Shown: in pieces, positions 1 to 57,922 of the stretch
Layout: each line of letters begins with the position of its first letter
Position numbering within the stretch: position 1 is the stretch's first letter
Source of the DNA: a virus
Taxonomy: Duplodnaviria > Caudoviricetes
DNA length: 57,922 bases
Strand: one strand, 5' to 3'
IMG/VR virus record: IMGVR_UViG_3300029787_000044
Location: 1-57,922 of that record
Made by a program: the position numbers and the translations under genes
The notes under the pieces: model-generated
Seen by the model: the letters and a program-made list of their open reading frames with translations, nothing else
Database searches by the model: none
What the model was told of the DNA's origin: nothing

Positions 1-212
1 AGGCAAAAGAGCAAGGTCAGATATCCGCAGCCATCACAGCAGAGGTCCATCGAGGCAAAGCAGGTGGACTCTACATTGATAGACGCGAGATACTTACCGC
101 GAAGATCGACTTGATGTCTAAGGACGATCTACTCACTCGACTCGAAACACTGATCAAGAAGCGAGCGACTGAGTCCAATGTGATCGAGGGAGAGTTTGCA
201 CCCAAAGATTGA
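1..212 (+). CDS. terS: Terminase small subunit, C-terminal part (5' truncated; not in ORF track)
   Basis: Frame from nt 3 reads AKEQGQISAAITAEVHRGKAGGLYIDRREILTAKIDLMSKDDLLTRLETL...PKD* (TGA 210-212). AA-x-AE-x-RGK-x-GLYIDR-x-EI resembles phage TerS C-termini; terL lies 3.5 kb downstream. Confidence 0.65.
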   Translation, partial: AKEQGQISAAITAEVHRGKAGGLYIDRREILTAKIDLMSKDDLLTRLETLIKKRATESNVIEGEFAPKD

Positions 213-223
213 TTGGTATTAAT

Positions 224-303
224 CGCTCTACTCTACTCTACTCACTCTACTCTATCCGTCAGTCCCTGTCCCCGTCCCTGTCCCCGTCCTTCTTTCCGTC
301 TAT
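224..303 (+). repeat. Pyrimidine-rich short tandem repeat tract 1 (CTCTA array, then GTCCCTGTCCCC x2)
   Basis: CGCTCTACTCTACTCTA at 224-240, more CTCTA units to 254, 12-bp unit twice at 262-285. Confidence 0.9.
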
Positions 304-356
304 CATTGGCTGTGTTTCATAGTTTACTCTCCGATTTTACAGCTTCTTTATACTGC

Positions 357-385
357 TTTACTTTGGTACCAATCCTTAGTATACT
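357..385 (+). promoter_or_regulatory. Sigma70-type early promoter (GCTTTACTTT class)
   Basis: TTTACT 357-362, 17-bp spacer, TATACT 380-385; the same motif recurs elsewhere in the window. Confidence 0.75.
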
Positions 386-435
386 TGTTGGACTAAGTAG
401 GTAATTAAGCCGACTTATTAGAAAGGAGAAAGACT

Positions 436-732
436 ATGAAAATAGATACTAACTACAAAGCAGGAACTCAAAGAGGTTCTGCAAACTATGGAGCAGTGAT
501 CACTCTGATTGCTACGCCTAAAGGAAAGTTTCCAGCACAGGCTGGAAAGATTATCGAAGCTCTGCTTGCTGCGAAGGACCACACGCTTACAGTTGGTGAG
601 TTGGTTGGGACTGATGGCTCGACTGAGAGTGCTTTAGATAAAGCTGGATTGGTAACAGTCCAGACTCCTGCGGATATCTGGTCTTATTACAGAAACAGAC
701 TTATCGAGGAAGGATTGGTAACAGTTAGCTAG
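436..732 (+). CDS. Small early protein, paralog of 1085..1453 (possible DNA-binding protein)
   Basis: Strong RBS GAAAGGAGAAA, own promoter and terminator; shares TLI...P-x-Q...TV...Q-x-P...Y pattern with 1085..1453. Confidence 0.8.
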   Translation: MKIDTNYKAGTQRGSANYGAVITLIATPKGKFPAQAGKIIEALLAAKDHTLTVGELVGTDGSTESALDKAGLVTVQTPADIWSYYRNRLIEEGLVTVS

Positions 733-748
733 ACCGCTGACTGGTTCC

Positions 749-775
749 AAAGGGCGACTTCGGTCGCCTTTTTTT
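749..775 (+). terminator. Rho-independent terminator
   Basis: GGCGAC-TTCG-GTCGCC stem with UUCG loop followed by a T run. Confidence 0.9.
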
Positions 776-778
776 GTG

Positions 779-980
779 CTCGCTCTACTCTACTCTATCG
801 CTCGCTCGCTCTACTCTATCCACTCTACTCTATCACTCTATCAAATCCCTCGCTCCCTCACTCCCGTCCCTCCGTCCCCCGTTCTAACTCCCGTCGTTCG
901 CGTCGCTCTTGTTAATTAACCTAAGCTAAGCTAACCTAGTCTAACTAACTGACTAACTAATTAAATTAACTAATTGACTA
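779..980 (+). repeat. Short tandem repeat tract 2 (CTCTA / CGCT / CCCGT units, then CTAA-rich array)
   Basis: CGCTCTACTCTACTCTA 781-797 is identical to 224-240; CCCGTCCC-like units 863-895; palindrome GTTAATTAAC 911-920; CTAAG/CTAAC/CTAA units 921-972. Confidence 0.9.
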
Positions 981-987
981 TATACCC

Positions 988-1015
988 TAGACATTAGACT
1001 AAATATGCTTATAAT
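988..1015 (+). promoter_or_regulatory. Sigma70-type promoter
   Basis: TAGACA 988-993, 16-bp spacer, TATAAT 1010-1015 upstream of ORF 1085. Confidence 0.6.
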
Positions 1016-1084
1016 AAGAGTTAAGTAATTAAATAAAGGGCGTTAATTACTTACTTTAAAAACTAGCCCTAAGGAAATAGAACT

Positions 1085-1453
1085 ATGAAACAATCAGAAG
1101 AAATGAAAGCGGTCTTAAAAAGACTTGAAGAAGCTAAACCACCTGTAGGCGGTAGCTCTAACTCAATTAGTGTTGATCTAAAGGTTACACTAATAGACGG
1201 TGTAGATACTACTAACCTACCTAAACAGGTACAGTTAATAGCTAACTACATTAAGGCGTTAGGCGGTACTACTACAGTACGTGATATTAATGATCTAGGT
1301 AGTATTGCTAAAGGTGCTCAAGCATGGGCTAGAGCTGACGGTACACCTTATGAGCAATCACCACAACGTGTTCTAGCTCATTACTTTAATAAGTGTAACG
1401 GCTCTGTAGCATGGACACCTAGCAAGGGTATTAAAGCTATATTAACTAGCTAG
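1085..1453 (+). CDS. Small early protein, paralog of 436..732
   Basis: RBS AAGGA; VTLI...LPKQVQLI...TTVRDI...QSPQRVLAHY aligns by eye with ITLI...FPAQAGKI...LTVGEL...QTPADIWSYY. Confidence 0.8.
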   Translation: MKQSEEMKAVLKRLEEAKPPVGGSSNSISVDLKVTLIDGVDTTNLPKQVQLIANYIKALGGTTTVRDINDLGSIAKGAQAWARADGTPYEQSPQRVLAHYFNKCNGSVAWTPSKGIKAILTS

Positions 1454-1472
1454 TCTTAACCTACGCTTATCT

Positions 1473-1498
1473 AAGGGCTACTAACGTAGCCCTTTTTT
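1473..1498 (+). terminator. Rho-independent terminator
   Basis: AAGGGCTAC-TAAC-GTAGCCCTT stem followed by a T run. Confidence 0.9.
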
Positions 1499-1681
1499 AT
1501 TGCCTAAGGTTTAGCCCTATCTACTAACCTATATCAATACACACGCTTAGAACCCCTATACCCCCCTATTGACATTGTGCCCTCCTACCCTTCGCCACAC
1601 CTTAGGTTCACGTCCTTAATTGCAACTACTTTACAAATTTAAAAATTTTGCAAAAAAATTTTTTTCGATTATACTTTTACC

Positions 1682-1918
1682 ATGGGATTTATAAATTTGT
1701 TAAAGAAAATCCTTAGATGGGTCATACAGCAGCTTAAAAAACGGTATAAAGTAACAGTATCCTTTAACAAAGAATATGGTGATTCAGACGATACAACACA
1801 TATAACTAAAAAGATTATTGTGCAAAAAGAAAATCACCTAAAGTTCCGTAACGAAGCAGGCAAAGAAATAGAATATCGCAGCTCTGGTGGACTTAATTAC
1901 ATTATAGAGGAACTTTAA
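1682..1918 (+). CDS. Hypothetical phage protein
   Basis: ORF coupled (TAATG) to the next gene; TATACT 6 nt upstream of ATG. Confidence 0.65.
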   Translation: MGFINLLKKILRWVIQQLKKRYKVTVSFNKEYGDSDDTTHITKKIIVQKENHLKFRNEAGKEIEYRSSGGLNYIIEEL

Positions 1919-2301
1919 TGCAACAAATTTTTATAGGTATTATATTAGTTTTAGGCTTTTCTACATACACCCTTTATAATCAAAACAAAACATTAGCTAC
2001 GAACAATCAGTTATTAGAAAGTTCTATCGCCCAACAAAACGAGGCTATTAAACAACATCTCGAAAACGCTAAACAACTACAAGATAAAAACAATAAATTA
2101 GCTTCGCAAAGCCAAGATTCGTTACGCGAGGTCAACAAACTCAGAAGTACTTTTGCTAACCATGATCTAGATGCTCTTGCACTAGCCAAACCAGGATTAG
2201 TAGAAATTAAAGTTAATAAAGCGGTTAAACGGCTAAAAGACGAACTAGTGGAAATAACCGACCCAACTCAATTTGATGATGAAGAAGATAGCGATTCTTA
2301 G
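1918..2301 (+). CDS. Putative i-spanin (Rz-like)
   Basis: N-terminal TM helix followed by a coiled coil; overlaps a lipoprotein gene. Confidence 0.65.
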   Translation: MQQIFIGIILVLGFSTYTLYNQNKTLATNNQLLESSIAQQNEAIKQHLENAKQLQDKNNKLASQSQDSLREVNKLRSTFANHDLDALALAKPGLVEIKVNKAVKRLKDELVEITDPTQFDDEEDSDS

Positions 2302-2650
2302 TGCTATAGGTGTCCTTTGTACAGGATGTTCTATGTTACCTTCTTCGGTTAAACCTGTGGAAGTTATCACGATAGCAGAATCAATTCCTATGTACCATCC
2401 TCCTCTCCCCTTGGAAGTACAGTTAGTAGATGTAGATTGGTCTGTATTAACCCCCGAACTGATGCAAGAATATTTGTTAGCTTTGGAAGAAGGTTCTGCT
2501 CCGCGATCCGCGTATTATTCACTTACAACTAAAGAATACGAAAACCTGTCCATGAACATGGCAGAACTAAAACGTTACCTAAAAGACTCTTTACATATTA
2601 TCGAATACTATCGAGAATACGATAACGAAGAAGAATCCGAAGACAACTAA
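2279..2650 (+). CDS. Putative o-spanin (Rz1-like lipoprotein)
   Basis: MKKIAILSAIGVLCTG-C lipobox, Pro-rich segment (YHPPLPLEV), overlaps the putative i-spanin. Confidence 0.65.
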   Translation: MKKIAILSAIGVLCTGCSMLPSSVKPVEVITIAESIPMYHPPLPLEVQLVDVDWSVLTPELMQEYLLALEEGSAPRSAYYSLTTKEYENLSMNMAELKRYLKDSLHIIEYYREYDNEEESEDN

Positions 2651-2752
2651 ACGCAATCCGCGGACCAAGGATACCACCCCTCCCCCCTTCTCCTTTACTT
2701 TATTTTTCTGGTTTGCTTTGCAAACACTTAATGTTTAGCTTATACTTCGAAG

Positions 2753-3760
2753 ATGGCTGAACCTACAGGAACAATAGAACCTATTCCGTTATACGACCGA
2801 AAAGATTTAAGTCTTTTAGGGGGGCTTGGTGAAATGTTTTCTAATTACATTAATCAACCATTAAACACAGAAGACCCTTTACAAAATCTGGTGAGCGGAT
2901 TAAGTCAAAATGTTAGTGAATATGATTTCGCTATGGGTGGAGGAACTAAATTAGCTTCAGGATTTCTTGTAGCTAGAGAAGCAGCAATAAAAGAAATAAA
3001 AAAGTTACAAGCTGCTGCACGAAGACAACGAGAAATTATAGACAGATCAATCGATCCTAACGAACTACAAGGAGCAAGCACTAAACTAGCTTCAATAGAA
3101 AAACAATTAAAGTTTAAAATAGATAAACAAGCCCTTGCGGATAAAAAGAACGCTGTTGCAGATGCCACAAGTAAAACAGGACAAACACTTTTTCACGGTA
3201 GCAGTGAAAAAGGTATTAAAAGTTTAGAAATACCTAAACAAATTTTTGATAAAACAGGAAAAGAAATAGTCACAAAAAATTCTACAGGAGGAATTTATTC
3301 AGTAGCTGATCCATCAGATCCTAGATTTAAATCTTTTTCTAAAGGGTTTGCTAGTAAAAGTGGCGGTGGCAAAGGCTCTGGTTATGTTTTAAAAGCTGAT
3401 TTTAAAAAACCATTAGATATGGACGATATGCCTGATGATATGTTAGACGTTTTAAAAAATATGGAACAATACCGAGGACGTCCTAGTAGAGGAGCAGATA
3501 CAAAATTAGATTTTGATATAAACTCCATATTACATGGAAATAGAATGTTGGGAGGCAAGGCTCCCTCAATAATAGATAAAGAGTTTGCTGATATTTTTAA
3601 AACAAGAGGTTACGACGCTTTACGTTTTCCACCTAGAAGAAAAATGGGAGGGGAAGGAAGTACATTCGTTTCACTAGACCCAAGTAATTTAAAAATTACC
3701 GATGAAATACCGTATGATGATTTAGATGATTTTATAAGAGCGTATCTTAGTGGTAAGTAA
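2753..3760 (+). CDS. Protein with C-terminal ADP-ribosyltransferase-like (ART-PolyVal-like) domain
   Basis: TLFHGS ... GGIYSV ... GYVLKADFKKPLD ... GYDALRF ... FVSLDPSNLK resembles polyvalent-protein ART-like domains. Confidence 0.5.
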   Translation: MAEPTGTIEPIPLYDRKDLSLLGGLGEMFSNYINQPLNTEDPLQNLVSGLSQNVSEYDFAMGGGTKLASGFLVAREAAIKEIKKLQAAARRQREIIDRSIDPNELQGASTKLASIEKQLKFKIDKQALADKKNAVADATSKTGQTLFHGSSEKGIKSLEIPKQIFDKTGKEIVTKNSTGGIYSVADPSDPRFKSFSKGFASKSGGGKGSGYVLKADFKKPLDMDDMPDDMLDVLKNMEQYRGRPSRGADTKLDFDINSILHGNRMLGGKAPSIIDKEFADIFKTRGYDALRFPPRRKMGGEGSTFVSLDPSNLKITDEIPYDDLDDFIRAYLSGK

Positions 3761-5276
3761 AACAGACAAGCTAAAGTCTTTAAAAAACATAGACCTTTCG
3801 CATTTAACTAAAGCAGAAGCTAAAGAATTTACTATTCTTTTAGAAGAATTAGAAAAACGTGAGTTTCAAGAAAAAGCCACAGGCACTTTTATGGATTTTG
3901 TAAAATCTATTTGGGCAGAGTTCATTAACGGTGACCACCACGTAAAAATGGCAAAAGCTTTTGACGATATAGCTAGTGGTAAATTAAAACGTCTTATTAT
4001 CAACATGCCGCCTAGACATACTAAGTCTGAGTTTGCATCGCATTTGTTCCCTGCTTATTTATTAGGTAAAAACCCTAAATTAAAAATTATAGAAGCAACC
4101 CACACCGCTGACCTTGCGGTTAACTTTGGACGTAAAGTTAGGGATTTAATTGACGGGGAAGAATATAGAGAACTGTTTCCCGATACCGAGCTAAAAGCTG
4201 ATAGCCGTTCTGCAGGTAAATGGTTAACAAATAAAGGCGGTGAATACTACGCTGCTGGTATAGGTGGTGCGTTAGCGGGAAGGGGTGCTGATTTGTTTAT
4301 TATTGATGATCCTCATTCAGAACAAGATGCTATGTCAGATAAAGCTATGGACGAAGCTTATGAATGGTTTATGGCAGGTCCTCGTCAAAGGTTACAGCCT
4401 GGAGGTGCAATCGTTATAGTTATGACGCGTTGGAACAAAAAAGATTTAACAGGCAGATTAACTAAGAAAATGGCGCAAGACGAAGGTGCAGATCAATGGG
4501 AGATTATAGAATTCCCTGCAATATTACCTAGCGGTACTCCGCTTTGGGAAAATTATTGGAAGTTAGAAGAACTAGAAAGTATTAAAGCTTCGGTTAGTCC
4601 AGCAAAATGGGCGGCGCAGTATATGCAAAGACCAACAGGTGAAGGTATTTCAATTATACCTAAAGAATGGTTTACCATTTGGGACGAAAATCAACCTCCG
4701 AAATGTGATTATTTAATACAAAGTTACGATACTGCATTTTTAAAATCAGAAAGAGCCGACTTCACAGCTATTACAACATGGGGAGTTTTTTATCCTGAAG
4801 GTAAAATAGGTGAAGAAATATATCACGGTAACGAAGCCCATTTAATTTTAATAGACTGTATTAAAGAACGTTTTGATTTTCCTGAATTAAAAGCAGAAGC
4901 TTTACGCCTGTATGAGTATTGGACTCCCGATACCGTAATTATCGAAGCTAAAGCTAGTGGTATACCTTTAGTTCAAGAATTACGTAGAGTAGGTATTCCT
5001 GTAAATACTTTTAGTCCAGGAAAAGGACAAGATAAAATTGCTAGATTAAATTCTGTATCTCCTATTTTCCAAGATGGTAGAGTCTGGGTACCCGACAACA
5101 GATTCGGTGAAGAACTTATGGAAGAAGTTTCTGACTTTCCTGCGGGTGAAAATGATGACCTTGTTGATGCTACAACTTTAGCTTTAGCTAGATTCAGGGA
5201 AGGTGGATTTTTACAACTAACAAGTGATTATTTTGAAGAAGAAGAATCCTTTCATGGACAAAGGGTTTATTATTAA
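3750..5276 (+). CDS. terL: Terminase large subunit
   Basis: LIINMPPRHTKS Walker A, FIIDDPH Walker B, VMTRW motif III, QSYDTA nuclease start, C-terminal NDDLVDATT. Confidence 0.97.
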   Translation: MVSKTDKLKSLKNIDLSHLTKAEAKEFTILLEELEKREFQEKATGTFMDFVKSIWAEFINGDHHVKMAKAFDDIASGKLKRLIINMPPRHTKSEFASHLFPAYLLGKNPKLKIIEATHTADLAVNFGRKVRDLIDGEEYRELFPDTELKADSRSAGKWLTNKGGEYYAAGIGGALAGRGADLFIIDDPHSEQDAMSDKAMDEAYEWFMAGPRQRLQPGGAIVIVMTRWNKKDLTGRLTKKMAQDEGADQWEIIEFPAILPSGTPLWENYWKLEELESIKASVSPAKWAAQYMQRPTGEGISIIPKEWFTIWDENQPPKCDYLIQSYDTAFLKSERADFTAITTWGVFYPEGKIGEEIYHGNEAHLILIDCIKERFDFPELKAEALRLYEYWTPDTVIIEAKASGIPLVQELRRVGIPVNTFSPGKGQDKIARLNSVSPIFQDGRVWVPDNRFGEELMEEVSDFPAGENDDLVDATTLALARFREGGFLQLTSDYFEEEESFHGQRVYY

Positions 5277-5302
5277 GTAAAATCATACTATGATGTATAA
5301 CT

Positions 5303-7738
5303 ATGGCTATTGAAAAACAACCATTGCAAGCCGTTTCTAATTCTCAAGAAGCTGTTGAGCTTGAAATCATGGAACAACCTGAAGAAGAAACTGAACTTTT
5401 TGTTCAACCTGACGGCTCTGTTATTCGAGGCAGTGAAATGCCAGAACAAATCCCTTCTAAGTTTGGAGCAAATTTAGCCGAAGATTTAGACGAGCGAGAA
5501 TTAGCTACTATCGCAACAGAATTAGTAGGACTTTACGAAGACGATTTAGATTCTCGTTCTGATTGGTTTTCTACTTACACTGAAGGATTAGATTTATTAG
5601 GTATTAATGCTGATTCTAGATCCCAACCTTTTGTTGGAGCCTCAGGAGTACACCATCCAATATTAGCAGAAGCCGTAACCCAGTTTCAAGCACAAGCTTA
5701 TAAAGAAATGTTACCTGCAGGCGGACCTGTTGATACAGAAGTTTTAGGAATGACCGATAACGCTAAAATGGAAAAAGCAAATCGTGTTAAAAACTTCATG
5801 AATTATCAAATCACGTATAAAATGGAAGAATACGATCCTGAAATGGATCAGCTTTTATTTTATTTACCTTTATCAGGCTCTGCATTTAAAAAAGTTTACT
5901 ATGATCCTGCAGTTGGACGTGCAGTAGCCCGTTTTGTTAAAGCAGAAGACCTAGTAGTACCTTACTATGCCGTAGATTTACTAACTTCGCCTAGAATTAC
6001 CCACGTAATTCACATGACAGAAAACGAATTACGTAAATTACAGCTTTCAGGCTTCTATAGAGACACTGAAATGTCGTCTCCAGGAACAGATTTAGAAAGA
6101 ACAGACGTTGATGACAAGATAGATGAGCTACAAGGACTAACTAGAACTATAAATGATGAAGAATTTACCCTTTTAGAGATGCATGTAGACTTAGATTTAG
6201 AAGGTTATCAAGATATAGACGAAAATGGCGAAGAAACAGGGCTAGGTTTACCGTATATTGTAACTATTTGCAAAGATAACAACGAAATTCTTGCAATTAG
6301 ACCGAATTATGATGAAAATGACCCCATGCGTAAGAAAATTGAGTATTTTACGCATTATAAGTTCCTTCCTGGACTAGGATTCTATGGTTTTGGGTTAATT
6401 CACATGATGGGTGGATTAACTAAGTCAGTTACTGCGATTTTACGTCAATTAATAGACGCAGGGACCCTTTCTAACCTTCCCGCAGGATTTAAATCCCGTG
6501 GATTAAACATTCAAAAGCATGATGATCCGTTACAGCCAGGAGAATGGCGAGATGTCGATGCTCCAGGAGGCAGATTACAAGATGCTTTCCTTCCGTTACC
6601 TTATAAAGAACCTAGCGGTACTTTAGCTAGTTTATTAGGTTCATTAGTTGATTCTGGTAAAAGATTTGCAGCAACAGTAGAAGATCCAACAGGAGACGGT
6701 AATTCTGAAGCTCCTGTGGGTACTACAGTAGCCCTTATGGAGAAAGGACAAAGAGTTATGTCTGCTATCCATAAAAGATTGCATTATGCACAAAGATGCG
6801 AGTTTAAAATTTTAAAAAGAGTGTTTAGCGAATTTTTACCGCCTGAATACCCTTATCAAGTACAAGGTGCTTCAGAAAATGTATTTAAGGAGGATTTTGA
6901 TAGTTCTGTAGATGTTATACCTGTTAGCGACCCAAATATTTTTAGTATGACGCAAAGAATTACTTTAGCACAAACACAACTACAAATGGCGCAAGCTGCA
7001 CCTCAATTACATGATTTACGAGAATCTTACCGAAAAATGTATTTAGCGTTAAATATTAAAGATATTGACTCATTATTACCTCCAGAAGCAGAAGTTCCTG
7101 CAAGAGATCCGATATCGGAACAACAAGCGGTATTAACAGGTAATCCTATAAAAGCTTACGAGTTTCAAAACCATGAAGCTTATATCGCTAGCCATAGTGC
7201 ATTTATGCAAAATCCAATGGTGCAATCTAATCCTGTGGCTACCCAAGCGATAGGAGCTAATATACAAGAACATCAGGCGATGTTGTACAGACAACAAATA
7301 GAACAAGCAATGGGTCAACCGCTTCCACAAATAGCTGAAGGACAAATGCCTCCAGAAGTTATGAATCAAATTGCAGCACAAGCCGCACAAGCGACTCAAC
7401 AAGTTACAGGTCAAGCACAAGCCATGGCAGAAGCCGCAGCAGCAGCACAACAAAATCCACAAATGGAAATGTTCCAACAACAACTGCAATTAGAAAAAGA
7501 ACAATTAATGCAAAAATCAGAAGATGATATGCGAGACGCGGAAGTAGCTATGACTAAAGCACAACTAGATGCGCAAATTAAACGTGAAAAGATAGAAGCA
7601 GATCTTAGAGTTGCTGATACTAAAACAGCAGTTGAATTACAAGAATTAGAGCAAAAAGCAAAAGCTGATGCAGAAAAGAACTACACCGAGCTAGTAAAAA
7701 CAGTTAGGGAAAGTAGAAAACAAAACGGAGAAAAATAA
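5303..7738 (+). CDS. Portal protein (P22-like, with Q-rich C-terminal coiled coil)
   Basis: 811 aa directly after terL; HPILAEAVTQFQAQAY, GSAFKKVYYD and FYGFGL motifs typical of podoviral portals. Confidence 0.9.
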   Translation: MAIEKQPLQAVSNSQEAVELEIMEQPEEETELFVQPDGSVIRGSEMPEQIPSKFGANLAEDLDERELATIATELVGLYEDDLDSRSDWFSTYTEGLDLLGINADSRSQPFVGASGVHHPILAEAVTQFQAQAYKEMLPAGGPVDTEVLGMTDNAKMEKANRVKNFMNYQITYKMEEYDPEMDQLLFYLPLSGSAFKKVYYDPAVGRAVARFVKAEDLVVPYYAVDLLTSPRITHVIHMTENELRKLQLSGFYRDTEMSSPGTDLERTDVDDKIDELQGLTRTINDEEFTLLEMHVDLDLEGYQDIDENGEETGLGLPYIVTICKDNNEILAIRPNYDENDPMRKKIEYFTHYKFLPGLGFYGFGLIHMMGGLTKSVTAILRQLIDAGTLSNLPAGFKSRGLNIQKHDDPLQPGEWRDVDAPGGRLQDAFLPLPYKEPSGTLASLLGSLVDSGKRFAATVEDPTGDGNSEAPVGTTVALMEKGQRVMSAIHKRLHYAQRCEFKILKRVFSEFLPPEYPYQVQGASENVFKEDFDSSVDVIPVSDPNIFSMTQRITLAQTQLQMAQAAPQLHDLRESYRKMYLALNIKDIDSLLPPEAEVPARDPISEQQAVLTGNPIKAYEFQNHEAYIASHSAFMQNPMVQSNPVATQAIGANIQEHQAMLYRQQIEQAMGQPLPQIAEGQMPPEVMNQIAAQAAQATQQVTGQAQAMAEAAAAAQQNPQMEMFQQQLQLEKEQLMQKSEDDMRDAEVAMTKAQLDAQIKREKIEADLRVADTKTAVELQELEQKAKADAEKNYTELVKTVRESRKQNGEK

Positions 7739-7932
7739 TGCATAGAAATAAAGACTACCCGTCGCCTTCTAAGAAGGTTAATAGAGCTGCTCCTAGTGAG
7801 CCAAAAATGGTAGATAGTACTAAAACACAATCTGTTAAAGCAGGTGAGTGTTTAGATAAACCTGAAGAGGCTAAAGTTAAAGCAGCTTACGGTCAAACTA
7901 AAGGACTTCTTTGGTATAGGTCAATTAAATAA
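7738..7932 (+). CDS. Small hypothetical protein
   Basis: Coupled to portal (TAATG), RBS GGAG. Confidence 0.6.
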   Translation: MHRNKDYPSPSKKVNRAAPSEPKMVDSTKTQSVKAGECLDKPEEAKVKAAYGQTKGLLWYRSIK

Positions 7933-8133
7933 GTGGACTATATCATGGCTACGGAGCATTTGCTTCGTAAATATCGTGAGAGGATAGAAGCTCTCACGCA
8001 AACGCTTGCTTCTGGGAGTATTGAAGATTTTCAACAATACCAAAGGATAGTGGGTGAAATAACAGGTTTGAGGATCGCCGAACAGGAGATTCAAACCTTA
8101 CATTCTAATATGGAGGATGCATATGACGACTAA
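7933..8133 (+). CDS. Small helical hypothetical protein
   Basis: LASGSIEDFQQYQRIVGEITGL; lies between portal and GroES. Confidence 0.7.
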   Translation: MDYIMATEHLLRKYRERIEALTQTLASGSIEDFQQYQRIVGEITGLRIAEQEIQTLHSNMEDAYDD

Positions 8134-8578
8134 AGTCGAAAGAAAAACTGTTCCAGATAGGGTATTAAGGGATTTTGGAAGTGATAAAGCTGCTATTTTA
8201 CAAAAAGAAGCAGAACCTACAATCACTCCTGAAAACTTAGACTCTCATGCAGAATCGCTACCACGTCCAACGGGGTATCGTATTTTAATATTACCTTTTA
8301 CACAATCTAGTATAACTAAAGGTGGCATACATTTAACTAAAGAACTGGTTGACAAAGAAAGAATTGCAACTGTTGTTGGTTATGTTGTCGCGTTAGGACC
8401 AGATGCGTATAGTGACCCACATAAGTTTCCTGCGGGAGCTTGGTGTAAACAAGGTGATTGGGTAATCTTTGGCAGATATGCTGGAGCTCGTTTTCAAATA
8501 GAAGGTGGCGACATGCGTCTTTTAAATGATGATGAGATTCTAGCCTGTATAGACGATCCCGAAGCAATTTTATCATAA
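8123..8578 (+). CDS. groES: GroES-like co-chaperonin
   Basis: PTGYRILI...TKGGI...VVALGP...GDWVIFGRYAG...LLNDDEILA is the Cpn10 signature; RBS GGAGG favours the ATG at 8123. Confidence 0.92.
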   Translation: MTTKVERKTVPDRVLRDFGSDKAAILQKEAEPTITPENLDSHAESLPRPTGYRILILPFTQSSITKGGIHLTKELVDKERIATVVGYVVALGPDAYSDPHKFPAGAWCKQGDWVIFGRYAGARFQIEGGDMRLLNDDEILACIDDPEAILS

Positions 8579-8596
8579 CAATCTTGAGGAGGACTC

Positions 8597-9502
8597 ATGC
8601 AAAATAACGAAGCAGAAAAAATAGAACTAGAATTAGAACTTCCTGAAGGGGAAGTAGATGTTAGGGAAGCTGATGTAGATACATCGATTCCAGATAATAT
8701 TCAACAAGAAGAAACAGTTGTTGAGGAAACAAAAGCTGAAACAAGTAAAGAATTAGATGAGATTAGTGAGTCAGTACAAAAACGTATTGATAAATTAACT
8801 TATAAGATGCGAGAAGCAGAAAGACAGCGAGATGAAGCTGTTACTTATGCTCAAAGTGTTAATCAAACAGCTACTGATTTAAAAGAAAAGTTAAAGAATT
8901 CTGATTCTTCCCTTTTCAAAGAGTACGATAACAGGGTACAATCAGAGATTGAAAGAGCAAAAGCTCTTTTAAAAGAGGCGCAGGATGCTGGAGACGGAGA
9001 AGCTGTTGCAAATGCAACTGAAATGCTTTCTAGAGCGAGTGCTGAAGCAACTAATTTAAAAAGGTTAGCTATTCAGCAGCAAGTTAAGCAAAAACAACAG
9101 CCTGAAGAAGTTCCTGTTGAGCCTTATCAGCCGACTTTACACCCTCAGGCGGCGGGACCAGATCCTAAAGCAGAGGAATGGGCGGCTAAAAATAAATGGT
9201 TTGGAGATGATCAAGCAATGACTTTCGCAGCTTTTGGAATACATAAACAGTTAGTAGAGGAAGGAATTGATCCTGCTAGTGATACGTATTACTCAGAAGT
9301 TGATAAAAGAATGCAAGAAAATTTCCCACACAAGTTTTCTAACGAGCAATCTGCCCCCGTGCAACAGGTTGCTGCTTCTAGCAGAGGTGCTAGTGGTAAA
9401 AAATCATCACGCAAAATAAAATTGACACCTAGTCAAGTAGCAATAGCTAAAAGACTAAACGTGCCATTAGAAGAATATGCTAAGCATATCGAAGGAGTAT
9501 AA
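8597..9502 (+). CDS. Putative capsid scaffolding protein
   Basis: Acidic coiled coil, C-terminal LTPSQVAIAKRLNVPLEEYAK, upstream of the capsid genes. Confidence 0.7.
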   Translation: MQNNEAEKIELELELPEGEVDVREADVDTSIPDNIQQEETVVEETKAETSKELDEISESVQKRIDKLTYKMREAERQRDEAVTYAQSVNQTATDLKEKLKNSDSSLFKEYDNRVQSEIERAKALLKEAQDAGDGEAVANATEMLSRASAEATNLKRLAIQQQVKQKQQPEEVPVEPYQPTLHPQAAGPDPKAEEWAAKNKWFGDDQAMTFAAFGIHKQLVEEGIDPASDTYYSEVDKRMQENFPHKFSNEQSAPVQQVAASSRGASGKKSSRKIKLTPSQVAIAKRLNVPLEEYAKHIEGV

Positions 9503-9504
9503 AA

Positions 9505-10002
9505 ATGACTGAAGATAATAAAACAACAGAGGTCAGTACTGATCGTAACTCACGATCTGCAGAGACACGAGACTCTCAAACTCGCAGAACGCCTTGGGCA
9601 CCCCCATCCATGTTGGATGCACCCGAACCACCTCCTGGATACCAGTTCAGGTGGATAAGAGAAGCTACTAGAGGGATTGAGGATAAATCTAATATGTCTA
9701 AACGTATTAGAGAAGGATATGAGCCTGTGAGAGCAGAAGATTACCCTGAATTTGAAGCCCCCACTATTGATAGTGGTAGTAACTCTGGAGTCATTGGTGT
9801 TGGAGGATTAATTCTTGCTAAAGTTCCAGTTGAAACAGCTAACGAACGAAATGCTTACTTTAAAGATCAAGCAGATTCGGCGATGCAAGGTGTAGATCAA
9901 AACTTTATGCGAGAAAGCGACGCTAGAATGCCTATAAAAGATAGTGATATCCAAAGGACTTCTAAAGTTGCGTTTGGTAGTAAACCTACCAAAAACGGAT
10001 AA
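9505..10002 (+). CDS. Head-module hypothetical protein
   Basis: WAPPSMLDAP...GYQFRWIR...REGYEPV; RBS GGAG; position in head operon. Confidence 0.75.
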   Translation: MTEDNKTTEVSTDRNSRSAETRDSQTRRTPWAPPSMLDAPEPPPGYQFRWIREATRGIEDKSNMSKRIREGYEPVRAEDYPEFEAPTIDSGSNSGVIGVGGLILAKVPVETANERNAYFKDQADSAMQGVDQNFMRESDARMPIKDSDIQRTSKVAFGSKPTKNG

Positions 10003-10035
10003 TAATAACAATGTATATAACCAAAGGAGACAATC

Positions 10036-10575
10036 ATGGCTAATACAAATAAACCAGATGGTTTTACTCCAGCATATCATATGTACGGTGGTGTTATTCG
10101 TCCTGCTAAAATGAGAATCGCAAGTGCAACTAACGCATCAATCTTTTCAGGTGATGTAGTTAATTTATCTAGCGGATATGTCATTCAAGGCACGGCGACT
10201 GGTACTCCTATCGGCGTATTTTACGGGGTATACTATACCGCAACTGACGGTACTCCAACTTTTTCTAAAGTTTGGACTGCTGACACTGCGACACTCGGCG
10301 GAGACGATGCGGAAGCTCTCGTTTATAATGATCCTGCGATCGTTTACGAAGCTCAATTTACAGCAGGTACACCTGCAGTAAGTTTTATCGGCTCTAAATA
10401 CACTCTTTCAACTACAGCTGGTTCAACAACCAACGGTAGGTCTAAAGAGGGTGTGACTGCAACAACATCAAGTGGTGTAGCGTTATGTGTAGGATTCGCT
10501 TCGCAACCAAGCAACTCAATAGGTGCTTATGCGAGAGGATTGTTTACATTCCCGACTAACACATTTGCTGTATAA
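10036..10575 (+). CDS. Putative capsid decoration/cement protein
   Basis: Beta-rich 179 aa protein immediately before the major capsid gene; RBS AAGGAG. Confidence 0.6.
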   Translation: MANTNKPDGFTPAYHMYGGVIRPAKMRIASATNASIFSGDVVNLSSGYVIQGTATGTPIGVFYGVYYTATDGTPTFSKVWTADTATLGGDDAEALVYNDPAIVYEAQFTAGTPAVSFIGSKYTLSTTAGSTTNGRSKEGVTATTSSGVALCVGFASQPSNSIGAYARGLFTFPTNTFAV

Positions 10576-10592
10576 TCTAAGGAGAATAAATA

Positions 10593-11501
10593 ATGGCAAT
10601 TAATAGAGCCCAACTAGTTAAAGAACTAGTACCAGGACTCCATGCTCTCTTTGGATTAGAGTATGAGAGATATAATAATGAACACGAAGACATCTTCGAT
10701 ACCGAGAGTTCTGAAAGAGCGTTCGAGGAAGAAGTAATGTTAAGTGGGTTTGGTGAAGCACCGACTAAAGGAGAAGGAGCAGCGGTTATTTATGACACAG
10801 CTCAAGAATCTTGGACATCGCGTTTTACTCATGAAACAATAGCATTAGCGTTTGCGTTAACTGAAGAAGCTATCGAAGATAATCTTTACGATACACTTTC
10901 TTCAAGATACACAAGAGCTTTAGCTAGATCTATGCAACAAACTAAACAAGTGAAGGCTGCTAACGTATTAAACAATGCGTTTAGTTCTTCATATGTTGGT
11001 GGAGATGGAAAAGAGCTTTGCGCTACAGACCATCCAACGGTTGCTAATGTTGACTTGAGAAACGAGCTTTCTACAGCAGCAGACTTAAATGAAACTTCAT
11101 TAGAGCAAGCGTTAATTGATATCGCTGACTTTAAAGATGAAAGAAATTTAAAAGTCAATGCACAAGCAAAGAAATTAATTATTCCACCTGCTTTGCAATT
11201 TGTAGCTGATAGATTACTGGAAACTCCAGGAAGAGTCGGTACTTCAGATAATGACATCAACGCAATTAGAAACATGGGAATGATTTCTGAAGGCTATGTT
11301 GTAAATCATTATCTAACAGATACTGATGCTTTCTTCATCAAAACTGACGTACCTAACGGAATGAAACATTTTGTTAGAACGCCTGTATCAACTAGTATGG
11401 AAGGTGACTTCGAAACTGGTAATGTAAGATATAAGGCTAGAGAACGTTATAGCTTTGGTTGGAGTGATTGGAGAGGAATCTTCGGTTCACCAGGAGCGTA
11501 A
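10593..11501 (+). CDS. Major capsid protein (HK97 fold)
   Basis: MAINRAQLVKELVPGL...SERAFEEEV...LIIPPAL...GDFETGNVRYKARERYSFGWSDWRGIFGSPGA; followed by a strong terminator. Confidence 0.92.
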   Translation: MAINRAQLVKELVPGLHALFGLEYERYNNEHEDIFDTESSERAFEEEVMLSGFGEAPTKGEGAAVIYDTAQESWTSRFTHETIALAFALTEEAIEDNLYDTLSSRYTRALARSMQQTKQVKAANVLNNAFSSSYVGGDGKELCATDHPTVANVDLRNELSTAADLNETSLEQALIDIADFKDERNLKVNAQAKKLIIPPALQFVADRLLETPGRVGTSDNDINAIRNMGMISEGYVVNHYLTDTDAFFIKTDVPNGMKHFVRTPVSTSMEGDFETGNVRYKARERYSFGWSDWRGIFGSPGA

Positions 11502-11520
11502 TTCATTAATTTGAATAATT

Positions 11521-11548
11521 AAAGGGAGCTTCGGCTCCCTTTTCTTTT
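11521..11548 (+). terminator. Rho-independent terminator after capsid gene
   Basis: AAAGGGAGC-TTCG-GCTCCCTTT followed by TCTTTT. Confidence 0.93.
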
Positions 11549-11557
11549 GTAGGCGAA

Positions 11558-11570
11558 TGATATACAATCA
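11558..11570 (+). promoter_or_regulatory. Putative late promoter/operator motif TGATATAYAATCA (copy 1)
   Basis: TGATATACAATCA; near-identical copies at 15744 and 31608, each at the start of a structural gene block. Confidence 0.6.
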
Positions 11571-11573
11571 GAA

Positions 11574-11640
11574 GACTAGGATTTATTAACTTGTTCTACA
11601 GACTGACCTAGCAGACAAGCCGAGACGGTAGAACTTATTT
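11574..11640 (+). ncRNA. Candidate structured 5' leader RNA (pseudoknot)
   Basis: GTTCTAC 11593-99 pairs with GTAGAAC 11628-34; inner CTG-ACCTAG-CAG hairpin whose loop CCTAG is complementary to CTAGG 11576-80. Confidence 0.45.
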
Positions 11641-11655
11641 CCTTAGGAGGAAATT

Positions 11656-12204
11656 ATGGCAAATTCAACATTTAACGGACCAGTTAGGTCTGAAAATGGT
11701 TTTAAAGTAATATCGATTAATAGTACAACAGGCGCAGAAACTGATGTAGCGACTATTGCGTCTACAGGTATTGTTACTGATAAATACGTAAAACACGTAG
11801 GTTTTGCAACTGGAGTAACAGTTAATACTACAGCGGGAGATTCACCTGCTATAGGAGAGTTTACACAGCCTGCAAACACTATTATTACAGATATTAAAGT
11901 CTTTTGCGCTACTGCACCAGTTATAGGAACAGGAGACATAGGATATGAAGTTGGTACTTCAAGTTCAGGTGCACAAATCGTTGCAGCTCAAACAGATGAA
12001 ATTCTTGATGGCGGTACTACTGTAGTGGTGGGTAACGTTACTTTAACTTCTCTTGTTGTTCAAACTCAAGATGCAACTACTGCACCAGCTTCAGTTCAAT
12101 ACACATCTGCTGAAAGAACTATCTACTGTAATATTACTAATACAGTTGACGCAACTACTGCGGGTTCTTTTACATTTATTATTGAATACGTACAAATCGC
12201 TTAA
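11656..12204 (+). CDS. Virion structural protein
   Basis: MANSTFNGPVRSENGF N-terminus, Thr/Val-rich beta protein after the capsid gene; RBS AGGAGG. Confidence 0.7.
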   Translation: MANSTFNGPVRSENGFKVISINSTTGAETDVATIASTGIVTDKYVKHVGFATGVTVNTTAGDSPAIGEFTQPANTIITDIKVFCATAPVIGTGDIGYEVGTSSSGAQIVAAQTDEILDGGTTVVVGNVTLTSLVVQTQDATTAPASVQYTSAERTIYCNITNTVDATTAGSFTFIIEYVQIA

Positions 12205-12216
12205 TAGGAGTAAATT

Positions 12217-12633
12217 ATGGCAGACGCAGTCACCAGTCAAAAAATTATTGATAATGACAGGAAGCTAGTTTATAAATTTACTAATATCTCTGACGGTACT
12301 GGAGAGTCTTCTGTTCAAAAAGTAGACGTTTCAGGACTAAACACTAACAATGAAGGAGAAACGTGTACAAGAGTAACCTTATCGCAACTATGGTACGACA
12401 TAGGCGGTATACGAGTCACTCTTGAATGGGACGCGACTTCTAATGTTGTATGTACGGTTTTAGGGGGTAGTGCGGCAGCAGGAGTAGTCTCAGGTCATAT
12501 GGACTTTAGAGAATGGGGCGGTCTCCCGAATAACGCAGGTAGTGGTATAACAGGCGATCTGGATTTAACTACTCATGGACACACTAACCATGACCATTAT
12601 ACGATAGTAGCCGAATTTGTTAAAAGTTATTAA
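12217..12633 (+). CDS. Virion structural protein (hypothetical)
   Basis: RBS AGGAG; FTNISDGTGES...VDVS motif; structural operon. Confidence 0.7.
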   Translation: MADAVTSQKIIDNDRKLVYKFTNISDGTGESSVQKVDVSGLNTNNEGETCTRVTLSQLWYDIGGIRVTLEWDATSNVVCTVLGGSAAAGVVSGHMDFREWGGLPNNAGSGITGDLDLTTHGHTNHDHYTIVAEFVKSY

Positions 12634-12635
12634 TA

Positions 12636-13307
12636 ATGGCAACTTCAGGAACTCGTACATTTAGTTTAGATGTAGCGACCGCAATAGAAGAAGCATACGA
12701 GCTTGCAGGACTGGAAGCTCGTACTTCTTATGATGCTGTTACAGCTAGACGTTCTTTAAATATTATGTTTGCCGATTGGTCAAACAGAGGTATTCAAATG
12801 TGGGAAATAACTAAGGTAGAACTTAGTCTCACTGAAGGAACTAATGAATACACTATAAATGCTTTTGATATTGATATTTTAGATGCATACATTCAAAGAA
12901 CAGTCAATGACACAGTTACTGATCTTCCTTTAGACAGAATAGACCGTAATGAATTTGTAGGAATTCCTAATAAAACAACTAAAGCAAGATCAACTGAATA
13001 TTGGTTAGAACGTTTAAAAACCCCTGTTATTCATTTATACCCAACACCAGAGAACTCAACTGACAAACTCATTTACTATGTTTGGCGTAGAATAGAAGAC
13101 GCTACAGCGCAAACTAACGATATAGACATACCTAGTAGGTTTATGCCTTGTTTAGTTTCAGGGTTAGCTTACTATTTGTGTTTAAAAAAGAATGTGCAAA
13201 AACTAGGTATAATGAAAGAACAATACGAACAAGATTTAGCGAATGCGTTAAGATACGATGAAGACCGTTCCCCTTTAAGACTTGTTCCTAAACATGAGTA
13301 TATATAA
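12636..13307 (+). CDS. Putative head-tail adaptor / neck protein
   Basis: IEEAYE...ARRSLN...WSNRG...LYPTP...GLAYY pattern typical of podoviral connector proteins. Confidence 0.65.
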   Translation: MATSGTRTFSLDVATAIEEAYELAGLEARTSYDAVTARRSLNIMFADWSNRGIQMWEITKVELSLTEGTNEYTINAFDIDILDAYIQRTVNDTVTDLPLDRIDRNEFVGIPNKTTKARSTEYWLERLKTPVIHLYPTPENSTDKLIYYVWRRIEDATAQTNDIDIPSRFMPCLVSGLAYYLCLKKNVQKLGIMKEQYEQDLANALRYDEDRSPLRLVPKHEYI

Positions 13308-13645
13308 TGGCATACGCTTCAGGTAAATACGCTTACTTTATATGTGATAATTGCGGTTTTAAATACCCGTATAAAACTGCGTCTATTTCATGGGATAATT
13401 TTAGAGTATGTGAAGAATGCTATGAGCCTAAACATCCTCAACTAGATCCTCCACCTGTTTCAGTCGACGCAGAAACTTTATGGAAGCCTCGTCCTGAAAC
13501 AACTATACCAAAAAGTGCAAACGGAATTGTAAGTACAACAAATCTTTCAGCAGGTGGAATGACTTTTCACTCAGATCCTATAGGAACTGTTTTTGAAGGT
13601 TATGAAGCTACAACAACTTTAGGTACTATAACGGTGGTTACATAA
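13307..13645 (+). CDS. Zn-binding hypothetical protein
   Basis: CDNCGF and VCEECYEPKHPQ give two CxxC motifs. Confidence 0.75.
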   Translation: MAYASGKYAYFICDNCGFKYPYKTASISWDNFRVCEECYEPKHPQLDPPPVSVDAETLWKPRPETTIPKSANGIVSTTNLSAGGMTFHSDPIGTVFEGYEATTTLGTITVVT

Positions 13646-14313
13646 TGGCAGGATTTACATACAGTGGGTTAAAAACAGCAGTTCAAAACTATTTAGATAA
13701 TACAGAAACTACTTTCGTAAACACCTTAGATACATTTATACAAACAGCAGAAGAGCGCATTTTAAAAGGAGTTGAATTACCTGTTTTCCGTAAAAACGTG
13801 ACTGGAAGTCTCACTACAGGAAATACTTATTTAGCTATGCCTACTGATTTTTTATCTCCGTACAGTTTAGCTTTAATCGACTCATCTAGTAATTACAGTT
13901 ATTTATTATTAAAACACGTTTCTTGGATTAGGGATTACACTCCAGCAGTAGCCACAACAGGCAAACCCCTTTACTATGCACAGTTTGATGAAGATAGTTT
14001 TATTATAGCTCCTACCCCTGATGCCAATTATTCTGTAGAATTACATTATAATTACAGACCTAATTCTTTAACTACAGTAGGAGATAGTAATCAAAGTTGG
14101 TTATCGGAAAATGCTCCGAACGCTATGTTATACGGTGCTTTAGTAGAAGGAGCAGTGTTTATGAAATCAGCTCCTGATGTTATTATGTTATACGAACAAA
14201 AATTTCAAGAAGCATTAGCGATGTTAAAACTATTAGGTGAGTTTAAAGATGTTAGAGATGAAGCAAGACATGACCAAGTAAAAATAATCGCTCCTGGAGG
14301 TGCAAATGTTTAG
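13645..14313 (+). CDS. Putative tail adaptor protein
   Basis: TYSGLKTAVQNYL...FIQTAEERI...PTPDANY...WLSENAPNAMLYGALVE. Confidence 0.65.
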   Translation: MAGFTYSGLKTAVQNYLDNTETTFVNTLDTFIQTAEERILKGVELPVFRKNVTGSLTTGNTYLAMPTDFLSPYSLALIDSSSNYSYLLLKHVSWIRDYTPAVATTGKPLYYAQFDEDSFIIAPTPDANYSVELHYNYRPNSLTTVGDSNQSWLSENAPNAMLYGALVEGAVFMKSAPDVIMLYEQKFQEALAMLKLLGEFKDVRDEARHDQVKIIAPGGANV

Positions 14314-14596
14314 TGTAGACACTGAAACAACAATAGGACAAGTAAATGTTCAAACAACGGATAATAAAGGATTAAGTCCAGAATACTGGGCTCAAAGAAT
14401 AATGGAACGACTAATAGCTGTAAGCGATAACGCTGATCCTATGGTTAAGGCGCAAGCTGAAGCATTTAAAGATCATATACATGCTGTCGTTTTATTGTAT
14501 ATGAAACAGGCTATTGTTAGCGACAGAGCTACTGTAGCAGGTTTATTAGATAAACAAGGTCATAGTGATATGGCTGATATAATAAGGAGACTGTAA
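14306..14596 (+). CDS. Hypothetical tail-module protein
   Basis: RBS GGAGG before the ATG at 14306; coupled to the next gene. Confidence 0.7.
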   Translation: MFSVDTETTIGQVNVQTTDNKGLSPEYWAQRIMERLIAVSDNADPMVKAQAEAFKDHIHAVVLLYMKQAIVSDRATVAGLLDKQGHSDMADIIRRL

Positions 14597-15027
14597 TGGC
14601 AATAACCCAAGCAATGTGTACGTCTTTCAAAAAAGAACTTTTGGAAGCAGTACATAATTTTAAAAACTCAGGCGGTAACGATTTTAAATTAGCCCTATAC
14701 ACTAGTTCAGCTAGTTTAGGAGCTTCTACTACTGCATACACAACAAGTAATGAGGCAAGTGGAACGAACTACACTGCAAAAGGAGCTTCGCTAACGCGAG
14801 TAGATCCTTCAAGTTCAGGTACTACTGCTTTAACCGATTTTGCTGATTTAACTTTTAGTTCAGCAACTATTACTGCAAACGGAGCTATGATTTTTAATGA
14901 TACTGCATCAGGAGATCCTGCTGTTTGTGTTTTAGCATTCGGTGGAGATAAAACTTCAACTAATGGCGATTTTACTATTCAATTTCCTGCAGCAGATGCT
15001 TCTAACGCTATTATAAGAATAGCTTAG
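14596..15027 (+). CDS. Virion tail-associated structural protein
   Basis: MAITQAMCTSFKKELL...FKLALYTS...VLAFGGDKTSTNGDFTIQFP...AIIRIA. Confidence 0.75.
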   Translation: MAITQAMCTSFKKELLEAVHNFKNSGGNDFKLALYTSSASLGASTTAYTTSNEASGTNYTAKGASLTRVDPSSSGTTALTDFADLTFSSATITANGAMIFNDTASGDPAVCVLAFGGDKTSTNGDFTIQFPAADASNAIIRIA

Positions 15028-15033
15028 TAGCCT

Positions 15034-15729
15034 ATGGCTAATTTAACGGGTTGGGGTAGAGGTACTTGGGGTCAACTGACCTTTGGTGAACCAATACCCG
15101 CAGTAGTCACAGGAGTTGCAAGTACTTCCGCACTAGGAAGTGAAACTGTTGTTGCTACAGCTGTTATTGCAGTTACAGGAGTTGCAGGTACTTCCGCACT
15201 AGGAAGTGAAACTGTTGTTGCTACAGCTACCCTAGCAGTAACAGGTAACGTAGGTACTTCTACGTTGGGTAGTGAAACCGTTGCCGCAGAAGCAAACATT
15301 TCCGCTTCTGGTAACGCAGGTACTTCCGCACTAGGTAACGCCATTACAGCAGGTGCGGCAGTCACAGGAGTTTCAGGTTCGGCTTCAGCAGGAGAACTAG
15401 GCGATGAGTCGGTTACTGCAGGAGCTACCGTACTTGTAACAGGAAATGCAGCTACTTCAGGATTAGGAAGTGTTACAACTACATCAGCTAACGTGCTTAC
15501 AGTTACAGGAGTATCTAGCACAGGAACATTAGGTTCTATAACAGTTTTAGCAAATAATGTAATAGTTGTTGAAGGAGTTTTTGGTACAGGAACAGCAGCT
15601 AGAGTGAATGTTTGGGGTCTTGTGCCCGATAGTCAAACACCTAGTTACAGTGAAGTAAGTGTTTCACAAACACCTAGCTATACTAATGTTACTGATAATC
15701 AAACTCCTGATTGGAAAGAAGTTGCTTAA
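15034..15729 (+). CDS. Repetitive Thr/Gly/Ala/Val-rich virion fibre protein (22-aa repeats)
   Basis: VTGVAGTSALGSETVVATA-type repeats; 41-bp identical DNA at 15122-15162 and 15188-15228. Confidence 0.75.
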   Translation: MANLTGWGRGTWGQLTFGEPIPAVVTGVASTSALGSETVVATAVIAVTGVAGTSALGSETVVATATLAVTGNVGTSTLGSETVAAEANISASGNAGTSALGNAITAGAAVTGVSGSASAGELGDESVTAGATVLVTGNAATSGLGSVTTTSANVLTVTGVSSTGTLGSITVLANNVIVVEGVFGTGTAARVNVWGLVPDSQTPSYSEVSVSQTPSYTNVTDNQTPDWKEVA

Positions 15730-15743
15730 TTTTTAAAAGAATA

Positions 15744-15756
15744 TGATATATAATCA
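15744..15756 (+). promoter_or_regulatory. Putative late promoter/operator motif (copy 2)
   Basis: TGATATATAATCA just before the RBS of the tail fibre gene. Confidence 0.6.
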
Positions 15757-15771
15757 AATTGGAGAATAACA

Positions 15772-18700
15772 ATGGCAAGTACATACGTAAATAACCTAAG
15801 ACTAAACGAAATGGGCACAGGTGATGCCAGTGGTACTTGGGGCAACACAACTAATACAAATTTAGAGTTAATTGGAGAAGCTTTAGGATACGGCACAAGA
15901 GCTATAGCCAATGCTTCTACTGATAATATAACTATCGCAGACGGAGCATCTGATGCAGATAGATCGATGTATCTTAAACTTACTGGAGGCGGACAAGCCT
16001 GTACAGTAACTTTATTACCTAATACGGTTTCTAAAGTATGGATAATAGAAAACGCTACTTCTTATACTCTTACATTTACCGCAGGTAGTGGAGCTAATGT
16101 TGCAATAGCCGCAGGTCAAGTAAAAGCAATAGCTACTGATGGTGGTGGTTCTGGTGGAGTTGTTTACGATCTTTTTACAGATTTAGAGTTAACAGGAAAC
16201 ATTACTGCTTCTACTTCAGTAACAGCTCCTTTAATAGAAGCCTCAACTTCAGTACAAACACCTCTTATAGAATTTTCAGACGGTGATGATGCTATTACTA
16301 TTGCTGATGGCGGTGGTACTACTTTTGCAGCAGCAGCTACTTTTAGTAGTTCTATTACTGCGGCTTCACTAGACATATCTGGCGATATAGACGTAGACGG
16401 CACGACTAACCTAGATGTAGTAGATATAGATGGTGCTGTAGATATGGCTTCTACTTTAGGAGTTACTGGTGTAGTAACAGCCAACGCAGGTGTAGTAGTA
16501 GATACCATGACTTTAGATGCAGCAACGCTTACAGCTACAGGTGATTTTACTATTGACGCAGCAGGAGACATCGTTCTTGATGGAGATGGTGCGGATATTT
16601 TATTCAAAGATGCAGGAAGTTTAATTGGCTTTTTAAGTATGGCTAGTAGCAATCTTAATCTTACAAATAATGCTTCTGATGGCGATATTATATTTACTGG
16701 TAATGATGGTGGCTCTAGTGTAACAGCCCTCACCCTTGATATGTCAGCGGCAGGTGCAGCTACTTTTAACAGCACAATCAATGGTGCAGGTATATTATCT
16801 AACGCTGCTAATTTTGGTGAAGGTCTTTTAATTAGTCAAGATGCTGGTACAGGTACACTTTCATCTGCTAATAGAAATACAGGGTTTGGTTATGAAGTTT
16901 TTGATGACTTAACATCTGGTGACGATAATACAGCTTTTGGTCAACAAGCGTTAGCTGCATTAACAACAGCTGGACATAATACAGCTGTAGGCTCTAATGC
17001 ATTAGAAGCTAACACTACAGGTGCTCAAAACGTAGCAGTTGGCTCTTTAGCTTTAGACTCTGCTACAACAGCAGATAATAATGTTGCAGTTGGTTATGGT
17101 TCTTTAGGCGTAAACACTACAGGTGCTCAAAATATAGCTATAGGTTCATTTTCTTTAGATGCTAATACTACAGCATCAAACAATGTTGCTATTGGTTACG
17201 CATCTTTAGGCTCAAACACTACAGCTTCAGATAATACAGCAGTTGGCAAATTTTCTTTAACAGCAAACACTACAGGTACTCAAAACACAGTTATTGGTGC
17301 TAGTGCAGGGGTAGCTTTAACAACTGGTGGAAATAATGTTGCGGTAGGTTTTGAGGCTTTAAAAAATGAAGATGCACATGGTCTTAATACCGCAATAGGA
17401 ACTCAGGCTTTATTTACACAAAATGCAGGAGCAGATGCTTACAATGTAGGAGTTGGTTATCAAGCAGGAGCTGCAATAACCACAGGTACAAACAACACTA
17501 TTATAGGTGGTCTTGCAGGTGACGCTACTACTACAGGTGAAAGAAATACCGCAGTTGGTACCTCGTCTTTAACAACAAATACAACAGGTAGTGGAAACTC
17601 AGCTTTCGGTTATAAGTCTTTAGAAAACAGTACCACTGCTTCTAACAATACAGCTTTTGGTCAAGATACTCTTAGAGCAACTACCACTGGTGCTGAAAAT
17701 ACTGCTGTTGGTTTAGATACTTTAGACGCTAATACTACAGGAACTAGTAATGTAGCTATGGGTAATGATGCTCTAGGTGGTAACACTACTGGTAGTTATA
17801 ATATTGCAATAGGTAGAGTAGCTCTTACATCTAATACAACAGCTGATAATAATATAGCAATCGGATATAACACTTTAAATGCTAATTCAACTGGAGCTTT
17901 AAATGTTGGAATCGGCAACTATGTTTTAGACGCTAACACTACAGCTAGTAATAATGTTGGTATTGGTTACAATTCTTTATCAGCAAATACAACAGGTGCT
18001 TTTAACACCGCAGTTGGTTCTGTAACACTAGACGCTAATACCACAGCTTCAAACAATACTGGAATTGGTTATAATGCTTTAGGAGCTAACACTACAGGTG
18101 CTGCAAATACAGCTCTTGGATATAATGCTTTAGATGATAATACTACTGCTTCAAATAACGTAGCTATTGGTTCACAAGCTTTAACAGCAAATACTACAGG
18201 TACAGCTAATACTGCTGTAGGTACTCTTGCTTTACTAGCAAATACAACTGCTAATGACAATACAGCAATGGGTACAAGCTCTTTAGCTGCAAACACTACA
18301 GGTACTAGAAATACAGCATTAGGTAGAAGTGCTTTAACAGCAAACACTACAGGTGACTATAACACAGCAGTTGGAACTTTTGCTTTGGATTCAACTACAA
18401 CAGCAGATGGTAACACAGCAGTTGGATATGGTGCGATGGATGTTAATACTACAGGAGCTAATAATGTAGCTATTGGTATGCAAGCACTAGACGCTAACAC
18501 TACAGCTTCTAACAACACCGCAGTTGGTTATAACTCTTTAACAGCAAACACTACAGGTAATCTAAACATAGCTGTTGGTAATGAGTCATTAGCAACAAAT
18601 ACAGTAGGCGATAGAAACGTAGCTATAGGTTATCAAGCCTTAACAACTTTTAACCCTGCATCAAATGTTGATGCTTATAACACAGCAATGGGTCATGTAG

Positions 18701-21165
18701 CATTAAAAGCTCTGACTACAGGTACTCTTAATACAGCTATTGGTGGTCAATCTATGGAAAGTGCTACAACAGGTGGTAGTAATACTGCTATGGGCTATGG
18801 TGCTTTAAATGCTAATACAACTGCTTCAAATAACACCGCAGTTGGCAAATCTGCTTTAGGAGCAAACACCACAGGTGCTGATAATACAGCTATAGGTTTT
18901 CAAGCTTTAGATGCTAATACTACTGGTAATTACAACACTGCAGTTGGTTTAAATGCTTTATCAAGTAATACAACCGCAGATACTAATACAGCAGTTGGAT
19001 ACGCTTCTCAGTTTTTAAATACTACAGGTGCTGGAAATACCTCACAAGGTTATGTAGCACTTTATGCAAACACTACAGGTGCAGGTAATTCAGCATTTGG
19101 TAGAGGTTCTTTAGAAGCAAATACTGAAGGTGATTATAATACTGCTGTAGGAAGAACAGCTTTAGGAGCAAACACTACAGGTATTAATAATGTAGCATTA
19201 GGTACTTTTGCTTTAGACGCAAACACTACAGCTAATTCAAACATAGCAGTTGGTTATAACTCTTTGAGCAATAACACCACTGGAAATACTAATACAGCAG
19301 TGGGTACAAGTGCTTTATTTACTAATACAGTAGGTGATAGAAACGTAGCTATTGGACACCAAACTTTGTACTATACTATACCTGATTCAAATGTTGATAT
19401 GTACAATGTCGCTGTTGGTTATGAAGCTTTGTTACAAAACACTACAGGTACTAATAATGTTGCCATAGGTGGTTTAGCATTAGATGCAAACACTACCGCA
19501 AGTAATAATACCGCAGTTGGTAAATCTGCTTTAGGAGCAAATACTACAGGTACTAGAAATAACGCCTTTGGTTCTTTATCTTTAGACGCTACAACAACAG
19601 GTTCTTATAATAATGCTTTTGGTTATAGCTCTTTAAGTTCAAACACAACAGGTGCTGAAAATATTGCAGTTGGTGATAATTCTTTGTTAGACAATACAAC
19701 TGGCGACAAAAACACAGCATTAGGTACAAGTTCTTTAGCAAACAACACAACAGCAGACAACAACACAGCCGTAGGTTATTCAGCTTTAAATGCAAACACA
19801 ACTGGTGCTAATAACACTGGTATTGGTGGAAGTGCTTTAGCAGCAAACACCACCGCACATAATAATGTGGCTATGGGATATTTTGCAATGGCATTAAATA
19901 CCACAGGAACAGACAATGTAGCAATGGGTTTTGCTGCCCTAGATGCAAATACAACTGGTGATGACAATACTGCTATTGGAGATAATGCTCTTGGTGCTAA
20001 TACCACAGCAGATAGCAACACAGCAGTTGGCAGCTCTGCTTTAGGAACTAACACAACAGGTGCTGAAAATGTAGCTATGGGAACTTTTTGTTTAGAAAAT
20101 AATACGACAGGTTCTCAAAATACTGCTATTGGGCATAGAGCTTTAGATGCTAATACTACAGCAGCAAGCAACACCGCAGTAGGTTTTGCATGTTTAGGAG
20201 CAAATACTACCGCAACTAGTAACACCGCAGTTGGCAAATCTGCTTTAGGAGCAACCACAGTAGCAGGCAGTAATACAGCTGTTGGTTATAACGCACTAGA
20301 TACTAATACTACTGGAGCAAGTAATACGGCTGTTGGTGCTGAAGCTTTAGATGCTAACACTACAGCTTCTTATAATGTTGCAGTTGGTGAAGTTGCAATG
20401 CGTCTTACTACAACTGGTGCTGCTAATGTAGCGGTTGGTAGAGCTTCTTTTTATACTAATACTACAGGTAGTGACAATACAGCTGTTGGTAATGCGGCTT
20501 TATATAGTGCTACCACAGCATCAAATAATACAGCAGTTGGACATGATGCAGGATTATCAGTAACCACAGGTGCTAATAATACATTAATCGGTTCTTTAGC
20601 AGGCGATGCTATTACAGAAGGCTCAAATAACATTATGATTGGTTATCAAGCAGAAGTTGGTGCTGCTACAGGGAGCAATCAAATATGTATTGGTATTGAT
20701 ATAAATGCTGGTGGAGATAATAATTTTAGTTTTGGTAAAGCCAGTAATGTTGTTACCAACGATTTTGATGCTGATGCAGATTGGTCACGAAGTTCTGATG
20801 TTAGATTAAAAAGAAATATTGAAGATACAACATTAGGTTTAAGTTTTATTAATGATTTAAGACCTATAAAATTTCAATGGAAGCCATCTAATGAAGTCCC
20901 AGAAATAATGACTTCAGAATACAATAAAGAAAATCAAAAGAATTTAGATTATATTAATCATGGTTTTATAGCACAAGAAGTTAAAGAAGCTATAGATAAT
21001 CATGGAGATACAACTTTTGGTGGTTGGCATATTGATGAAAACGACAATGAAACTCAAAGAATTAAAAAGAATATGTTTATTATGCCTTTAATTAAGGCAG
21101 TACAAGAACTGTCTACGCAAGTAGATGAATTAAAACAAGAGTTAAAAACTCTAAAAGGAGAATAA
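15772..21165 (+). CDS. Long tail fibre with 14-aa repeats and C-terminal intramolecular chaperone (peptidase S74-like)
   Basis: N-terminal GTWGNTTNTNLELI anchor; dozens of NTT(G/A)xxN(T/V)A(V/I)GxxAL repeats; C-terminal SSDVRLKRNI...GFIAQEV...LIKAVQEL autocleaving chaperone motif. Confidence 0.92.
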   Translation: MASTYVNNLRLNEMGTGDASGTWGNTTNTNLELIGEALGYGTRAIANASTDNITIADGASDADRSMYLKLTGGGQACTVTLLPNTVSKVWIIENATSYTLTFTAGSGANVAIAAGQVKAIATDGGGSGGVVYDLFTDLELTGNITASTSVTAPLIEASTSVQTPLIEFSDGDDAITIADGGGTTFAAAATFSSSITAASLDISGDIDVDGTTNLDVVDIDGAVDMASTLGVTGVVTANAGVVVDTMTLDAATLTATGDFTIDAAGDIVLDGDGADILFKDAGSLIGFLSMASSNLNLTNNASDGDIIFTGNDGGSSVTALTLDMSAAGAATFNSTINGAGILSNAANFGEGLLISQDAGTGTLSSANRNTGFGYEVFDDLTSGDDNTAFGQQALAALTTAGHNTAVGSNALEANTTGAQNVAVGSLALDSATTADNNVAVGYGSLGVNTTGAQNIAIGSFSLDANTTASNNVAIGYASLGSNTTASDNTAVGKFSLTANTTGTQNTVIGASAGVALTTGGNNVAVGFEALKNEDAHGLNTAIGTQALFTQNAGADAYNVGVGYQAGAAITTGTNNTIIGGLAGDATTTGERNTAVGTSSLTTNTTGSGNSAFGYKSLENSTTASNNTAFGQDTLRATTTGAENTAVGLDTLDANTTGTSNVAMGNDALGGNTTGSYNIAIGRVALTSNTTADNNIAIGYNTLNANSTGALNVGIGNYVLDANTTASNNVGIGYNSLSANTTGAFNTAVGSVTLDANTTASNNTGIGYNALGANTTGAANTALGYNALDDNTTASNNVAIGSQALTANTTGTANTAVGTLALLANTTANDNTAMGTSSLAANTTGTRNTALGRSALTANTTGDYNTAVGTFALDSTTTADGNTAVGYGAMDVNTTGANNVAIGMQALDANTTASNNTAVGYNSLTANTTGNLNIAVGNESLATNTVGDRNVAIGYQALTTFNPASNVDAYNTAMGHVALKALTTGTLNTAIGGQSMESATTGGSNTAMGYGALNANTTASNNTAVGKSALGANTTGADNTAIGFQALDANTTGNYNTAVGLNALSSNTTADTNTAVGYASQFLNTTGAGNTSQGYVALYANTTGAGNSAFGRGSLEANTEGDYNTAVGRTALGANTTGINNVALGTFALDANTTANSNIAVGYNSLSNNTTGNTNTAVGTSALFTNTVGDRNVAIGHQTLYYTIPDSNVDMYNVAVGYEALLQNTTGTNNVAIGGLALDANTTASNNTAVGKSALGANTTGTRNNAFGSLSLDATTTGSYNNAFGYSSLSSNTTGAENIAVGDNSLLDNTTGDKNTALGTSSLANNTTADNNTAVGYSALNANTTGANNTGIGGSALAANTTAHNNVAMGYFAMALNTTGTDNVAMGFAALDANTTGDDNTAIGDNALGANTTADSNTAVGSSALGTNTTGAENVAMGTFCLENNTTGSQNTAIGHRALDANTTAASNTAVGFACLGANTTATSNTAVGKSALGATTVAGSNTAVGYNALDTNTTGASNTAVGAEALDANTTASYNVAVGEVAMRLTTTGAANVAVGRASFYTNTTGSDNTAVGNAALYSATTASNNTAVGHDAGLSVTTGANNTLIGSLAGDAITEGSNNIMIGYQAEVGAATGSNQICIGIDINAGGDNNFSFGKASNVVTNDFDADADWSRSSDVRLKRNIEDTTLGLSFINDLRPIKFQWKPSNEVPEIMTSEYNKENQKNLDYINHGFIAQEVKEAIDNHGDTTFGGWHIDENDNETQRIKKNMFIMPLIKAVQELSTQVDELKQELKTLKGE

Positions 21166-21166
21166 A

Positions 21167-21442
21167 ATGGCACAAACAGTAACAGAATGTTTAGCAGCAG
21201 GAACTGATAGCGTAAACTTAATTGATGGTGTAAAAGCTGGAAGTTGGGACGTTGAAGGAATGACACAAGCTGAAATAAACGAGATGGTTCAAAGAAACGT
21301 AGACCACTTATCTACAATCTTACTATACGAACCAGTTGATTCTGATGATGACACTCCAGATGTAAAAGGTGCAGCAAGCAGTAAAAAAACTACTCACGTT
21401 GCAGCAGTTACAACTGGTACTGATTACATCGCAGCAAATTAA
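21167..21442 (+). CDS. Small protein after tail fibre (possible fibre assembly factor)
   Basis: RBS AAGGAG; VQRNVDHL motif. Confidence 0.7.
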   Translation: MAQTVTECLAAGTDSVNLIDGVKAGSWDVEGMTQAEINEMVQRNVDHLSTILLYEPVDSDDDTPDVKGAASSKKTTHVAAVTTGTDYIAAN

Positions 21443-21520
21443 TTTAATAAGTGTAACAATCACAGCTGACCTAAGGGTTGAGGTGTGCAAACTCAAACTA
21501 AACCTGAGGAGGTAAATTAA

Positions 21521-21769
21521 ATGAGTAATAAAGAAGAAGATAATAAAGCAGTAATCGGGGATAAAGAAATTTTAGAGTCAGAAATGACAGAACAACAAAA
21601 ATATCTTGCTAACCAAATAACTGATTTAAGAAATAAAGAAGCTAAATTAAAATTTGATTTAGATCAAATAGTAGCCGCTTTAAATGTTTTTCAAAATACC
21701 TTTATAGCTTCGACGCAAGAAGTTGCAGATGAAGTATTAACCGAAAAAGATAAGGGAGATAAAGAATGA
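21521..21769 (+). CDS. Small coiled-coil protein
   Basis: RBS GAGGAGG; heptad pattern. Confidence 0.7.
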   Translation: MSNKEEDNKAVIGDKEILESEMTEQQKYLANQITDLRNKEAKLKFDLDQIVAALNVFQNTFIASTQEVADEVLTEKDKGDKE

Positions 21770-21921
21770 TAGAATTAGTAATGTGGATTACCACAATAAT
21801 CGCGGTTGCTTCACTAATAGCCGCTTCAACACCAACACCGAAAGATGACAAATGGATTGGTAAATTTTATAAATTTATTGATTTATTAGCCTTAAACATA
21901 GGTAAAGCCAAAGATAAGTAA
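21766..21921 (+). CDS. Small membrane protein, holin-like (not in ORF track)
   Basis: MIELVMWITTIIAVASLIAASTPTPKDDKWIGKFYKFIDLLALNIGKAKDK*; RBS GGGAG, overlaps both neighbours. Confidence 0.7.
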   Translation: MIELVMWITTIIAVASLIAASTPTPKDDKWIGKFYKFIDLLALNIGKAKDK

Positions 21922-22103
21922 TGGTCACGGTAAAGGATGCTTTAGCAGAACTTAACGCACATGAAAGAGAGTGCGCTATTCGATACGAATATATTGAAAA
22001 ACGTCTCGATGAGGGTTCTGCTAAATTTAAAAGATTAGAAATGTTGTTATGGGGGGTTTATCCATTTATACTAGGTTCTATAGTTTTTGCTGCCTTTATC
22101 TAG
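21921..22103 (+). CDS. Small protein with C-terminal TM helix
   Basis: HERECAIRY...RLDEGSAKFKRLE followed by a hydrophobic C-terminus. Confidence 0.7.
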   Translation: MVTVKDALAELNAHERECAIRYEYIEKRLDEGSAKFKRLEMLLWGVYPFILGSIVFAAFI

Positions 22104-22112
22104 GAGAGAACA

Positions 22113-24005
22113 GTGCCTTTACAAAAATTTGTTTTTAGACCAGGAATAAACAAAGAATCGACAGCTTACGCTAATGAAGGAGGTTGGTTTGATTCTAATT
22201 TAGTGCGTTTTCGTAAAGGTTTGCCTGAAAAAATAGGGGGTTGGACTAAAGCTACTGGAACTACTTTTAAATCTACAGGACGAGCAATGCATGCTTGGAC
22301 GGATAACGATGGAACTAGATTAATCGGTTTAGGTACAACTTGGAAATACTATGCGGTAGAAGGACAAGTTTATTACGATGTAACACCTATTCGAGCAACG
22401 ACAACTGACGGAATTACTTTTGCTGCTACTGACGGCAGTTCAACTATAACAGCTACTGACAGTAATCATCAAGTTGTTCTTAATGACTTTGTTACAATAA
22501 GCGGAGCAGTTAGTTTAGGCGGGCTTGTTACGGCTGCTGTATTAAATCAAGAATATCAAGTAACTTCAGTACCCACCGCAAATACTTTTACTTTTACAGC
22601 TAAAGATACTAGTGATAACACAGTTACTGCTAATTCTAGCGATTCAGGTAATGGTGGGTCTAGTGCAGATGCTGCATATCAAATAAATGTGGGTTTAGAT
22701 GTTTACGTGCCGTCCACAGGGTGGGGTTCTGATTATTGGGGTTCAGGAACTTGGGGCAGTGTTTCTGCTTTAGGAGCTAATAATCAATTACGTATTTGGT
22801 CACATGATAACTTCGGTGAAGATTTAATTATGAATGTTCGCGGAGCAGGTGTTTATTATCACGACGTAGGGGGAGGAGTTTCTAATAGAGCAGTGGCTCT
22901 TTCTGCACTTACTGATTCTAATTTAGCTCCTACCGTAGCCTTACAAGTTTTAGTTTCTGATATAGATAGACATGTTATTTGTTTTGGAGCAGATCCAATA
23001 AGTGCTTCAGGAGTGACTAGAACAAACGTAGTTGATCCGATGTTTATAGCTTGGAGTGATCAAGAAAATGCAGAACAATGGGAACCTTTACCGACTAACA
23101 CGGCAGGATCTTTTAGACTTTCAGCAGGATCTTCAATTATAGGAGCTCTTAGAGCAAGACAAGAAACTTTAGTTTGGACAGATACTTCATTATATTCAAT
23201 GTCTTTTGTAGGACAACCATTTACTTTTGCAGTTAATTTAGTTAATGAAGGAGTTGGGTTAGTTGGACCTAATGCTATGATAAACACCCCTAAAGGAGTG
23301 TTTTGGATGGATAAAAAAGGTTTTTATTCTTACACAGGTCAAATACAACAAATGCCTTGCACCGTTGATGAGTATGTTTTTACTGATATAAACCAAACAC
23401 AAAGTTATCAAATATTTGCTTTTCTAAATAAAGCTTTCGATGAGGTAGGTTGGTTTTATTGTTCAGGAACAAACAACGTTATTGATAAATATGTTACTTA
23501 TAATTACGAAGAAAATGTTTGGATGATTGGAGAACTTTCTAGAACTTGTTGGTTAGATGAAGGAGTTTTTCCTGATCCTAAAGCTACCTCATCTACAAAC
23601 GATGTAGGTTATTTATATAATCATGAAACAGGAGACGATAACGATGGCACCGCGATGACTAATGTGTTTATAGAGTCTAGTGACTTTGATCTTGATCCTG
23701 CAGGGGAAGATTTCCAGTCCATAAGTAGAATAATCCCCGACATTAAATTCACAGGAGACGCTAGTTTAGGCAGTGAGGGTCAAAAAGTAGACATAGTTTT
23801 AAAAAGAAGAAATTTTCCTGGAGAGGAATTAACTACCGCAGTAACAAGTTCTTGTACTTCAGTTACTACTAAAATAGATACAAGAGTAAGGGGAAGACAA
23901 GCAGTTTTACGTATTCAATCTAACGATGATAACACCAACGTTATAGGTACATCGTTCAGAATAGGAGCTATGCGTATGGATGTAAAGCCTGATGGAAAAA
24001 GATAA
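22113..24005 (+). CDS. Tail hub/nozzle protein (P22 gp10-like / tail tubular B-like)
   Basis: 630 aa beta-propeller-like; PGINKEST...VRFRKG-x-PEKIGGW start; precedes ejection-type genes. Confidence 0.7.
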   Translation: MPLQKFVFRPGINKESTAYANEGGWFDSNLVRFRKGLPEKIGGWTKATGTTFKSTGRAMHAWTDNDGTRLIGLGTTWKYYAVEGQVYYDVTPIRATTTDGITFAATDGSSTITATDSNHQVVLNDFVTISGAVSLGGLVTAAVLNQEYQVTSVPTANTFTFTAKDTSDNTVTANSSDSGNGGSSADAAYQINVGLDVYVPSTGWGSDYWGSGTWGSVSALGANNQLRIWSHDNFGEDLIMNVRGAGVYYHDVGGGVSNRAVALSALTDSNLAPTVALQVLVSDIDRHVICFGADPISASGVTRTNVVDPMFIAWSDQENAEQWEPLPTNTAGSFRLSAGSSIIGALRARQETLVWTDTSLYSMSFVGQPFTFAVNLVNEGVGLVGPNAMINTPKGVFWMDKKGFYSYTGQIQQMPCTVDEYVFTDINQTQSYQIFAFLNKAFDEVGWFYCSGTNNVIDKYVTYNYEENVWMIGELSRTCWLDEGVFPDPKATSSTNDVGYLYNHETGDDNDGTAMTNVFIESSDFDLDPAGEDFQSISRIIPDIKFTGDASLGSEGQKVDIVLKRRNFPGEELTTAVTSSCTSVTTKIDTRVRGRQAVLRIQSNDDNTNVIGTSFRIGAMRMDVKPDGKR

Positions 24006-24346
24006 TGGCTAAACTATTAGAAACGAAACTGCCTTACGCTGTTTCGCCTGTTACTTCAGTTACTGCAGCTTTGTTGTTTAATCGTTTAGTAAGGATTTTA
24101 GAATTAAGTCTAGGTCGGGTAGATATTGGAGCGACAATAAATGTTAATGAAACACAAAGAAACATAAACCAATTCAATAAAGGCGATGTTATTTGGAATT
24201 TATCCACACAACAGCTACAATTATGGACAGGAGAACAATGGGTAGATATCTATCAAGGTTCCGAAAAAGGAGTAGAGGGGGTTACAGCATTAGGAAATGT
24301 CTCAATTTCTACAGGTGGTTCAACAACAATAATATTAGGAGAGTAA
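24005..24346 (+). CDS. Hypothetical tail-module protein
   Basis: Coupled to the previous gene; GDVIWN...LQLWTGEQW motif. Confidence 0.7.
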   Translation: MAKLLETKLPYAVSPVTSVTAALLFNRLVRILELSLGRVDIGATINVNETQRNINQFNKGDVIWNLSTQQLQLWTGEQWVDIYQGSEKGVEGVTALGNVSISTGGSTTIILGE

Positions 24347-24348
24347 GT

Positions 24349-24795
24349 ATGAACATAGATAAACTTAGAGAAGAATTAACATTTGACGAAGGATGTATTA
24401 ATAAAATATATCTTGATCATTTAGATTACCCTACTTTTGGAATAGGTCATTTAGTATTAAAATCTGATCCAGAACATGGGAAAGACATAGGAACTCCTGT
24501 TTCAGAAAAAAGAATAAAAGAATGTTTCGAAAAAGACATACAAAATGTTATAAATGATTTAGATAGAAATATGACATGGTGGAAAGATTTACCAGAAGAT
24601 TTACAAAGAGTTATGGCTAATATGTGTTTTAACTTAGGTATAACTAGGTTATTAAAATTTAAAAAGTTTTTAAGTGCGATGGAAGAACATAAATGGGATA
24701 AAGCCGCAGTTGAAATGTTAGATAGTCGTTGGGCTATACAAGTAGGTCCAAGAGCTATAAGATTGAAAGATAGAGTATTAAAACAAGGAGACTAA
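24349..24795 (+). CDS. T4-type lysozyme (GH24 endolysin)
   Basis: DEG...YLDHLDYPTFGIGHL catalytic E-D-T motif; NMCFNLG; AAVEMLDSRWA-x-QV-x2-RA. RBS AGGAG supports the ATG at 24349. Confidence 0.92.
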   Translation: MNIDKLREELTFDEGCINKIYLDHLDYPTFGIGHLVLKSDPEHGKDIGTPVSEKRIKECFEKDIQNVINDLDRNMTWWKDLPEDLQRVMANMCFNLGITRLLKFKKFLSAMEEHKWDKAAVEMLDSRWAIQVGPRAIRLKDRVLKQGD

Positions 24796-24796
24796 A

Positions 24797-24892
24797 ATGC
24801 CACACGGACCAGGATCATACGGAACTACAAGAGGCAGACCGCCTAAAAAGAAGATGAAGAAGATAAAGAAAAAGAAAAAGACAAAGAAATAA
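24797..24892 (+). CDS. Tiny Lys-rich basic peptide (not in ORF track)
   Basis: MPHGPGSYGTTRGRPPKKKMKKIKKKKKTKK*; RBS AAGGAG, coupled to the next ORF. Confidence 0.7.
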   Translation: MPHGPGSYGTTRGRPPKKKMKKIKKKKKTKK

Positions 24893-25080
24893 TGCCAGCA
24901 AAAAAGAAAACACATAAAACTAAAGACGGCAGAACCGCTAGAAAAGGTCTTTATTACTATATAAATAAAAAGAAAAAAGAAGGCAGAAAGCCTCGTAAAA
25001 AAGGAGCTAAAGGTGCCCCTACAAGGGAGGCTTTTATACGTTCTGCTAAAACAGCAAAAAAACCTAAAAAGAAAAAATAA
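24892..25080 (+). CDS. Small highly basic protein
   Basis: K/R-rich; KGLYYYINKKKK...KGAKGAPT...SAKTAKK. Confidence 0.75.
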   Translation: MPAKKKTHKTKDGRTARKGLYYYINKKKKEGRKPRKKGAKGAPTREAFIRSAKTAKKPKKKK

Positions 25081-25373
25081 TGCCTCGTAAAAAAGAAAAG
25101 TCTATAAGACGTACTACAGGTAAAGGCGGTAATTATCGCAAAACTAAATCTGGCGCAGGCATGACTAAGAAAGGCGTTAAGGCTTATAGAAGAAAAAATC
25201 CAGGAAGTAAATTAAAAACAGCAGTTACGGGAAAAGTTAAAAAAGGTAGTAAGGCTGCAAAAAGGAGAAAATCTTACTGTGCTAGAAGTGCAGGACAAAT
25301 GAAGAAATTTCCTAAAGCAGCTAAAAACCCTAACTCAAGATTACGTCAAGCACGTAAAAGGTGGAAATGTTAA
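25080..25373 (+). CDS. Small highly basic protein
   Basis: GAGMTKKGVKAYRRKNPGSKLKTAVTG...RRKSYCARS...ARKRWKC. Confidence 0.8.
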   Translation: MPRKKEKSIRRTTGKGGNYRKTKSGAGMTKKGVKAYRRKNPGSKLKTAVTGKVKKGSKAAKRRKSYCARSAGQMKKFPKAAKNPNSRLRQARKRWKC

Positions 25374-25757
25374 ATGGCTAAAAAAGCACCAGATGCGTTT
25401 GTATACAACGCTACATTAGAAAGAATAGTAGATGGAGACACTTTTGATTGTTGTCTTGATTTAGGTTTTGATGTAAAACTACATAAACAACGAGTAAGGC
25501 TTTCTGGAATAGATACCCCAGAATCAAGAACACGTGACTTAGAAGAAAAGAAACTTGGTCTTGCTGCAAAGGCTCGATTAAAAGAACTTTGTGAAGGTAA
25601 ACTTAAAATAAAATCTTTAGGCAAAGGCAAGTACGGTCGTATTCTCGGTATTCCGTACACAAAAGATGGCAAAGATATTTGTCAAATATTAATTGATGAA
25701 GGTCACGCAGTTGAATATGATGGCGGGACTAAAACTAAAATTTGGGGTGCATACTAA
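25374..25757 (+). CDS. Thermonuclease (staphylococcal nuclease-like)
   Basis: RIVDGDT, VRLSGIDTPE and GKYGRILG SNase motifs; no signal peptide. Confidence 0.9.
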   Translation: MAKKAPDAFVYNATLERIVDGDTFDCCLDLGFDVKLHKQRVRLSGIDTPESRTRDLEEKKLGLAAKARLKELCEGKLKIKSLGKGKYGRILGIPYTKDGKDICQILIDEGHAVEYDGGTKTKIWGAY

Positions 25758-26149
25758 TGAATGATGGAAGCGGAAGATTTGGCGGCGATATGGATAGAAA
25801 TGAAGTAGAGATGGATCTTAATAAGTTCATGGCTATGATTCAAGAAATTGGCGAACTTAAAGATAAAATAAGAACTTTAGAAGATACAACTAATGTAAAT
25901 CCTTGGCAAAAAGTAATTCATTTAGCACAAGCTGTAGATTCTTGGAGATTATTTCCTAGAGCTTTTCTTAGTATTTATATGTATCTTTTGTATTACACAA
26001 CATTTTGGTTTATGGCATTAGAGTCACCTACTTTTGAACAGTCAGGATTAATATCAATAGTAGTAGGAGCAGGTGCTGCTTGGTTTGGTTTATACGCAGG
26101 CACTTCTGGATCGAGTAAGTCTTTTAAAGGTGAGGCTAATAAAGAATAG
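25757..26149 (+). CDS. Membrane protein with two TM helices (possible holin)
   Basis: DSWRLFPR followed by two hydrophobic segments; TAATG coupling supports the start at 25757. Confidence 0.65.
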   Translation: MNDGSGRFGGDMDRNEVEMDLNKFMAMIQEIGELKDKIRTLEDTTNVNPWQKVIHLAQAVDSWRLFPRAFLSIYMYLLYYTTFWFMALESPTFEQSGLISIVVGAGAAWFGLYAGTSGSSKSFKGEANKE

Positions 26150-26150
26150 T

Positions 26151-26348
26151 ATGGCTATAGATGGTAAAAAGATCTATTTAACTGAATTTAAAGTAGGCAC
26201 TGTAGTTTATGAGGGACCTTATATTTATGCTAATTCGTTTGAGGAAGCTGATATAGAAGCAGTAGATTTCGGAGTAGTTATAGTAGGAGAAGCCGCTATA
26301 GTTAAAAAAGATAATAACGAAGAAGAATGGAACAGAGTTTTACATTAA
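26151..26348 (+). CDS. Small hypothetical protein
   Basis: MAIDGKKIYLTEF...YEGPYIYANSFEEA; fills the gap between neighbours. Confidence 0.6.
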   Translation: MAIDGKKIYLTEFKVGTVVYEGPYIYANSFEEADIEAVDFGVVIVGEAAIVKKDNNEEEWNRVLH

Positions 26349-26623
26349 TAGCTGAACTTGGTTTACCTGTGGCAGGTGGACTTATTATGGCTTACTTCAT
26401 CTTTTTAATCATGAAACAGCTTATGGGGCAATTAGTTAATGATATAAAAACCGTTGAAGGCATTACTAAAATGTTAATTACTAGAGCCTCTATAATGAAC
26501 AACGATATTATACGAATAGATACCAGTGTTTCAAGTGCTTTAAATTTGAAACCTGATTTAAATAGGATAGCTAGAGCAGAAAATTTTGTAGAAGATGGAA
26601 AGATAGACGCTAGGAGAGATTAA
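26327..26623 (+). CDS. Small single-TM protein A of the curli-like operon
   Basis: LIAELGLPVAGGLIMAYFIF TM followed by a helix with NNDIIRID; paralog of the next gene. Confidence 0.75.
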   Translation: MEQSFTLIAELGLPVAGGLIMAYFIFLIMKQLMGQLVNDIKTVEGITKMLITRASIMNNDIIRIDTSVSSALNLKPDLNRIARAENFVEDGKIDARRD

Positions 26624-26892
26624 TGGACATAGTCCAACTAGTTTCCGAGTTTGGATTTCCTGTAGTAATGGTAGTTGGGTTAGGTTATTTCGTTTATTTT
26701 GTTTGGCAAACGGTAACTAAAGTCATAGATCCTGCTGTAGGTGAAATGAAGAAAACTATAATACGCCTAACCGATCAATTACGTTTATTAGACCAAGACA
26801 TGATAAGACTACAACAAAAAGTAAACACAGTATTAGAACTTAAAGAACAGGAGGCATTAGATAATGACAACAAAAAAGAAAAAACTAAATAA
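26623..26892 (+). CDS. Small single-TM protein B of the curli-like operon
   Basis: LVSEFGFPVVMVVGLGYFVYF TM followed by a coiled coil with DQDMIRLQ. Confidence 0.75.
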   Translation: MDIVQLVSEFGFPVVMVVGLGYFVYFVWQTVTKVIDPAVGEMKKTIIRLTDQLRLLDQDMIRLQQKVNTVLELKEQEALDNDNKKEKTK

Positions 26893-27364
26893 TTCTCAAA
26901 AATCACCTACGGTTAGTATAGCCGTAACTATTGGAGTTATTTTATTAGTAGGAATTTTTGGACAAGATCTGTGGGCTGATCAAATAACGCATAAATTTAA
27001 ATCACCCTCTTTTAGTGGCATTAATACATCTAGTCATTATCTTACGATTGAAAACCAAGAGTTTAATAGACGACAAACAATTAAAGATGAACTTAAAGCT
27101 GCTATAGAAGAAGCAGAAAGAGATAAAGAAAATTCTACAGTACAAAGATTTATTCGTAACTTTGAGTCAAGAGTCTACGCTGAATTATCAAGACAACTTA
27201 TAGCTAACTTATTTGGAGAAACTCCACAAGATAGCGGAACTATAACCTTAGAAGGTAATACGATAGAATATAGTTCAGATGGAACTTATTTAACCCTTAA
27301 AATAACTGAGGCTGATGGAACAATCACTCATATTACGATTCCTATTGGTAGCTTCACTTTCTAG
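26864..27364 (+). CDS. csgF: Curli assembly protein CsgF homologue
   Basis: Signal peptide followed by ITHKFKSPSFSG...LTIENQE (cf. CsgF F-x-NP-x-FGG...L...AQ); L-x2-QL-x3-LFG; adjacent to csgG. Confidence 0.8.
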   Translation: MTTKKKKLNNSQKSPTVSIAVTIGVILLVGIFGQDLWADQITHKFKSPSFSGINTSSHYLTIENQEFNRRQTIKDELKAAIEEAERDKENSTVQRFIRNFESRVYAELSRQLIANLFGETPQDSGTITLEGNTIEYSSDGTYLTLKITEADGTITHITIPIGSFTF

Positions 27365-28187
27365 TTGTTCTATCTTTGACCAGTTTGAAGATACTTATGA
27401 ACAAAGATTTAAAGCTCACGATATAGTTAAAATAGAAGAACTACATTCTAAAGAATTAGCTTTAGTAAATAAACCTATGATTCAGCCCATAGTTGCTGTA
27501 TATCCTACATCATTTACAGATCAAACAGGACAAAGAAAAAGTAATAGTGAGTTTGCTTTATTTTCTACAGCAGTCACACAAGCACCCCATACTTTATTAA
27601 TTAGAGCACTTAAACACGCAAGTAATGGTGAATTTTTTAGAGTTGTAGAAAGAATTGGTTTAGATAATTTAACTAAAGAACGTCAGCTTATAAGATCAGC
27701 TAGAGAGCAATTTGCCACAGATGAGGAAAAAAAGAAACAGCTTGCTCCTTTGTTATTTGCAGGAGTGTTGCTTGAAGGTGCAGTTATAAGCTATGATAGT
27801 AACTTAACCACTGGTGGCATCGGTGCACGGTATCTCGGTATAGGTACTAGTATTCAATACAGAGAGGATAACATTACAGTAAGTTTGAGGATGGTATCTG
27901 TAGCAACTGGTGAAATACTTATAGAAGTATTAAGCCAAAAAACCATATTCAGTTATGGTAAGTCAGAAGACATTTTCAGATTCATTGAAATGGGAACCGA
28001 ACTTGTAGAAGTCGAGTTAGGAAACTCGCGTAACGAGTCTACGACGATAGCCCTAATGAAAGCTATCGAAGGGGCAGTTTTAGAACTTATTACTATCGGT
28101 TACGATAGAGGATTTTGGAAACATGAAGAACTTAAAATTAATGAGCCTGATTGTGATGCTAAGTGCATTGCCAACATTCGCGGCTGA
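27315..28187 (+). CDS. csgG: Curli secretion channel CsgG homologue (lipoprotein)
   Basis: Lipobox LSSC; VAVY...F-x-DQTGQRK, STAVTQ, F-x-VVER-x-GL-x-NL-x-KERQ-x-IR, EG-x3-YDSN-x2-TGG-x-GARYLGIG, V-x-LR-x-VSV-x-TGEIL. Confidence 0.95.
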   Translation: MEQSLILRFLLVASLSSCSIFDQFEDTYEQRFKAHDIVKIEELHSKELALVNKPMIQPIVAVYPTSFTDQTGQRKSNSEFALFSTAVTQAPHTLLIRALKHASNGEFFRVVERIGLDNLTKERQLIRSAREQFATDEEKKKQLAPLLFAGVLLEGAVISYDSNLTTGGIGARYLGIGTSIQYREDNITVSLRMVSVATGEILIEVLSQKTIFSYGKSEDIFRFIEMGTELVEVELGNSRNESTTIALMKAIEGAVLELITIGYDRGFWKHEELKINEPDCDAKCIANIRG

Positions 28188-28854
28188 TAACGAAATATAT
28201 TTAGACCAAAGCGGTACTACACTTAATTTAGATATAGAACAACTAGGTATCTCTAACATTATAGGTGGCTTGCAATCTACAGCAGGCAGTCTTACAGCTT
28301 TTGATATTGATGGTACAAGTATGACTATTGATATTAATATGATTGGAAACACTAACAAGTTTCTTGGTGATATATGGGCAGATAGCTTTACTGGTTTTTA
28401 TGAATTCACTGGTAATAGCAATACTTTTACAATACAAGTTGACCCAAGTAACACCTTTGGTGCTGACAGTTCTAATCAAAATATAGCTGTTACTGGATCA
28501 AGTAATACTTTTACTTTAAATCAAGGTACTACTGCATTAGCAGGAACTTTAGATTTAGATTGGATTATTCAAGGTTCTAACAACACAGTTGTATCTAATA
28601 TTAATATTGATGGTGCAACTAACTATATGGATATAGATGGTTCTGATAATACAGTTAATTATACTGGAACAGGAGTAACAGCTTCAGCAGGCGGATATTT
28701 TTGGCTAGATCACACAGGTGGACAAAGAACATTTAATATTCAACAACTGAGTACACAAGATAATGACTGGCTTAAAGTTATATCGGTTGGCGGGAACGCT
28801 GCTTCTACTGTTTGTATTATTCAAAACGACCAAGGTACAAGCACAAGCTGCTGA
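28123..28854 (+). CDS. Secreted curlin-like beta-solenoid protein
   Basis: Signal peptide, then ADNEIYLDQSG...IEQLGISN and repeated G-x2-N-x3-(I/L)-x-Q units rich in N/Q/G/S/T. Confidence 0.7.
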   Translation: MKNLKLMSLIVMLSALPTFAADNEIYLDQSGTTLNLDIEQLGISNIIGGLQSTAGSLTAFDIDGTSMTIDINMIGNTNKFLGDIWADSFTGFYEFTGNSNTFTIQVDPSNTFGADSSNQNIAVTGSSNTFTLNQGTTALAGTLDLDWIIQGSNNTVVSNINIDGATNYMDIDGSDNTVNYTGTGVTASAGGYFWLDHTGGQRTFNIQQLSTQDNDWLKVISVGGNAASTVCIIQNDQGTSTSC

Positions 28855-29881
28855 TATTGGGGATATATCTGAACTAAATGGTTCAGCGCAAATAGTAAGA
28901 GATGAGCCTTTAGACGCTACTTTAAAGTTTGCTATTCAAAGCAATGATGAAGCTATTACTACTAACGGTAGAATGGCTATAACTTTTCTTGATGATTCTA
29001 CAGTTAAACTAACTGAACACTCACAACTTTTAATAGATGAATATATCTATGATCCCGATCCTTCTAAAGCTAAAATGGCACTTACGTTTGGACTCGGTAC
29101 AGCTCGATTTATTACGGGTAATTTAAACAAAATAGATAAACAAAATATATCTTTAAAAACACCTACAGCAAACATAGCGATTCGTGGGACAGATTTCACG
29201 GCTACCGTTGACGAGCTAGGACGTTCACTTATTATTTTACTCCCCGATTCTTTTGGGTTGTCTAGCGGGGAAATAGAAGTGGTTACTGCTATGGGTAGCG
29301 TATTACTTAATAAACCTTATCAAGCCACAACAGTAAGTGTTTTTGAATCTAAGCCCAGTAAACCTGTTGTATTAGATTTAACTTTAGACATTATAGACAA
29401 CATGTTAATTGTTACGCCTCCTAAAGAAGAAATCACTCAAACAGAAGAAGTAGCAAGTAATACAAAAGCTAACATATTAGATTTTAATGATCTTGATATA
29501 GACTATTTAGATGAAGACTTTTTTGCTGAAGATGAATTAGAGTTTACAGAATTAGATATAAATTATTTAGATGTAAATTTTCTTGAAGATCTATTAAATA
29601 TATTAGACTCATTAGCGATTTCGGAAGATGAAGACGTTTTAGCAGATGCAGGCAGCATAACTCTTAGCGGAACTAAAATAGGACAAGACCCAGACACACA
29701 AATAACCACCTTAGTTACAGGTAATGTAATTAGTCTTAGACGAAAAGTAAATGATTCAGTTAGATTAGACTTAGACAGTGGTGGAGCATACACAGTTATT
29801 ATTATTCAAGATGGAGTTAGTAATGTAGTAAAAATAAATGGTGGTGGCGATTCTAATATAACCATAACGCAAAGTGAATAA
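28763..29881 (+). CDS. FecR-domain periplasmic protein with acidic linker
   Basis: Signal peptide; D-x-I-x-T-x2-G...ITFLDDSTVKL-x-EHS-x-L...G-x-ARF-x-TG...KTPTA-x-IAIRGTDF FecR signature. Confidence 0.85.
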   Translation: MTGLKLYRLAGTLLLLFVLFKTTKVQAQAADIGDISELNGSAQIVRDEPLDATLKFAIQSNDEAITTNGRMAITFLDDSTVKLTEHSQLLIDEYIYDPDPSKAKMALTFGLGTARFITGNLNKIDKQNISLKTPTANIAIRGTDFTATVDELGRSLIILLPDSFGLSSGEIEVVTAMGSVLLNKPYQATTVSVFESKPSKPVVLDLTLDIIDNMLIVTPPKEEITQTEEVASNTKANILDFNDLDIDYLDEDFFAEDELEFTELDINYLDVNFLEDLLNILDSLAISEDEDVLADAGSITLSGTKIGQDPDTQITTLVTGNVISLRRKVNDSVRLDLDSGGAYTVIIIQDGVSNVVKINGGGDSNITITQSE

Positions 29882-31610
29882 ACTTTTATTACCTATATTA
29901 ATATTACTTAGTTTACCTTTGGTGTTTCAAAGCACGCCAACAGAAATACTTAAATTAAAAACTTTTGATAGTTTAATTAAACAACAAGAGCCCAGTGGTA
30001 ATTTTGTAATACTTAACATTACAGAAGAAGATATAGAACGTGAAGGTGGATATCCTTTACCTAGAACAAGATTAGCTGATATCCAAATAGAATTATTAAG
30101 TAAAGGTGCTATAGGTGTTGGTTGGGTAATTAGTTTTCCGCAAGCGGATAGGTTAGATGGAGATAAAGATTTTGCTAGGTCACTGGGCTACGCTCCTGCA
30201 GTTCTTGCAATGTTTGAAGACGGTAAAGGCATTTATCCTGCTAGTCCAGGAACAGTAGTTTTAGGTGAAAACACAGGAGGTATTAACAGTTCGGGAGTGA
30301 AAGCTAATCACACATCATATGATGATGTTCTGCAGGGATTAGCTATAGCTCCCACCGATGTAGATTTACTTGTAAGAAGAATGCCTTTGTTAGTAAAAAC
30401 TCCTAATAACGAATGGATACCTAGTTTTGGTACACAAATATATAAAGCTTTGTTTGGTATAAAAACATATATTATCAAAACTAACGAAAACGGTATACAG
30501 GAAATAGCGATACGCGGAATACCGCCTGTTAAAACAGATAGTTTAGGTCGTAAATGGATTTCATGGGTTAATACACAACAAACAGATTTACAAGAAATGG
30601 AAGTAAACGGTAAATTTGTTATAGTAGGTGTAACAGCTAATGGGGTTATGCCACAGATAGCCACGCCTATTGGACTTGTTGAGCCGCATAAAATACAAAC
30701 GGCTCTTGCAGAATCTATCCTAATACAAGATAGTCCTTACATACCTGATTATTCTTTAGCTTTAGAACTTCTTATATATTTAGTTTCTGTAAGCCTCGTA
30801 TGGGCTTTTATAAGCTATTTAGGGATAACTTGGGGTATTTCTCTAGCTTTAATTACGATGGCTTTAACGGGCTTCTACGGTTATTACACAATAACTACAG
30901 GAATCCTTATAGATATAACTTGGTCGTTAGTCTCACAATTTATAACAGGAGCTATAGCTTTTTATTTAAGGTTTAGAGAACAATATAAATTAAGACAACA
31001 GATTAAAAAACAGTTTGAACATTACTTAGATCCTAGACAAGTAAAACGTTTACAAAAAGACCCTGATTTATTAAAACTAGGTGGAGAAAAAAGAAGATGT
31101 ACTTTCTTGTTCACAGACGTTAGAGGATTTACAGCTCTTTCTGAAACGTTACCTCCTGAAGAAGTTACTGAAATAATGAATAAAGCATTAACTGTTCAAG
31201 TTGAGTGTGTACAAAAAAGAGGAGGCATGGTAGATAAATTCATTGGTGACGCAATGATGGCTATCTTTAATGCACCTATGGATTTAGAACAACACGAAGA
31301 ACTAGCGGTTCAATGCGCTAAAGAAATACAAGAAAATATAAATAAAGCAAACATTGGAATAGCTATTGGGGTTGGGGTTAATACTGGAGAAGCTGTGATA
31401 GGCAACATGGGCAGTGACACTAGATTCGATTATTCGGCTATTGGGGATGCGGTTAATACGGCGGCTAGGCTAGAGTCTGCTACTAAAGAAGCAGGTGTAA
31501 ACATACTTATTGGAGAAGAAACTAAGAAATATTGTGGTATTTCCTTAAAACGATTAAAACCTATAAAAGTAAAAGGTAAAGAAAAACCTTTAAAAATATA
31601 CACGTTTTGA
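29874..31610 (+). CDS. CHASE2-domain class III adenylate cyclase
   Basis: N-terminal TM, CHASE2-like periplasmic region (G-x-YP-x-PR, D-x-D-x2-VRR-x-PL, GK-x-V-x-VG), 3 TMs, then FTDVRGFT, DKFIGDAMM, GNMGS-x2-RFDYSAIGDAVN-x-AARLE; K and D specificity residues indicate ATP. Confidence 0.93.
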   Translation: MNKLLLPILILLSLPLVFQSTPTEILKLKTFDSLIKQQEPSGNFVILNITEEDIEREGGYPLPRTRLADIQIELLSKGAIGVGWVISFPQADRLDGDKDFARSLGYAPAVLAMFEDGKGIYPASPGTVVLGENTGGINSSGVKANHTSYDDVLQGLAIAPTDVDLLVRRMPLLVKTPNNEWIPSFGTQIYKALFGIKTYIIKTNENGIQEIAIRGIPPVKTDSLGRKWISWVNTQQTDLQEMEVNGKFVIVGVTANGVMPQIATPIGLVEPHKIQTALAESILIQDSPYIPDYSLALELLIYLVSVSLVWAFISYLGITWGISLALITMALTGFYGYYTITTGILIDITWSLVSQFITGAIAFYLRFREQYKLRQQIKKQFEHYLDPRQVKRLQKDPDLLKLGGEKRRCTFLFTDVRGFTALSETLPPEEVTEIMNKALTVQVECVQKRGGMVDKFIGDAMMAIFNAPMDLEQHEELAVQCAKEIQENINKANIGIAIGVGVNTGEAVIGNMGSDTRFDYSAIGDAVNTAARLESATKEAGVNILIGEETKKYCGISLKRLKPIKVKGKEKPLKIYTF

Positions 31611-31620
31611 TATATAATCA
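31608..31620 (+). promoter_or_regulatory. Putative late promoter/operator motif (copy 3)
   Basis: TGATATATAATCA overlapping the cyclase stop codon, ahead of the internal-virion gene block. Confidence 0.6.
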
Positions 31621-31693
31621 ATATATCAGCTTGTGCTGCAGCTTACGGGGTGGGCTTTAACTCGCAAATACGTTTAAATACGCTGGAGAAAAG

Positions 31694-31801
31694 ATGACTG
31701 GAGTTGATAAAAAAGCATATCTAAAGAAGAAGGGACGCCGTTCCGACTTCGTCGTATACTCATCTAAAGGCAAGAAGACTAAAACTAGGAGTAGGTTCTA
31801 A
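31694..31801 (+). CDS. Tiny basic peptide (not in ORF track)
   Basis: MTGVDKKAYLKKKGRRSDFVVYSSKGKKTKTRSRF*; RBS GGAG; TAATG coupling. Confidence 0.6.
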   Translation: MTGVDKKAYLKKKGRRSDFVVYSSKGKKTKTRSRF

Positions 31802-32697
31802 TGCCTTGGAATCTTCTTATCCCTGCATTAGCTTCTTTAGTTGGTATGAAATACCAATCCAATATAGCTAACGATCCTAAAGGTCCTATAGGCAGCGGAA
31901 CATCTCCAAGCATGAATCCAGGAGACGCAAGTGATTTTGCTCCTGTACAAGGAAGCGACGTTAAAGAGTTTGCAGATTTTTCTTACGAAGATGTAACTAA
32001 ACCTAACACAGAAGGTAGTCCAGAAGAAGAACAATTATTACAAATGTTAATGGAAGCAGGAATAAATCCTGAAGATTTCGGTATTATGGGACTAGCTTTC
32101 GGCGGTCCTTTAAAAAGAGCAGGCGGTGGAGGTATCGGTAGTCTTCTTTCGATGTTAGATATTGAACTTCCTGAAATAATAGACCCCCAAGAATTTATTA
32201 CAGGTCCTTTAGAAACTTTAGGTATCAACGCAAAAGACAAAATAAACACAAAAATGCAAGGTCTTGAAGCTTATGCAGAAGCTAATCCTGAAATGTTTAA
32301 AGCATTAATAGATGCAGGACTTATTACAGGTAAAAATTTAATGAATAAACCAAAAGAACAAAAAGGTTCTATAGTAAGTACAAACACTCTTCCAGGAAAC
32401 GCGGCTCGAAGAAGAAGTCAGTTTGATAAAATAACTCCTTTAAGTGGTTCTGAAATTACTTTTGCTAAAGAAGGTTCTGCTTTAAATAGAAAAATGTTTA
32501 TGGATAATCAAATGCCTAACGGCGGTGCTATGCACGGTCCTGGCGGTCCTAAGGATGATTTAATACCAGTAATGGCAAGTAACGGAGAGTACATGCTCTC
32601 AAAAGCAGCAGTAGACGCAGCAGGTGACGGTAGTCATGCTATGGGGATTGCTAGATTAGAAAAATTTAATGATATGGGGAATAGACGATATGGCTAA
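31801..32697 (+). CDS. Putative internal virion protein
   Basis: C-terminal GPGGPKDDLIPVMASNGEYMLS-x2-AV motif, as seen in phage tape-measure/ejection-associated proteins. Confidence 0.6.
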   Translation: MPWNLLIPALASLVGMKYQSNIANDPKGPIGSGTSPSMNPGDASDFAPVQGSDVKEFADFSYEDVTKPNTEGSPEEEQLLQMLMEAGINPEDFGIMGLAFGGPLKRAGGGGIGSLLSMLDIELPEIIDPQEFITGPLETLGINAKDKINTKMQGLEAYAEANPEMFKALIDAGLITGKNLMNKPKEQKGSIVSTNTLPGNAARRRSQFDKITPLSGSEITFAKEGSALNRKMFMDNQMPNGGAMHGPGGPKDDLIPVMASNGEYMLSKAAVDAAGDGSHAMGIARLEKFNDMGNRRYG

Positions 32698-33805
32698 ACG
32701 AGAAGATCAAGAATATTCAAGTCAGGCTCCCGCACCGTATATAGGGCAGCTTTTATCTGGAGGAATTTTTCCTTACGCAAGCCAGTTTTTAAACCAACAA
32801 TTTCAAAACTATGGTTCAGAAAATTCAAGCCCTTATACTTACACAGGTCCTAGAGTTGCGGGGTTCGACCCAAGAGAACGTTATGGTATGCAACTTGCAG
32901 ATCAGGCTATTGGTAGTTATAGACCTTATTTAGGACAACAAGCTAATTTATTAAATCAAGCAGCGCAAAAAACTAGAGATAGTTTTAAACGTTATGACCC
33001 TAATAGTGCAAAAAGATATTACAACCCTTACGAAGATCAAGTAGTTGACCAAACAATGAAAGACGTTAGAGAAGGATTAGCTATGGGTGACATGGCTATG
33101 CGAGACGACGCAGTAAGCGGTGGGGCATTTGGTGGTGCTAGATCAAGATTAAGACGTAGCGAATTAGGAGCAGATACTGCACGAGGAGCAGCAGAACAAA
33201 TAGGAGCTATCCGTAGTCAAGGTTATCAAGATGCACAAAATAGATCACAACAAGCATTTGAATCACAACAACAAAGACAATTAGCAGGAGCAGGAGCTTT
33301 AGCAGGATTTGGTGGACAATACGGCGGTATGGCTAGTTTATTACCTCAATTACAACAACAAGATATTGCGTCTATGATGGGTATGGGCGGCATGGGCAGA
33401 GGTAGACAACAATCTTTAATGGATTTAAATTACCAAAACTTTGTAGGTCAATACAATTTACCTATGCAAACGTTACAAAACGTTGGAGCACTTACAGCTT
33501 CCCTTGGACCTATGGCGGGTGGTTATGGTTATGCTGGTGGAGATCCTGCAAGTCAAGCAGGCGTTTATACTCCTGACAATTACATGCAGGGTAGTTCAAC
33601 TGCTAATAGATATGGTATGCCTTATAACACGCCTCATCCAGACTCTTATTCTCAACCAAATTACACAGGTATGGGCGGTACAGGAGAAACTGCTCCAGGA
33701 GCCGATAAGCAAACAGGCGGTGGAGCTAGTGCTACAAGCGTAAGAGCTAGTGGGCTTCCTGGAATTTATGGTGGTTTTAGCGGTAACTTTGGAAGCTACT
33801 TCTAA
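32690..33805 (+). CDS. Putative DNA ejection / pilot protein
   Basis: Q/G/A-rich; YYNPYEDQVV...GAFGGARS...GYQDAQ pattern typical of podoviral injection proteins. Confidence 0.65.
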   Translation: MAKREDQEYSSQAPAPYIGQLLSGGIFPYASQFLNQQFQNYGSENSSPYTYTGPRVAGFDPRERYGMQLADQAIGSYRPYLGQQANLLNQAAQKTRDSFKRYDPNSAKRYYNPYEDQVVDQTMKDVREGLAMGDMAMRDDAVSGGAFGGARSRLRRSELGADTARGAAEQIGAIRSQGYQDAQNRSQQAFESQQQRQLAGAGALAGFGGQYGGMASLLPQLQQQDIASMMGMGGMGRGRQQSLMDLNYQNFVGQYNLPMQTLQNVGALTASLGPMAGGYGYAGGDPASQAGVYTPDNYMQGSSTANRYGMPYNTPHPDSYSQPNYTGMGGTGETAPGADKQTGGGASATSVRASGLPGIYGGFSGNFGSYF

Positions 33806-35463
33806 TGGCTATGTTACCTTTCCCAACTTTCGGAGGACCGCAACAAGGCGGTGGCATAATGAATGTTAAGTTACCTGCTAGCCAAATGAGGTTTCCAGTT
33901 GCTAGACGCCCTGCACCAAGACGTACTCCTGAACCTACAACAAAAGAAACTTTAGCGGGTTTTTTACCTTTAGCGGTAGAAGGTATTATGGGGTTGTTTA
34001 AAGATAGTCCTGAAAAACTTACCGATGATCAATTTATGGAAACTTTAGGTGGGTTAAATGAAGGAACTGATTTACAAAGCACTTTAGCTAATAAAAAGAA
34101 GTTAGCTCAATTACAAACATACCAACAATTTGGAGAACCTGAACAAAAAGATACTTTTGGTATGGACGAAATTGTTAATATGATTGTAGCTAGTCAAATG
34201 GGTAGAGGTGCAAAAGATTATCTTACAACTTCTAGAGCTATTGATAAAGCTAAAGAAACTTCTAGGTTAACTAAAGAAACAAATAGAGCATCTTTTTTAA
34301 AAGATGCAATAAAAGATACAACTAATTTACAATTTAAAAATTTTGAAGACGCAGATAAAGCTAGACTAGGTGTTAACGATTACCGTAGTGGTTTTGTTGA
34401 TCCTTCGGGAGCTATTTATGTGTTAAATGATGGTAAAACAGGTTACGAAAACGTAACTGAGTTAGAGGGTAATTGGGTAGAACGACTCGCTAGACCAACA
34501 ACATCATTATCTACGCAATTAAAAGACCCACGTTTAGTTGATTTAAATAAAAAAGACGCAGACTTAAACCCTAAAGATACAGCGTTATTAGGAACAATGA
34601 CTCTTACTAATGAAATGGTTGCAATGCTTGATAAAGGTATAGCAGACCCTAAACAAAATCCATTAACTACTGTTACTAGTATAGGTAATTTTTTCAACAG
34701 TGCTACGGCTAACGCAAACCAAGTTTTATCTTATATGGGTAATGGAAATGCTTTAAGAGCTTTTGCCACTGCCTCCGATATACAAGAAGGATTAGCGGGA
34801 TCAACAGGTAGAGAAGGTTCTGGTCAATTAGCTAAACAGTTATATCAAGCTATAAACTCTGGAGACGATGAACAAATGTTAGCAGCTATGGCAGCTTTTG
34901 AAGAAGGCAATCCAGAAGTTAGTTTTAAAGCTTCTTTAGGTGATATGGCGTATAACAATGTAAGAACTAGAGCAACGATGCTACAGTTAGCTTATGCTGC
35001 GGCAGCAGCTAACGGGCAAACAGGTAGAACTTTATCTGATAAAGATTTAGCTTTCCATTTACAAATGGTTGGTTTCGGGGCTACACAAGATGCACAAACC
35101 GCTAAAGACAATATTTTAGGTTTTGTAGATACGTTAATTAGACAAACAGATAATGTAGTACAAGGAACTATTTCATTAAATAATATACAAGCAGGACGAT
35201 ATCCTTTAGACGATCCGTTATTTACAAGTATTATTGCAGGATACTGGCAGCCTCCTGTGGTTGATGGAACACCTGATTTTACTCAAAGTAATAAGTATGA
35301 ATTTAAAAACTTTTATCAACGTTACGGTAAAGTACCTGATGTAATCCGTTATCAAAAACATAAAAGACGTCCAGGAACAGAGTTTAATCCTGCTCAAACA
35401 ACTACAATAAATCCGAGCACTCGATTGGAAGAGGATTTAAAAGCACTAGAAAACATGTATTAA
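33805..35463 (+). CDS. Putative internal virion / ejection protein
   Basis: 552 aa helical protein, GRTLSDKD motif, in the ejection block. Confidence 0.55.
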   Translation: MAMLPFPTFGGPQQGGGIMNVKLPASQMRFPVARRPAPRRTPEPTTKETLAGFLPLAVEGIMGLFKDSPEKLTDDQFMETLGGLNEGTDLQSTLANKKKLAQLQTYQQFGEPEQKDTFGMDEIVNMIVASQMGRGAKDYLTTSRAIDKAKETSRLTKETNRASFLKDAIKDTTNLQFKNFEDADKARLGVNDYRSGFVDPSGAIYVLNDGKTGYENVTELEGNWVERLARPTTSLSTQLKDPRLVDLNKKDADLNPKDTALLGTMTLTNEMVAMLDKGIADPKQNPLTTVTSIGNFFNSATANANQVLSYMGNGNALRAFATASDIQEGLAGSTGREGSGQLAKQLYQAINSGDDEQMLAAMAAFEEGNPEVSFKASLGDMAYNNVRTRATMLQLAYAAAAANGQTGRTLSDKDLAFHLQMVGFGATQDAQTAKDNILGFVDTLIRQTDNVVQGTISLNNIQAGRYPLDDPLFTSIIAGYWQPPVVDGTPDFTQSNKYEFKNFYQRYGKVPDVIRYQKHKRRPGTEFNPAQTTTINPSTRLEEDLKALENMY

Positions 35464-35464
35464 T

Positions 35465-38400
35465 ATGGAAGTAACTAATCAACAAATGGAAGAGTTTTAC
35501 GCTTTAAGAGAAGCCGCAGCAAAAAGTTTAGCGAATAAACCTCTTAAAGATAATCCAAATGTTACTTACGGACAGTTGTTATCTCCTTTAGAATTAGAGT
35601 TCGCGGCTCACGTATACAGTCCTGAAGTTAAAACAAAAGCTTCTACGATATTTACTCCCGAAGAAATTACTCAAATAGAATCTGCAGTAAATTGGCAAGA
35701 AAGAGTTTCTCCATATAATAGACCTGCTGTTGAGTATAACATGTATGAACGTCATCCTGAGTATCAAAGACGTTTAGATAGTTATAACGAGTTTCAAAAC
35801 GATCCTATAAACCAAGTTCAACAAGCAGATACTTATAATATTTTAGACCAACGTGAAATAGATAAAAGAACTGAACCTTTAGCTCCTTTTGGATTAGAAA
35901 AATCTAAAGAAATAGCACGTCTCGGTTTTGATCCTTCTCCTGATAATCAAATACAATTTAAAAAATCAGAAGACCAAGGAACTTTTAATAAAATGGTTGC
36001 GTTATCTCCTCGTAATATGTCAATAAGTAATTATAAATTTATTGGAGATAAATTAGGACTACAAGGAGAATTTATTTATATAAATCCTAGCAAACCTTCG
36101 TTAGGTATCGCATTTAAACCAGAAGGCGAAGAAAACTATAGAGTTGTAAACTCTCCTGAAGTAACAGTAGACGATACAGCACAGTTTTTAGCTCAAGAAT
36201 TTCCTGCTATAGCAGGGGATATTGCTGCAACCGTTTATGGTGGTAAAAAATTTGGGTTTGGTAAAACTGGTCCTGCAGGAGGATTAGTTACAAAAACTGG
36301 AAAAGTATTAGGACTATCAGGTGCTTCTGCTATAGGAGCAGCGGGTGGTGATCTTGCACGTTTATACGCAGGTAAAAAATTAGGCTACCATGATTTAAAT
36401 GAAATAGAAATGCTAGAAGAAGCGGGAGTAATAGGTGCTTGGGCTTTTGGAGGTACTGCTGCTATAACTTTATCTTCTAGAGCTATTGTAAAATTATATA
36501 AAGGTATTTTTAATAAAGACGCTCCTGACGCAATATTTGAAGCAATAGATGATGCCTTACAAGCGTCTAGACAAACAGATGCAGCCACTCCTGGATTATT
36601 ATATGGCGATGATATTTCTGTAAAACAAATACAAAATCAAATAAACGAGTTAACTGATAGATATGCTGCTGAATTTGGACAAGGATATAACCCAACAATG
36701 ACTACACAAGCAGGAACTGTAGGGGCAGCTGATTTAGAAGCGGTGTTTTTAAAAAATGCAGATGATGCTGGACTAACAGAAACTTATGACGAAATAAGAA
36801 AAGGTAATCAAACGGTAATCGATGAGTTCGTAAGAGTATTAAGTGAAAAAATTGGACCTTCTATTAGTGGAGTAGGGGATGCAACAGGAGCAACAGTTTC
36901 AGAAGGTCTTAGAGTATTGGCTCAAAAAGATATAGACGCTTTTAACGAACAAGCTGTAGAAATGATAAATCAAATAAGACGTCAAGTTGGTGGTGCTGAT
37001 GATGCGGTCGTTGCTGGAGAGGCTGTATTAAAACAAGTAGATAATCCACAAGCGTCTAGCGGTCCTATCTTTCAAAGAACGCAAACAAGAATAAATGAAA
37101 TTAGAAAAAGTTATTTAGAACCTTTTAATCAGGCTTGGAACGATGCTTTAGCAAACCCACGATATACTAATTTAAAAACGGGAGCAGGATATACTAGAGC
37201 TCCTACTCAACGATGGTTAAACGCAAGAAAAGGAGAAGCAGGTCAACTTATACGTAGAGCTGATGGAGACGAAGCAGTTAGAGAATTATACAATTTAATT
37301 CCTGCAGGAAGTAGAAACACTATAAAAAGATTAACAGGTAAAGGGGAAAAGGGTAAATTTGAAAAACCTAATTTTACTTTAAATGAATTAAACTCTGCGA
37401 GAGTTGCTTTAAATGATTTTGCTAGTAATTTACCTGATGGCAAACGAGGCATTGCTAGATTGGCTAGAGACTTAGAACGTGGATTAGAAGATCAGATGAA
37501 TGTTTTAATAAGAGAAGGAGCTTCTGCTGAATCAGGAATACCTATGTCTGATAGAGTTTTTAACATTAAAACATTAAATAAATGGATAGAAAATAATAAT
37601 TACGGCGATGATTTAAGACAAGCCTGGAGTGCACAAAAAGAAGCATTAGAACTATCTAATAGCCAAGCAGTACGTTCTATTTTACAACAAGAACGTCCTG
37701 AAAAAGTAGCTGAATATATTTTTAATACGGTTGCTAAAGGTAGTAAACAAAATAAACCTATGACGGATTTAATGGATCTTTTACAAAGAGAAGGTTCTGA
37801 TGAAATATTACAAATACAAGAAGGACTAGCGGCGTATATACAAAGAGAAGTATTAGACGCTCCTGATTTACCTCCATTAACAATCGCTAGAAATTATAGA
37901 CAATTTGTTAAAGACAATGAAGGAGCTTTACGAGCTGTGTTTGGTGATGAAAACTTTGTATCAAGATTCTCTAACCCAAAAAGTTTTAATAAAGTTATAA
38001 AAGGATTAGAAAAAACTAATGAAGACATACTTAGAATACAAGCTCGTTTTGGTATGGTAAAAACAGGCGATCCTGATAAACGAGTAACTAATATTGTTGA
38101 AAGTATTTTAGCTACAGGTAAAACACAAAAACAATCAGGACTTGTTTTAGATGATATTGAATACCTTGCATCTATTACTAAAAACAATCCTGAATTAAAA
38201 AATCAAGTAGCACAAGTTACTAAAAGATATTTATTACAAGATATTATTACCCCTAGACAAGGCGGTGGTTTTCAAATAGATGCAGCAGGATTAGATAAAT
38301 TATTAAAAGATGGTTTTGGTCCTGAAGAAGTTATTGGTCAAAGATTAACTTTCGATAGTTTTATGACTCCTTTACTAGGTAAAAAAGAAGGTAAAGAATT

Positions 38401-38887
38401 TATTAAAAATTTAAAAATTTTAAATAGTATGGTGCAACGAAAAGTTGGAACAGCTCCTTCTGAACGTGTTGCAGGAGCATTAGCTAAAGGTGAGTACGGT
38501 CCAGGAGCAAACATAGAGGGTGCTAGAATGTTGATGAGGTTATTAATACCTCCTTTAACACAAACAGGTAGACGAGCCACAGCTATAACAAATAGACAAG
38601 CAGAAAACTCGCGTAAGTTTATTGGTCGAATGTTATTAGATCCAGTTCTTTTTGAAAGATCTATGCGATTTGCACAAGGCAGAGAAAGTACACAAAAATT
38701 CATAAGTTTTTTAACTTCATATAATATGGTGGTTGCTAACGACATCGGAAACGAAATGAAGTATTATGATACAACAGATAAATTACAAAAAACTCCAGAA
38801 AAACCAGATAGAGTACAAAACTTAACTCCTCCTGTTCCTGAGAGACTTAACAGACTTATAGAAATGACAACAGGAGCTATAAACTAA
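35465..38887 (+). CDS. Large putative ejection protein
   Basis: 1140 aa helical protein with Gly/Ala-rich hydrophobic segments (GLSGASAIGAAGG, GVIGAWAFGGTAA). Confidence 0.6.
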   Translation: MEVTNQQMEEFYALREAAAKSLANKPLKDNPNVTYGQLLSPLELEFAAHVYSPEVKTKASTIFTPEEITQIESAVNWQERVSPYNRPAVEYNMYERHPEYQRRLDSYNEFQNDPINQVQQADTYNILDQREIDKRTEPLAPFGLEKSKEIARLGFDPSPDNQIQFKKSEDQGTFNKMVALSPRNMSISNYKFIGDKLGLQGEFIYINPSKPSLGIAFKPEGEENYRVVNSPEVTVDDTAQFLAQEFPAIAGDIAATVYGGKKFGFGKTGPAGGLVTKTGKVLGLSGASAIGAAGGDLARLYAGKKLGYHDLNEIEMLEEAGVIGAWAFGGTAAITLSSRAIVKLYKGIFNKDAPDAIFEAIDDALQASRQTDAATPGLLYGDDISVKQIQNQINELTDRYAAEFGQGYNPTMTTQAGTVGAADLEAVFLKNADDAGLTETYDEIRKGNQTVIDEFVRVLSEKIGPSISGVGDATGATVSEGLRVLAQKDIDAFNEQAVEMINQIRRQVGGADDAVVAGEAVLKQVDNPQASSGPIFQRTQTRINEIRKSYLEPFNQAWNDALANPRYTNLKTGAGYTRAPTQRWLNARKGEAGQLIRRADGDEAVRELYNLIPAGSRNTIKRLTGKGEKGKFEKPNFTLNELNSARVALNDFASNLPDGKRGIARLARDLERGLEDQMNVLIREGASAESGIPMSDRVFNIKTLNKWIENNNYGDDLRQAWSAQKEALELSNSQAVRSILQQERPEKVAEYIFNTVAKGSKQNKPMTDLMDLLQREGSDEILQIQEGLAAYIQREVLDAPDLPPLTIARNYRQFVKDNEGALRAVFGDENFVSRFSNPKSFNKVIKGLEKTNEDILRIQARFGMVKTGDPDKRVTNIVESILATGKTQKQSGLVLDDIEYLASITKNNPELKNQVAQVTKRYLLQDIITPRQGGGFQIDAAGLDKLLKDGFGPEEVIGQRLTFDSFMTPLLGKKEGKEFIKNLKILNSMVQRKVGTAPSERVAGALAKGEYGPGANIEGARMLMRLLIPPLTQTGRRATAITNRQAENSRKFIGRMLLDPVLFERSMRFAQGRESTQKFISFLTSYNMVVANDIGNEMKYYDTTDKLQKTPEKPDRVQNLTPPVPERLNRLIEMTTGAIN

Positions 38888-40788
38888 TGCCAAACAATCC
38901 TTTTAAACAAGCACTTAATCCACAAAGAATGGTTATGGACCCTGCAGCAGCGCAAGCGATGGCTATGCGAAAAGAAGCCAACATGGCAACTAATGCTGCT
39001 ACTGATCAATATGAAGCTGATGTTGCTGCTTTTAAAAATTCACAAGCAACTGAAGCAGAACAAGGCATTGGTTCGCTACCTCAGTATCTTGCTGTCGGTG
39101 GAAGAGCTCGACCTGTACAAGGTAGACCTGTACAAGTTGAACAGCCTAAAAAAGACCCTGTAGTTACTAATCCAGGAAGTCCTGGGGGCTATGATGATAG
39201 TGATTTAAGAAAACTTATAGCTGATTTACAAAAACAAGCTGATCAATTTTCTCCTTACGATGATAATGAACTAAGAAGTCTTATAGAAAATATTCCAGGG
39301 TTTGATGATTCAGCTCTTAGAGATTTGATTAACCAAAATAAACAAGGACTAGGTAGTTTACAAAATTATGATGATTCAGGTTTAAGAGATCAATTTCAAG
39401 GATTACAAGACAGATTCGATGATTTTAATCCTTATGATGATTCTGAAATTAGAGATCGGTTATTAGCACTACAAAAAAGACAAGATGATTTTAATCCTTA
39501 CGATGATACAGATTTAAGAGGTCAATTTTCAGGGTTAAAAGATATTGTTGATGGTTTATCTAATTATGATGATACTGAATTAAGAGGGTTAATAGACGGT
39601 TTATCTAACTATGATGATACTGAATTAAGAAAACTTATAGGAGACTATGAAAATTACGACGACTCTGCTTTAAGAGAACTTATAGAAGGTAATAAAAACG
39701 CTATAAGTCAAATAGAAGGATACGATGATTCAGCTATCCGAGGTGATCTTTCAACACTTCAACAAAGATTTGATGATTTTGAACCTTATGATGATAGTGA
39801 AATTCAAGATTTATTAACAGCATTACAAAAAAGACAAGACGAGTTTATCCCTTACGATGACACAAATATACAGGGTTTAATAAGTGGATTACAAGATAAA
39901 ATAGGTAATTTTGATCCAGAAATAATATCTTCATTGCAAGACAGGTTAGCGGCGTTACAACAAGAATTTGCAAACTTTCCTCCTTACCCTGATTTTAATC
40001 CTGAAGATTATATGTTTGATCCTTCTGGTCTACAAGATCAAATAGCATCATTACAAGACCAGTTTGGGAACTTTAATCCTGAAGATTATATGTTTGATCC
40101 AACAGGAATGCAAGATCAAATAGCAGCCTTACAAGACCAGTACCAAAACTATACTCCTTATGACGACACAAACGTCATGGGCACGATGGATGAGTTAAGA
40201 GCATTAATCGAAGCTAACCAAGAACAGATTGAAGGTTTCTCAGGTCAGTTATTACAACCGCCTCCAGGATTAGATCCAGATCCAGATCCAAAACCTAAAC
40301 CAGATCCAGATCCAGATCCAGATCCAGGAAAAGATCCAGATCCAATACAACCGCCTGATCCTAGACCAAGACCGTTAAATCCGTACACGGGTTATTACGT
40401 GCAAAATCCGTATGTTGGACCGAACCCTTACCAAAATACTGGAGTACCTTTTGACCCTGAATATGGATACCCTGAGTATAATAATGTTATAAACCCTGTA
40501 GATTTTGGTTATGCTCCAGGATTTGGACCGCAAAAATTTCCAATAGGTCCTCCAGATGATGGAATACCTCCGATAAAACCTGATCCTCCAGATGATGGAA
40601 TACCTCCAGGACAATTACCTCCAGGAAAAGGAGGACCAAAACCAGGACCAAAACCTCAACCAGTTTTTCCGATGTACGCAAATCAAGGGCAATATTTAAA
40701 CAATGGTATATCACAGTTGCCGATGGGAGGACAAGGTGATACACTAACAACACAGGTGTTCCAAGCGGGATTCCGACCAAGGAGATAA
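38887..40788 (+). CDS. Acidic repeat protein (YDD(S/T)xLR repeats, PD/PP-rich C-terminus)
   Basis: More than ten YDD-type units, two FNPEDYMFDP units, (PD)n tracts. Confidence 0.8.
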   Translation: MPNNPFKQALNPQRMVMDPAAAQAMAMRKEANMATNAATDQYEADVAAFKNSQATEAEQGIGSLPQYLAVGGRARPVQGRPVQVEQPKKDPVVTNPGSPGGYDDSDLRKLIADLQKQADQFSPYDDNELRSLIENIPGFDDSALRDLINQNKQGLGSLQNYDDSGLRDQFQGLQDRFDDFNPYDDSEIRDRLLALQKRQDDFNPYDDTDLRGQFSGLKDIVDGLSNYDDTELRGLIDGLSNYDDTELRKLIGDYENYDDSALRELIEGNKNAISQIEGYDDSAIRGDLSTLQQRFDDFEPYDDSEIQDLLTALQKRQDEFIPYDDTNIQGLISGLQDKIGNFDPEIISSLQDRLAALQQEFANFPPYPDFNPEDYMFDPSGLQDQIASLQDQFGNFNPEDYMFDPTGMQDQIAALQDQYQNYTPYDDTNVMGTMDELRALIEANQEQIEGFSGQLLQPPPGLDPDPDPKPKPDPDPDPDPGKDPDPIQPPDPRPRPLNPYTGYYVQNPYVGPNPYQNTGVPFDPEYGYPEYNNVINPVDFGYAPGFGPQKFPIGPPDDGIPPIKPDPPDDGIPPGQLPPGKGGPKPGPKPQPVFPMYANQGQYLNNGISQLPMGGQGDTLTTQVFQAGFRPRR

Positions 40789-40790
40789 AA

Positions 40791-41441
40791 ATGGATGCAA
40801 ATGCAAAATTAACAGGAATACAACAGTTGCCGATGGGACAACAAATGGCTGGCGGACCCCCTATGAGAGGTAAACCCCCAATGGCACCTCCAATGGCACC
40901 TCCAATGACTAAACCCCCTATGGGACCTGCAACTCCACCACCCCCTATGTCCCCTCCAATGGGTGAACCTGAGATGATGGCAATGGATGAACCTGAAATG
41001 AACCCACAACAAGACGCAGCTATGTTAGCAGAAGCTGTTGTAGATAAAACACGTGGTAATGTAGAAGCAGCAATAACCCTATTAGACACTTCTAAGGCTA
41101 TGTTGATGCAAGCTACAGGCGGTGGTCAAGATCCTATGATGGCTAATATGGGAGGACCTTTAATGATGAATCAGGGCGGACCTTTAAAGGCTGTCCCTAG
41201 TAATAATAAAGGATTAAGTAAACTTCCCCAAAACGTTAGGAACAAAATGGGTTTTATGAACATGGGTGGACCTTTGTATCGTGAAGATGGAGGAACTATG
41301 TCTGATACAGATATATTACGTCAAATGATTATGGATAGTTTAGCTGATTCAGGCAGAACTATGTCTGATAAAGATATGTCAGGTAGAACTATGTCTAATG
41401 TTGATGCTTTAAACACTCTTATGAATTATAAAATGAGTTAA
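40791..41441 (+). CDS. Met/Pro-rich low-complexity protein
   Basis: PPMAPPMAPPM, repeated N(M/Q)GGPL and (G/R)TMS(D/N) units; RBS AAGGAG. Confidence 0.75.
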   Translation: MDANAKLTGIQQLPMGQQMAGGPPMRGKPPMAPPMAPPMTKPPMGPATPPPPMSPPMGEPEMMAMDEPEMNPQQDAAMLAEAVVDKTRGNVEAAITLLDTSKAMLMQATGGGQDPMMANMGGPLMMNQGGPLKAVPSNNKGLSKLPQNVRNKMGFMNMGGPLYREDGGTMSDTDILRQMIMDSLADSGRTMSDKDMSGRTMSNVDALNTLMNYKMS

Positions 41442-42880
41442 CCTATCCAGTCTTTCCACTTCTCGTCGCCTAGTACCTCTTGTGCTAGGTCAAGTTTGTT
41501 TCTAAGAGCCTTAACGATCTTTTCATCTACGGTGCCTTTAGCAACAAGATCTATATAAGTTACTTTATTAGTTTGACCTATACGATGAGCACGGTCTTCA
41601 GACTGTAAGCGTTTTTCAAGGTCGTAGTTATTGCTGTAATAAATAACATTACTTGCTTCCGTAAGAGTAATACCATAGCCACCTGTTTGTGTGTTACTTA
41701 TTAAGTATTTTAATTCTGAATTAGGATCTTGAAAACGTCTAATTATTTCTTGTCTATCTTCGTCAGGAGTTTCTCCGTAGTAAGTAGCAACGCTTTCTAC
41801 CCCTGTTATGTCATGAAGTTTCTTTAGAATTCTTTTTATATCGTATTGGTAGTTAGCCCATATAATAGTTTTACCCTGTACTTCTTGTAAAATATTAATT
41901 AATTCATCGAGACGGTTACTTGGTATTTCTACTTCGTCGCCTTGGTCTTGTCTAACAAATCCACAGACGACTTGATGCAGTCTTAATATTTGAGTAAGCA
42001 CTGAAGTTACACTAACTAGTTCATGCGAAGCAAGCTCTGCTATCGCGTAGTCTTTTAATTGTTTATAAACTTTCTTTTGTTCTGTTGTTAGTTCCACTTC
42101 CCTACGTTGATAAACTTTATCAGGCAGGTCTAAACATTCTTTCTTTAATACCCTGTAAGAAAAGTCTGCAACGCGTCCTGTTAGTTCTTCTAAATTTTGA
42201 TATCCTACTACTTGTCTAAAAGTTCTAGCCCCCATGTTCCTATTGATTACTTTTGCGTACCTGTTTTGGAAAGAGTAAAAAGAATTAAACCCTATAAGAT
42301 CTGTGGATAAAAAAGCACTTTGACTATATAAATCTAACGGTGATTGAGTAACAGGGAATCCTGTTAGTATCCTGCGATATTTAGTGTTCAAAGCTAACTT
42401 CAGTAAGTTCTTAGTTCTTTGTGCTTTAGGGTTTTTTATTGTAGTTGATTCATCTACAGCTATTAGCACATTATGAGCAAGAATAAATTTTTCTACAAAA
42501 GCTACGCCTTTCTTAGTACTGAAAGCTTCTACATTAATAACTAATATTTTTAAATCATCTGTTACTTCGAACAATTTCATTAGTTCATGTTTTTGTTTTT
42601 TAGTGGGAGCAGGATTCCATACGGCTATTTGTTTTTCTATATGGTCAGGCATGTGTGCAGGTATTTCTTTTTCAGACCAGTTTCTGTATACGCCTTTAGG
42701 TGCTATGATGATAGCTGAGTTGATGCCGCCTTTATCATAAAGCACAGAAATGTTATCTATCAATACTTTAGATTTACCAGTACCCATTTCCATAAAATAA
42801 GCATATTCTTTTTTATTCCATGATTTAGTTAACGCCGTCAACTGATGCTCATATGGTTTTGTTTTAAACTTATATTTCAT
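41438..42880 (-). CDS. SNF2-family (SF2) helicase
   Basis: MEMGTGKS Walker A, VDES Walker B, LTGFP, GYGITLT, QSEDRAHRIGQ motif VI. Confidence 0.95.
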   Translation of the reverse strand: MKYKFKTKPYEHQLTALTKSWNKKEYAYFMEMGTGKSKVLIDNISVLYDKGGINSAIIIAPKGVYRNWSEKEIPAHMPDHIEKQIAVWNPAPTKKQKHELMKLFEVTDDLKILVINVEAFSTKKGVAFVEKFILAHNVLIAVDESTTIKNPKAQRTKNLLKLALNTKYRRILTGFPVTQSPLDLYSQSAFLSTDLIGFNSFYSFQNRYAKVINRNMGARTFRQVVGYQNLEELTGRVADFSYRVLKKECLDLPDKVYQRREVELTTEQKKVYKQLKDYAIAELASHELVSVTSVLTQILRLHQVVCGFVRQDQGDEVEIPSNRLDELINILQEVQGKTIIWANYQYDIKRILKKLHDITGVESVATYYGETPDEDRQEIIRRFQDPNSELKYLISNTQTGGYGITLTEASNVIYYSNNYDLEKRLQSEDRAHRIGQTNKVTYIDLVAKGTVDEKIVKALRNKLDLAQEVLGDEKWKDWIG

Positions 42881-43123
42881 ATTACCTTTCTAATTTCTAG
42901 ACTCCATTATATATTACAAATAGGTAAAATAAAGCCCAAAACAAAATAATTCCCTGTGCCCTCTAATAGAAGTAATATTGATCAGACTAAATTTAATAAC
43001 TTTAGATCCTCTTAGATACTCTATAAACTGAAGGTCAGTATTAATCTATTAACGATATTAGTAGTTTTATAAATTTTTTTAGGTTAAAGTTTTTCTTTTT
43101 AAAAAGTATATATAAGTAATAGC

Positions 43124-43152
43124 TTTACTTTGGCGTTTTTTATATTTATTAT
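43124..43152 (+). promoter_or_regulatory. Sigma70-type promoter (GCTTTACTTT class) for the replication operon
   Basis: TTTACT 43124-29, 17 bp, TATTAT 43147-52. Confidence 0.7.
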
Positions 43153-43183
43153 TTATTAACTAGAAATAAGAAAGGAGAAAAAA

Positions 43184-43510
43184 GTGACAGTATATGTTGT
43201 ACAAGAAGTTCCAGGACGCAATATAGCCTCTGCTAGACAGTATGGTGATTTTGAAGTTCTTTTACCTTCTAACACACAAATAATGTTAAGTGCTGCTCCG
43301 TCTGTTCGTAGAATGAAAAAAGTTCTACAGGACTATAAAGAGGAGGATTACTTATTGTTAATCGGCGACCCCGCCGCTATTGGCGTAGCGTGTTCTATCG
43401 CTGCATATTATAACCAAGGAAGATATAGTATCCTTAAATGGGATAGACAGGAAGGTATGTACTACCCTGTCGATATCGACCTTAACCAGAAAGGAGAAAT
43501 AAATGACTAA
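43184..43510 (+). CDS. Hypothetical phage protein
   Basis: RBS AGAAAGGAG; VYVVQE...DYLLLIGDP...LKWDRQ. Confidence 0.8.
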   Translation: MTVYVVQEVPGRNIASARQYGDFEVLLPSNTQIMLSAAPSVRRMKKVLQDYKEEDYLLLIGDPAAIGVACSIAAYYNQGRYSILKWDRQEGMYYPVDIDLNQKGEIND

Positions 43511-44075
43511 ACCAACTTTTGAGGACTTAATAGGTACAGAAGATGTTCAGGAATGGACTAATGATGTAACCGATGGAGAACTCAGTATAGTTTCCAACTT
43601 AGCCAATAAACAGTTAAAGCTTGCTACTGAAGTAGCTGAGCTAGAAGCTAGTTTGAAAGCTAAGAAGGAAGAACTTCGTTTGACTTCGGAGCAAGAGCTA
43701 CCTGATGCTATGCAACAGGCAGGATTAACTCAAATAAAATTAAGTAGTGGAGAAAACATATCTATTAATGAATTTTATAACGCTCATATATCGAAAGCAA
43801 ACCAAGAAAAAGCGTATGGATGGCTAGTTGCTAATGGTCACGAAGGACTAATAAAGAACGAGGTTCTTTTAAAGTTCGGACGTGAGGAAACTGGAGTAGT
43901 TGATGAAACTGTTTCGGCGTTACAATCCAGAGGACTATCACCTGAAGTACGTCAGAGTGTTCACCCTAGTACACTAAAAGCTTTTGTTAAAGAGCAGTTT
44001 ACTACGGGGAATGATATACCAACCGAGCCTTTTGGTATTTACATCGGTACCAAAGCTATTATTAAAAAGGATTAA
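43503..44075 (+). CDS. Replication-module hypothetical protein
   Basis: LPDAM...AYGWL...LIKN...VHPSTLKAFVKE motif, common upstream of phage SSB-like genes. Confidence 0.75.
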   Translation: MTKPTFEDLIGTEDVQEWTNDVTDGELSIVSNLANKQLKLATEVAELEASLKAKKEELRLTSEQELPDAMQQAGLTQIKLSSGENISINEFYNAHISKANQEKAYGWLVANGHEGLIKNEVLLKFGREETGVVDETVSALQSRGLSPEVRQSVHPSTLKAFVKEQFTTGNDIPTEPFGIYIGTKAIIKKD

Positions 44076-44079
44076 TATT

Positions 44080-44829
44080 ATGGCAGATGACAAAAATGAA
44101 ATAGCTGAACAAGGTTCTACCTCTATCAGCACTTTTGACGATACTTTATTGTCAGGCGGTACAGGTTTAGAAGAAACTACTACAGAGGATTTCGCGATCC
44201 CTTTTATTAGAGTCTTACAACCTATGTCACCACAACTACAAAAACAACACGGAGGCTATGTAGCAGGTGCTAGTGCAGGTGATCTGTACAACACTGTTAC
44301 TGGAGAAGCTTACGATGGTGAGAAAGGAATAATCATAGTTCCATGTGCTTATAATAAAAAGTACATTGAATGGATTCCTAGAGAAAAAGGTGGCGGACTT
44401 GTAAACGCTAACCATGATATATCTGTATTATCTAGTTGTACTAGAGACTCAGAGTCTAGAAGGTATTACACACCTGAGGGTAATGAGATAGTAGAGACGG
44501 CACAATTCTTTATCTTAGTGTTAGATGGCGAAACTGCACAACAAGCAGTTCTTGCATTTACTTCAACACAGTTAGGAGTTGCTAGAAAATGGCTAACCAT
44601 GTTAAGAATGGCTAGGGTACAAAACAGCAAAGGAGAGTCTGTAGAAGCTCCTATGTTCGCATATAACTATAAACTAACCACAACTACTCAGTCTAATGAT
44701 AAAGGCAGTTGGAACGCTTATAGTGTTAACCAAGCAGGTGCTACAGATATGGCTACGGCTATGATGGCTAAAGATTTTATGTCTGCAGCTAGATCAGGCG
44801 ATGTCGCGGTAAAAGAAGAACAGCAATAA
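44080..44829 (+). CDS. Putative ssDNA-binding / annealing protein
   Basis: DFAIPFIRVLQPMSPQ...GDLYNTVTGE...YIEW-x-PR...STQL-x2-ARKW...NDKGSW; lies before the primase; RBS AAGGA supports 44080. Confidence 0.55.
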   Translation: MADDKNEIAEQGSTSISTFDDTLLSGGTGLEETTTEDFAIPFIRVLQPMSPQLQKQHGGYVAGASAGDLYNTVTGEAYDGEKGIIIVPCAYNKKYIEWIPREKGGGLVNANHDISVLSSCTRDSESRRYYTPEGNEIVETAQFFILVLDGETAQQAVLAFTSTQLGVARKWLTMLRMARVQNSKGESVEAPMFAYNYKLTTTTQSNDKGSWNAYSVNQAGATDMATAMMAKDFMSAARSGDVAVKEEQQ

Positions 44830-44840
44830 GGGAGTAACCT

Positions 44841-46364
44841 ATGTCGTTAGCAGAGAATTTTGCTAAACGCTATGCGGGATTACGCTCAGCTTATGGAACT
44901 TTTACGGCAAGTAATGACACCAGAGAAGATGGCAAGGCAAGTGGTAAAAACATAACAATATCCAAGGAGTTGTCTGATAAAGACCTCCTTGGACTGTGGG
45001 AAAATCACTTGTCTGGTCAGCAAAGCGTAGGGATCGTAGCGATAGATGAGACAAACAGTTGTGTTTGGGGAGCTATCGATGTTGATGAGTATCAGCTCGA
45101 CCTTAAAGACTTAGCTATAAAAATAGCCAAACAAGAATTACCTCTTGTACTTTGCCGTAGTAAAAGTGGAGGAGCTCATCTATATATATTTCTTAATGAG
45201 CCTATTGCTGCTTCTATGTTACAAAGAAAACTAAGACAAATAGCCGCATCAATCGGATACGGGCAAGCAGAAATATTTCCAAAACAAACTAAACTATTAC
45301 TAGACAGAGGAGACAGAGGAAGTACATTAAACATGCCATATTTTGGTGGAGAAAACTCTACTAGATATGCTTACGGTAAAGAAGGAGAAGCACTAAGCCC
45401 ACAAGAATTTTTAAACTATATAGAAACTATAGAACTAACACCTAATCAATTAGAAAAACTAGAAGCAAGTCCGTTAACTGAGTCAGTCGAATGGTTAGAC
45501 CAAGCTCCGCCTTGTATCCAACATTTAATAGTGCAGGGTTTTCCTAAAGGCACGAGAAACTCAGGTTTGTTTAATGTAGGAGTTTTCTTACGTAAGAAGT
45601 TTCCTGACGATTGGGAAAAACGATTAGAAGATGTTAATATTCAATACATGCAACCCCCATTAGGAGCACAAGAAGTTTTAACGATAGGTAAACAGTTACA
45701 AAGAAAAGATTATTTCTATAAATGTAATGACCAACCTATAGCTAGTCACTGCAATAGTCCGTTATGTAGAACACGTAAGTTTGGTATTGGTGCTAACGGT
45801 GGCACACCTTTATTTAGTAACTTAACAAAACAAGACAGCGATCCCCCTATATGGTTTTTAGATGTTGAGGGAGGACGTTTAGAATTAGAGACAGATGATC
45901 TACTAAACCAAAATAGATTTCAGCGTAAATGTATGGACGCTTTAAACAAGATACCACCTAAAGTAAAAGAAAATGTGTGGCGTCAGATTATACAACAGTT
46001 ACTCGATGTTATCACTATTGTAGAAGTTCCTATGGAAAGTTCTACTGAAGGACATTTTATGGAGCTGTTGGAAGCTTTTTGCACAGAAAGACCTGCTAGA
46101 GAAAGAGACGAATTATTATTACATAAACCTTGGACAGACAAAGGCAGGACTTACTTTAGGTTATTAGATTTAATGGATTATTTACATAGAAATAATTTTA
46201 AAGAGTATCAAAGAAATAAACTAACATCAAAATTAAAACAGCTTCACGGAGAACCTTATTTTTTCAACATAAAAGGCAAAGGGGTAAACGTGTGGTTTAT
46301 AGAAGAATTTAAAACCCAAGACGAACCTCACGACTTACCTGATTTTAATGATAATTTATTATGA
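44841..46364 (+). CDS. Primase (AEP/primpol-like with PriCT-like domain)
   Basis: WGAIDVD, RSKSGGAHLYIF, EIFPKQ, LNMPY, PPC...G-x-RN, Cys cluster. Confidence 0.8.
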   Translation: MSLAENFAKRYAGLRSAYGTFTASNDTREDGKASGKNITISKELSDKDLLGLWENHLSGQQSVGIVAIDETNSCVWGAIDVDEYQLDLKDLAIKIAKQELPLVLCRSKSGGAHLYIFLNEPIAASMLQRKLRQIAASIGYGQAEIFPKQTKLLLDRGDRGSTLNMPYFGGENSTRYAYGKEGEALSPQEFLNYIETIELTPNQLEKLEASPLTESVEWLDQAPPCIQHLIVQGFPKGTRNSGLFNVGVFLRKKFPDDWEKRLEDVNIQYMQPPLGAQEVLTIGKQLQRKDYFYKCNDQPIASHCNSPLCRTRKFGIGANGGTPLFSNLTKQDSDPPIWFLDVEGGRLELETDDLLNQNRFQRKCMDALNKIPPKVKENVWRQIIQQLLDVITIVEVPMESSTEGHFMELLEAFCTERPARERDELLLHKPWTDKGRTYFRLLDLMDYLHRNNFKEYQRNKLTSKLKQLHGEPYFFNIKGKGVNVWFIEEFKTQDEPHDLPDFNDNLL

Positions 46365-46945
46365 TAAGATACATTAAAAAATATTTTAAAGAAATTAATC
46401 CGTACATAGAAGAGTGGGATAAGCCTAGAGAAAGAGAGTTCAATGGCTCTATGGTTAAAGGCAGACCTACGAAAGGGTTTGGCAGTTCTTCTTTTAACTA
46501 TGCAGGTAAATTGTATAAACCCACACCATGGACTCCTGCCATGTACAATCTTAAACAAGAAGCAGAACGTTTAGTTTGGGAGGAGTTAGGTATCGACAAA
46601 CAGTTCACGTTTTGTTTATGCGGTTACTATGGGGTAGACGGAAAAGGCATACCGCATCACTCAGATACAGTACCTACACTAGATGACATAGTGGTTTCAA
46701 TATCGTTAGGTGCTCCTAGAGTATTTGTACAACGCACCTATCAAAACAATGTAAAAACACATACGGACACTAGCGAAATAGAAACTAAAATAGAGAATTT
46801 TATAATAGATGAAAAACATTATATTTTAGAGGACGGAGATGTACTTATTTTTGATGGGCATAATCAAATGAAGTCTACCCACGCCGTACCTGATTTAGAA
46901 AAAGCAGGAACAAGAATCAATTTAACTTTTAGGAGTGGTTTGTGA
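46361..46945 (+). CDS. AlkB-like 2OG-Fe(II) dioxygenase
   Basis: Y...GIPHHSD (HxD), SISLGAPR-x-F, L-x-DGD, STHAVP, RINLTFR. Confidence 0.9.
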   Translation: MIRYIKKYFKEINPYIEEWDKPREREFNGSMVKGRPTKGFGSSSFNYAGKLYKPTPWTPAMYNLKQEAERLVWEELGIDKQFTFCLCGYYGVDGKGIPHHSDTVPTLDDIVVSISLGAPRVFVQRTYQNNVKTHTDTSEIETKIENFIIDEKHYILEDGDVLIFDGHNQMKSTHAVPDLEKAGTRINLTFRSGL

Positions 46946-48438
46946 CATTACCTAGTCATACACAAGTTATTCTTGGACCTCCAGGAACAGGAAAGACGAG
47001 CACTTTACTGGGTTTGATAGAAGATGAATTAGAAAGTGGCACACAACCAGAAGGTATAGGTTTTTTTACTTTTACTAAAAAAGCTGTAAAAGAAGGCAAA
47101 GAACGAGCAATAAATAGGTTTAATATAAGCAACAAAGAGCTACCTTTTTTCAGAACTTTACATTCTTTAGCTTTTAGACAACTAGGATTAACTAGAGAAA
47201 GCGTAGTTAGTCATACAGATATAAAAGATCTAAATGAAAAACTTAATTTAAAATTAACAGGCAGAACAACTTCTGATGACGGTCATTTATTCGGTATGAC
47301 ACACGATGACAGATTAGCGTTTATAGAAAATCTTGCTCGTATGCGAGACATACCTTTAGAACAACAATGGCATGAAGTTGATGATGCGGTAGGTTGGTTC
47401 GAACTAGAACGATTTGCTAGAGGATTACGGTTATTTAAAGAAGACAGATTATTAGTTGATTATACAGACATGTTACAAAAATTTCTTGTAGAAGGAGATG
47501 TGCCTCGACTCGATGTAATGTTTGTAGACGAGGCTCAAGATTTATCTCCTTTGCAGTGGGCGGTGGTGCGTAAGTTAGCAGAAAACTCTAAAAAGATTTA
47601 TGTAGCGGGAGATGATGATCAAGCTATTTATAAGTGGGCAGGGGCTGATGTAGATTATTTAATTAAAAATTCTAAAGACGCCATGATATTAAAACAATCG
47701 TATCGTGTTCCATCTTCTGTACATACGGTAGCTAAACAGTGTATTGGACAAGTTCGTTCTCGAATATATAAGGAATGGACTCCTAGAAAAGAAGAAGGAT
47801 TAGTGCGTTGGGAACCTAATATAGAATTAGTAAACATGGAAGAAGGAGACTGGCTTGTTTTAGCTAGAACTAATTATTTGTTAGAAGAAGTTGATGAGTA
47901 TTGTAGAAACGAGGGTTGGTTTTTTGAAGTAAAAGGTAGACCTAGTATATCAGAAGCCAAAGTACGAGCAGTAATCCATTGGGAAAGTTTATCTAAAGGA
48001 CAAAGCGTATCTTTGAACGAGTGCGCTAATATTTTAAAATACATTAAAGTTGACAAACCTAAAAAATTAGACATGCTAGATTCTGATTTAACTCTACAGT
48101 ACCAAGATTTTAAATCTCATTTTCCTGACCTGCCTGATGGTCATTGGTATGATGTTTTTAATTTATTAAGTGCTAAAGAGATTAGTTACATAAGAGCTAT
48201 GTTACGTAGAGGAGAAAAGATAACCAAACTTCCTAGAATACGTTTATCTACTATCCATGCTGCTAAAGGCGGCGAGGCTACCAACGTAGTATTGTTAACA
48301 GATATAACTTCAAGAGTGTATAAAAATTATCAACAAAACCCTGATGATGAAAACAGGGTGTTTTATGTAGGAGTAACAAGGACTAAAGAAAACCTCTATT
48401 TAATAGAGCCTAAAACAACACGCTGCTATCAGTTGTAA
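46942..48438 (+). CDS. UvrD/Rep-like SF1 helicase
   Basis: GPPGTGKT, FRTLHS, VDEAQD, GDDDQAIY, QSYR, STIHAAKGGEA, YVGVTR. Confidence 0.95.
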   Translation: MTLPSHTQVILGPPGTGKTSTLLGLIEDELESGTQPEGIGFFTFTKKAVKEGKERAINRFNISNKELPFFRTLHSLAFRQLGLTRESVVSHTDIKDLNEKLNLKLTGRTTSDDGHLFGMTHDDRLAFIENLARMRDIPLEQQWHEVDDAVGWFELERFARGLRLFKEDRLLVDYTDMLQKFLVEGDVPRLDVMFVDEAQDLSPLQWAVVRKLAENSKKIYVAGDDDQAIYKWAGADVDYLIKNSKDAMILKQSYRVPSSVHTVAKQCIGQVRSRIYKEWTPRKEEGLVRWEPNIELVNMEEGDWLVLARTNYLLEEVDEYCRNEGWFFEVKGRPSISEAKVRAVIHWESLSKGQSVSLNECANILKYIKVDKPKKLDMLDSDLTLQYQDFKSHFPDLPDGHWYDVFNLLSAKEISYIRAMLRRGEKITKLPRIRLSTIHAAKGGEATNVVLLTDITSRVYKNYQQNPDDENRVFYVGVTRTKENLYLIEPKTTRCYQL

Positions 48439-48444
48439 AAGTCC

Positions 48445-48474
48445 TTTACTTTGCATATAATTATAAAGTATATT
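48445..48474 (+). promoter_or_regulatory. Promoter (CTTTACTTTG variant) for the DNA repair/modification operon
   Basis: TTTACT 48445-50, 18 bp, TATATT 48469-74; followed by the AGAAAGGAGAAA RBS. Confidence 0.55.
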
Positions 48475-48503
48475 ATTTAAGTGTTTAAAGAAAGGAGAAA
48501 ACA

Positions 48504-49004
48504 ATGAACATATTTTATTTTAACAAAGACCCTGAGGTTTCTGCTAAAGCACAACCTGACAAGATGTTAGTCAAAATGCCTTTAGAAACCGCACAGATGT
48601 TATGCACAGCTCATCGTATATTAGATGGAGACGAGTATGCAGACGAAGTTGGTTTATATAAAAAAGCTTACATGAACCATCCGTGCACTATATGGGCTAG
48701 AGAATGCAGTGGTAATTACTGGTGGCTCTATAAACATTTTTTAGCGTTAGGTAATGAATATACTTATCGCTACAATCGTAATCACCTTAGTTTGGATAAA
48801 CTAGCTGATGCCTTATACGTGATGCCTAAAAACATTACTAAAGGTCTTATGACCGACGTAGCACAAGCTATGCCTGATGAGTACAAAAACGAGGACTCTA
48901 CTCTCGCTTACCGTAATTACGTTATCAATGAAAAACATTACGCTAAATGGGAGAAGGGTAGAAATAAACCAAGTTGGTGGGAGGTAAATCAATGTCATCA
49001 ATAA
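48504..49004 (+). CDS. Pyrimidine-dimer DNA glycosylase-like (DenV/endonuclease V-related) protein
   Basis: MNIF...DK-x2-VKMPLE-x-AQMLCT, NHPCT-x-W, EY-x2-RY-x3-H, QAMPDEYK, AYR-x-Y. Confidence 0.75.
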   Translation: MNIFYFNKDPEVSAKAQPDKMLVKMPLETAQMLCTAHRILDGDEYADEVGLYKKAYMNHPCTIWARECSGNYWWLYKHFLALGNEYTYRYNRNHLSLDKLADALYVMPKNITKGLMTDVAQAMPDEYKNEDSTLAYRNYVINEKHYAKWEKGRNKPSWWEVNQCHQ

Positions 49005-49843
49005 GAAAGAAACTGCTCGTTAATGAAAACGACAGTAAAAATACTAGAATGGATATAGCTAGTGCGGGTGTATTAGCAAACTGGCGACCTGATGAAATAG
49101 CTCATATGAGCCGTTTCGATAATATAGCTTCTATGTGTATAGAAGAAGCTAAACGATTAGGTAGACCATTAGATACTTTTGAAGTAGGTTGTGGAGAGTG
49201 CTGGACTTTAAGAAATTTGTATAAAGCATATGTCATCAAGAAATCAGATGTCATTAGCTCTTATTATGGTTACGATATAGATCCTGCGTGTGAAATGGAA
49301 AATCCTTTTTGGTCTAATGCAGGTAATCCATTAAAAGACTCTACGTGGTTCAAGAATTTTAATGGTGAAATACGTATTCAAGATTTAACGACTAATCCTG
49401 TATTTGATTTAAAAGACGAAAGCATCGATTTCTTTTGGACTACTGAAGTTATAGAGCACATGGGTAAAGAGTTTATTTCTGCATGGTTAGATGATGCGGC
49501 TAGGGTTATACGACCTAACGGATTAATTTTTGTTTCTACTCCTAATCATGAAGGCTCTAACGACAAGTTACCTGAAGACCATGTATATGAATGGGGTTTT
49601 AAAGAACTTAAAGATGAATTAGAAAGGAATTTTAAGCTAATAGATGTAACAGGAACGTTTATACAACTTCCTAATTTAAAGAAAGCTATAAAAGAAGACT
49701 CTAATTTTCCTTCAAGAGGATGGAGTTTAGAGCAACTAGAAATGCTTAAAGCTAGGTATGGTAGACAGTTTCTACGTGTAGTAGCAGCAGCACCCTACCC
49801 TGAGTACGCTAATAATTGTTCATGGATATTAAGGAAAAAATAA
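48992..49843 (+). CDS. Class I SAM-dependent methyltransferase
   Basis: FEVGCG motif I, YGYDID motif II, D-x5-EVIEH, R-x2-RPNG-x4-STPN; RBS GGAGG supports 48992. Confidence 0.88.
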   Translation: MSSIRKKLLVNENDSKNTRMDIASAGVLANWRPDEIAHMSRFDNIASMCIEEAKRLGRPLDTFEVGCGECWTLRNLYKAYVIKKSDVISSYYGYDIDPACEMENPFWSNAGNPLKDSTWFKNFNGEIRIQDLTTNPVFDLKDESIDFFWTTEVIEHMGKEFISAWLDDAARVIRPNGLIFVSTPNHEGSNDKLPEDHVYEWGFKELKDELERNFKLIDVTGTFIQLPNLKKAIKEDSNFPSRGWSLEQLEMLKARYGRQFLRVVAAAPYPEYANNCSWILRKK

Positions 49844-49845
49844 TT

Positions 49846-50022
49846 ATGAAACTTAATTTTGAAACGAAAAAACCTAACACCACAGGAATTCAATTTAGAA
49901 TTGATCCAGACACTAAGAAAAAGTTAAATGCTTTGAAAAAGTTTTATGGAGTAGGTACAGGGGTTTTAATTAAACAAATGATTACTGAATGTCATCTTTC
50001 ATTAGCGGACATAGACAAATAA
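49846..50022 (+). CDS. Small putative ribbon-helix-helix DNA-binding protein
   Basis: GIQFRIDPDTKKKLNALKKFYGVGTGVLIKQMI has the alternating strand plus two helices pattern. Confidence 0.55.
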   Translation: MKLNFETKKPNTTGIQFRIDPDTKKKLNALKKFYGVGTGVLIKQMITECHLSLADIDK

Positions 50023-50024
50023 CC

Positions 50025-50930
50025 ATGTTTATTCAAGAAGAACTGGATCGTTATTGCTATTGGCAAGTAGAACGAGAGAATATACGTCTACAAAAAGAGA
50101 TATCAAAACTCCCGTCTCCGTGGACTGATGATCCAATTCTTCGCGAGTTTAAATTTTGCCAAGTTTTTAGAGAAGACGACAGAACTACTCGATGGTTTAG
50201 AACACATATAAGAGAACCTTTGTATTATTCTCCTGATGTTTTTATGGCTACTATTATATTTCGTTGGTTTAATTTTATAGACACAGGAAGAACTTTGATA
50301 GAACATGATTTATTACTAAACTGGGACAGGAAAAAAGCAATAAATGAAATAACTAAACAACCTAAATGGATAACTGGAGCTTATATCGTTAAAACACCTA
50401 ACGGTATGGATAAAGTTACAGGAGTTTCTGAGTGTATTTCTCATATGTGGAATGATAGAAAAAAGCTAGTTGATAAAATTAGTCAATGCGATTTATTAGA
50501 AGAAACATGGGAACTATTAAGAGATTATCCATACATGGGACCTTTCATGGCTTATGAGGTGGTTACTGATTTAAGGCATACTTATCTATTAGGCAACGCT
50601 AAAGACGTGCTTACATGGGCTAACGCAGGTCCAGGAGCTATGCGAGGATTAAATAGATTAACAGGCAGAGAGCTAGGTTATTCTAAACGTAGCCATGATT
50701 GGGTAGGTGAGATGAGAGCTTTATACAAAGAGGTACAGGCTAAACTTCCTGCTCACATCTTAAATAGAAATGAAATGAACTATGAAATGCGTGAAATAGA
50801 AGGAGGACTTTGTGAGTTTGATAAGTATTCGAGGATACTAAAAGGCGAAGGTAGAACAAGGTCTGTATATAAACCGAATGATCTTCCAATAGTAGAAGAT
50901 TTAATAGAAGGAGAAAGTAAATATGGGTAG
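50025..50930 (+). CDS. 5-hmdU DNA kinase-like protein (aGPT-Pplase1 family, helical domain)
   Basis: ER-x2-I...PWTDDPIL-x2-FKFC-x-V-x-REDDR-x-T, FRWFN, GAY, G-x-FMAYEVVTD, GPGA-x-RGL, IE-x2-LCEFDKY-x-R. Confidence 0.85.
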   Translation: MFIQEELDRYCYWQVERENIRLQKEISKLPSPWTDDPILREFKFCQVFREDDRTTRWFRTHIREPLYYSPDVFMATIIFRWFNFIDTGRTLIEHDLLLNWDRKKAINEITKQPKWITGAYIVKTPNGMDKVTGVSECISHMWNDRKKLVDKISQCDLLEETWELLRDYPYMGPFMAYEVVTDLRHTYLLGNAKDVLTWANAGPGAMRGLNRLTGRELGYSKRSHDWVGEMRALYKEVQAKLPAHILNRNEMNYEMREIEGGLCEFDKYSRILKGEGRTRSVYKPNDLPIVEDLIEGESKYG

Positions 50931-51144
50931 AGTCAATGAATACTCAGTAGAACTATTAGAAGATTGGGGCGACTCAGTTGATATATATTACACACAATTT
51001 TTAGAGGTAGCATTCTTTTTAAGAGTACCTGCATCACAAGATATGGCTATCGCTTTTGTAAAAAGAAAGCTTCCGCGTCTATCGGAAAGTGAAATAAACT
51101 TTTTAATTGGAGAAATTATAGAGGGCTATCACAGCACTTTATAA
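50923..51144 (+). CDS. Small hypothetical protein
   Basis: RBS GAAGGAG; overlaps the previous stop. Confidence 0.6.
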   Translation: MGRVNEYSVELLEDWGDSVDIYYTQFLEVAFFLRVPASQDMAIAFVKRKLPRLSESEINFLIGEIIEGYHSTL

Positions 51145-51151
51145 GAAAACA

Positions 51152-51250
51152 ATGTTAGAGTATTTAAGTAAATTAATAGACAGATTATTAGAGTTATCGT
51201 TAAAAAGAACTGCTAATAAAATGTCAAGGAGAAAGAATGAAGGTAATTAA
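51152..51250 (+). CDS. Possible tiny protein (not in ORF track)
   Basis: MLEYLSKLIDRLLELSLKRTANKMSRRKNEGN* fills the gap before the TS homologue; weak RBS. Confidence 0.35.
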   Translation: MLEYLSKLIDRLLELSLKRTANKMSRRKNEGN

Positions 51251-52277
51251 TGCACGAAATGTAAACGACGCTCTACTTTTAGGCATAGATTTATTTAATG
51301 ATAAAACTAATTATAGAGTTCAAGAAAGCCGTAATGGAGATACTTATGAAGCAATAGATCCAGTGACAACTGTTTATAACCATCCTTGGGAAAGGGTTTG
51401 TTTAATAACAGAACGGGACGCTAATCCATTTTTTCATTACATAGAAGGTTTGTGGATGCTAGCAGGACGTAAAGATTTAAAACCATTAACTTTTTTTGTT
51501 AACTCTATGAAAGATTTTTCAGATGATGGCAAAACTTTATGGGGAGCTTATGGTTGGAGATGGAGAGACTACTTCCATAAAGACCAATTAGATATTATTA
51601 TTACTATGTTAAAAACAAATCCTGATGATAGACGTTGTGTTTTGCAGATGTGGGATGCTAATAAAGATTTAAATAGGCAAGGCAAAGATGTTCCTTGTAA
51701 TACTAATATTTATTTTAAAGTTAGAGACAATAGATTGCACATGACTGTTTGTAACAGATCTAACGACATGTTGTGGGGGGCTTATGGAGCTAATGTAGTA
51801 CACATGTCAATGCTTCAGGAGTATATAGCCTCTATGATAGGAGTGTCTATGGGAGTGTACAGGCAGGTTAGTGATAGTTTTCATGTGTACTTAAATCCTG
51901 TTTGGGATAAAGTTAAAGACATAGAAATAGACATATACACTCAACGTGAGGTAAAAAACCCTTACGACAGCTTAGACGAACATGTTGCTTTAATTACTGA
52001 CTGTGATAGTTTTGACAGAGAGTTAAAAAGATTTTTTAATATTAATCCTATGGATTTTGATGTTGTTGATTATGGTTGGCAAAATGCAGCCTTTATTGAC
52101 ATAGCTATACCTATGATGCAATGTTACGCTGCTTACAAAATAGGTGAATTTGATTATGCTTATGAAAAAGCAGGAAATATTAAAGCTCACGATTGGAAAA
52201 AGGCATGTCTCGAATGGATCCGCAAGAGAGAGATGTCACTTATTAATAAAGCGGATATAGGAGGAACTCATGAGTAA
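51237..52277 (+). CDS. Thymidylate synthase homologue, probably dUMP hydroxymethylase
   Basis: SRNG, GAYG-x-RWR, DQL, RR-x-V, catalytic D-x-PCN, RSND-x2-WG-x3-N (Asn indicates dUMP specificity), SFHVY; lies next to the 5-hmdU kinase-like gene. Confidence 0.85.
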   Translation: MKVINARNVNDALLLGIDLFNDKTNYRVQESRNGDTYEAIDPVTTVYNHPWERVCLITERDANPFFHYIEGLWMLAGRKDLKPLTFFVNSMKDFSDDGKTLWGAYGWRWRDYFHKDQLDIIITMLKTNPDDRRCVLQMWDANKDLNRQGKDVPCNTNIYFKVRDNRLHMTVCNRSNDMLWGAYGANVVHMSMLQEYIASMIGVSMGVYRQVSDSFHVYLNPVWDKVKDIEIDIYTQREVKNPYDSLDEHVALITDCDSFDRELKRFFNINPMDFDVVDYGWQNAAFIDIAIPMMQCYAAYKIGEFDYAYEKAGNIKAHDWKKACLEWIRKREMSLINKADIGGTHE

Positions 52278-52632
52278 ATGGGAAAAAATGAAAGATATCG
52301 CTCAAAACGATTTATCAGCTCTACAAAAAGCTGAGACGTCTTATGGCGACTCTTGGAGACGTCGTGGAGGTGTTGGTGCCTTTATGATGTTAGCACGTAA
52401 ATTCGATAGAATCGAGCATCAGTCGCAAAAGCACGGGTGGGACGTATTCGAGGCAGGTGAAGTCTATGTGGGCGAAGCAGGTCTACTCGATGATATTAGA
52501 GATTTACGTAGATATTTATTATTAGTTGAAGAATACATCTTAGACAACACCGTAACAAAATACGAAGATCTTCCTTATGAAGAAGTTGACGATGTAAATT
52601 ATTCTGCCGAAGATGGCAGAGAGGAGGATTAA
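52270..52632 (+). CDS. Nucleotide-modification-associated (Nmad1 / all-alpha NTP pyrophosphatase-like) protein
   Basis: K-x3-YGDSW-x2-RG...RK-x2-R...LDDIRDL-x2-Y. Confidence 0.65.
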   Translation: MSKWEKMKDIAQNDLSALQKAETSYGDSWRRRGGVGAFMMLARKFDRIEHQSQKHGWDVFEAGEVYVGEAGLLDDIRDLRRYLLLVEEYILDNTVTKYEDLPYEEVDDVNYSAEDGREED

Positions 52633-52633
52633 T

Positions 52634-52957
52634 ATGGGATTTTGGGCAAAATTTATTGCGTTTATAACACCACCACCCACTGAAAAGAAAGTGGACGAGG
52701 TTATGAAAGCTAAAGTAATTAAATCAGCTGTACAAACAGCTACAGTAACATTAGATAAATTTGATGATGCTTCTGTTGTTAAAGCAAAACCTAAAAGAGC
52801 TAGAACCAAAAAAGGCACTTACAAAGCCGATAATAAATCTACGCCTGATGTAAATGAGGCTTGGGTAGGTGGTAAAGCTCCGACTAAAAAGAAAAAGACC
52901 ACAACAAAAACGAAGAAGCCTAAAGCTAAAACAGTTAAGGTTACTAAGAAAAAGTGA
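52634..52957 (+). CDS. Lys-rich hypothetical protein
   Basis: RBS GAGGAGG; KRARTKKG-x-YKAD-x2-STPDVNEAW motif, basic tail. Confidence 0.7.
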   Translation: MGFWAKFIAFITPPPTEKKVDEVMKAKVIKSAVQTATVTLDKFDDASVVKAKPKRARTKKGTYKADNKSTPDVNEAWVGGKAPTKKKKTTTKTKKPKAKTVKVTKKK

Positions 52958-54822
52958 TCTTACAACAGCCAATTTTTACTCCTAAAAGCGATTGGTCAGT
53001 ACCTGATGTTTTTCCTCAGTTCTCTGAGACAGAAACAATAGCTATTGATTTAGAAACTTACGATCCGCATCTCATGACTTGCGGTCCTGGATGGGCTACA
53101 AGTCGTGGGCATGTTGTGGGCATAGGAATAGCTACTAAAGATTGGCAAGGTTATTTTCCTATACGTCATTTAGGCGGAGGAAATTTAGATGAAGGTTTAG
53201 TTATACGTTGGTTGACTAACACACTCGCTTCCGAAAAACGGGACGTGGTTTTTCACAATTCACTCTACGATGTAGGGTGGTTAAAAAGAGAAGGTGTTGA
53301 AGTTAAAGGCAGGATATTAGATACCATTGTTGCTGCTCCTCTTGTTAATGAAAATAGATATTCTTATTCTTTAGATAATCTAGGTGAGTTTTACTGCGAT
53401 GAAAAGAAAGATGAGTCTTTGTTACAAGATGCAGCTTTATCTTTTGGAGTTAATCCTAAATCAGAGATGTATAAACTACATTCTAAATATGTTGGACCTT
53501 ATGGTGAGCAAGACGCAGCCTTGACTTTAAAACTTTGGGATAAGTTAAAAGTAGAGATTGCTGAGCAAAACTTAGAACAGATATTAGATATGGAGTGTAG
53601 GCTTATACCTTTGTTATTAGAAATGCGTTGGAGAGGAGTTAGGGTAGATGAAGAAAAAGCAGATACCATAAGCAAACAACTCTCTATGCAAGAGCAAAAG
53701 ATATTGGTGGAGATTAAAAGACAGTATGGTGCTGAAGTAAATCTTTGGGCTAATGCTTCTTTACAGGCTATTTTTGAAAAGAATAAAATCTGGTATCCTA
53801 GAACAGCAAAAGGTATGGCAAGTTTTCAAAAAGAATGGCTAGAAGGACATGAGCATGAATTACCTCAACTTATTGTTAAAGCACGAAAGCTAAATAAAGC
53901 TAGAACGACTTTTATTGATAAGATGATTAAAGACCATTGTTTTAATGGTAGAATACACGCGGAAGCTCATGCTATGCGTAACGATCGTGGTGGCACAGTT
54001 AGTGGCAGGTTCAGTTATAGTAACCCTAATCTACAACAAGTCCCTGCACGCGACCCAGAAATAGGTAATTTGATACGATCTTTATTTATTCCTGAAGAAG
54101 GGTGTCAGTGGGGTGTTTTTGATTATTCACAACAAGAACCTAGACTTACCGTGCATTATGCTGATCAGATGAATTTAAACGGTGCTAAGAATGCAGTTTC
54201 TCAATATAGAGACGATAATGCAGACTTTCACCAAATAGTCGCAGACATGGCTAAAATACCACGTAAACAAGCTAAAACAATTAATTTAGGATTAAGTTAT
54301 GGAATGGGTAAAGAAAAACTTATTAATGAATTAGGCATAGATGATATAGAAGCTGAGAAATTATTTCAGCAGTATCATGCTAACGTGCCTTTTATCCGAG
54401 CTCTACAAGATCAATGTGCAAGAGTAGCAATGGATAGAGGTTATATAAAAACATTTGCAGGTAGGCGTTGCCGTTTCGATCTATGGGAAAGTAGATATGA
54501 ACGCACTCTACCTTTACCTCTTGAAGAGGCAAGAGAAAAATACGGTGATAATTTAAAACGATCATATACTTACAAAGCTCTGAATCGTTTAATCCAAGGC
54601 TCAGCCGCTGACATGACAAAGTTAGCTATGTTGGGTTTATGGGAGGAAGGAATAGTTCCTCACCTACAAGTTCACGATGAAGTTGATATTTCAATAGAGA
54701 ACACTGAACAAGCTAATACAGTAGCCAACATAATGGAAAACTGTGTACAACTTGCAGTTCCCCTATTAGTGGACATGGAACTCGGAAGTTCATGGGGCGA
54801 AACAAAGGACATAAAAAGATGA
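52954..54822 (+). CDS. polA: DNA polymerase family A with 3'-5' exonuclease
   Basis: IDLET ExoI, FHN-x2-YD ExoII, SGRFS-x3-PNLQQ, DYSQQEPR motif A, R-x2-AKTINLGLSYG motif B, QVHDE motif C. Confidence 0.97.
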   Translation: MILQQPIFTPKSDWSVPDVFPQFSETETIAIDLETYDPHLMTCGPGWATSRGHVVGIGIATKDWQGYFPIRHLGGGNLDEGLVIRWLTNTLASEKRDVVFHNSLYDVGWLKREGVEVKGRILDTIVAAPLVNENRYSYSLDNLGEFYCDEKKDESLLQDAALSFGVNPKSEMYKLHSKYVGPYGEQDAALTLKLWDKLKVEIAEQNLEQILDMECRLIPLLLEMRWRGVRVDEEKADTISKQLSMQEQKILVEIKRQYGAEVNLWANASLQAIFEKNKIWYPRTAKGMASFQKEWLEGHEHELPQLIVKARKLNKARTTFIDKMIKDHCFNGRIHAEAHAMRNDRGGTVSGRFSYSNPNLQQVPARDPEIGNLIRSLFIPEEGCQWGVFDYSQQEPRLTVHYADQMNLNGAKNAVSQYRDDNADFHQIVADMAKIPRKQAKTINLGLSYGMGKEKLINELGIDDIEAEKLFQQYHANVPFIRALQDQCARVAMDRGYIKTFAGRRCRFDLWESRYERTLPLPLEEAREKYGDNLKRSYTYKALNRLIQGSAADMTKLAMLGLWEEGIVPHLQVHDEVDISIENTEQANTVANIMENCVQLAVPLLVDMELGSSWGETKDIKR

Positions 54823-55157
54823 AAGGTATTTCAGAAATAAAAGCAAAAGAAAATTCAGTTAAATATAGAACCATGTATGAACAGTGGTTAGAACAAAAAG
54901 TTACTTTAGAACAGCTTGGTAAAAAACACGACATAACTAAGCAACGTATGTGGCAAATAGTCACACGTTGTAAACTTGGGGAAGGTGATTATTATTATGG
55001 AGTGCAAATAGCTAGGAATAAATGGTCAGAATTTAAGTCACTCTACTCTGATGTTAACCAAACTCAACGAGCTTTTAATGAATGGTTAAAAGAAAAAGAC
55101 GTTAAATTAACAGCAAACAATCAAAAAGTTGCTCCGCATACAGGATGGGACTGGTAA
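54819..55157 (+). CDS. HTH protein (sigma70 region 4-like)
   Basis: TLEQLGKKHDITKQRMWQI resembles the TL-x-EIG-x4-T-x-ER-x-RQI HTH. Confidence 0.6.
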   Translation: MKGISEIKAKENSVKYRTMYEQWLEQKVTLEQLGKKHDITKQRMWQIVTRCKLGEGDYYYGVQIARNKWSEFKSLYSDVNQTQRAFNEWLKEKDVKLTANNQKVAPHTGWDW

Positions 55158-55289
55158 GCTATAAAATAGCCGATTTCCAAAAAATCGGTCTCCTCAGACG
55201 CCACAGGTTAAACGATCTAAGGTTAAGTAAGGGCTTAGCCTTAGAAGAACCTCTATTTAAAAGGATAATCTCTACTAAACCCCTAGTGC

Positions 55290-55318
55290 TTTACTTTGGC
55301 GTTTATCTCCTTTACCCT
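55290..55318 (+). promoter_or_regulatory. Promoter (GCTTTACTTT class), probably leaderless transcript
   Basis: TTTACT 55290-95, 17 bp, TACCCT 55313-18, ATG at 55325 with no RBS. Confidence 0.55.
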
Positions 55319-55324
55319 ATATAA

Positions 55325-55942
55325 ATGTCTAAAACTTACGAAATATCCAACTTTGAGTACACGAATTTAGAGCCGTGTGCTTTAGAAGAATGTAATAACC
55401 CAGTACAAGGTGCTAGAAACAAATACTGTAGCGAAAAATGCAGAACAACGTGGCATGGTAGAAATCAAAATAAACTCAATAAACAAGTTCATAAAAGAAT
55501 AGGCAGTGCTCCGAGAGCAATAGTGAGCGAAAGTTCTATAGACCGTTCTGAAAGTTTTGTATCAGGTAACGGAGCATATGTAATTGACGATTACGCAATA
55601 GATCCTGATGTTTTTGCAATAGCTGAACTTAACCACGAAATTGCAGTAGAGGCTAGAAATGAACATGAAGCAAGAGTAGTTATAGATGGATTAGCAGAAT
55701 TTACTAAAGTTTACAATAAAAATCATACAGAACCTTATGCTAATAAATATAGTAAGATAAATTATCAAAAAAGAAAAAATGATATAAATTTTATAGAAAA
55801 GAACAAAAAAAGCAGTAAGGCTTATTATCAAAGAAATAAAGAAAAATTAAAAGCAAAAAGAAAAGCAAAATATTTTTATATTAAACAACCTGATTTATAC
55901 AAACACGAAAAATGGCTAAAGAAAAAAATCTTTGGCTGTTAA
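55325..55942 (+). CDS. Zn-finger-containing hypothetical protein with basic C-terminus
   Basis: C-x4-C...YCSEKC; K/R/Y-rich helix (YYQRNKEKLKAKRK). Confidence 0.7.
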   Translation: MSKTYEISNFEYTNLEPCALEECNNPVQGARNKYCSEKCRTTWHGRNQNKLNKQVHKRIGSAPRAIVSESSIDRSESFVSGNGAYVIDDYAIDPDVFAIAELNHEIAVEARNEHEARVVIDGLAEFTKVYNKNHTEPYANKYSKINYQKRKNDINFIEKNKKSSKAYYQRNKEKLKAKRKAKYFYIKQPDLYKHEKWLKKKIFGC

Positions 55943-56301
55943 TGAGAACTAATCTACCTCAGATCCATTTACAAAGGATTGAAACAGGTATGACAGGAGC
56001 AGGTGTTCCTGATGTTAACGGCTGTGCTAAAGGCAAAGAGTTTTGGGTAGAGTTAAAAGAAATACATTCAGGTAATACACTTACTCTACGCCCCATGCAA
56101 ATTTCATGGTTAGCTAAACGAGCCTCACACGGCGGTCAAGTATTCGTTATGGCTAGGAAACAAGATGAGATCAAACTCTATCATATAGACAGTTTAACAG
56201 GCATACAGGATCTTGTAAAAACAGGATATAAATCTAAAGCCCTCGTTACTCTAACAATCCCTTACGATTGGGACGTTCTTGCTACTGCTTTACTTTCGTA
56301 A
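55912..56301 (+). CDS. PD-(D/E)xK nuclease (Holliday junction resolvase / VRR-NUC-like)
   Basis: E-x2-LW...RIE...GVPDV...FWVELK...L-x3-QISW. Confidence 0.8.
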   Translation: MAKEKNLWLLMRTNLPQIHLQRIETGMTGAGVPDVNGCAKGKEFWVELKEIHSGNTLTLRPMQISWLAKRASHGGQVFVMARKQDEIKLYHIDSLTGIQDLVKTGYKSKALVTLTIPYDWDVLATALLS

Positions 56302-56317
56302 CTTTGCTACCTATAAT
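56289..56317 (+). promoter_or_regulatory. Sigma70-type early promoter (GCTTTACTTT class)
   Basis: TTTACT 56289-94, 17 bp, TATAAT 56312-17. Confidence 0.8.
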
Positions 56318-56367
56318 GGTCTTAGTAGTAATAAGGCTACGACCATTATTTTAGAAAGGAGAAATAT

Positions 56368-57396
56368 ATGGCACATAAAATAGAAACAATGGCGTGGGCA
56401 GGTGAAAAACCTTGGCACGGATTAGGTGTTGAAGTTGACGCTAACCTTACCCCATTGCAAATGCAGGAGGCTGCACGGCTTGACTGGACAGTTAGTAAAC
56501 GTCCTAGTTATACGCTAGATGCCCCTGAGTGGAGCGACGATGTAGGTATAATCCAAGCGGAGAATACTTTTCACATCGTTCGTGATTCTGATAACCGAAT
56601 ACTATCGCATTGTGGTAAGGATTATATCCCTATTCAAAACGCGGACGTATTCAAATTCTTTAAACGCTTTACGGATGCTGGTCACATGACTATGGAAACC
56701 GCAGGTAGTTTAAAAGATGGTGGAGAAATTTGGGGTTTAGCTAAAATCTCAGAAGACTTCGAATTGGCGGGAGACGACCTTATAAAAGGTTATCTTCTTA
56801 TTAATCAACCCCACATCGTTGGTAAATCGATGACCATTAAGCTTACGCCTATAAGAGTTGTATGTAACAATACGCTTACGATGGCTTTACAGCAAGGTGG
56901 AACAGCATCTTTCCGTATGCCTCACGTTAGACAGTTCGGTGACGACGTTATAAAAATTGCAGAAGAAGCTTTAGGTTTATCTGCAACAGCTATGACTGAG
57001 TTTAGAAATAACGCTACTCTACTGTCTAAGACAAAAGCTAAGCACTCAGACGTGCTTGATTATGTCGGTGAAATATACCAACCTGCTATGATTGCAGAGT
57101 ACAGGCTACATGAACAGCTCAAAGCTGCAGGTAAAGCCGTAGGTATGCAAGAACCATTAAAAGATAAACTTAATAAGTTTCCTTCATTAGTGGTAGATGC
57201 TCTAGAACACAGTCCAGGTGCAAACTTGAAGTCTGCTAGAGGTACATGGTGGGGTGCATTAAATGCAGTAACCTATGTTGAAGACCATTTACGTGAGTCA
57301 CAAACAGCAGGTAATGCGTTACATAGTGCATGGTTCGGAGCAGCAGCAAACCGTAAAAGCAAAGCGTTAGAGCTTGCTTTATTGAGGGCTGCATAA
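56368..57396 (+). CDS. DUF932-family phage/plasmid protein
   Basis: MAH-x-IETMA...PWHGLG...LDW-x-V...Y-x-P-x-QN...ETAGSL-x2-G...TPIRVVCNNTL...GT-x-WG-x2-NAVT-x3-DH. Confidence 0.88.
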   Translation: MAHKIETMAWAGEKPWHGLGVEVDANLTPLQMQEAARLDWTVSKRPSYTLDAPEWSDDVGIIQAENTFHIVRDSDNRILSHCGKDYIPIQNADVFKFFKRFTDAGHMTMETAGSLKDGGEIWGLAKISEDFELAGDDLIKGYLLINQPHIVGKSMTIKLTPIRVVCNNTLTMALQQGGTASFRMPHVRQFGDDVIKIAEEALGLSATAMTEFRNNATLLSKTKAKHSDVLDYVGEIYQPAMIAEYRLHEQLKAAGKAVGMQEPLKDKLNKFPSLVVDALEHSPGANLKSARGTWWGALNAVTYVEDHLRESQTAGNALHSAWFGAAANRKSKALELALLRAA

Positions 57397-57626
57397 TGGC
57401 AAATCCTAAACAATACAAAATAGACGCTGATGTCTTAGGTATGGTTTGGGCGTCACTCTACGAGTCAGCTAACGATGAGTTGGCTCGTGTAGTGTCTGAA
57501 ACCATGATTGCACAAGGTTGTCAGGAGTTAGTGGGTGTTGATGACCCATCATTGATATTAATGTTTTGGAAAGATTATTTAGAAGAAAATGATTTAGTTT
57601 CTTTTAAAGATCCTGAAGTACATTAA
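57396..57626 (+). CDS. Small hypothetical protein
   Basis: Coupled (TAATG) to the DUF932 gene. Confidence 0.65.
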   Translation: MANPKQYKIDADVLGMVWASLYESANDELARVVSETMIAQGCQELVGVDDPSLILMFWKDYLEENDLVSFKDPEVH

Positions 57627-57657
57627 TGGTCTGCCTATGTGCTGTATGGCATACTGC

Positions 57658-57686
57658 TTTACTTTCGTAAAGTTCATAGGCATACT
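57658..57686 (+). promoter_or_regulatory. Sigma70-type early promoter (GCTTTACTTT class)
   Basis: TTTACT 57658-63, 17 bp, CATACT 57681-86; followed by a TCTACC-GCAA-GGTAGA hairpin and the AGAAAGGAGAAA RBS. Confidence 0.75.
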
Positions 57687-57741
57687 TGTATTTGGTTCTA
57701 CCGCAAGGTAGATTTTATTAATATAAAGAAAGGAGAAAGAT

Positions 57742-57922
57742 ATGCAAACAGCAACATCTACGCCCTCTAAAAAGAGAGCACCTATTGCAAGCACTAAAGT
57801 GACTGCAAAACCTTTAAGCAAGGCTAAAGTCAACGCTATACCAAGACCTATGAAAACAGGTAAAGGTGCAGCTAGAAAGCTTTACAAGTTCATAGGAACT
57901 TTGCCTGATGCTAAAGGCTTTA
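57742..57922 (+). CDS. Basic early protein, 3' truncated (not in ORF track)
   Basis: MQTATSTPSKKRAPIASTKVTAKPLSKAKVNAIPRPMKTGKGAARKLYKFIGTLPDAKGF... is open to the window end; same promoter and RBS as ORF 436. Confidence 0.75.
   Translation, partial: MQTATSTPSKKRAPIASTKVTAKPLSKAKVNAIPRPMKTGKGAARKLYKFIGTLPDAKGF

Follow-up and report, generated by a model that had tools for sequence, protein, structure and literature searches.

The closest described relatives of the locus examined here are found in pelagiphages, where Wittmers et al. 2022 described a 'T8SS/curli module' in podoviruses of the HTVC023P type (main text of PMC9599517). This module comprises two small membrane proteins, CsgF, CsgG, a curlin-repeat protein, a FecR-domain protein and a cyclase; the word CHASE2 does not appear in the main text of that paper. 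Literature searches found no experimental study of the phage cassette. Cellular systems share parts of it. E. coli curli has in common with the phage cassette a CsgG lipoprotein, a CsgF homolog and cargo from the curlin-repeat family, but it also has CsgE, CsgC and CsgD and an A/B curlin pair, and it lacks the FecR protein, the CHASE2 cyclase and the pair of small membrane proteins that the phage adds. In certain bacterial clusters a secreted FecR-domain protein adjoins a CHASE2 membrane sensor, as in the phage. Campylobacterota combine a CHASE2 cyclase, a FecR-domain protein, a TPR protein and a phosphodiesterase (PMC9239204); Burkholderiales (Burkholderia 'BiofilmReg') and P. aeruginosa PAO1 combine a LysM-FecR protein with a CHASE2 histidine kinase (PMC5192318). 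Such clusters contain a TPR protein, some with a phosphodiesterase, and CsgG, CsgF and curlin are absent from all of them; the FecR proteins they encode have only the FecR domain in common with the phage protein, whose C-terminal part they lack.

A precedent for trans-envelope cAMP signalling is provided by S. meliloti. According to the available excerpts of PMC7529298, the outer-membrane barrel NsrA is needed there for the cAMP response of the inner-membrane proteins CyaK and CyaD1/CyaD2 to an external, protease-sensitive signal. This NsrA–CyaK/CyaD1/CyaD2–Clr pathway, which is established by experiment, resembles the proposed phage layout in that an outer-membrane barrel feeds CHASE2-type cyclases; its outer-membrane component, however, is unrelated to CsgG, and the system is cellular whereas the phage cassette is viral. 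No FecR tether is known from the NsrA pathway. The literature does record a FecR domain in S. meliloti SMc02177, yet this protein is not required for signal perception.

The window, i.e. the whole 57.9-kb stretch of DNA analysed, is a marine phage record whose + strand carries the curli/T8SS cassette already known from pelagiphages, in identical gene order. The seven genes claimed by a first-pass annotation are all present as + strand ORFs with head-to-tail overlaps (ORF list with translations), and its assignments of CsgF, CsgG, FecR, CHASE2 and class III cyclase are each matched by Pfam. Its claim of novelty in a podovirus-like phage has to be withdrawn, as the main text of PMC9599517 already describes the whole cassette genomically, FecR and cyclase included. 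New here are the finding that the small proteins are not kinases, the bacterial FecR–CHASE2 pair, a cellular copy, and the split co-variation of the FecR protein. A structural protein is 32–39% identical to those of HTVC023P, HTVC027P, 023Pt_psg01 and DSL-LC04, which indicates a phage backbone of the same type. The myophages HTVC008M (KC465899) and Melnitz (MZ577097) have the identical gene set and order, at 31–50% identity.

The secretion parts are clearly recognisable. The CsgF homolog (26864..27364), which has a signal peptide, matches Pfam CsgF (3e-14; model positions 14–132 of 132) and phrog_35372 (1.9e-43), and a [FYH]xFxxPxF motif is found in 118/133 members of its family. CsgG, the predicted outer-membrane lipoprotein and pore (27315..28187; Pfam CsgG 2.8e-47), matches the E. 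coli CsgG structure 4uv2 over residues 48–271 (E 5e-44). Its lipobox reads L15-S16-S17-C18 in the sequence, and a lipobox-like motif is present in 90 of the 102 proteins of the family. In the 4uv2 alignment the phage protein differs from that of E. coli in the region preceding the conserved FSTAV motif, which we take to be the constriction loop. Domain searches of the whole 57.9-kb record found no CsgE, no CsgC and no GerE/LuxR-type (CsgD-like) domain, bearing out the absences noted at first; the search for CsgH in the record was made without a positive control.

The cargo gene (28123..28854) encodes an acidic protein, predicted from a signal peptide in its sequence to be secreted, with a net charge of −20 in the mature form. 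Its description as a secreted curlin-like solenoid stands as to fold and family: the AlphaFold2 (AF2) model is an all-β solenoid (pLDDT 86, pTM 0.81), and a Curlin_rpt match is seen in 34/47 proteins of the family at E<=1 (best 8e-08), but the Pfam match of the window's own protein (E 0.36) is not significant. The model scores Z 12–17 (top Z 17.2) against β-helix structures, the best matches being three-sided β-helices; CsgA (8c50) gives Z 12.6, but at an rmsd of 8.9. A second curlin gene in the FecR–cyclase interval is absent from this copy, as from 66/66 podovirus-type loci, and present in 45/56 myovirus-type loci.

The FecR-domain protein, a candidate tether (28763..29881; Pfam FecR 4.5e-10), starts with a signal peptide and has neither a transmembrane anchor nor a cytoplasmic anti-sigma domain. 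In the AF2 model, a FecR fold (residues ~30–210) is followed by an acidic, disordered linker (~215–297, pLDDT below 50) and a small C-terminal β domain (298–372). In 48/48 relatives this linker is 75–88 aa long, with a net charge of −7 to −24. The fold is shared with FecA–FecR–FecI systems, as judged from the C-terminal cell-surface signalling domain of PupR (6ovk; Z 14.9, rmsd 2.7 over 137 aligned residues, Foldseek E 5e-4). The output of those systems is a sigma factor, whereas the phage FecR protein lacks the anti-sigma domain and membrane anchor and is partnered by a cyclase.

This partner (29874..31610; Pfam CHASE2 3e-23, Guanylate_cyc 1.5e-20) is predicted to fuse an inner-membrane CHASE2 receptor to a class III adenylate cyclase whose catalytic residues are intact. 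Hydrophobic segments lie at 4–22 and from 295, and solved cyclase structures are matched at E 2e-31 to 3e-26. D415, K455, D459 and R532 are invariant in 49/49 relatives and N528 is kept in 45/49. The canonical residue at the second substrate-specifying position is Asp. Here it is Ser521 (S 33, T 12, D 4 in the family, n=49), so that the initial claim of intact catalytic and ATP-specificity residues is sustained for the former but not at this position. The phage encodes no cNMP-binding domain.

Co-inheritance was counted only in loci with enough flanking DNA. In viral loci seeded with CsgG, FecR comes after CsgG in 66/66 and the cyclase also follows in 26/26; FecR-seeded loci contain CsgF, CsgG and curlin in 71/71 cases and the cyclase in 37/39 (the misses are L220 and L231). 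FecR and cyclase thus do co-occur with csgFG elsewhere, and this strict co-inheritance in viral loci supports the earlier view of secretion parts and cyclase as one unit. The two small membrane proteins are present in 17/17 and 30/30 loci; in 12 loci the pair has moved beyond the cyclase, to the opposite strand, yet is retained, and in L201 and L210 the cyclase has been relocated beside it. Among bacterial loci matching the FecR domain only (n=70), 20 have a CHASE2-cyclase match no more than 10 kb away, which in 16 is a full-length single ORF, while CsgG and CsgF were found in 0/70. FecR beside a CHASE2 cyclase is thus widespread among bacteria as a gene pair, with no CsgG/CsgF alongside. The pair usually has a TPR protein as neighbour (9/15 loci examined), which shows Slam-like or outer-membrane-barrel matches that are weak and below threshold (E 4e-4 and 3.5e-3). 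The block from CsgF to cyclase also occurs in two Caulobacteraceae MAG contigs, and in the one with annotated flanks it lies amid ordinary metabolic genes.

The two ends of the FecR protein have different co-variation partners, in a pattern that passes over gene order: the N-domain with CHASE2, and the C-terminal part with curlin, CsgF and CsgG. In distance-matrix correlations over 42 dereplicated podovirus-type loci, CHASE2 correlates with the FecR N-domain at r 0.65, as against 0.26 for the linker and 0.36 for the C-domain; the partial correlation of CHASE2 and N-domain given the C-domain is 0.58, and the reverse partial is 0.00. The C-domain correlates with curlin (0.78), CsgF (0.73) and CsgG (0.64), and at 0.55 with its own N-domain. 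Bootstrap differences exceed 0 in 97–100% of resamples. The CHASE2/N-domain half of the pattern repeats in 43 myovirus-type loci (0.53 vs 0.38, partials 0.41 vs 0.04); for the C-domain/curlin half the difference there is 0.07 (interval −0.06 to 0.16) and not significant. Because divergence of the catalytic domain is unrelated to that of its own CHASE2 domain (r −0.03, podovirus-type loci), the cyclase gene is mosaic. In related, recombining sequences, mosaic recombination or rate differences can produce distance-matrix correlations without contact.

Gene content, predicted localisation signals, cyclase residues, co-inheritance, the bacterial pairing and domain co-variation all support the tentative reading, to which a probability of roughly 0.45 is given, that the cassette is one envelope-spanning device and not a fibre factory with loose regulators; the physical contacts, the signalling direction, the cue and the cAMP reader are features we infer. 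CsgG and CsgF would form the pore through which the acidic curlin-like solenoid crosses the outer membrane, and the secreted FecR-domain protein would couple the pore end to the cyclase. Its N-terminal fold would partner the periplasmic CHASE2 domain at the inner membrane, the acidic linker of conserved length would span the periplasm, and the C-terminal β domain would partner the curlin/CsgF/CsgG end. How much cAMP the infected cell makes might then depend on the state of pore or fibre, be it the flux of cargo, the load of fibre or contact at the surface. The more specific suggestions of the first-pass annotation, namely an external cue such as a superinfecting phage, cell contact or a nutrient, an outside-in flow and a CRP target in the host, are conjectural. 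In canonical FecA–FecR signalling it is the FecR-type domain that touches the outer-membrane partner. This polarity is the opposite of the proposed layout and counts against it. Also weighing against the layout are the mosaic cyclase gene, the non-significant C-domain/curlin half in myovirus-type loci, the weak co-variation of the small-protein pair and the lack of a phage-encoded cNMP-binding domain.

In the published view, argued by Wittmers et al. (PMC9599517, main text), the phage makes a working T8SS that places extracellular curli-like fibres on a host without any, FecR and cyclase merely regulating T8SS expression; such fibres would make cells aggregate ('sibling capture'), protect against superinfection or favour recombination. 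The phage does encode CsgG, CsgF and a protein of a curlin-repeat family, the cargo model is a β-solenoid, and the same text records the genes from every one of the 65 GOV2.0 stations and from metatranscriptomes. This explanation nevertheless appears somewhat unlikely. CsgE, CsgC and CsgD were not found in the record, the window has a single curlin gene, and the cargo model resembles three-sided β-helices better than CsgA. A transcription loop requires a cAMP-responsive regulator, of which the phage encodes none, and the differing partners of the FecR halves are left unexplained. Melnitz-infected cells did not clump in the cultures of Buchholz et al. (available excerpts), which bears on fibres, not on signalling.

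Two separate units might instead travel together, a T8SS secreting curlin and a FecR–CHASE2 pair sensing a small molecule (e.g. an iron compound) with no link to the pore. The bacterial pairs, with their TPR neighbour and no CsgG or CsgF, favour this. It is an improbable account, given that the units are never apart in viral loci with enough flanks, are also joined in both Caulobacteraceae contigs, and that the FecR C-terminal part, missing from bacterial FecR-domain proteins, co-varies with curlin, CsgF and CsgG.

For Melnitz, Buchholz et al. proposed, citing gene order and modelling in the available excerpts, that CsgG, with or without CsgF, is a gated pinholin- or secretin-like pore that triggers or times lysis. 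A lysozyme-family gene (24193–24795) does precede the cassette by 1.5 kb, but the phage encodes an endolysin of its own and, at 1918–2650 outside the cassette, two genes for Rz-like spanins, and in myophages the cassette is not beside lysis genes. As an outer-membrane lipoprotein CsgG could not depolarise the inner membrane, and curlin, FecR and cyclase are unaccounted for; a lysis timer is thus very unlikely. Least probable of all is an import channel, raised by Zaragoza-Solas et al. and Wittmers et al. (available excerpts), in which a pore without its CsgE gate, none having been found, admits cofactors or iron compounds to the periplasm for FecR to report: the phage FecR lacks the anti-sigma part, a TonB-dependent transducer was not noted in the annotations, and the invariable curlin gene is left unexplained.

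The two small membrane proteins complete the cassette. As first annotated, they are paralogous single-TM proteins: tmA (98 aa, 26327..26623, with a helical C-terminal part) and tmB (89 aa, 26623..26892) both match phrog_18771 (7e-22 and 4e-26) and have one N-terminal hydrophobic segment each. They are ancient paralogs, with distance matrices that correlate at r 0.97; tmA matches no Pfam family and has orthologs of 41% identity in HTVC008M and Melnitz, and the nearest Atlas clusters of tmB are 100% viral. The histidine kinase label given to the small proteins in PMC9599517 was rejected, since they lack a kinase domain and conserve no histidine; neither tmA nor tmB contains a single His residue. 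Co-variation with the remaining cassette parts is weak (r 0.2–0.3), and we read the two as a phage-specific accessory pair, not as histidine kinases.

Between positions 26327 and 31610, seven open reading frames (ORFs) on the plus strand overlap head to tail. They encode two small single-pass membrane paralogs (tmA, 26327-26623, and tmB, 26623-26892), CsgF, CsgG, a curlin-like solenoid, a FecR-domain protein and a CHASE2 cyclase, in agreement with the first-pass annotation, whose gene assignments are borne out by the ORFs and by Pfam. The cassette takes up 9% of the phage genome (5,284 of 57,922 bases). By gene set and order, the window fits the pelagiphage T8SS/curli module known from HTVC008M, from the Melnitz phages and from PMC9599517. 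The cyclase has tblastn matches in the Pelagibacter myophage HTVC008M and in four Melnitz methylophages; the annotated HTVC008M and Melnitz records share an identical gene order, except that a further curlin-repeat gene separates FecR from the cyclase. According to Wittmers et al. 2022 (PMC9599517), the module is carried by myophages and by nine HTVC023P-type podovirus genomes, with one or two "HK" genes followed by CsgF, CsgG, CsgA/B and FecR; a second CsgA/B and an adenylate cyclase often come after FecR. Because the cassette had already been published, the earlier claim that the complete system was new fails.

The same authors inferred an alphaproteobacterial origin and a transfer from myoviruses to podoviruses, detected module genes in metatranscriptomes and at each of the 65 GOV2.0 stations, and proposed roles in aggregation, superinfection defence, and import or recombination. 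The word CHASE2 does not occur in the main text of that paper. Buchholz et al. 2022 (PMC9004378) proposed a role in lysis timing and did not observe clumping; both papers cite Zaragoza-Solas et al. 2020. No experimental work on the cassette came up in literature searches, nor did any paper linking CHASE2 with phage cyclases or anything relevant on Pelagibacter, cAMP and CRP.

The secretion parts are identified with differing certainty. CsgG is clear (Pfam 2.8e-47; E. coli CsgG, 4uv2, at E 5e-44), and a lipobox can be read from its sequence (L15-S16-S17-C18). CsgF matches its Pfam family at 3e-14 (53.8 bits, cut-off 25.8), and a phmmer search of solved structures matched no CsgF chain. Signal-peptide-like starts can be read in CsgF, the curlin-like protein and the FecR protein. 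The curlin-like protein of the window falls under the cut-off for Curlin_rpt (E 0.36); E<=1 is reached by 34 of the 47 family members, with 8e-08 as the best value. AlphaFold2 models the protein of the window as an all-beta solenoid (pLDDT 86, pTM 0.81). Foldseek returned zero matches to this model at E<=0.001, and only a wider VIA-align search gave generic beta-helices (up to Z 17.2, rmsd 2.6, 191 residues aligned); the CsgA structure 8c50 aligns with Z 12.6 and rmsd 8.9. Family members are acidic, with net charges of -12 to -38.

Like the E. coli-type T8SS, the phage cassette has CsgG and CsgF; unlike it, it lacks CsgE and CsgC. The first-pass annotation had seen no CsgE, CsgC or CsgD in the cassette, and this holds for the whole 57.9-kb record: CsgE and CsgC were absent in searches that matched their E. 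coli controls, and no GerE-type domain was present. CsgH was likewise not found in the record, in a search without a positive control. That the cassette proteins are virion structural parts, an outcome against which the sensor proposal had been set, is ruled out by their Sec-type or lipoprotein signals or membrane segments and by the lack of any match to a structural PHROG.

The cyclase combines a CHASE2 domain (Pfam 3e-23, residues 12-303) with a catalytic domain (Guanylate_cyc, 1.5e-20). Its hydrophobic segments lie at 4-22 and from 295, such that the CHASE2 domain is framed by an N-terminal membrane segment and a membrane-segment cluster. Solved class III cyclases match at E 2e-31 to 3e-26. 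The catalytic residues are intact, as had been claimed: the metal-binding D415 and D459, the transition-state residues N528 and R532 and the substrate lysine K455 are all present, and all five are invariant or nearly so among 49 relatives. In the alignment with solved cyclases, 2w01, which we take to be a guanylate cyclase, has Glu at the position of this lysine. The second substrate-specifying residue of such enzymes is Asp, or Thr in class IIIb. Here it is Ser521, and the family has Ser in 33, Thr in 12 and Asp in 4 of the 49; by analogy with the Thr class, Ser521 may support ATP specificity. Across 42 loci, the catalytic and CHASE2 domains of the cyclase diverge independently of each other (Mantel r -0.03, p 0.58), which suggests recombination within the gene. 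The ligands of CHASE2 receptors have been described as unknown (PMC5192318).

In the FecR protein, Pfam recognises the FecR domain alone (4.5e-10). AlphaFold2, run on a 48-row alignment, divides the protein into three parts: a confident FecR fold at 33-205, residues 215-297 with pLDDT below 50, and a small, confident beta domain at 300-370. A signal-peptide-like helix (3-22) leads straight into the FecR fold; the N-terminal cytoplasmic anti-sigma domain and membrane anchor of FecR anti-sigma factors are absent from the phage protein. Its N-terminal part resembles the cell-surface signalling domain of PupR (Foldseek E 5e-4; Z 14.9, rmsd 2.7, 137 residues aligned), and residues 29-123 resemble the giant-adhesin anchoring domain 5ix9 (Z 7.0, rmsd 2.1, 72 residues aligned). 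The linker has 75-88 residues and a net charge of -7 to -24 in 48/48 relatives. The C-terminal domain (C-domain) is not claimed as a curlin repeat: comparing the profiles of the FecR and curlin families yielded no more than a weak match at the C-terminus (probability 8%, E 0.0042).

Viral relatives were gathered in two surveys. With CsgG as the seed, IMG/VR yielded 170 relatives, 80 loci being kept (73-100% identity); a FecR-seeded scan with HTVC008M as its first sequence gave at least 596, with 80 kept (43-100% identity). Family-derived HMMs were used to score the genes, and loci with too little flanking DNA did not enter the counts. The association of FecR and cyclase with csgFG, which the sensor proposal presupposed, recurs throughout: FecR follows CsgG in 66/66 CsgG-seeded and 64/64 FecR-seeded loci, and the cyclase is present in 26/26 and 37/39 (the misses being L220 and L231). 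CsgF, CsgG and curlin all precede FecR in 48/48 and 71/71 loci, and the tm pair is present in 17/17 and 30/30. Within the FecR-seeded set, this pair lies upstream of CsgF in 16 loci; in 12 it is found past the cyclase and on the other strand, and in two more (L201 and L210) it adjoins a relocated cyclase. A second curlin gene occurs in 45/56 myovirus-type loci versus 0/66 podovirus-type loci. As the surveyed loci are relatives of one another, these counts express persistence through rearrangement, not independent origins.

The domains that might work together were compared by co-variation of pairwise-distance matrices, one matrix for each domain. A mirror-tree over both clades (39 loci) gave r 0.7-0.98 throughout, dominated by the deep split between podoviruses and myoviruses, and the clades were therefore analysed apart. 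In 42 dereplicated podovirus-type loci, CHASE2 co-varies with the FecR N-terminal domain (N-domain) at r 0.65, versus 0.26 with the linker and 0.36 with the C-domain; on the DNA, linker and C-domain stand between the N-domain and CHASE2. The partial r of CHASE2 with the N-domain, given the C-domain, is 0.58, and the reverse partial is 0.00. The C-domain, for its part, follows curlin (0.78), CsgF (0.73) and CsgG (0.64) versus 0.55 with its own N-domain. The bootstrap differences were positive in 97-100% of resamples. Judged on these distances, the pattern is one that gene order does not predict. In 43 myovirus-type loci, CHASE2 again co-varies with the N-domain versus the C-domain at 0.53 versus 0.38 (partials 0.41 versus 0.04); the C-domain half of the pattern is without significance there (difference 0.07, interval -0.06 to 0.16). 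Such co-variation is an indirect kind of evidence and can be mimicked by recombination mosaics and rate effects. A complex prediction for CHASE2 (23-296) with FecR (30-372) from separate alignments scored 0.00, was run without controls, and speaks neither for nor against contact.

The best-supported mechanism, with a probability of roughly 0.45, is a unit in which pore, tether and cyclase are coupled across the envelope. CsgG and CsgF would sit with the acidic curlin at the outer membrane, the FecR N-domain would rest on CHASE2 at the inner membrane, and the linker of conserved length would bridge both ends; cAMP output would then report on pore or fibre state. In this scheme the contacts, the polarity, the cue and the target of the cAMP are inferred. 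No cNMP-binding domain is encoded by the phage. Should the cassette prove to be such a pore-coupled device with cAMP output, SAR11 and OM43 phages would give their streamlined hosts a new envelope-spanning signalling organ during infection, and the cassette would offer a compact, transferable model for CHASE2 receptor activation. The wiring proposed at domain level opens direct binding and reporter tests, for which cultured systems exist (HTVC008M on HTCC1062; Melnitz on the OM43 strain H5P1).

The sensor idea of the first-pass annotation is plausible, and there is cellular precedent for it. A scan with one genome per species gave 391 FecR relatives, 80 of which were kept; ten match the phage protein over its full length, and the other 70 bacterial loci match the FecR domain alone. 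Among the full-length matches, L085 and L086 lie at opposite ends of a single 60.8-kb contig from a Neomarinimicrobiota MAG; jointly they hold the whole cassette and overlap in curlin and FecR, which is consistent with a circular phage genome having been binned with a bacterium. The tm pair is also found in L086 and L089-L092 (Flavobacteriaceae, Legionellales and Pirellulales MAGs among them), and this, together with the split ends of L085/L086, suggests that phage contigs have been binned into MAGs. Two Caulobacteraceae MAGs (L087 and L088) carry the order CsgF-CsgG-curlin-curlin-FecR-cyclase. The L087 block is flanked by genes for methylmalonyl-CoA mutase, acyl-CoA dehydrogenase, an amidohydrolase and TetR; a cellular version of the cassette therefore exists, without the tm pair. 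Among 401 sampled alphaproteobacterial genomes, only one, a cassette-bearing Caulobacteraceae genome, has a full-length FecR match; the FecR domain alone occurs in 138/401, in open frames of 158 to 6913 aa.

In 20 of the 70 loci with the FecR domain alone, a CHASE2-cyclase lies within 10 kb (16 single full-length ORFs, one split in two, three cut or partial); CsgG or CsgF was found near FecR in 0/70. A TPR protein of ~460-550 aa stands beside FecR in 9 of 15 FecR + CHASE2-cyclase loci, in a neighbour-domain scan that covered 93 of 135 listed ORFs; its C-terminus has weak, below-cut-off matches to Slam or outer-membrane-barrel families. These bacterial loci match published clusters, namely that of Campylobacterota with a CHASE2 cyclase, a FecR-domain protein, a TPR protein and a phosphodiesterase (PMC9239204), and the LysM-FecR proteins with CHASE2 histidine kinases of Burkholderiales and P. 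aeruginosa (PMC5192318). In S. meliloti, the inner-membrane cyclases CyaK and CyaD1/D2, named as CHASE2 types, need the outer-membrane barrel NsrA for an external, protease-sensitive signal (PMC7529298, which cites Garnerone 2018 and Tian 2012). The CHASE2 cyclase of two loci, deltaproteobacterial or myxococcal, has as its neighbour a mechanosensitive-channel protein that includes a cyclic-nucleotide-binding domain (L115:13777-15252 and L116:7419-9125) and is possibly a direct cAMP effector. FecR-type domains also stand near the start of long ORFs (~1,700 aa in L100, ~2,400 aa in L104, and in L120 and others), and the FecR fold may be a widespread periplasmic stopper.

An unlikely elaboration is that the FecR protein itself is threaded through the pore. 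With its N-domain in the periplasm on the CHASE2 cyclase, its acidic linker of ~84 residues would pass through the CsgG channel as a curlin substrate would, and its C-terminal beta domain would lie outside, seeding or capping the curlin assembly held by CsgF. Were the surface structure pulled or touched, for instance by another cell, by a particle or by a superinfecting phage, the cyclase would receive this as a mechanical signal. Several observations hint at this arrangement: the C-domain co-varies with both components that the E. coli paradigm places outside the cell; the linker is conserved in length and charge, matching an acidic cargo; a positively charged channel has been predicted for CsgGF of Melnitz (Buchholz et al., PMC9004378); residues 29-123 of the FecR protein resemble the adhesin anchor 5ix9; and FecR-type domains occur near the starts of very long alphaproteobacterial ORFs. 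If true, the phage would install a touch or contact sensor with cAMP output in a host without such an organ.

The module is known from HTVC023P-type podoviruses and from pelagimyophages, and the window fits the former by gene map and by its structural protein at 22113-24005, which is 32-39% identical to those of the Pelagibacter phages HTVC023P and HTVC027P, and of 023Pt_psg01 and DSL-LC04. The record has an estimated completeness of 94%, and its gene map, as read from the predicted genes, is of podovirus type. Rz-like spanins (1918-2650), terminase (3750-5276), portal (5303-7738) and major head protein (10593-11501) are followed by a tailspike-like protein of 1797 aa (15772-21165; tailspike and virion-structural PHROGs, 10-15 repeated stretches). 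Beyond the structural protein lie a lysozyme-family gene (24193-24795), ejection-type proteins (from 31801), replication genes (41438 onwards) and a thymidylate-synthase homolog (51237-52277; phrog_5131, 2e-111). Genes of the latter type have been tied to DNA hypermodification partner genes in the HTVC023P-type group (Wittmers et al., PMC9599517).

A promoter and terminator scan of 24000-32500 was uninformative: it gave 21 promoter-like sites versus an expectation of 29.8, and the gap past the cyclase gene contains no terminator-like site. Upstream of the cassette, two neighbouring small ORFs (24892-25373; 62 and 97 aa) have an extremely high content of Lys and Arg. A staphylococcal-nuclease homolog without signal peptide (25374-25757; Pfam 6e-13) flanks the cassette, and in many relatives it lies just upstream of it or ~1 kb downstream of the cyclase. 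Between this gene and tmA is a 135-aa protein with hydrophobic stretches (25742-26149; phrog_10198, 6.9e-21), which directly precedes tmA in many podovirus-type relatives and may belong to the cassette as an eighth member or be a holin.

The tm proteins, which correspond to the "HK" genes of PMC9599517, are not histidine kinases: they have neither HisKA/HATPase_c domains nor a conserved phospho-acceptor His, and six members matched no kinase family even at E<=5. The basis of the label may lie in the supplements of that paper. Both belong to phrog_18771 and have one N-terminal hydrophobic segment; tmA (98 aa) and tmB (89 aa) contain zero His, as do 43/123 tmA and 63/81 tmB relatives, and the only invariant columns are G, F, L and D. 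The tmA of the window has 41% identity to its HTVC008M and Melnitz counterparts versus 18% to tmB of the window; tmA and tmB form two orthologous groups older than the split between podoviruses and myoviruses. Their closest Atlas clusters are all viral; the nearest named one, YvrJ at 0.87, is a lead only. No relative of the pair turned up in the two Caulobacteraceae genomes (MAGs, possibly incomplete) with the rest of the cassette. Co-variation with the membrane region of the cyclase is weak (r 0.26) and lends no support to a contact between them. The pair behaves as a swappable allele: across relatives whose CsgG is 73-100% identical (L004-L083), identity to the tm pair of the window ranges from ~20 to 100%, with many loci near 25-47% and a further group at 70-100%. 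The two proteins always vary jointly (r 0.97).

Follow-up and report, generated by a model that had tools for sequence, protein, structure and literature searches.

Possible O-methylation of 5-hydroxymethyluracil in the DNA of a marine phage encoding a Hen1-like methyltransferase

An uncultured, abundant marine phage (IMG/VR record IMGVR_UViG_3300029787_000044) carries a gene cluster of the thymidine-modification type without an amino acid:DNA transferase, as had been stated in the initial annotation, and a Hen1-like methyltransferase is present in the slot that holds tailoring enzymes in its relatives. We tentatively propose, with somewhat less than even confidence, that 5-hydroxymethyluracil (hmU) is O-methylated in this phage, leading to 5-methoxymethyl-2'-deoxyuridine in the phage DNA. 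The window, i.e., the whole stretch of 57,922 nt that was analysed, is the entire virus record, for which CheckV estimated a completeness of 94%.

The gene cluster and its HEL-TS pair

The cluster genes that had been annotated initially do exist and lie where they had been placed. The locus comprises the following features:

48504..49004, + strand: PyrEx, T4 endonuclease V-type "pyrimidine dimer DNA glycosylase" family protein, 166 aa, accessory
48992..49843, + strand: MT, class I SAM methyltransferase of Hen1-like type (283 aa, counted from the ATG)
49816..50022, + strand: o68, small ORF carried by an insert of 181 nt that separates MT from HEL
50025..50930 (ORF open from 49989), + strand: HEL, PF18723 "HMUDK_hel" protein, 301 aa from ATG 50025
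50923..51144, + strand: o73, accessory small ORF that lies between HEL and TS
51237..52277, + strand: TS, thymidylate-synthase homologue, 346 aa
52270..52632, + strand: o120, conserved 120-aa protein
52613..52957, + strand: o114, Lys-rich 114-aa ORF between o120 and PolA
52954..54822, + strand: PolA, family A DNA polymerase with 3'-5' exonuclease

The co-directional genes abut or overlap each other, and the 3' end of PyrEx overlaps the start of MT. Promoter-like and terminator-like sites, however, were found only at chance level, and the single operon assumed before was not confirmed. PolA (PF00476, E 5.5e-63; PF01612, E 1.8e-9; 40% identity to PaMx11 gp55) does lie downstream as annotated initially, with its start at 52954 behind the Lys-rich ORF.

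TS matched PF00303 (E 4.6e-24) and phrog_5131 (E 2.3e-111) and carries Cys154 and Asn186; at the position of this Asn, the CMP hydroxymethylase MilA, which is cytosine-specific, has an Asp. The description as a thymidylate-synthase homologue with this Asn was confirmed. The protein falls into the clade of M6 and PaMx11, with an identity of 46.1% to the protein of phage M6 and 42% to PaMx11 gp51, and phages M6 and PaMx11 build modified T from 5-hmdU (PMC8989533, PMC5889632). The best solved relative was the hydroxymethylase MilA, with E 4.1e-19 versus 4.3e-13 for the best thymidylate synthase. The NCBIfam matches were thymidylate synthases, all of them far below the cut-offs. TS is probably a dUMP hydroxymethylase, as judged from these sequence comparisons.

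HEL had been described as a 5-hmdU DNA kinase-like protein. It matched only the helical domain family PF18723 (E 3.1e-45; residues 19-285 of 313, profile positions 4-276 of 281), with a score of 155.3 bits versus a cut-off of 25. A motif scan of HEL revealed no Walker A motif or P-loop. The protein is 42% identical to PaMx11 gp50 and is its orthologue, while the P-loop kinase of PaMx11 is encoded by a separate gene, gp49. The kinase-like label of HEL is wrong. By sequence, HEL instead belongs to an uncharacterised clade that is sister to the amino acid:DNA transferases (AADTs); PF18723 proteins are termed aG/PT-PPase paralogue in PMC5889632. The alignment revealed an invariant block L-C263-E264-F-D-K-Y including a Cys-Glu pair, and the extended E-x-x-L-C-E-F-D-K-Y block resembles the E-T-I-L-C-K-W-K block of AADT. 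The closest neighbours of HEL outside PF18723 were ADDT clusters (score 0.91-0.92), and the ADDT profile matched the HEL protein of PhiJL001 weakly (E 7.8e-4). A profile-profile comparison of HEL and AADT was not significant (E 0.15, probability 0.4%). The HEL family is known only from hmU-modifying phages. HEL was kept in every relative and its Cys-Glu pair is AADT-like, yet a simple one-step methylation assigns no role to it.

Neighbourhoods were counted in 80 MT-anchored IMG/VR loci. The protein o120, with invariant S-Y-G-x-S-W-x-R-R-G-G and G-L-L-D-D-I blocks, was present in 77 of them, at the position of an HD-domain protein in PaMx11 and PhiJL001. Its designation as an Nmad1-like pyrophosphatase was not confirmed by any HMM. 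There was no Pfam or PDB match for o120, a six-frame search with PF07659/DUF1599 at E<=10 gave no match, 0 of 18 o120 homologues were matched at the same threshold, and hhalign against the PRA-PH-type NTP pyrophosphatases of AXL3-like phages resulted in a probability of 0.07%. DUF1599 occurs in 11% of the members of one language-model neighbour cluster of o120 (Atlas), which is a lead only. PyrEx (PF03013, E 4.4e-9; phrog_624, E 1.6e-55) was found in 41/80 loci, and o73 (52/80) and o114 (59/80) showed no family match. The ORF o68, with a weak RHH_1 match (E 0.03), was seen in 1/80 loci and is probably not part of the system.

The Hen1-like methyltransferase

MT is a single-domain protein that matched Methyltransf_23 (E 1e-7) and Methyltransf_11 (E 9.7e-7) in Pfam and gave a weak UbiG match in NCBIfam. 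The motif scan found none of the motifs of DNA N6A/N4C methyltransferases ([DNS]PP[YFW], also as [DNS]PP[YFWH]) or C5 methyltransferases (P-C-Q, also as PC[QK], and E-N-V) in MT. This is in agreement with the earlier assignment to the small-molecule type of class I methyltransferases. The SAM motif I reads F-E-V-G66-C-G68 (residues 63-68; class I D/E-x-G-C-G type). In an alignment of 41 family members a putative metal tetrad of E152, E155, H156 and H197 was invariant or nearly so, and S-T-P-N is present at residues 182-185. A profile alignment placed the tetrad on E-L-I-E-H and H-K-F-E-W of HENMT1; its counterparts in HEN1 are the Mg2+ ligands Glu796, Glu799, His800 and His860 (PMC10781085).

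When the profile of the 41 family members was compared to PDB sequences, HENMT1 (4xcx, E 5.6e-11; 5wy0) and Hen1 (4xrp) came first. Hen1-family chains made up 8 of the 17 best rows, with alignments spanning EVIEH, STPN and HxxEW. The lead was narrow, with 3.1e-10 for phosphoethanolamine methyltransferase and 4.7e-10 for UbiG. The AF2 model of MT (pLDDT 93) aligned to HEN1 3htx_D with Z 15.7 and rmsd 2.9 over 190 residues. Its best fold match was CmoM (8joz_A; Z 17.8, rmsd 4.4, 221 residues aligned, 14% identity), only 1-2 Z units ahead of other class I methyltransferases, with the next unrelated entry at Z 16.7. The fold searches were nearly tied among class I methyltransferases (top Z 17.3-17.8). 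Based on the profile matches and the conserved tetrad, we consider MT as Hen1-like.

MT shares the tetrad E-x-x-E-H...H, S-T-P-N, H-x-x-E-W and the class I fold with Hen1/HENMT1 (3htx, 4xcx, 5wy0, 4xrp, 3jwg-3jwj). Unlike these proteins it has no RNA-binding or Pnkp partner modules, and its context is that of deoxynucleotide or DNA modification. The MT family has an N-terminal helix of its own and a conserved C-terminal P-Y-P-E...W-x-L-R-K tail. CmoM (E. coli SmtA) converts cmo5U34 of tRNA to mcmo5U34 (PMC4737166, PMC10516636). As described there, the oxygen that it methylates belongs to the C5 side chain of a polynucleotide uridine, which resembles the role proposed here for MT; the CmoM substrate is a carboxylate on tRNA.

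Missing enzymes and the swappable tailoring slot

We searched the window for the enzymes of the described hmU pathways. Neither the kinase family PF18748 nor the AADT family PF18724 (aGPT-Pplase clade 2) showed a six-frame match at E<=10, and PaMx11 gp49 gave no tblastn match at E<=1. Both profiles detected their positive controls YuA and PaMx11 (PF18748: 1.1e-19 and 9.4e-5; PF18724: 5e-50 and 3.3e-29). The only Walker A motif in a real gene of the window belongs to a UvrD helicase. A Pfam scan of 67 ORFs (23 + 44) revealed no PLP or radical-SAM family, and no dNMP kinase was found in the window. The initial observation that transferase, PLP and radical SAM enzymes are missing was confirmed by these searches. 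The HMM search for AADT/aGPT-Pplase2 was extended to 12 relatives rated 100% complete, and at E<=1 both PF18748 and PF18724 were absent from all of them (0/12 each). Since the window is the entire record and the complete relatives also lack the transferase, the reservation that this enzyme may be encoded outside the window falls.

MT adjoined HEL in all 80 MT-anchored loci, and MT, HEL and TS were adjacent in 78; the other two loci, in which TS is missing, are truncated. The trio is also adjacent on a distant contig (L171), in the order HEL-TS-MT, with identities of 46% for MT, 34% for TS and 29% for HEL. The linkage of MT to HEL and TS thus extends beyond this phage. The IMG/VR loci (80 + 80) represent one phage lineage and overlap mutually, so the number of lineages that show the linkage independently is about three to four.

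M6/YuA and PaMx11 (PMC5889632, PMC8989533) share with the window, in the same order, the TS homologue (42-46% identity), the PF18723 neighbour and the downstream family A polymerase. Unlike these phages, the window harbors no P-loop 5-hmdU DNA kinase, AADT, PLP, rSAM, FAD or GNAT enzyme, and the Hen1-like methyltransferase stands where they carry the kinase/AADT and tailoring enzymes. In PaMx11 and YuA the slot beside HEL and TS contains the kinase and AADT together with FAD/GNAT or PLP/rSAM enzymes. PhiJL001 pairs the HEL family with a TAGT glycosyltransferase and Nmad5, without a kinase, and two sister loci (L169, L170) have a 349-aa protein and a radical SAM/SPASM protein at this place. MT is located in a swappable tailoring slot beside the constant pair of HEL and TS. 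By analogy, kinase, glycosyltransferase and O-methyltransferase would have the same hydroxyl as common target. T-even phages follow the same logic: a hydroxymethylase of the TS family leads to 5-hydroxymethylcytosine, and glucosyltransferases then cap the hydroxyl. In the window the cap would be a methyl group from SAM and not a sugar.

Distant MT homologues (25-30% identity, same motifs) adjoin TS homologues in Stenotrophomonas phage AXL3 (gp27-gp31) and in PW916, ctUtU524 and ct3Et533. In the four phage records the methyltransferase is the first gene in a run with a PRA-PH-type NTP pyrophosphatase, a dNMP kinase, the TS homologue and a dCMP deaminase, in that order. This cluster differs from that of the window by the lack of HEL and by an Asp instead of Asn in the TS homologue, which is of the cytosine type. 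AXL3 DNA resists 35 of 37 restriction enzymes, and only two with A/T-only sites cut it (PMC7504290). The linkage of MT to both U-type and C-type hydroxymethylases is explained if the enzyme acts on the 5-CH2OH group common to both products. The position among pre-replicative enzymes (NTP pyrophosphatase, dNMP kinase) in AXL3-type phages fits action on nucleotide or on DNA equally well.

Proposed modification and alternative explanations

In the proposed pathway, hmU would replace some or all thymine in the phage DNA. TS, presumably acting as hydroxymethylase rather than as methylase, would synthesize 5-hm-dUMP, host kinases would convert it to the triphosphate, and PolA, which must accept the modified dNTP, would incorporate it. 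We infer that MT, as a metal-dependent Hen1-type enzyme, acts on DNA rather than on the nucleotide and uses SAM to methylate the 5-hydroxymethyl oxygen of the polymer. Neither phosphorylation nor amino acid transfer would be required for this route. HEL, as a conserved companion of the hydroxymethylase, may recognise or flip hmU or perform a further step; amino acid:DNA transferases, its paralogues, flip 5-hmdU out of the helix. Two products had been suggested initially. Of these, 5-methoxymethyl-U is still the simplest reading, while methylated phospho-hmU lost its basis, because a DNA kinase is missing. Full-text literature searching did not bring up any phage whose DNA naturally contains a methoxymethyl pyrimidine.

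We also considered that the DNA contains plain 5-hmdU or ordinary T, and that MT is a Hen1-type RNA 3'-terminal 2'-O-methyltransferase, e.g., for end protection of tRNA or small RNAs, or has another substrate. Hen1/HENMT1 were the best profile matches and the full tetrad, which binds the ribose 2',3'-diol, is kept. Since the metal of Hen1 binds the vicinal 2',3'-diol, which is absent from DNA, the tetrad suits the 3' end of an RNA no less well. Bacterial Hen1 serves RNA repair (PMC3675462), and hmU phages of the SPO1 group are described as having no further modification (PMC8989533). However, the Pfam scan of the 67 ORFs detected neither Pnkp nor an RNA ligase or dsRNA-binding domain. MT lies beside a TS homologue in the lineage of the window, in AXL3-type and ct3Et533 phages and, with a different gene order, in L171, and sister phages swap it for other tailoring modules. 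We regard this reading as rather unlikely. Somewhat less likely still is a pre-replicative O-methylation, in which MT would act on free 5-hm-dUMP (5-hm-dCMP in AXL3-type phages) before phosphorylation and incorporation by PolA. The run of nucleotide-pool enzymes headed by MT in four phage records and the small-molecule-type Pfam and UbiG matches would fit such a function. The slot of the relatives, however, holds DNA-acting enzymes (kinase/AADT, TAGT), and Hen1 and CmoM, which are closest among the solved relatives, work on polynucleotides. As the window has no dNMP kinase, host kinases would also need to accept the bulkier nucleotide.

It is improbable, in our view, that HEL is the key enzyme, with its Cys attacking C6 so that a nucleophile is joined to the C5 methylene and no prior phosphorylation is needed, and that MT methylates the appended group, e.g., a carboxylate as in the substrate of CmoM, its best structural match, to give a larger hypermodification. 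The AADT-like block and the ADDT neighbours of HEL would suit this; the Cys and the neighbouring Glu of AADT are essential (PMC8989533, PMC13458397), and for SP10 a HEL clade protein fused to a kinase, with no clade-2 enzyme, is described in PMC5889632. But every characterised transfer described in PMC8989533 and PMC13458397 needs 5-PmdU made by the kinase, which is lacking here, M6 gp55 of the same clade was dispensable in the reconstitution of PMC8989533, and the profile-profile comparison with AADT was not significant. We give very little credit to the assumption that TS is an ordinary dTMP synthase, the DNA contains canonical T, and the cluster combines nucleotide metabolism with unrelated genes. 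Sequence alone cannot separate methylases from hydroxymethylases among TS homologues, and the NCBIfam matches, far below cut-offs as they were, named thymidylate synthases. The closest relatives are nevertheless the enzymes of M6, YuA and PaMx11, which belong to hmU-derived pathways, MilA is ahead of any solved thymidylate synthase, and HEL, from a family restricted to hmU-modifying phages, is always adjacent.

Returning to O-methylation of hmU as the preferred reading, an hmU cassette with a methyltransferase, but without the kinase and the transferase of the described pathways, indicates that the phage DNA may hold an undescribed base. If this reading is true, the phage would use an hmU pathway that dispenses with the DNA kinase and the amino acid transferase of every described pathway.

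Genes of the locus and its surroundings

The record is linear (57,922 bases) and was rated 94% complete by CheckV. Its layout is that of a tailed phage: positions up to 25 kb hold terminase, capsid, SU10-type adaptors and a long tail fibre, and those at 41-57 kb a replication module. No near relatives were found among 50,697 deposited phage genomes (megablast of positions 46000-55000, no match). Relatives were numerous in marine metagenomes, and a search with the methyltransferase (MT) gave 247 matches at E<=0.001, many of them in Tara and other marine sets. The cluster outlined in the initial annotation, 48992-52632, runs exactly from the start of MT to the stop of o120. The genes in and around it are the following:

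48504-49004, + strand, PyrEx, T4 endonuclease V-family protein
48992-49843, + strand, MT, class I methyltransferase
49816-50022, + strand, o68, 68-aa ORF with a weak ribbon-helix-helix match (E 0.03)
50025-50930 (ORF open from 49989), + strand, HEL, PF18723 protein
50923-51144, + strand, o73, 73-aa ORF
51237-52277, + strand, TS, thymidylate-synthase homologue
52270-52632, + strand, o120, 120-aa protein without a family
52613-52957, + strand, o114, Lys-rich 114-aa ORF
52954-54822, + strand, PolA, family A DNA polymerase

An insert of 181 nt (49844-50024), which holds o68, separates MT from HEL, while in most relatives only a few bases lie between the MT stop and the HEL start. A scan for promoters and terminators stayed at chance level (33 found and 34.2 expected, 6 found and 4.8 expected). 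Elsewhere on the record, a Cpn10/GroES-like co-chaperonin gene lies among the head genes (8117-8578; PF00166, E 5.4e-10), and 26864-31610 holds four consecutive genes that are unusual in phage:

within 26864-31610, CsgF-like protein (PF10614, E 3e-14)
within 26864-31610, CsgG-like curli secretion channel (PF03783, E 2.8e-47)
within 26864-31610, FecR-domain protein
within 26864-31610, CHASE2 sensor fused to an adenylate/guanylate cyclase

A hydroxymethylase homologue and a PF18723 protein with neither kinase nor transferase

To our knowledge, every worked-out thymidine hypermodification pathway uses 5-hmdU that is phosphorylated on DNA, after which the phosphate is displaced by an amine or alcohol. 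HEL had been read as a 5-hmdU DNA kinase-like protein, and this reading did not hold. The 313-aa ORF matched only the PF18723 helical domain, over nearly its full length (E 3.1e-45), and was 42% identical to gp50, the PF18723 protein of Pseudomonas phage PaMx11 and a neighbour of gp49. PaMx11 has its experimentally defined kinase in a different gene product, the 189-aa P-loop protein gp49, and gp46 is its amino acid:DNA transferase (AADT, PF18724) (PMC8989533). PaMx11 gp46, gp47, gp48 and gp49 had no match anywhere in the window. The P-loop kinase family PF18748 gave no six-frame match in the window at E<=10, and the only Walker A motif in its real genes was that of the UvrD helicase. The lack of an AADT, noted from the sequence before, was borne out by an HMM search with PF18724 in six frames of the window (E<=10, no match). 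The same searches recovered YuA and PaMx11 as positive controls, the PaMx11 kinase only weakly. It had also been suggested that a transferase might lie outside the window. Both families were without a match (PF18748 0/12, PF18724 0/12) in twelve relatives with a completeness rating of 100%, of which one has terminal repeats, so that the missing 6% of the record does not account for the absence.

The name Nmad1-like pyrophosphatase, given to o120 in the initial annotation, was not confirmed. The protein is strongly conserved (44 invariant columns in 18 sequences) and has no Pfam family; DUF1599 was found in none of the 18 homologues and had no six-frame match. Its profile found nothing meaningful among the PDB sequences (best E 1.5), and hhalign gave no match to the PRA-PH-type pyrophosphatases of phages like Stenotrophomonas phage AXL3. 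The sole point in favour of the name was an Atlas neighbour cluster with DUF1599 in 11% of its members.

The best phage matches of TS were in the M6/YuA group (46-47%) and PaMx11 (42%), phages that derive modified thymidines from 5-hmdU (PMC8989533, PMC5889632). Its best solved relative was the CMP hydroxymethylase MilA (E 4.1e-19), with the best true thymidylate synthase at E 4.3e-13. TS was rightly described as a divergent thymidylate synthase with an Asn: Asn186 aligns with an Asp of MilA. We take this position to discriminate between uracil and cytosine substrates. By orthology, TS is probably a hydroxymethylase rather than a methylase.

The PF18723 clade was described by Lee et al. (2018) as a paralogue of the transferase with a predicted DNA-glycosylase-like fold, with M6 gp55, ViI gp160 and the C-terminal half of SP10 gp186 as examples (PMC5889632). 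M6 gp55 was dispensable for glycinylation in vitro (Lee et al. 2021, PMC8989533), and the 2026 transferase paper does not mention the clade (PMC13458397). We found no activity assigned to it in the literature. The family is large (2824 matches at E<=1e-5 among 3690 scored candidates). In an alignment of 12 members (38-83% identity), HEL showed the block E-x-x-L-C-E-F-D-K-Y with invariant Cys263 and Glu264; the PaMx11 and YuA AADTs have E-T-I-L-C-K-W-K. AADTs depend on their Cys and on a Glu close to it (PMC8989533, PMC13458397). The transferase profile (ADDT) matched the HEL member of the marine phage PhiJL001 weakly (E 7.8e-4), and the nearest language-model neighbours of HEL, PF18723 clusters excluded, were ADDT clusters (score 0.91-0.92). 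Since a profile-profile comparison (hhalign) of HEL and AADT, made on shallow alignments, did not reach significance (E 0.15), we infer rather than observe that their two Cys residues are equivalent. HEL had no match among the PDB sequences at E<=10.

The methyltransferase and its genomic partners

MT had been described as a class I methyltransferase without the motifs of DNA methyltransferases, and indeed it contains none of them. The family is phage-specific and of modest size (356 cluster representatives at E<=1e-3, 65 at E<=1e-10). An alignment of 41 members, 22-84% identical to the window protein, revealed the invariant or nearly invariant residues G66, C67, G68, D95, D131, E152, E155, H156, T183, P184, H197 and E200. 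When the profile of this alignment was compared to all PDB sequences, human HENMT1 came first (4xcx, E 5.6e-11; 5wy0, 2.4e-10), followed by bacterial Hen1 (4xrp, 3e-10), and Hen1-family chains made up 8 of the 17 top rows (4xcx, 5wy0, 4xrp, 3jwi, 3jwg, 3jwj, 3jwh and 3htx). UbiG and phosphoethanolamine methyltransferases reached similar E-values with alignments that ended earlier, whereas the Hen1 alignments ran through E-V-I-E-H, S-T-P-N and H-x-x-E-W. The residues that hold Mg2+/Mn2+ in HEN1 and HENMT1 (PMC10781085) have E152, E155, H156 and H197 as their counterparts in MT.

The alignment-based AF2 model of MT had a pLDDT of 93 (33 for the single-sequence model). A fold search with the model gave HEN1 at Z 15.7 and, at the top, E. 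coli CmoM (8joz, Z 17.8) and 4htf (Z 17.3), which we take to be the same protein. CmoM acts on the tRNA wobble uridine, methylating its C5 side chain (PMC4737166, PMC10516636). Foldseek against the PDB returned only generic class I methyltransferases (TM about 0.5). In these models, the fold alone does not discriminate among the candidates. A complex prediction for MT and HEL, run without controls, argued neither for nor against binding (score 0.00, mark 0.32).

With MT as query, 80 IMG/VR loci were retrieved (64-100% identity), and in all of them HEL directly followed MT. TS was present in 78 of them, both exceptions ending right after HEL, and o120 and PolA in 77 each. Other neighbours varied: o73 was found in 52 loci, o68 in one, PyrEx in 41 and the AlkB-type 2OG-Fe(II) oxygenase in 59. 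The last, two genes upstream of MT in the window (46361-46945; PF13532, E 1e-19), is accessory and could repair stray alkylation. As a T-dioxygenase it was rejected, given its Pfam family, its incomplete presence and no reported TET/JBP family; PyrEx was rejected as the missing transferase on its count and since it is unrelated to PaMx11 gp45. The 80 loci form one syntenic lineage and thus show retention, not independent association.

Independent support for the linkage comes from a distant metagenome contig, from AXL3-type phages and from loci anchored on HEL. The contig, of high G+C (L171, 2224-4840), has the adjoining order HEL-TS-MT (identities MT 46%, TS 34%, HEL 29%), with an Asn-type TS and L-C-E-Y-G-K-Y as HEL motif. 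Among the best 80 of about 595 or more PF18723 loci in IMG/VR, MT was present in 75, and 3 were cut off upstream. The two real exceptions, L169 (5956-8903) and L170 (5995-9299), retain the UvrD-HEL...TS backbone, with HEL at 52% identity. In their HEL-TS gap lie a protein of 349 or 346 aa without a known family and a radical SAM/SPASM protein, in L170 also a cupin, possibly another kinase-less chemistry on 5-hydroxymethyluracil (hmU). The cultured marine phage PhiJL001 (AY576273, 5923-9772) encodes HEL (gp19), a TET-associated glycosyltransferase (gp22; PF20691, E 2.7e-53), Nmad5 (gp23) and TS (gp24). PF18748 was not found in its genome, and its gene content suggests glycosylated hmU. As the neighbour varies (kinase and transferase, glycosyltransferase, radical SAM protein or MT), HEL and TS form the constant core. 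Used as locus queries, two distant MT members (P0136, P0220) retrieved nothing and a third (P0162) only a single weak, partial match, which was not used; PaMx11 gp50 retrieved PaMx11 itself only.

In the phage collection, MT homologues occurred in only 5 records (AXL3 twice, PW916, ctUtU524 and ct3Et533). All 4 distinct phages (AXL3 5851-9885) carried MT, an NTP pyrophosphatase, a TS homologue and a dCMP deaminase in this order; a dNMP kinase between pyrophosphatase and TS was annotated in two, AXL3 and L003. The two TS homologues checked (AXL3, ct3Et533) had an Asp in place of the Asn, and the AXL3 Asp aligns with the MilA Asp and with a TS Asn. AXL3 also encodes ThyX for dTMP. Of 37 restriction enzymes, only two cut AXL3 DNA, both with A/T-only sites, while the other 35 did not, from which the authors deduced a modification of G or C (PMC7504290). 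Since the MT family stands beside both uracil- and cytosine-type hydroxymethylases, the simplest assumption is that it acts on the 5-hydroxymethyl group they share.

A possible O-methylation of hydroxymethylpyrimidines

We propose that TS would make 5-hm-dUMP, which host kinases and PolA would bring into the DNA. MT, with SAM and a divalent metal on E152/E155/H156/H197, would activate the hydroxymethyl oxygen, perhaps chelated with O4, and its methylation would give 5-methoxymethyl-dU. HEL might bind or flip hmU or perform a Cys-dependent step of its own. We regard O-methylation of hmU in DNA by MT as tentative, a little short of probable. The simple scheme leaves HEL without a role, and the metal of Hen1 binds a vicinal diol, which has no counterpart in DNA.

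The diol also speaks for an MT that has nothing to do with DNA, be it a genuine RNA 2'-O-methylase or another enzyme; the association with two types of hydroxymethylase points the other way, and we consider this rather unlikely. The same methylation at the level of the nucleotide would fit the place of MT among nucleotide-pool enzymes in AXL3-type phages, and we rate it as unlikely. A transfer driven by HEL, with MT then methylating the group so attached, would give the invariant Cys a function; the non-significant comparison with AADT counts against it, and it appears quite improbable. That TS is an ordinary dTMP synthase agrees with its family, and its closest relatives, MilA and the M6/YuA proteins, make this hardly credible.

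More speculative than the O-methylation of hmU by itself is the joint proposal. In it, the MT family would be a kinase-independent 5-hydroxymethylpyrimidine O-methyltransferase yielding two new natural bases, 5-methoxymethyluracil in the window lineage and 5-methoxymethylcytosine in AXL3-type phages, and HEL would be a catalytically active, Cys-dependent AADT paralogue on hmU DNA; as a whole we hold this to be doubtful. Full-text literature searches found nothing relevant on methoxymethyl bases together with phage DNA modification or hydroxymethyluracil, and for Hen1 with phage hydroxymethylcytosine only a labelling review. A 2026 paper lists O-methyltransferase domains, uncharacterised, among genes near phage 5mYOX (5-methylpyrimidine dioxygenases; PMC13229309). 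Phage DNA modification built on a 5-hydroxymethylpyrimidine is already known; the tailoring chemistry would be new.

AXL3 is cultured, represents the cytosine-side version and is restriction-resistant, so the idea is directly testable. A small SAM-dependent enzyme alkylating hmU or hmC in DNA would be useful for labelling both bases. If the proposal is true, ether-capped hydroxymethyl pyrimidines would be a new chemical class in natural DNA, and the PF18723 family would gain its first functional handle. The pathway would keep the hydroxymethylase and the helical paralogue and exchange kinase and transferase for an O-methyltransferase.
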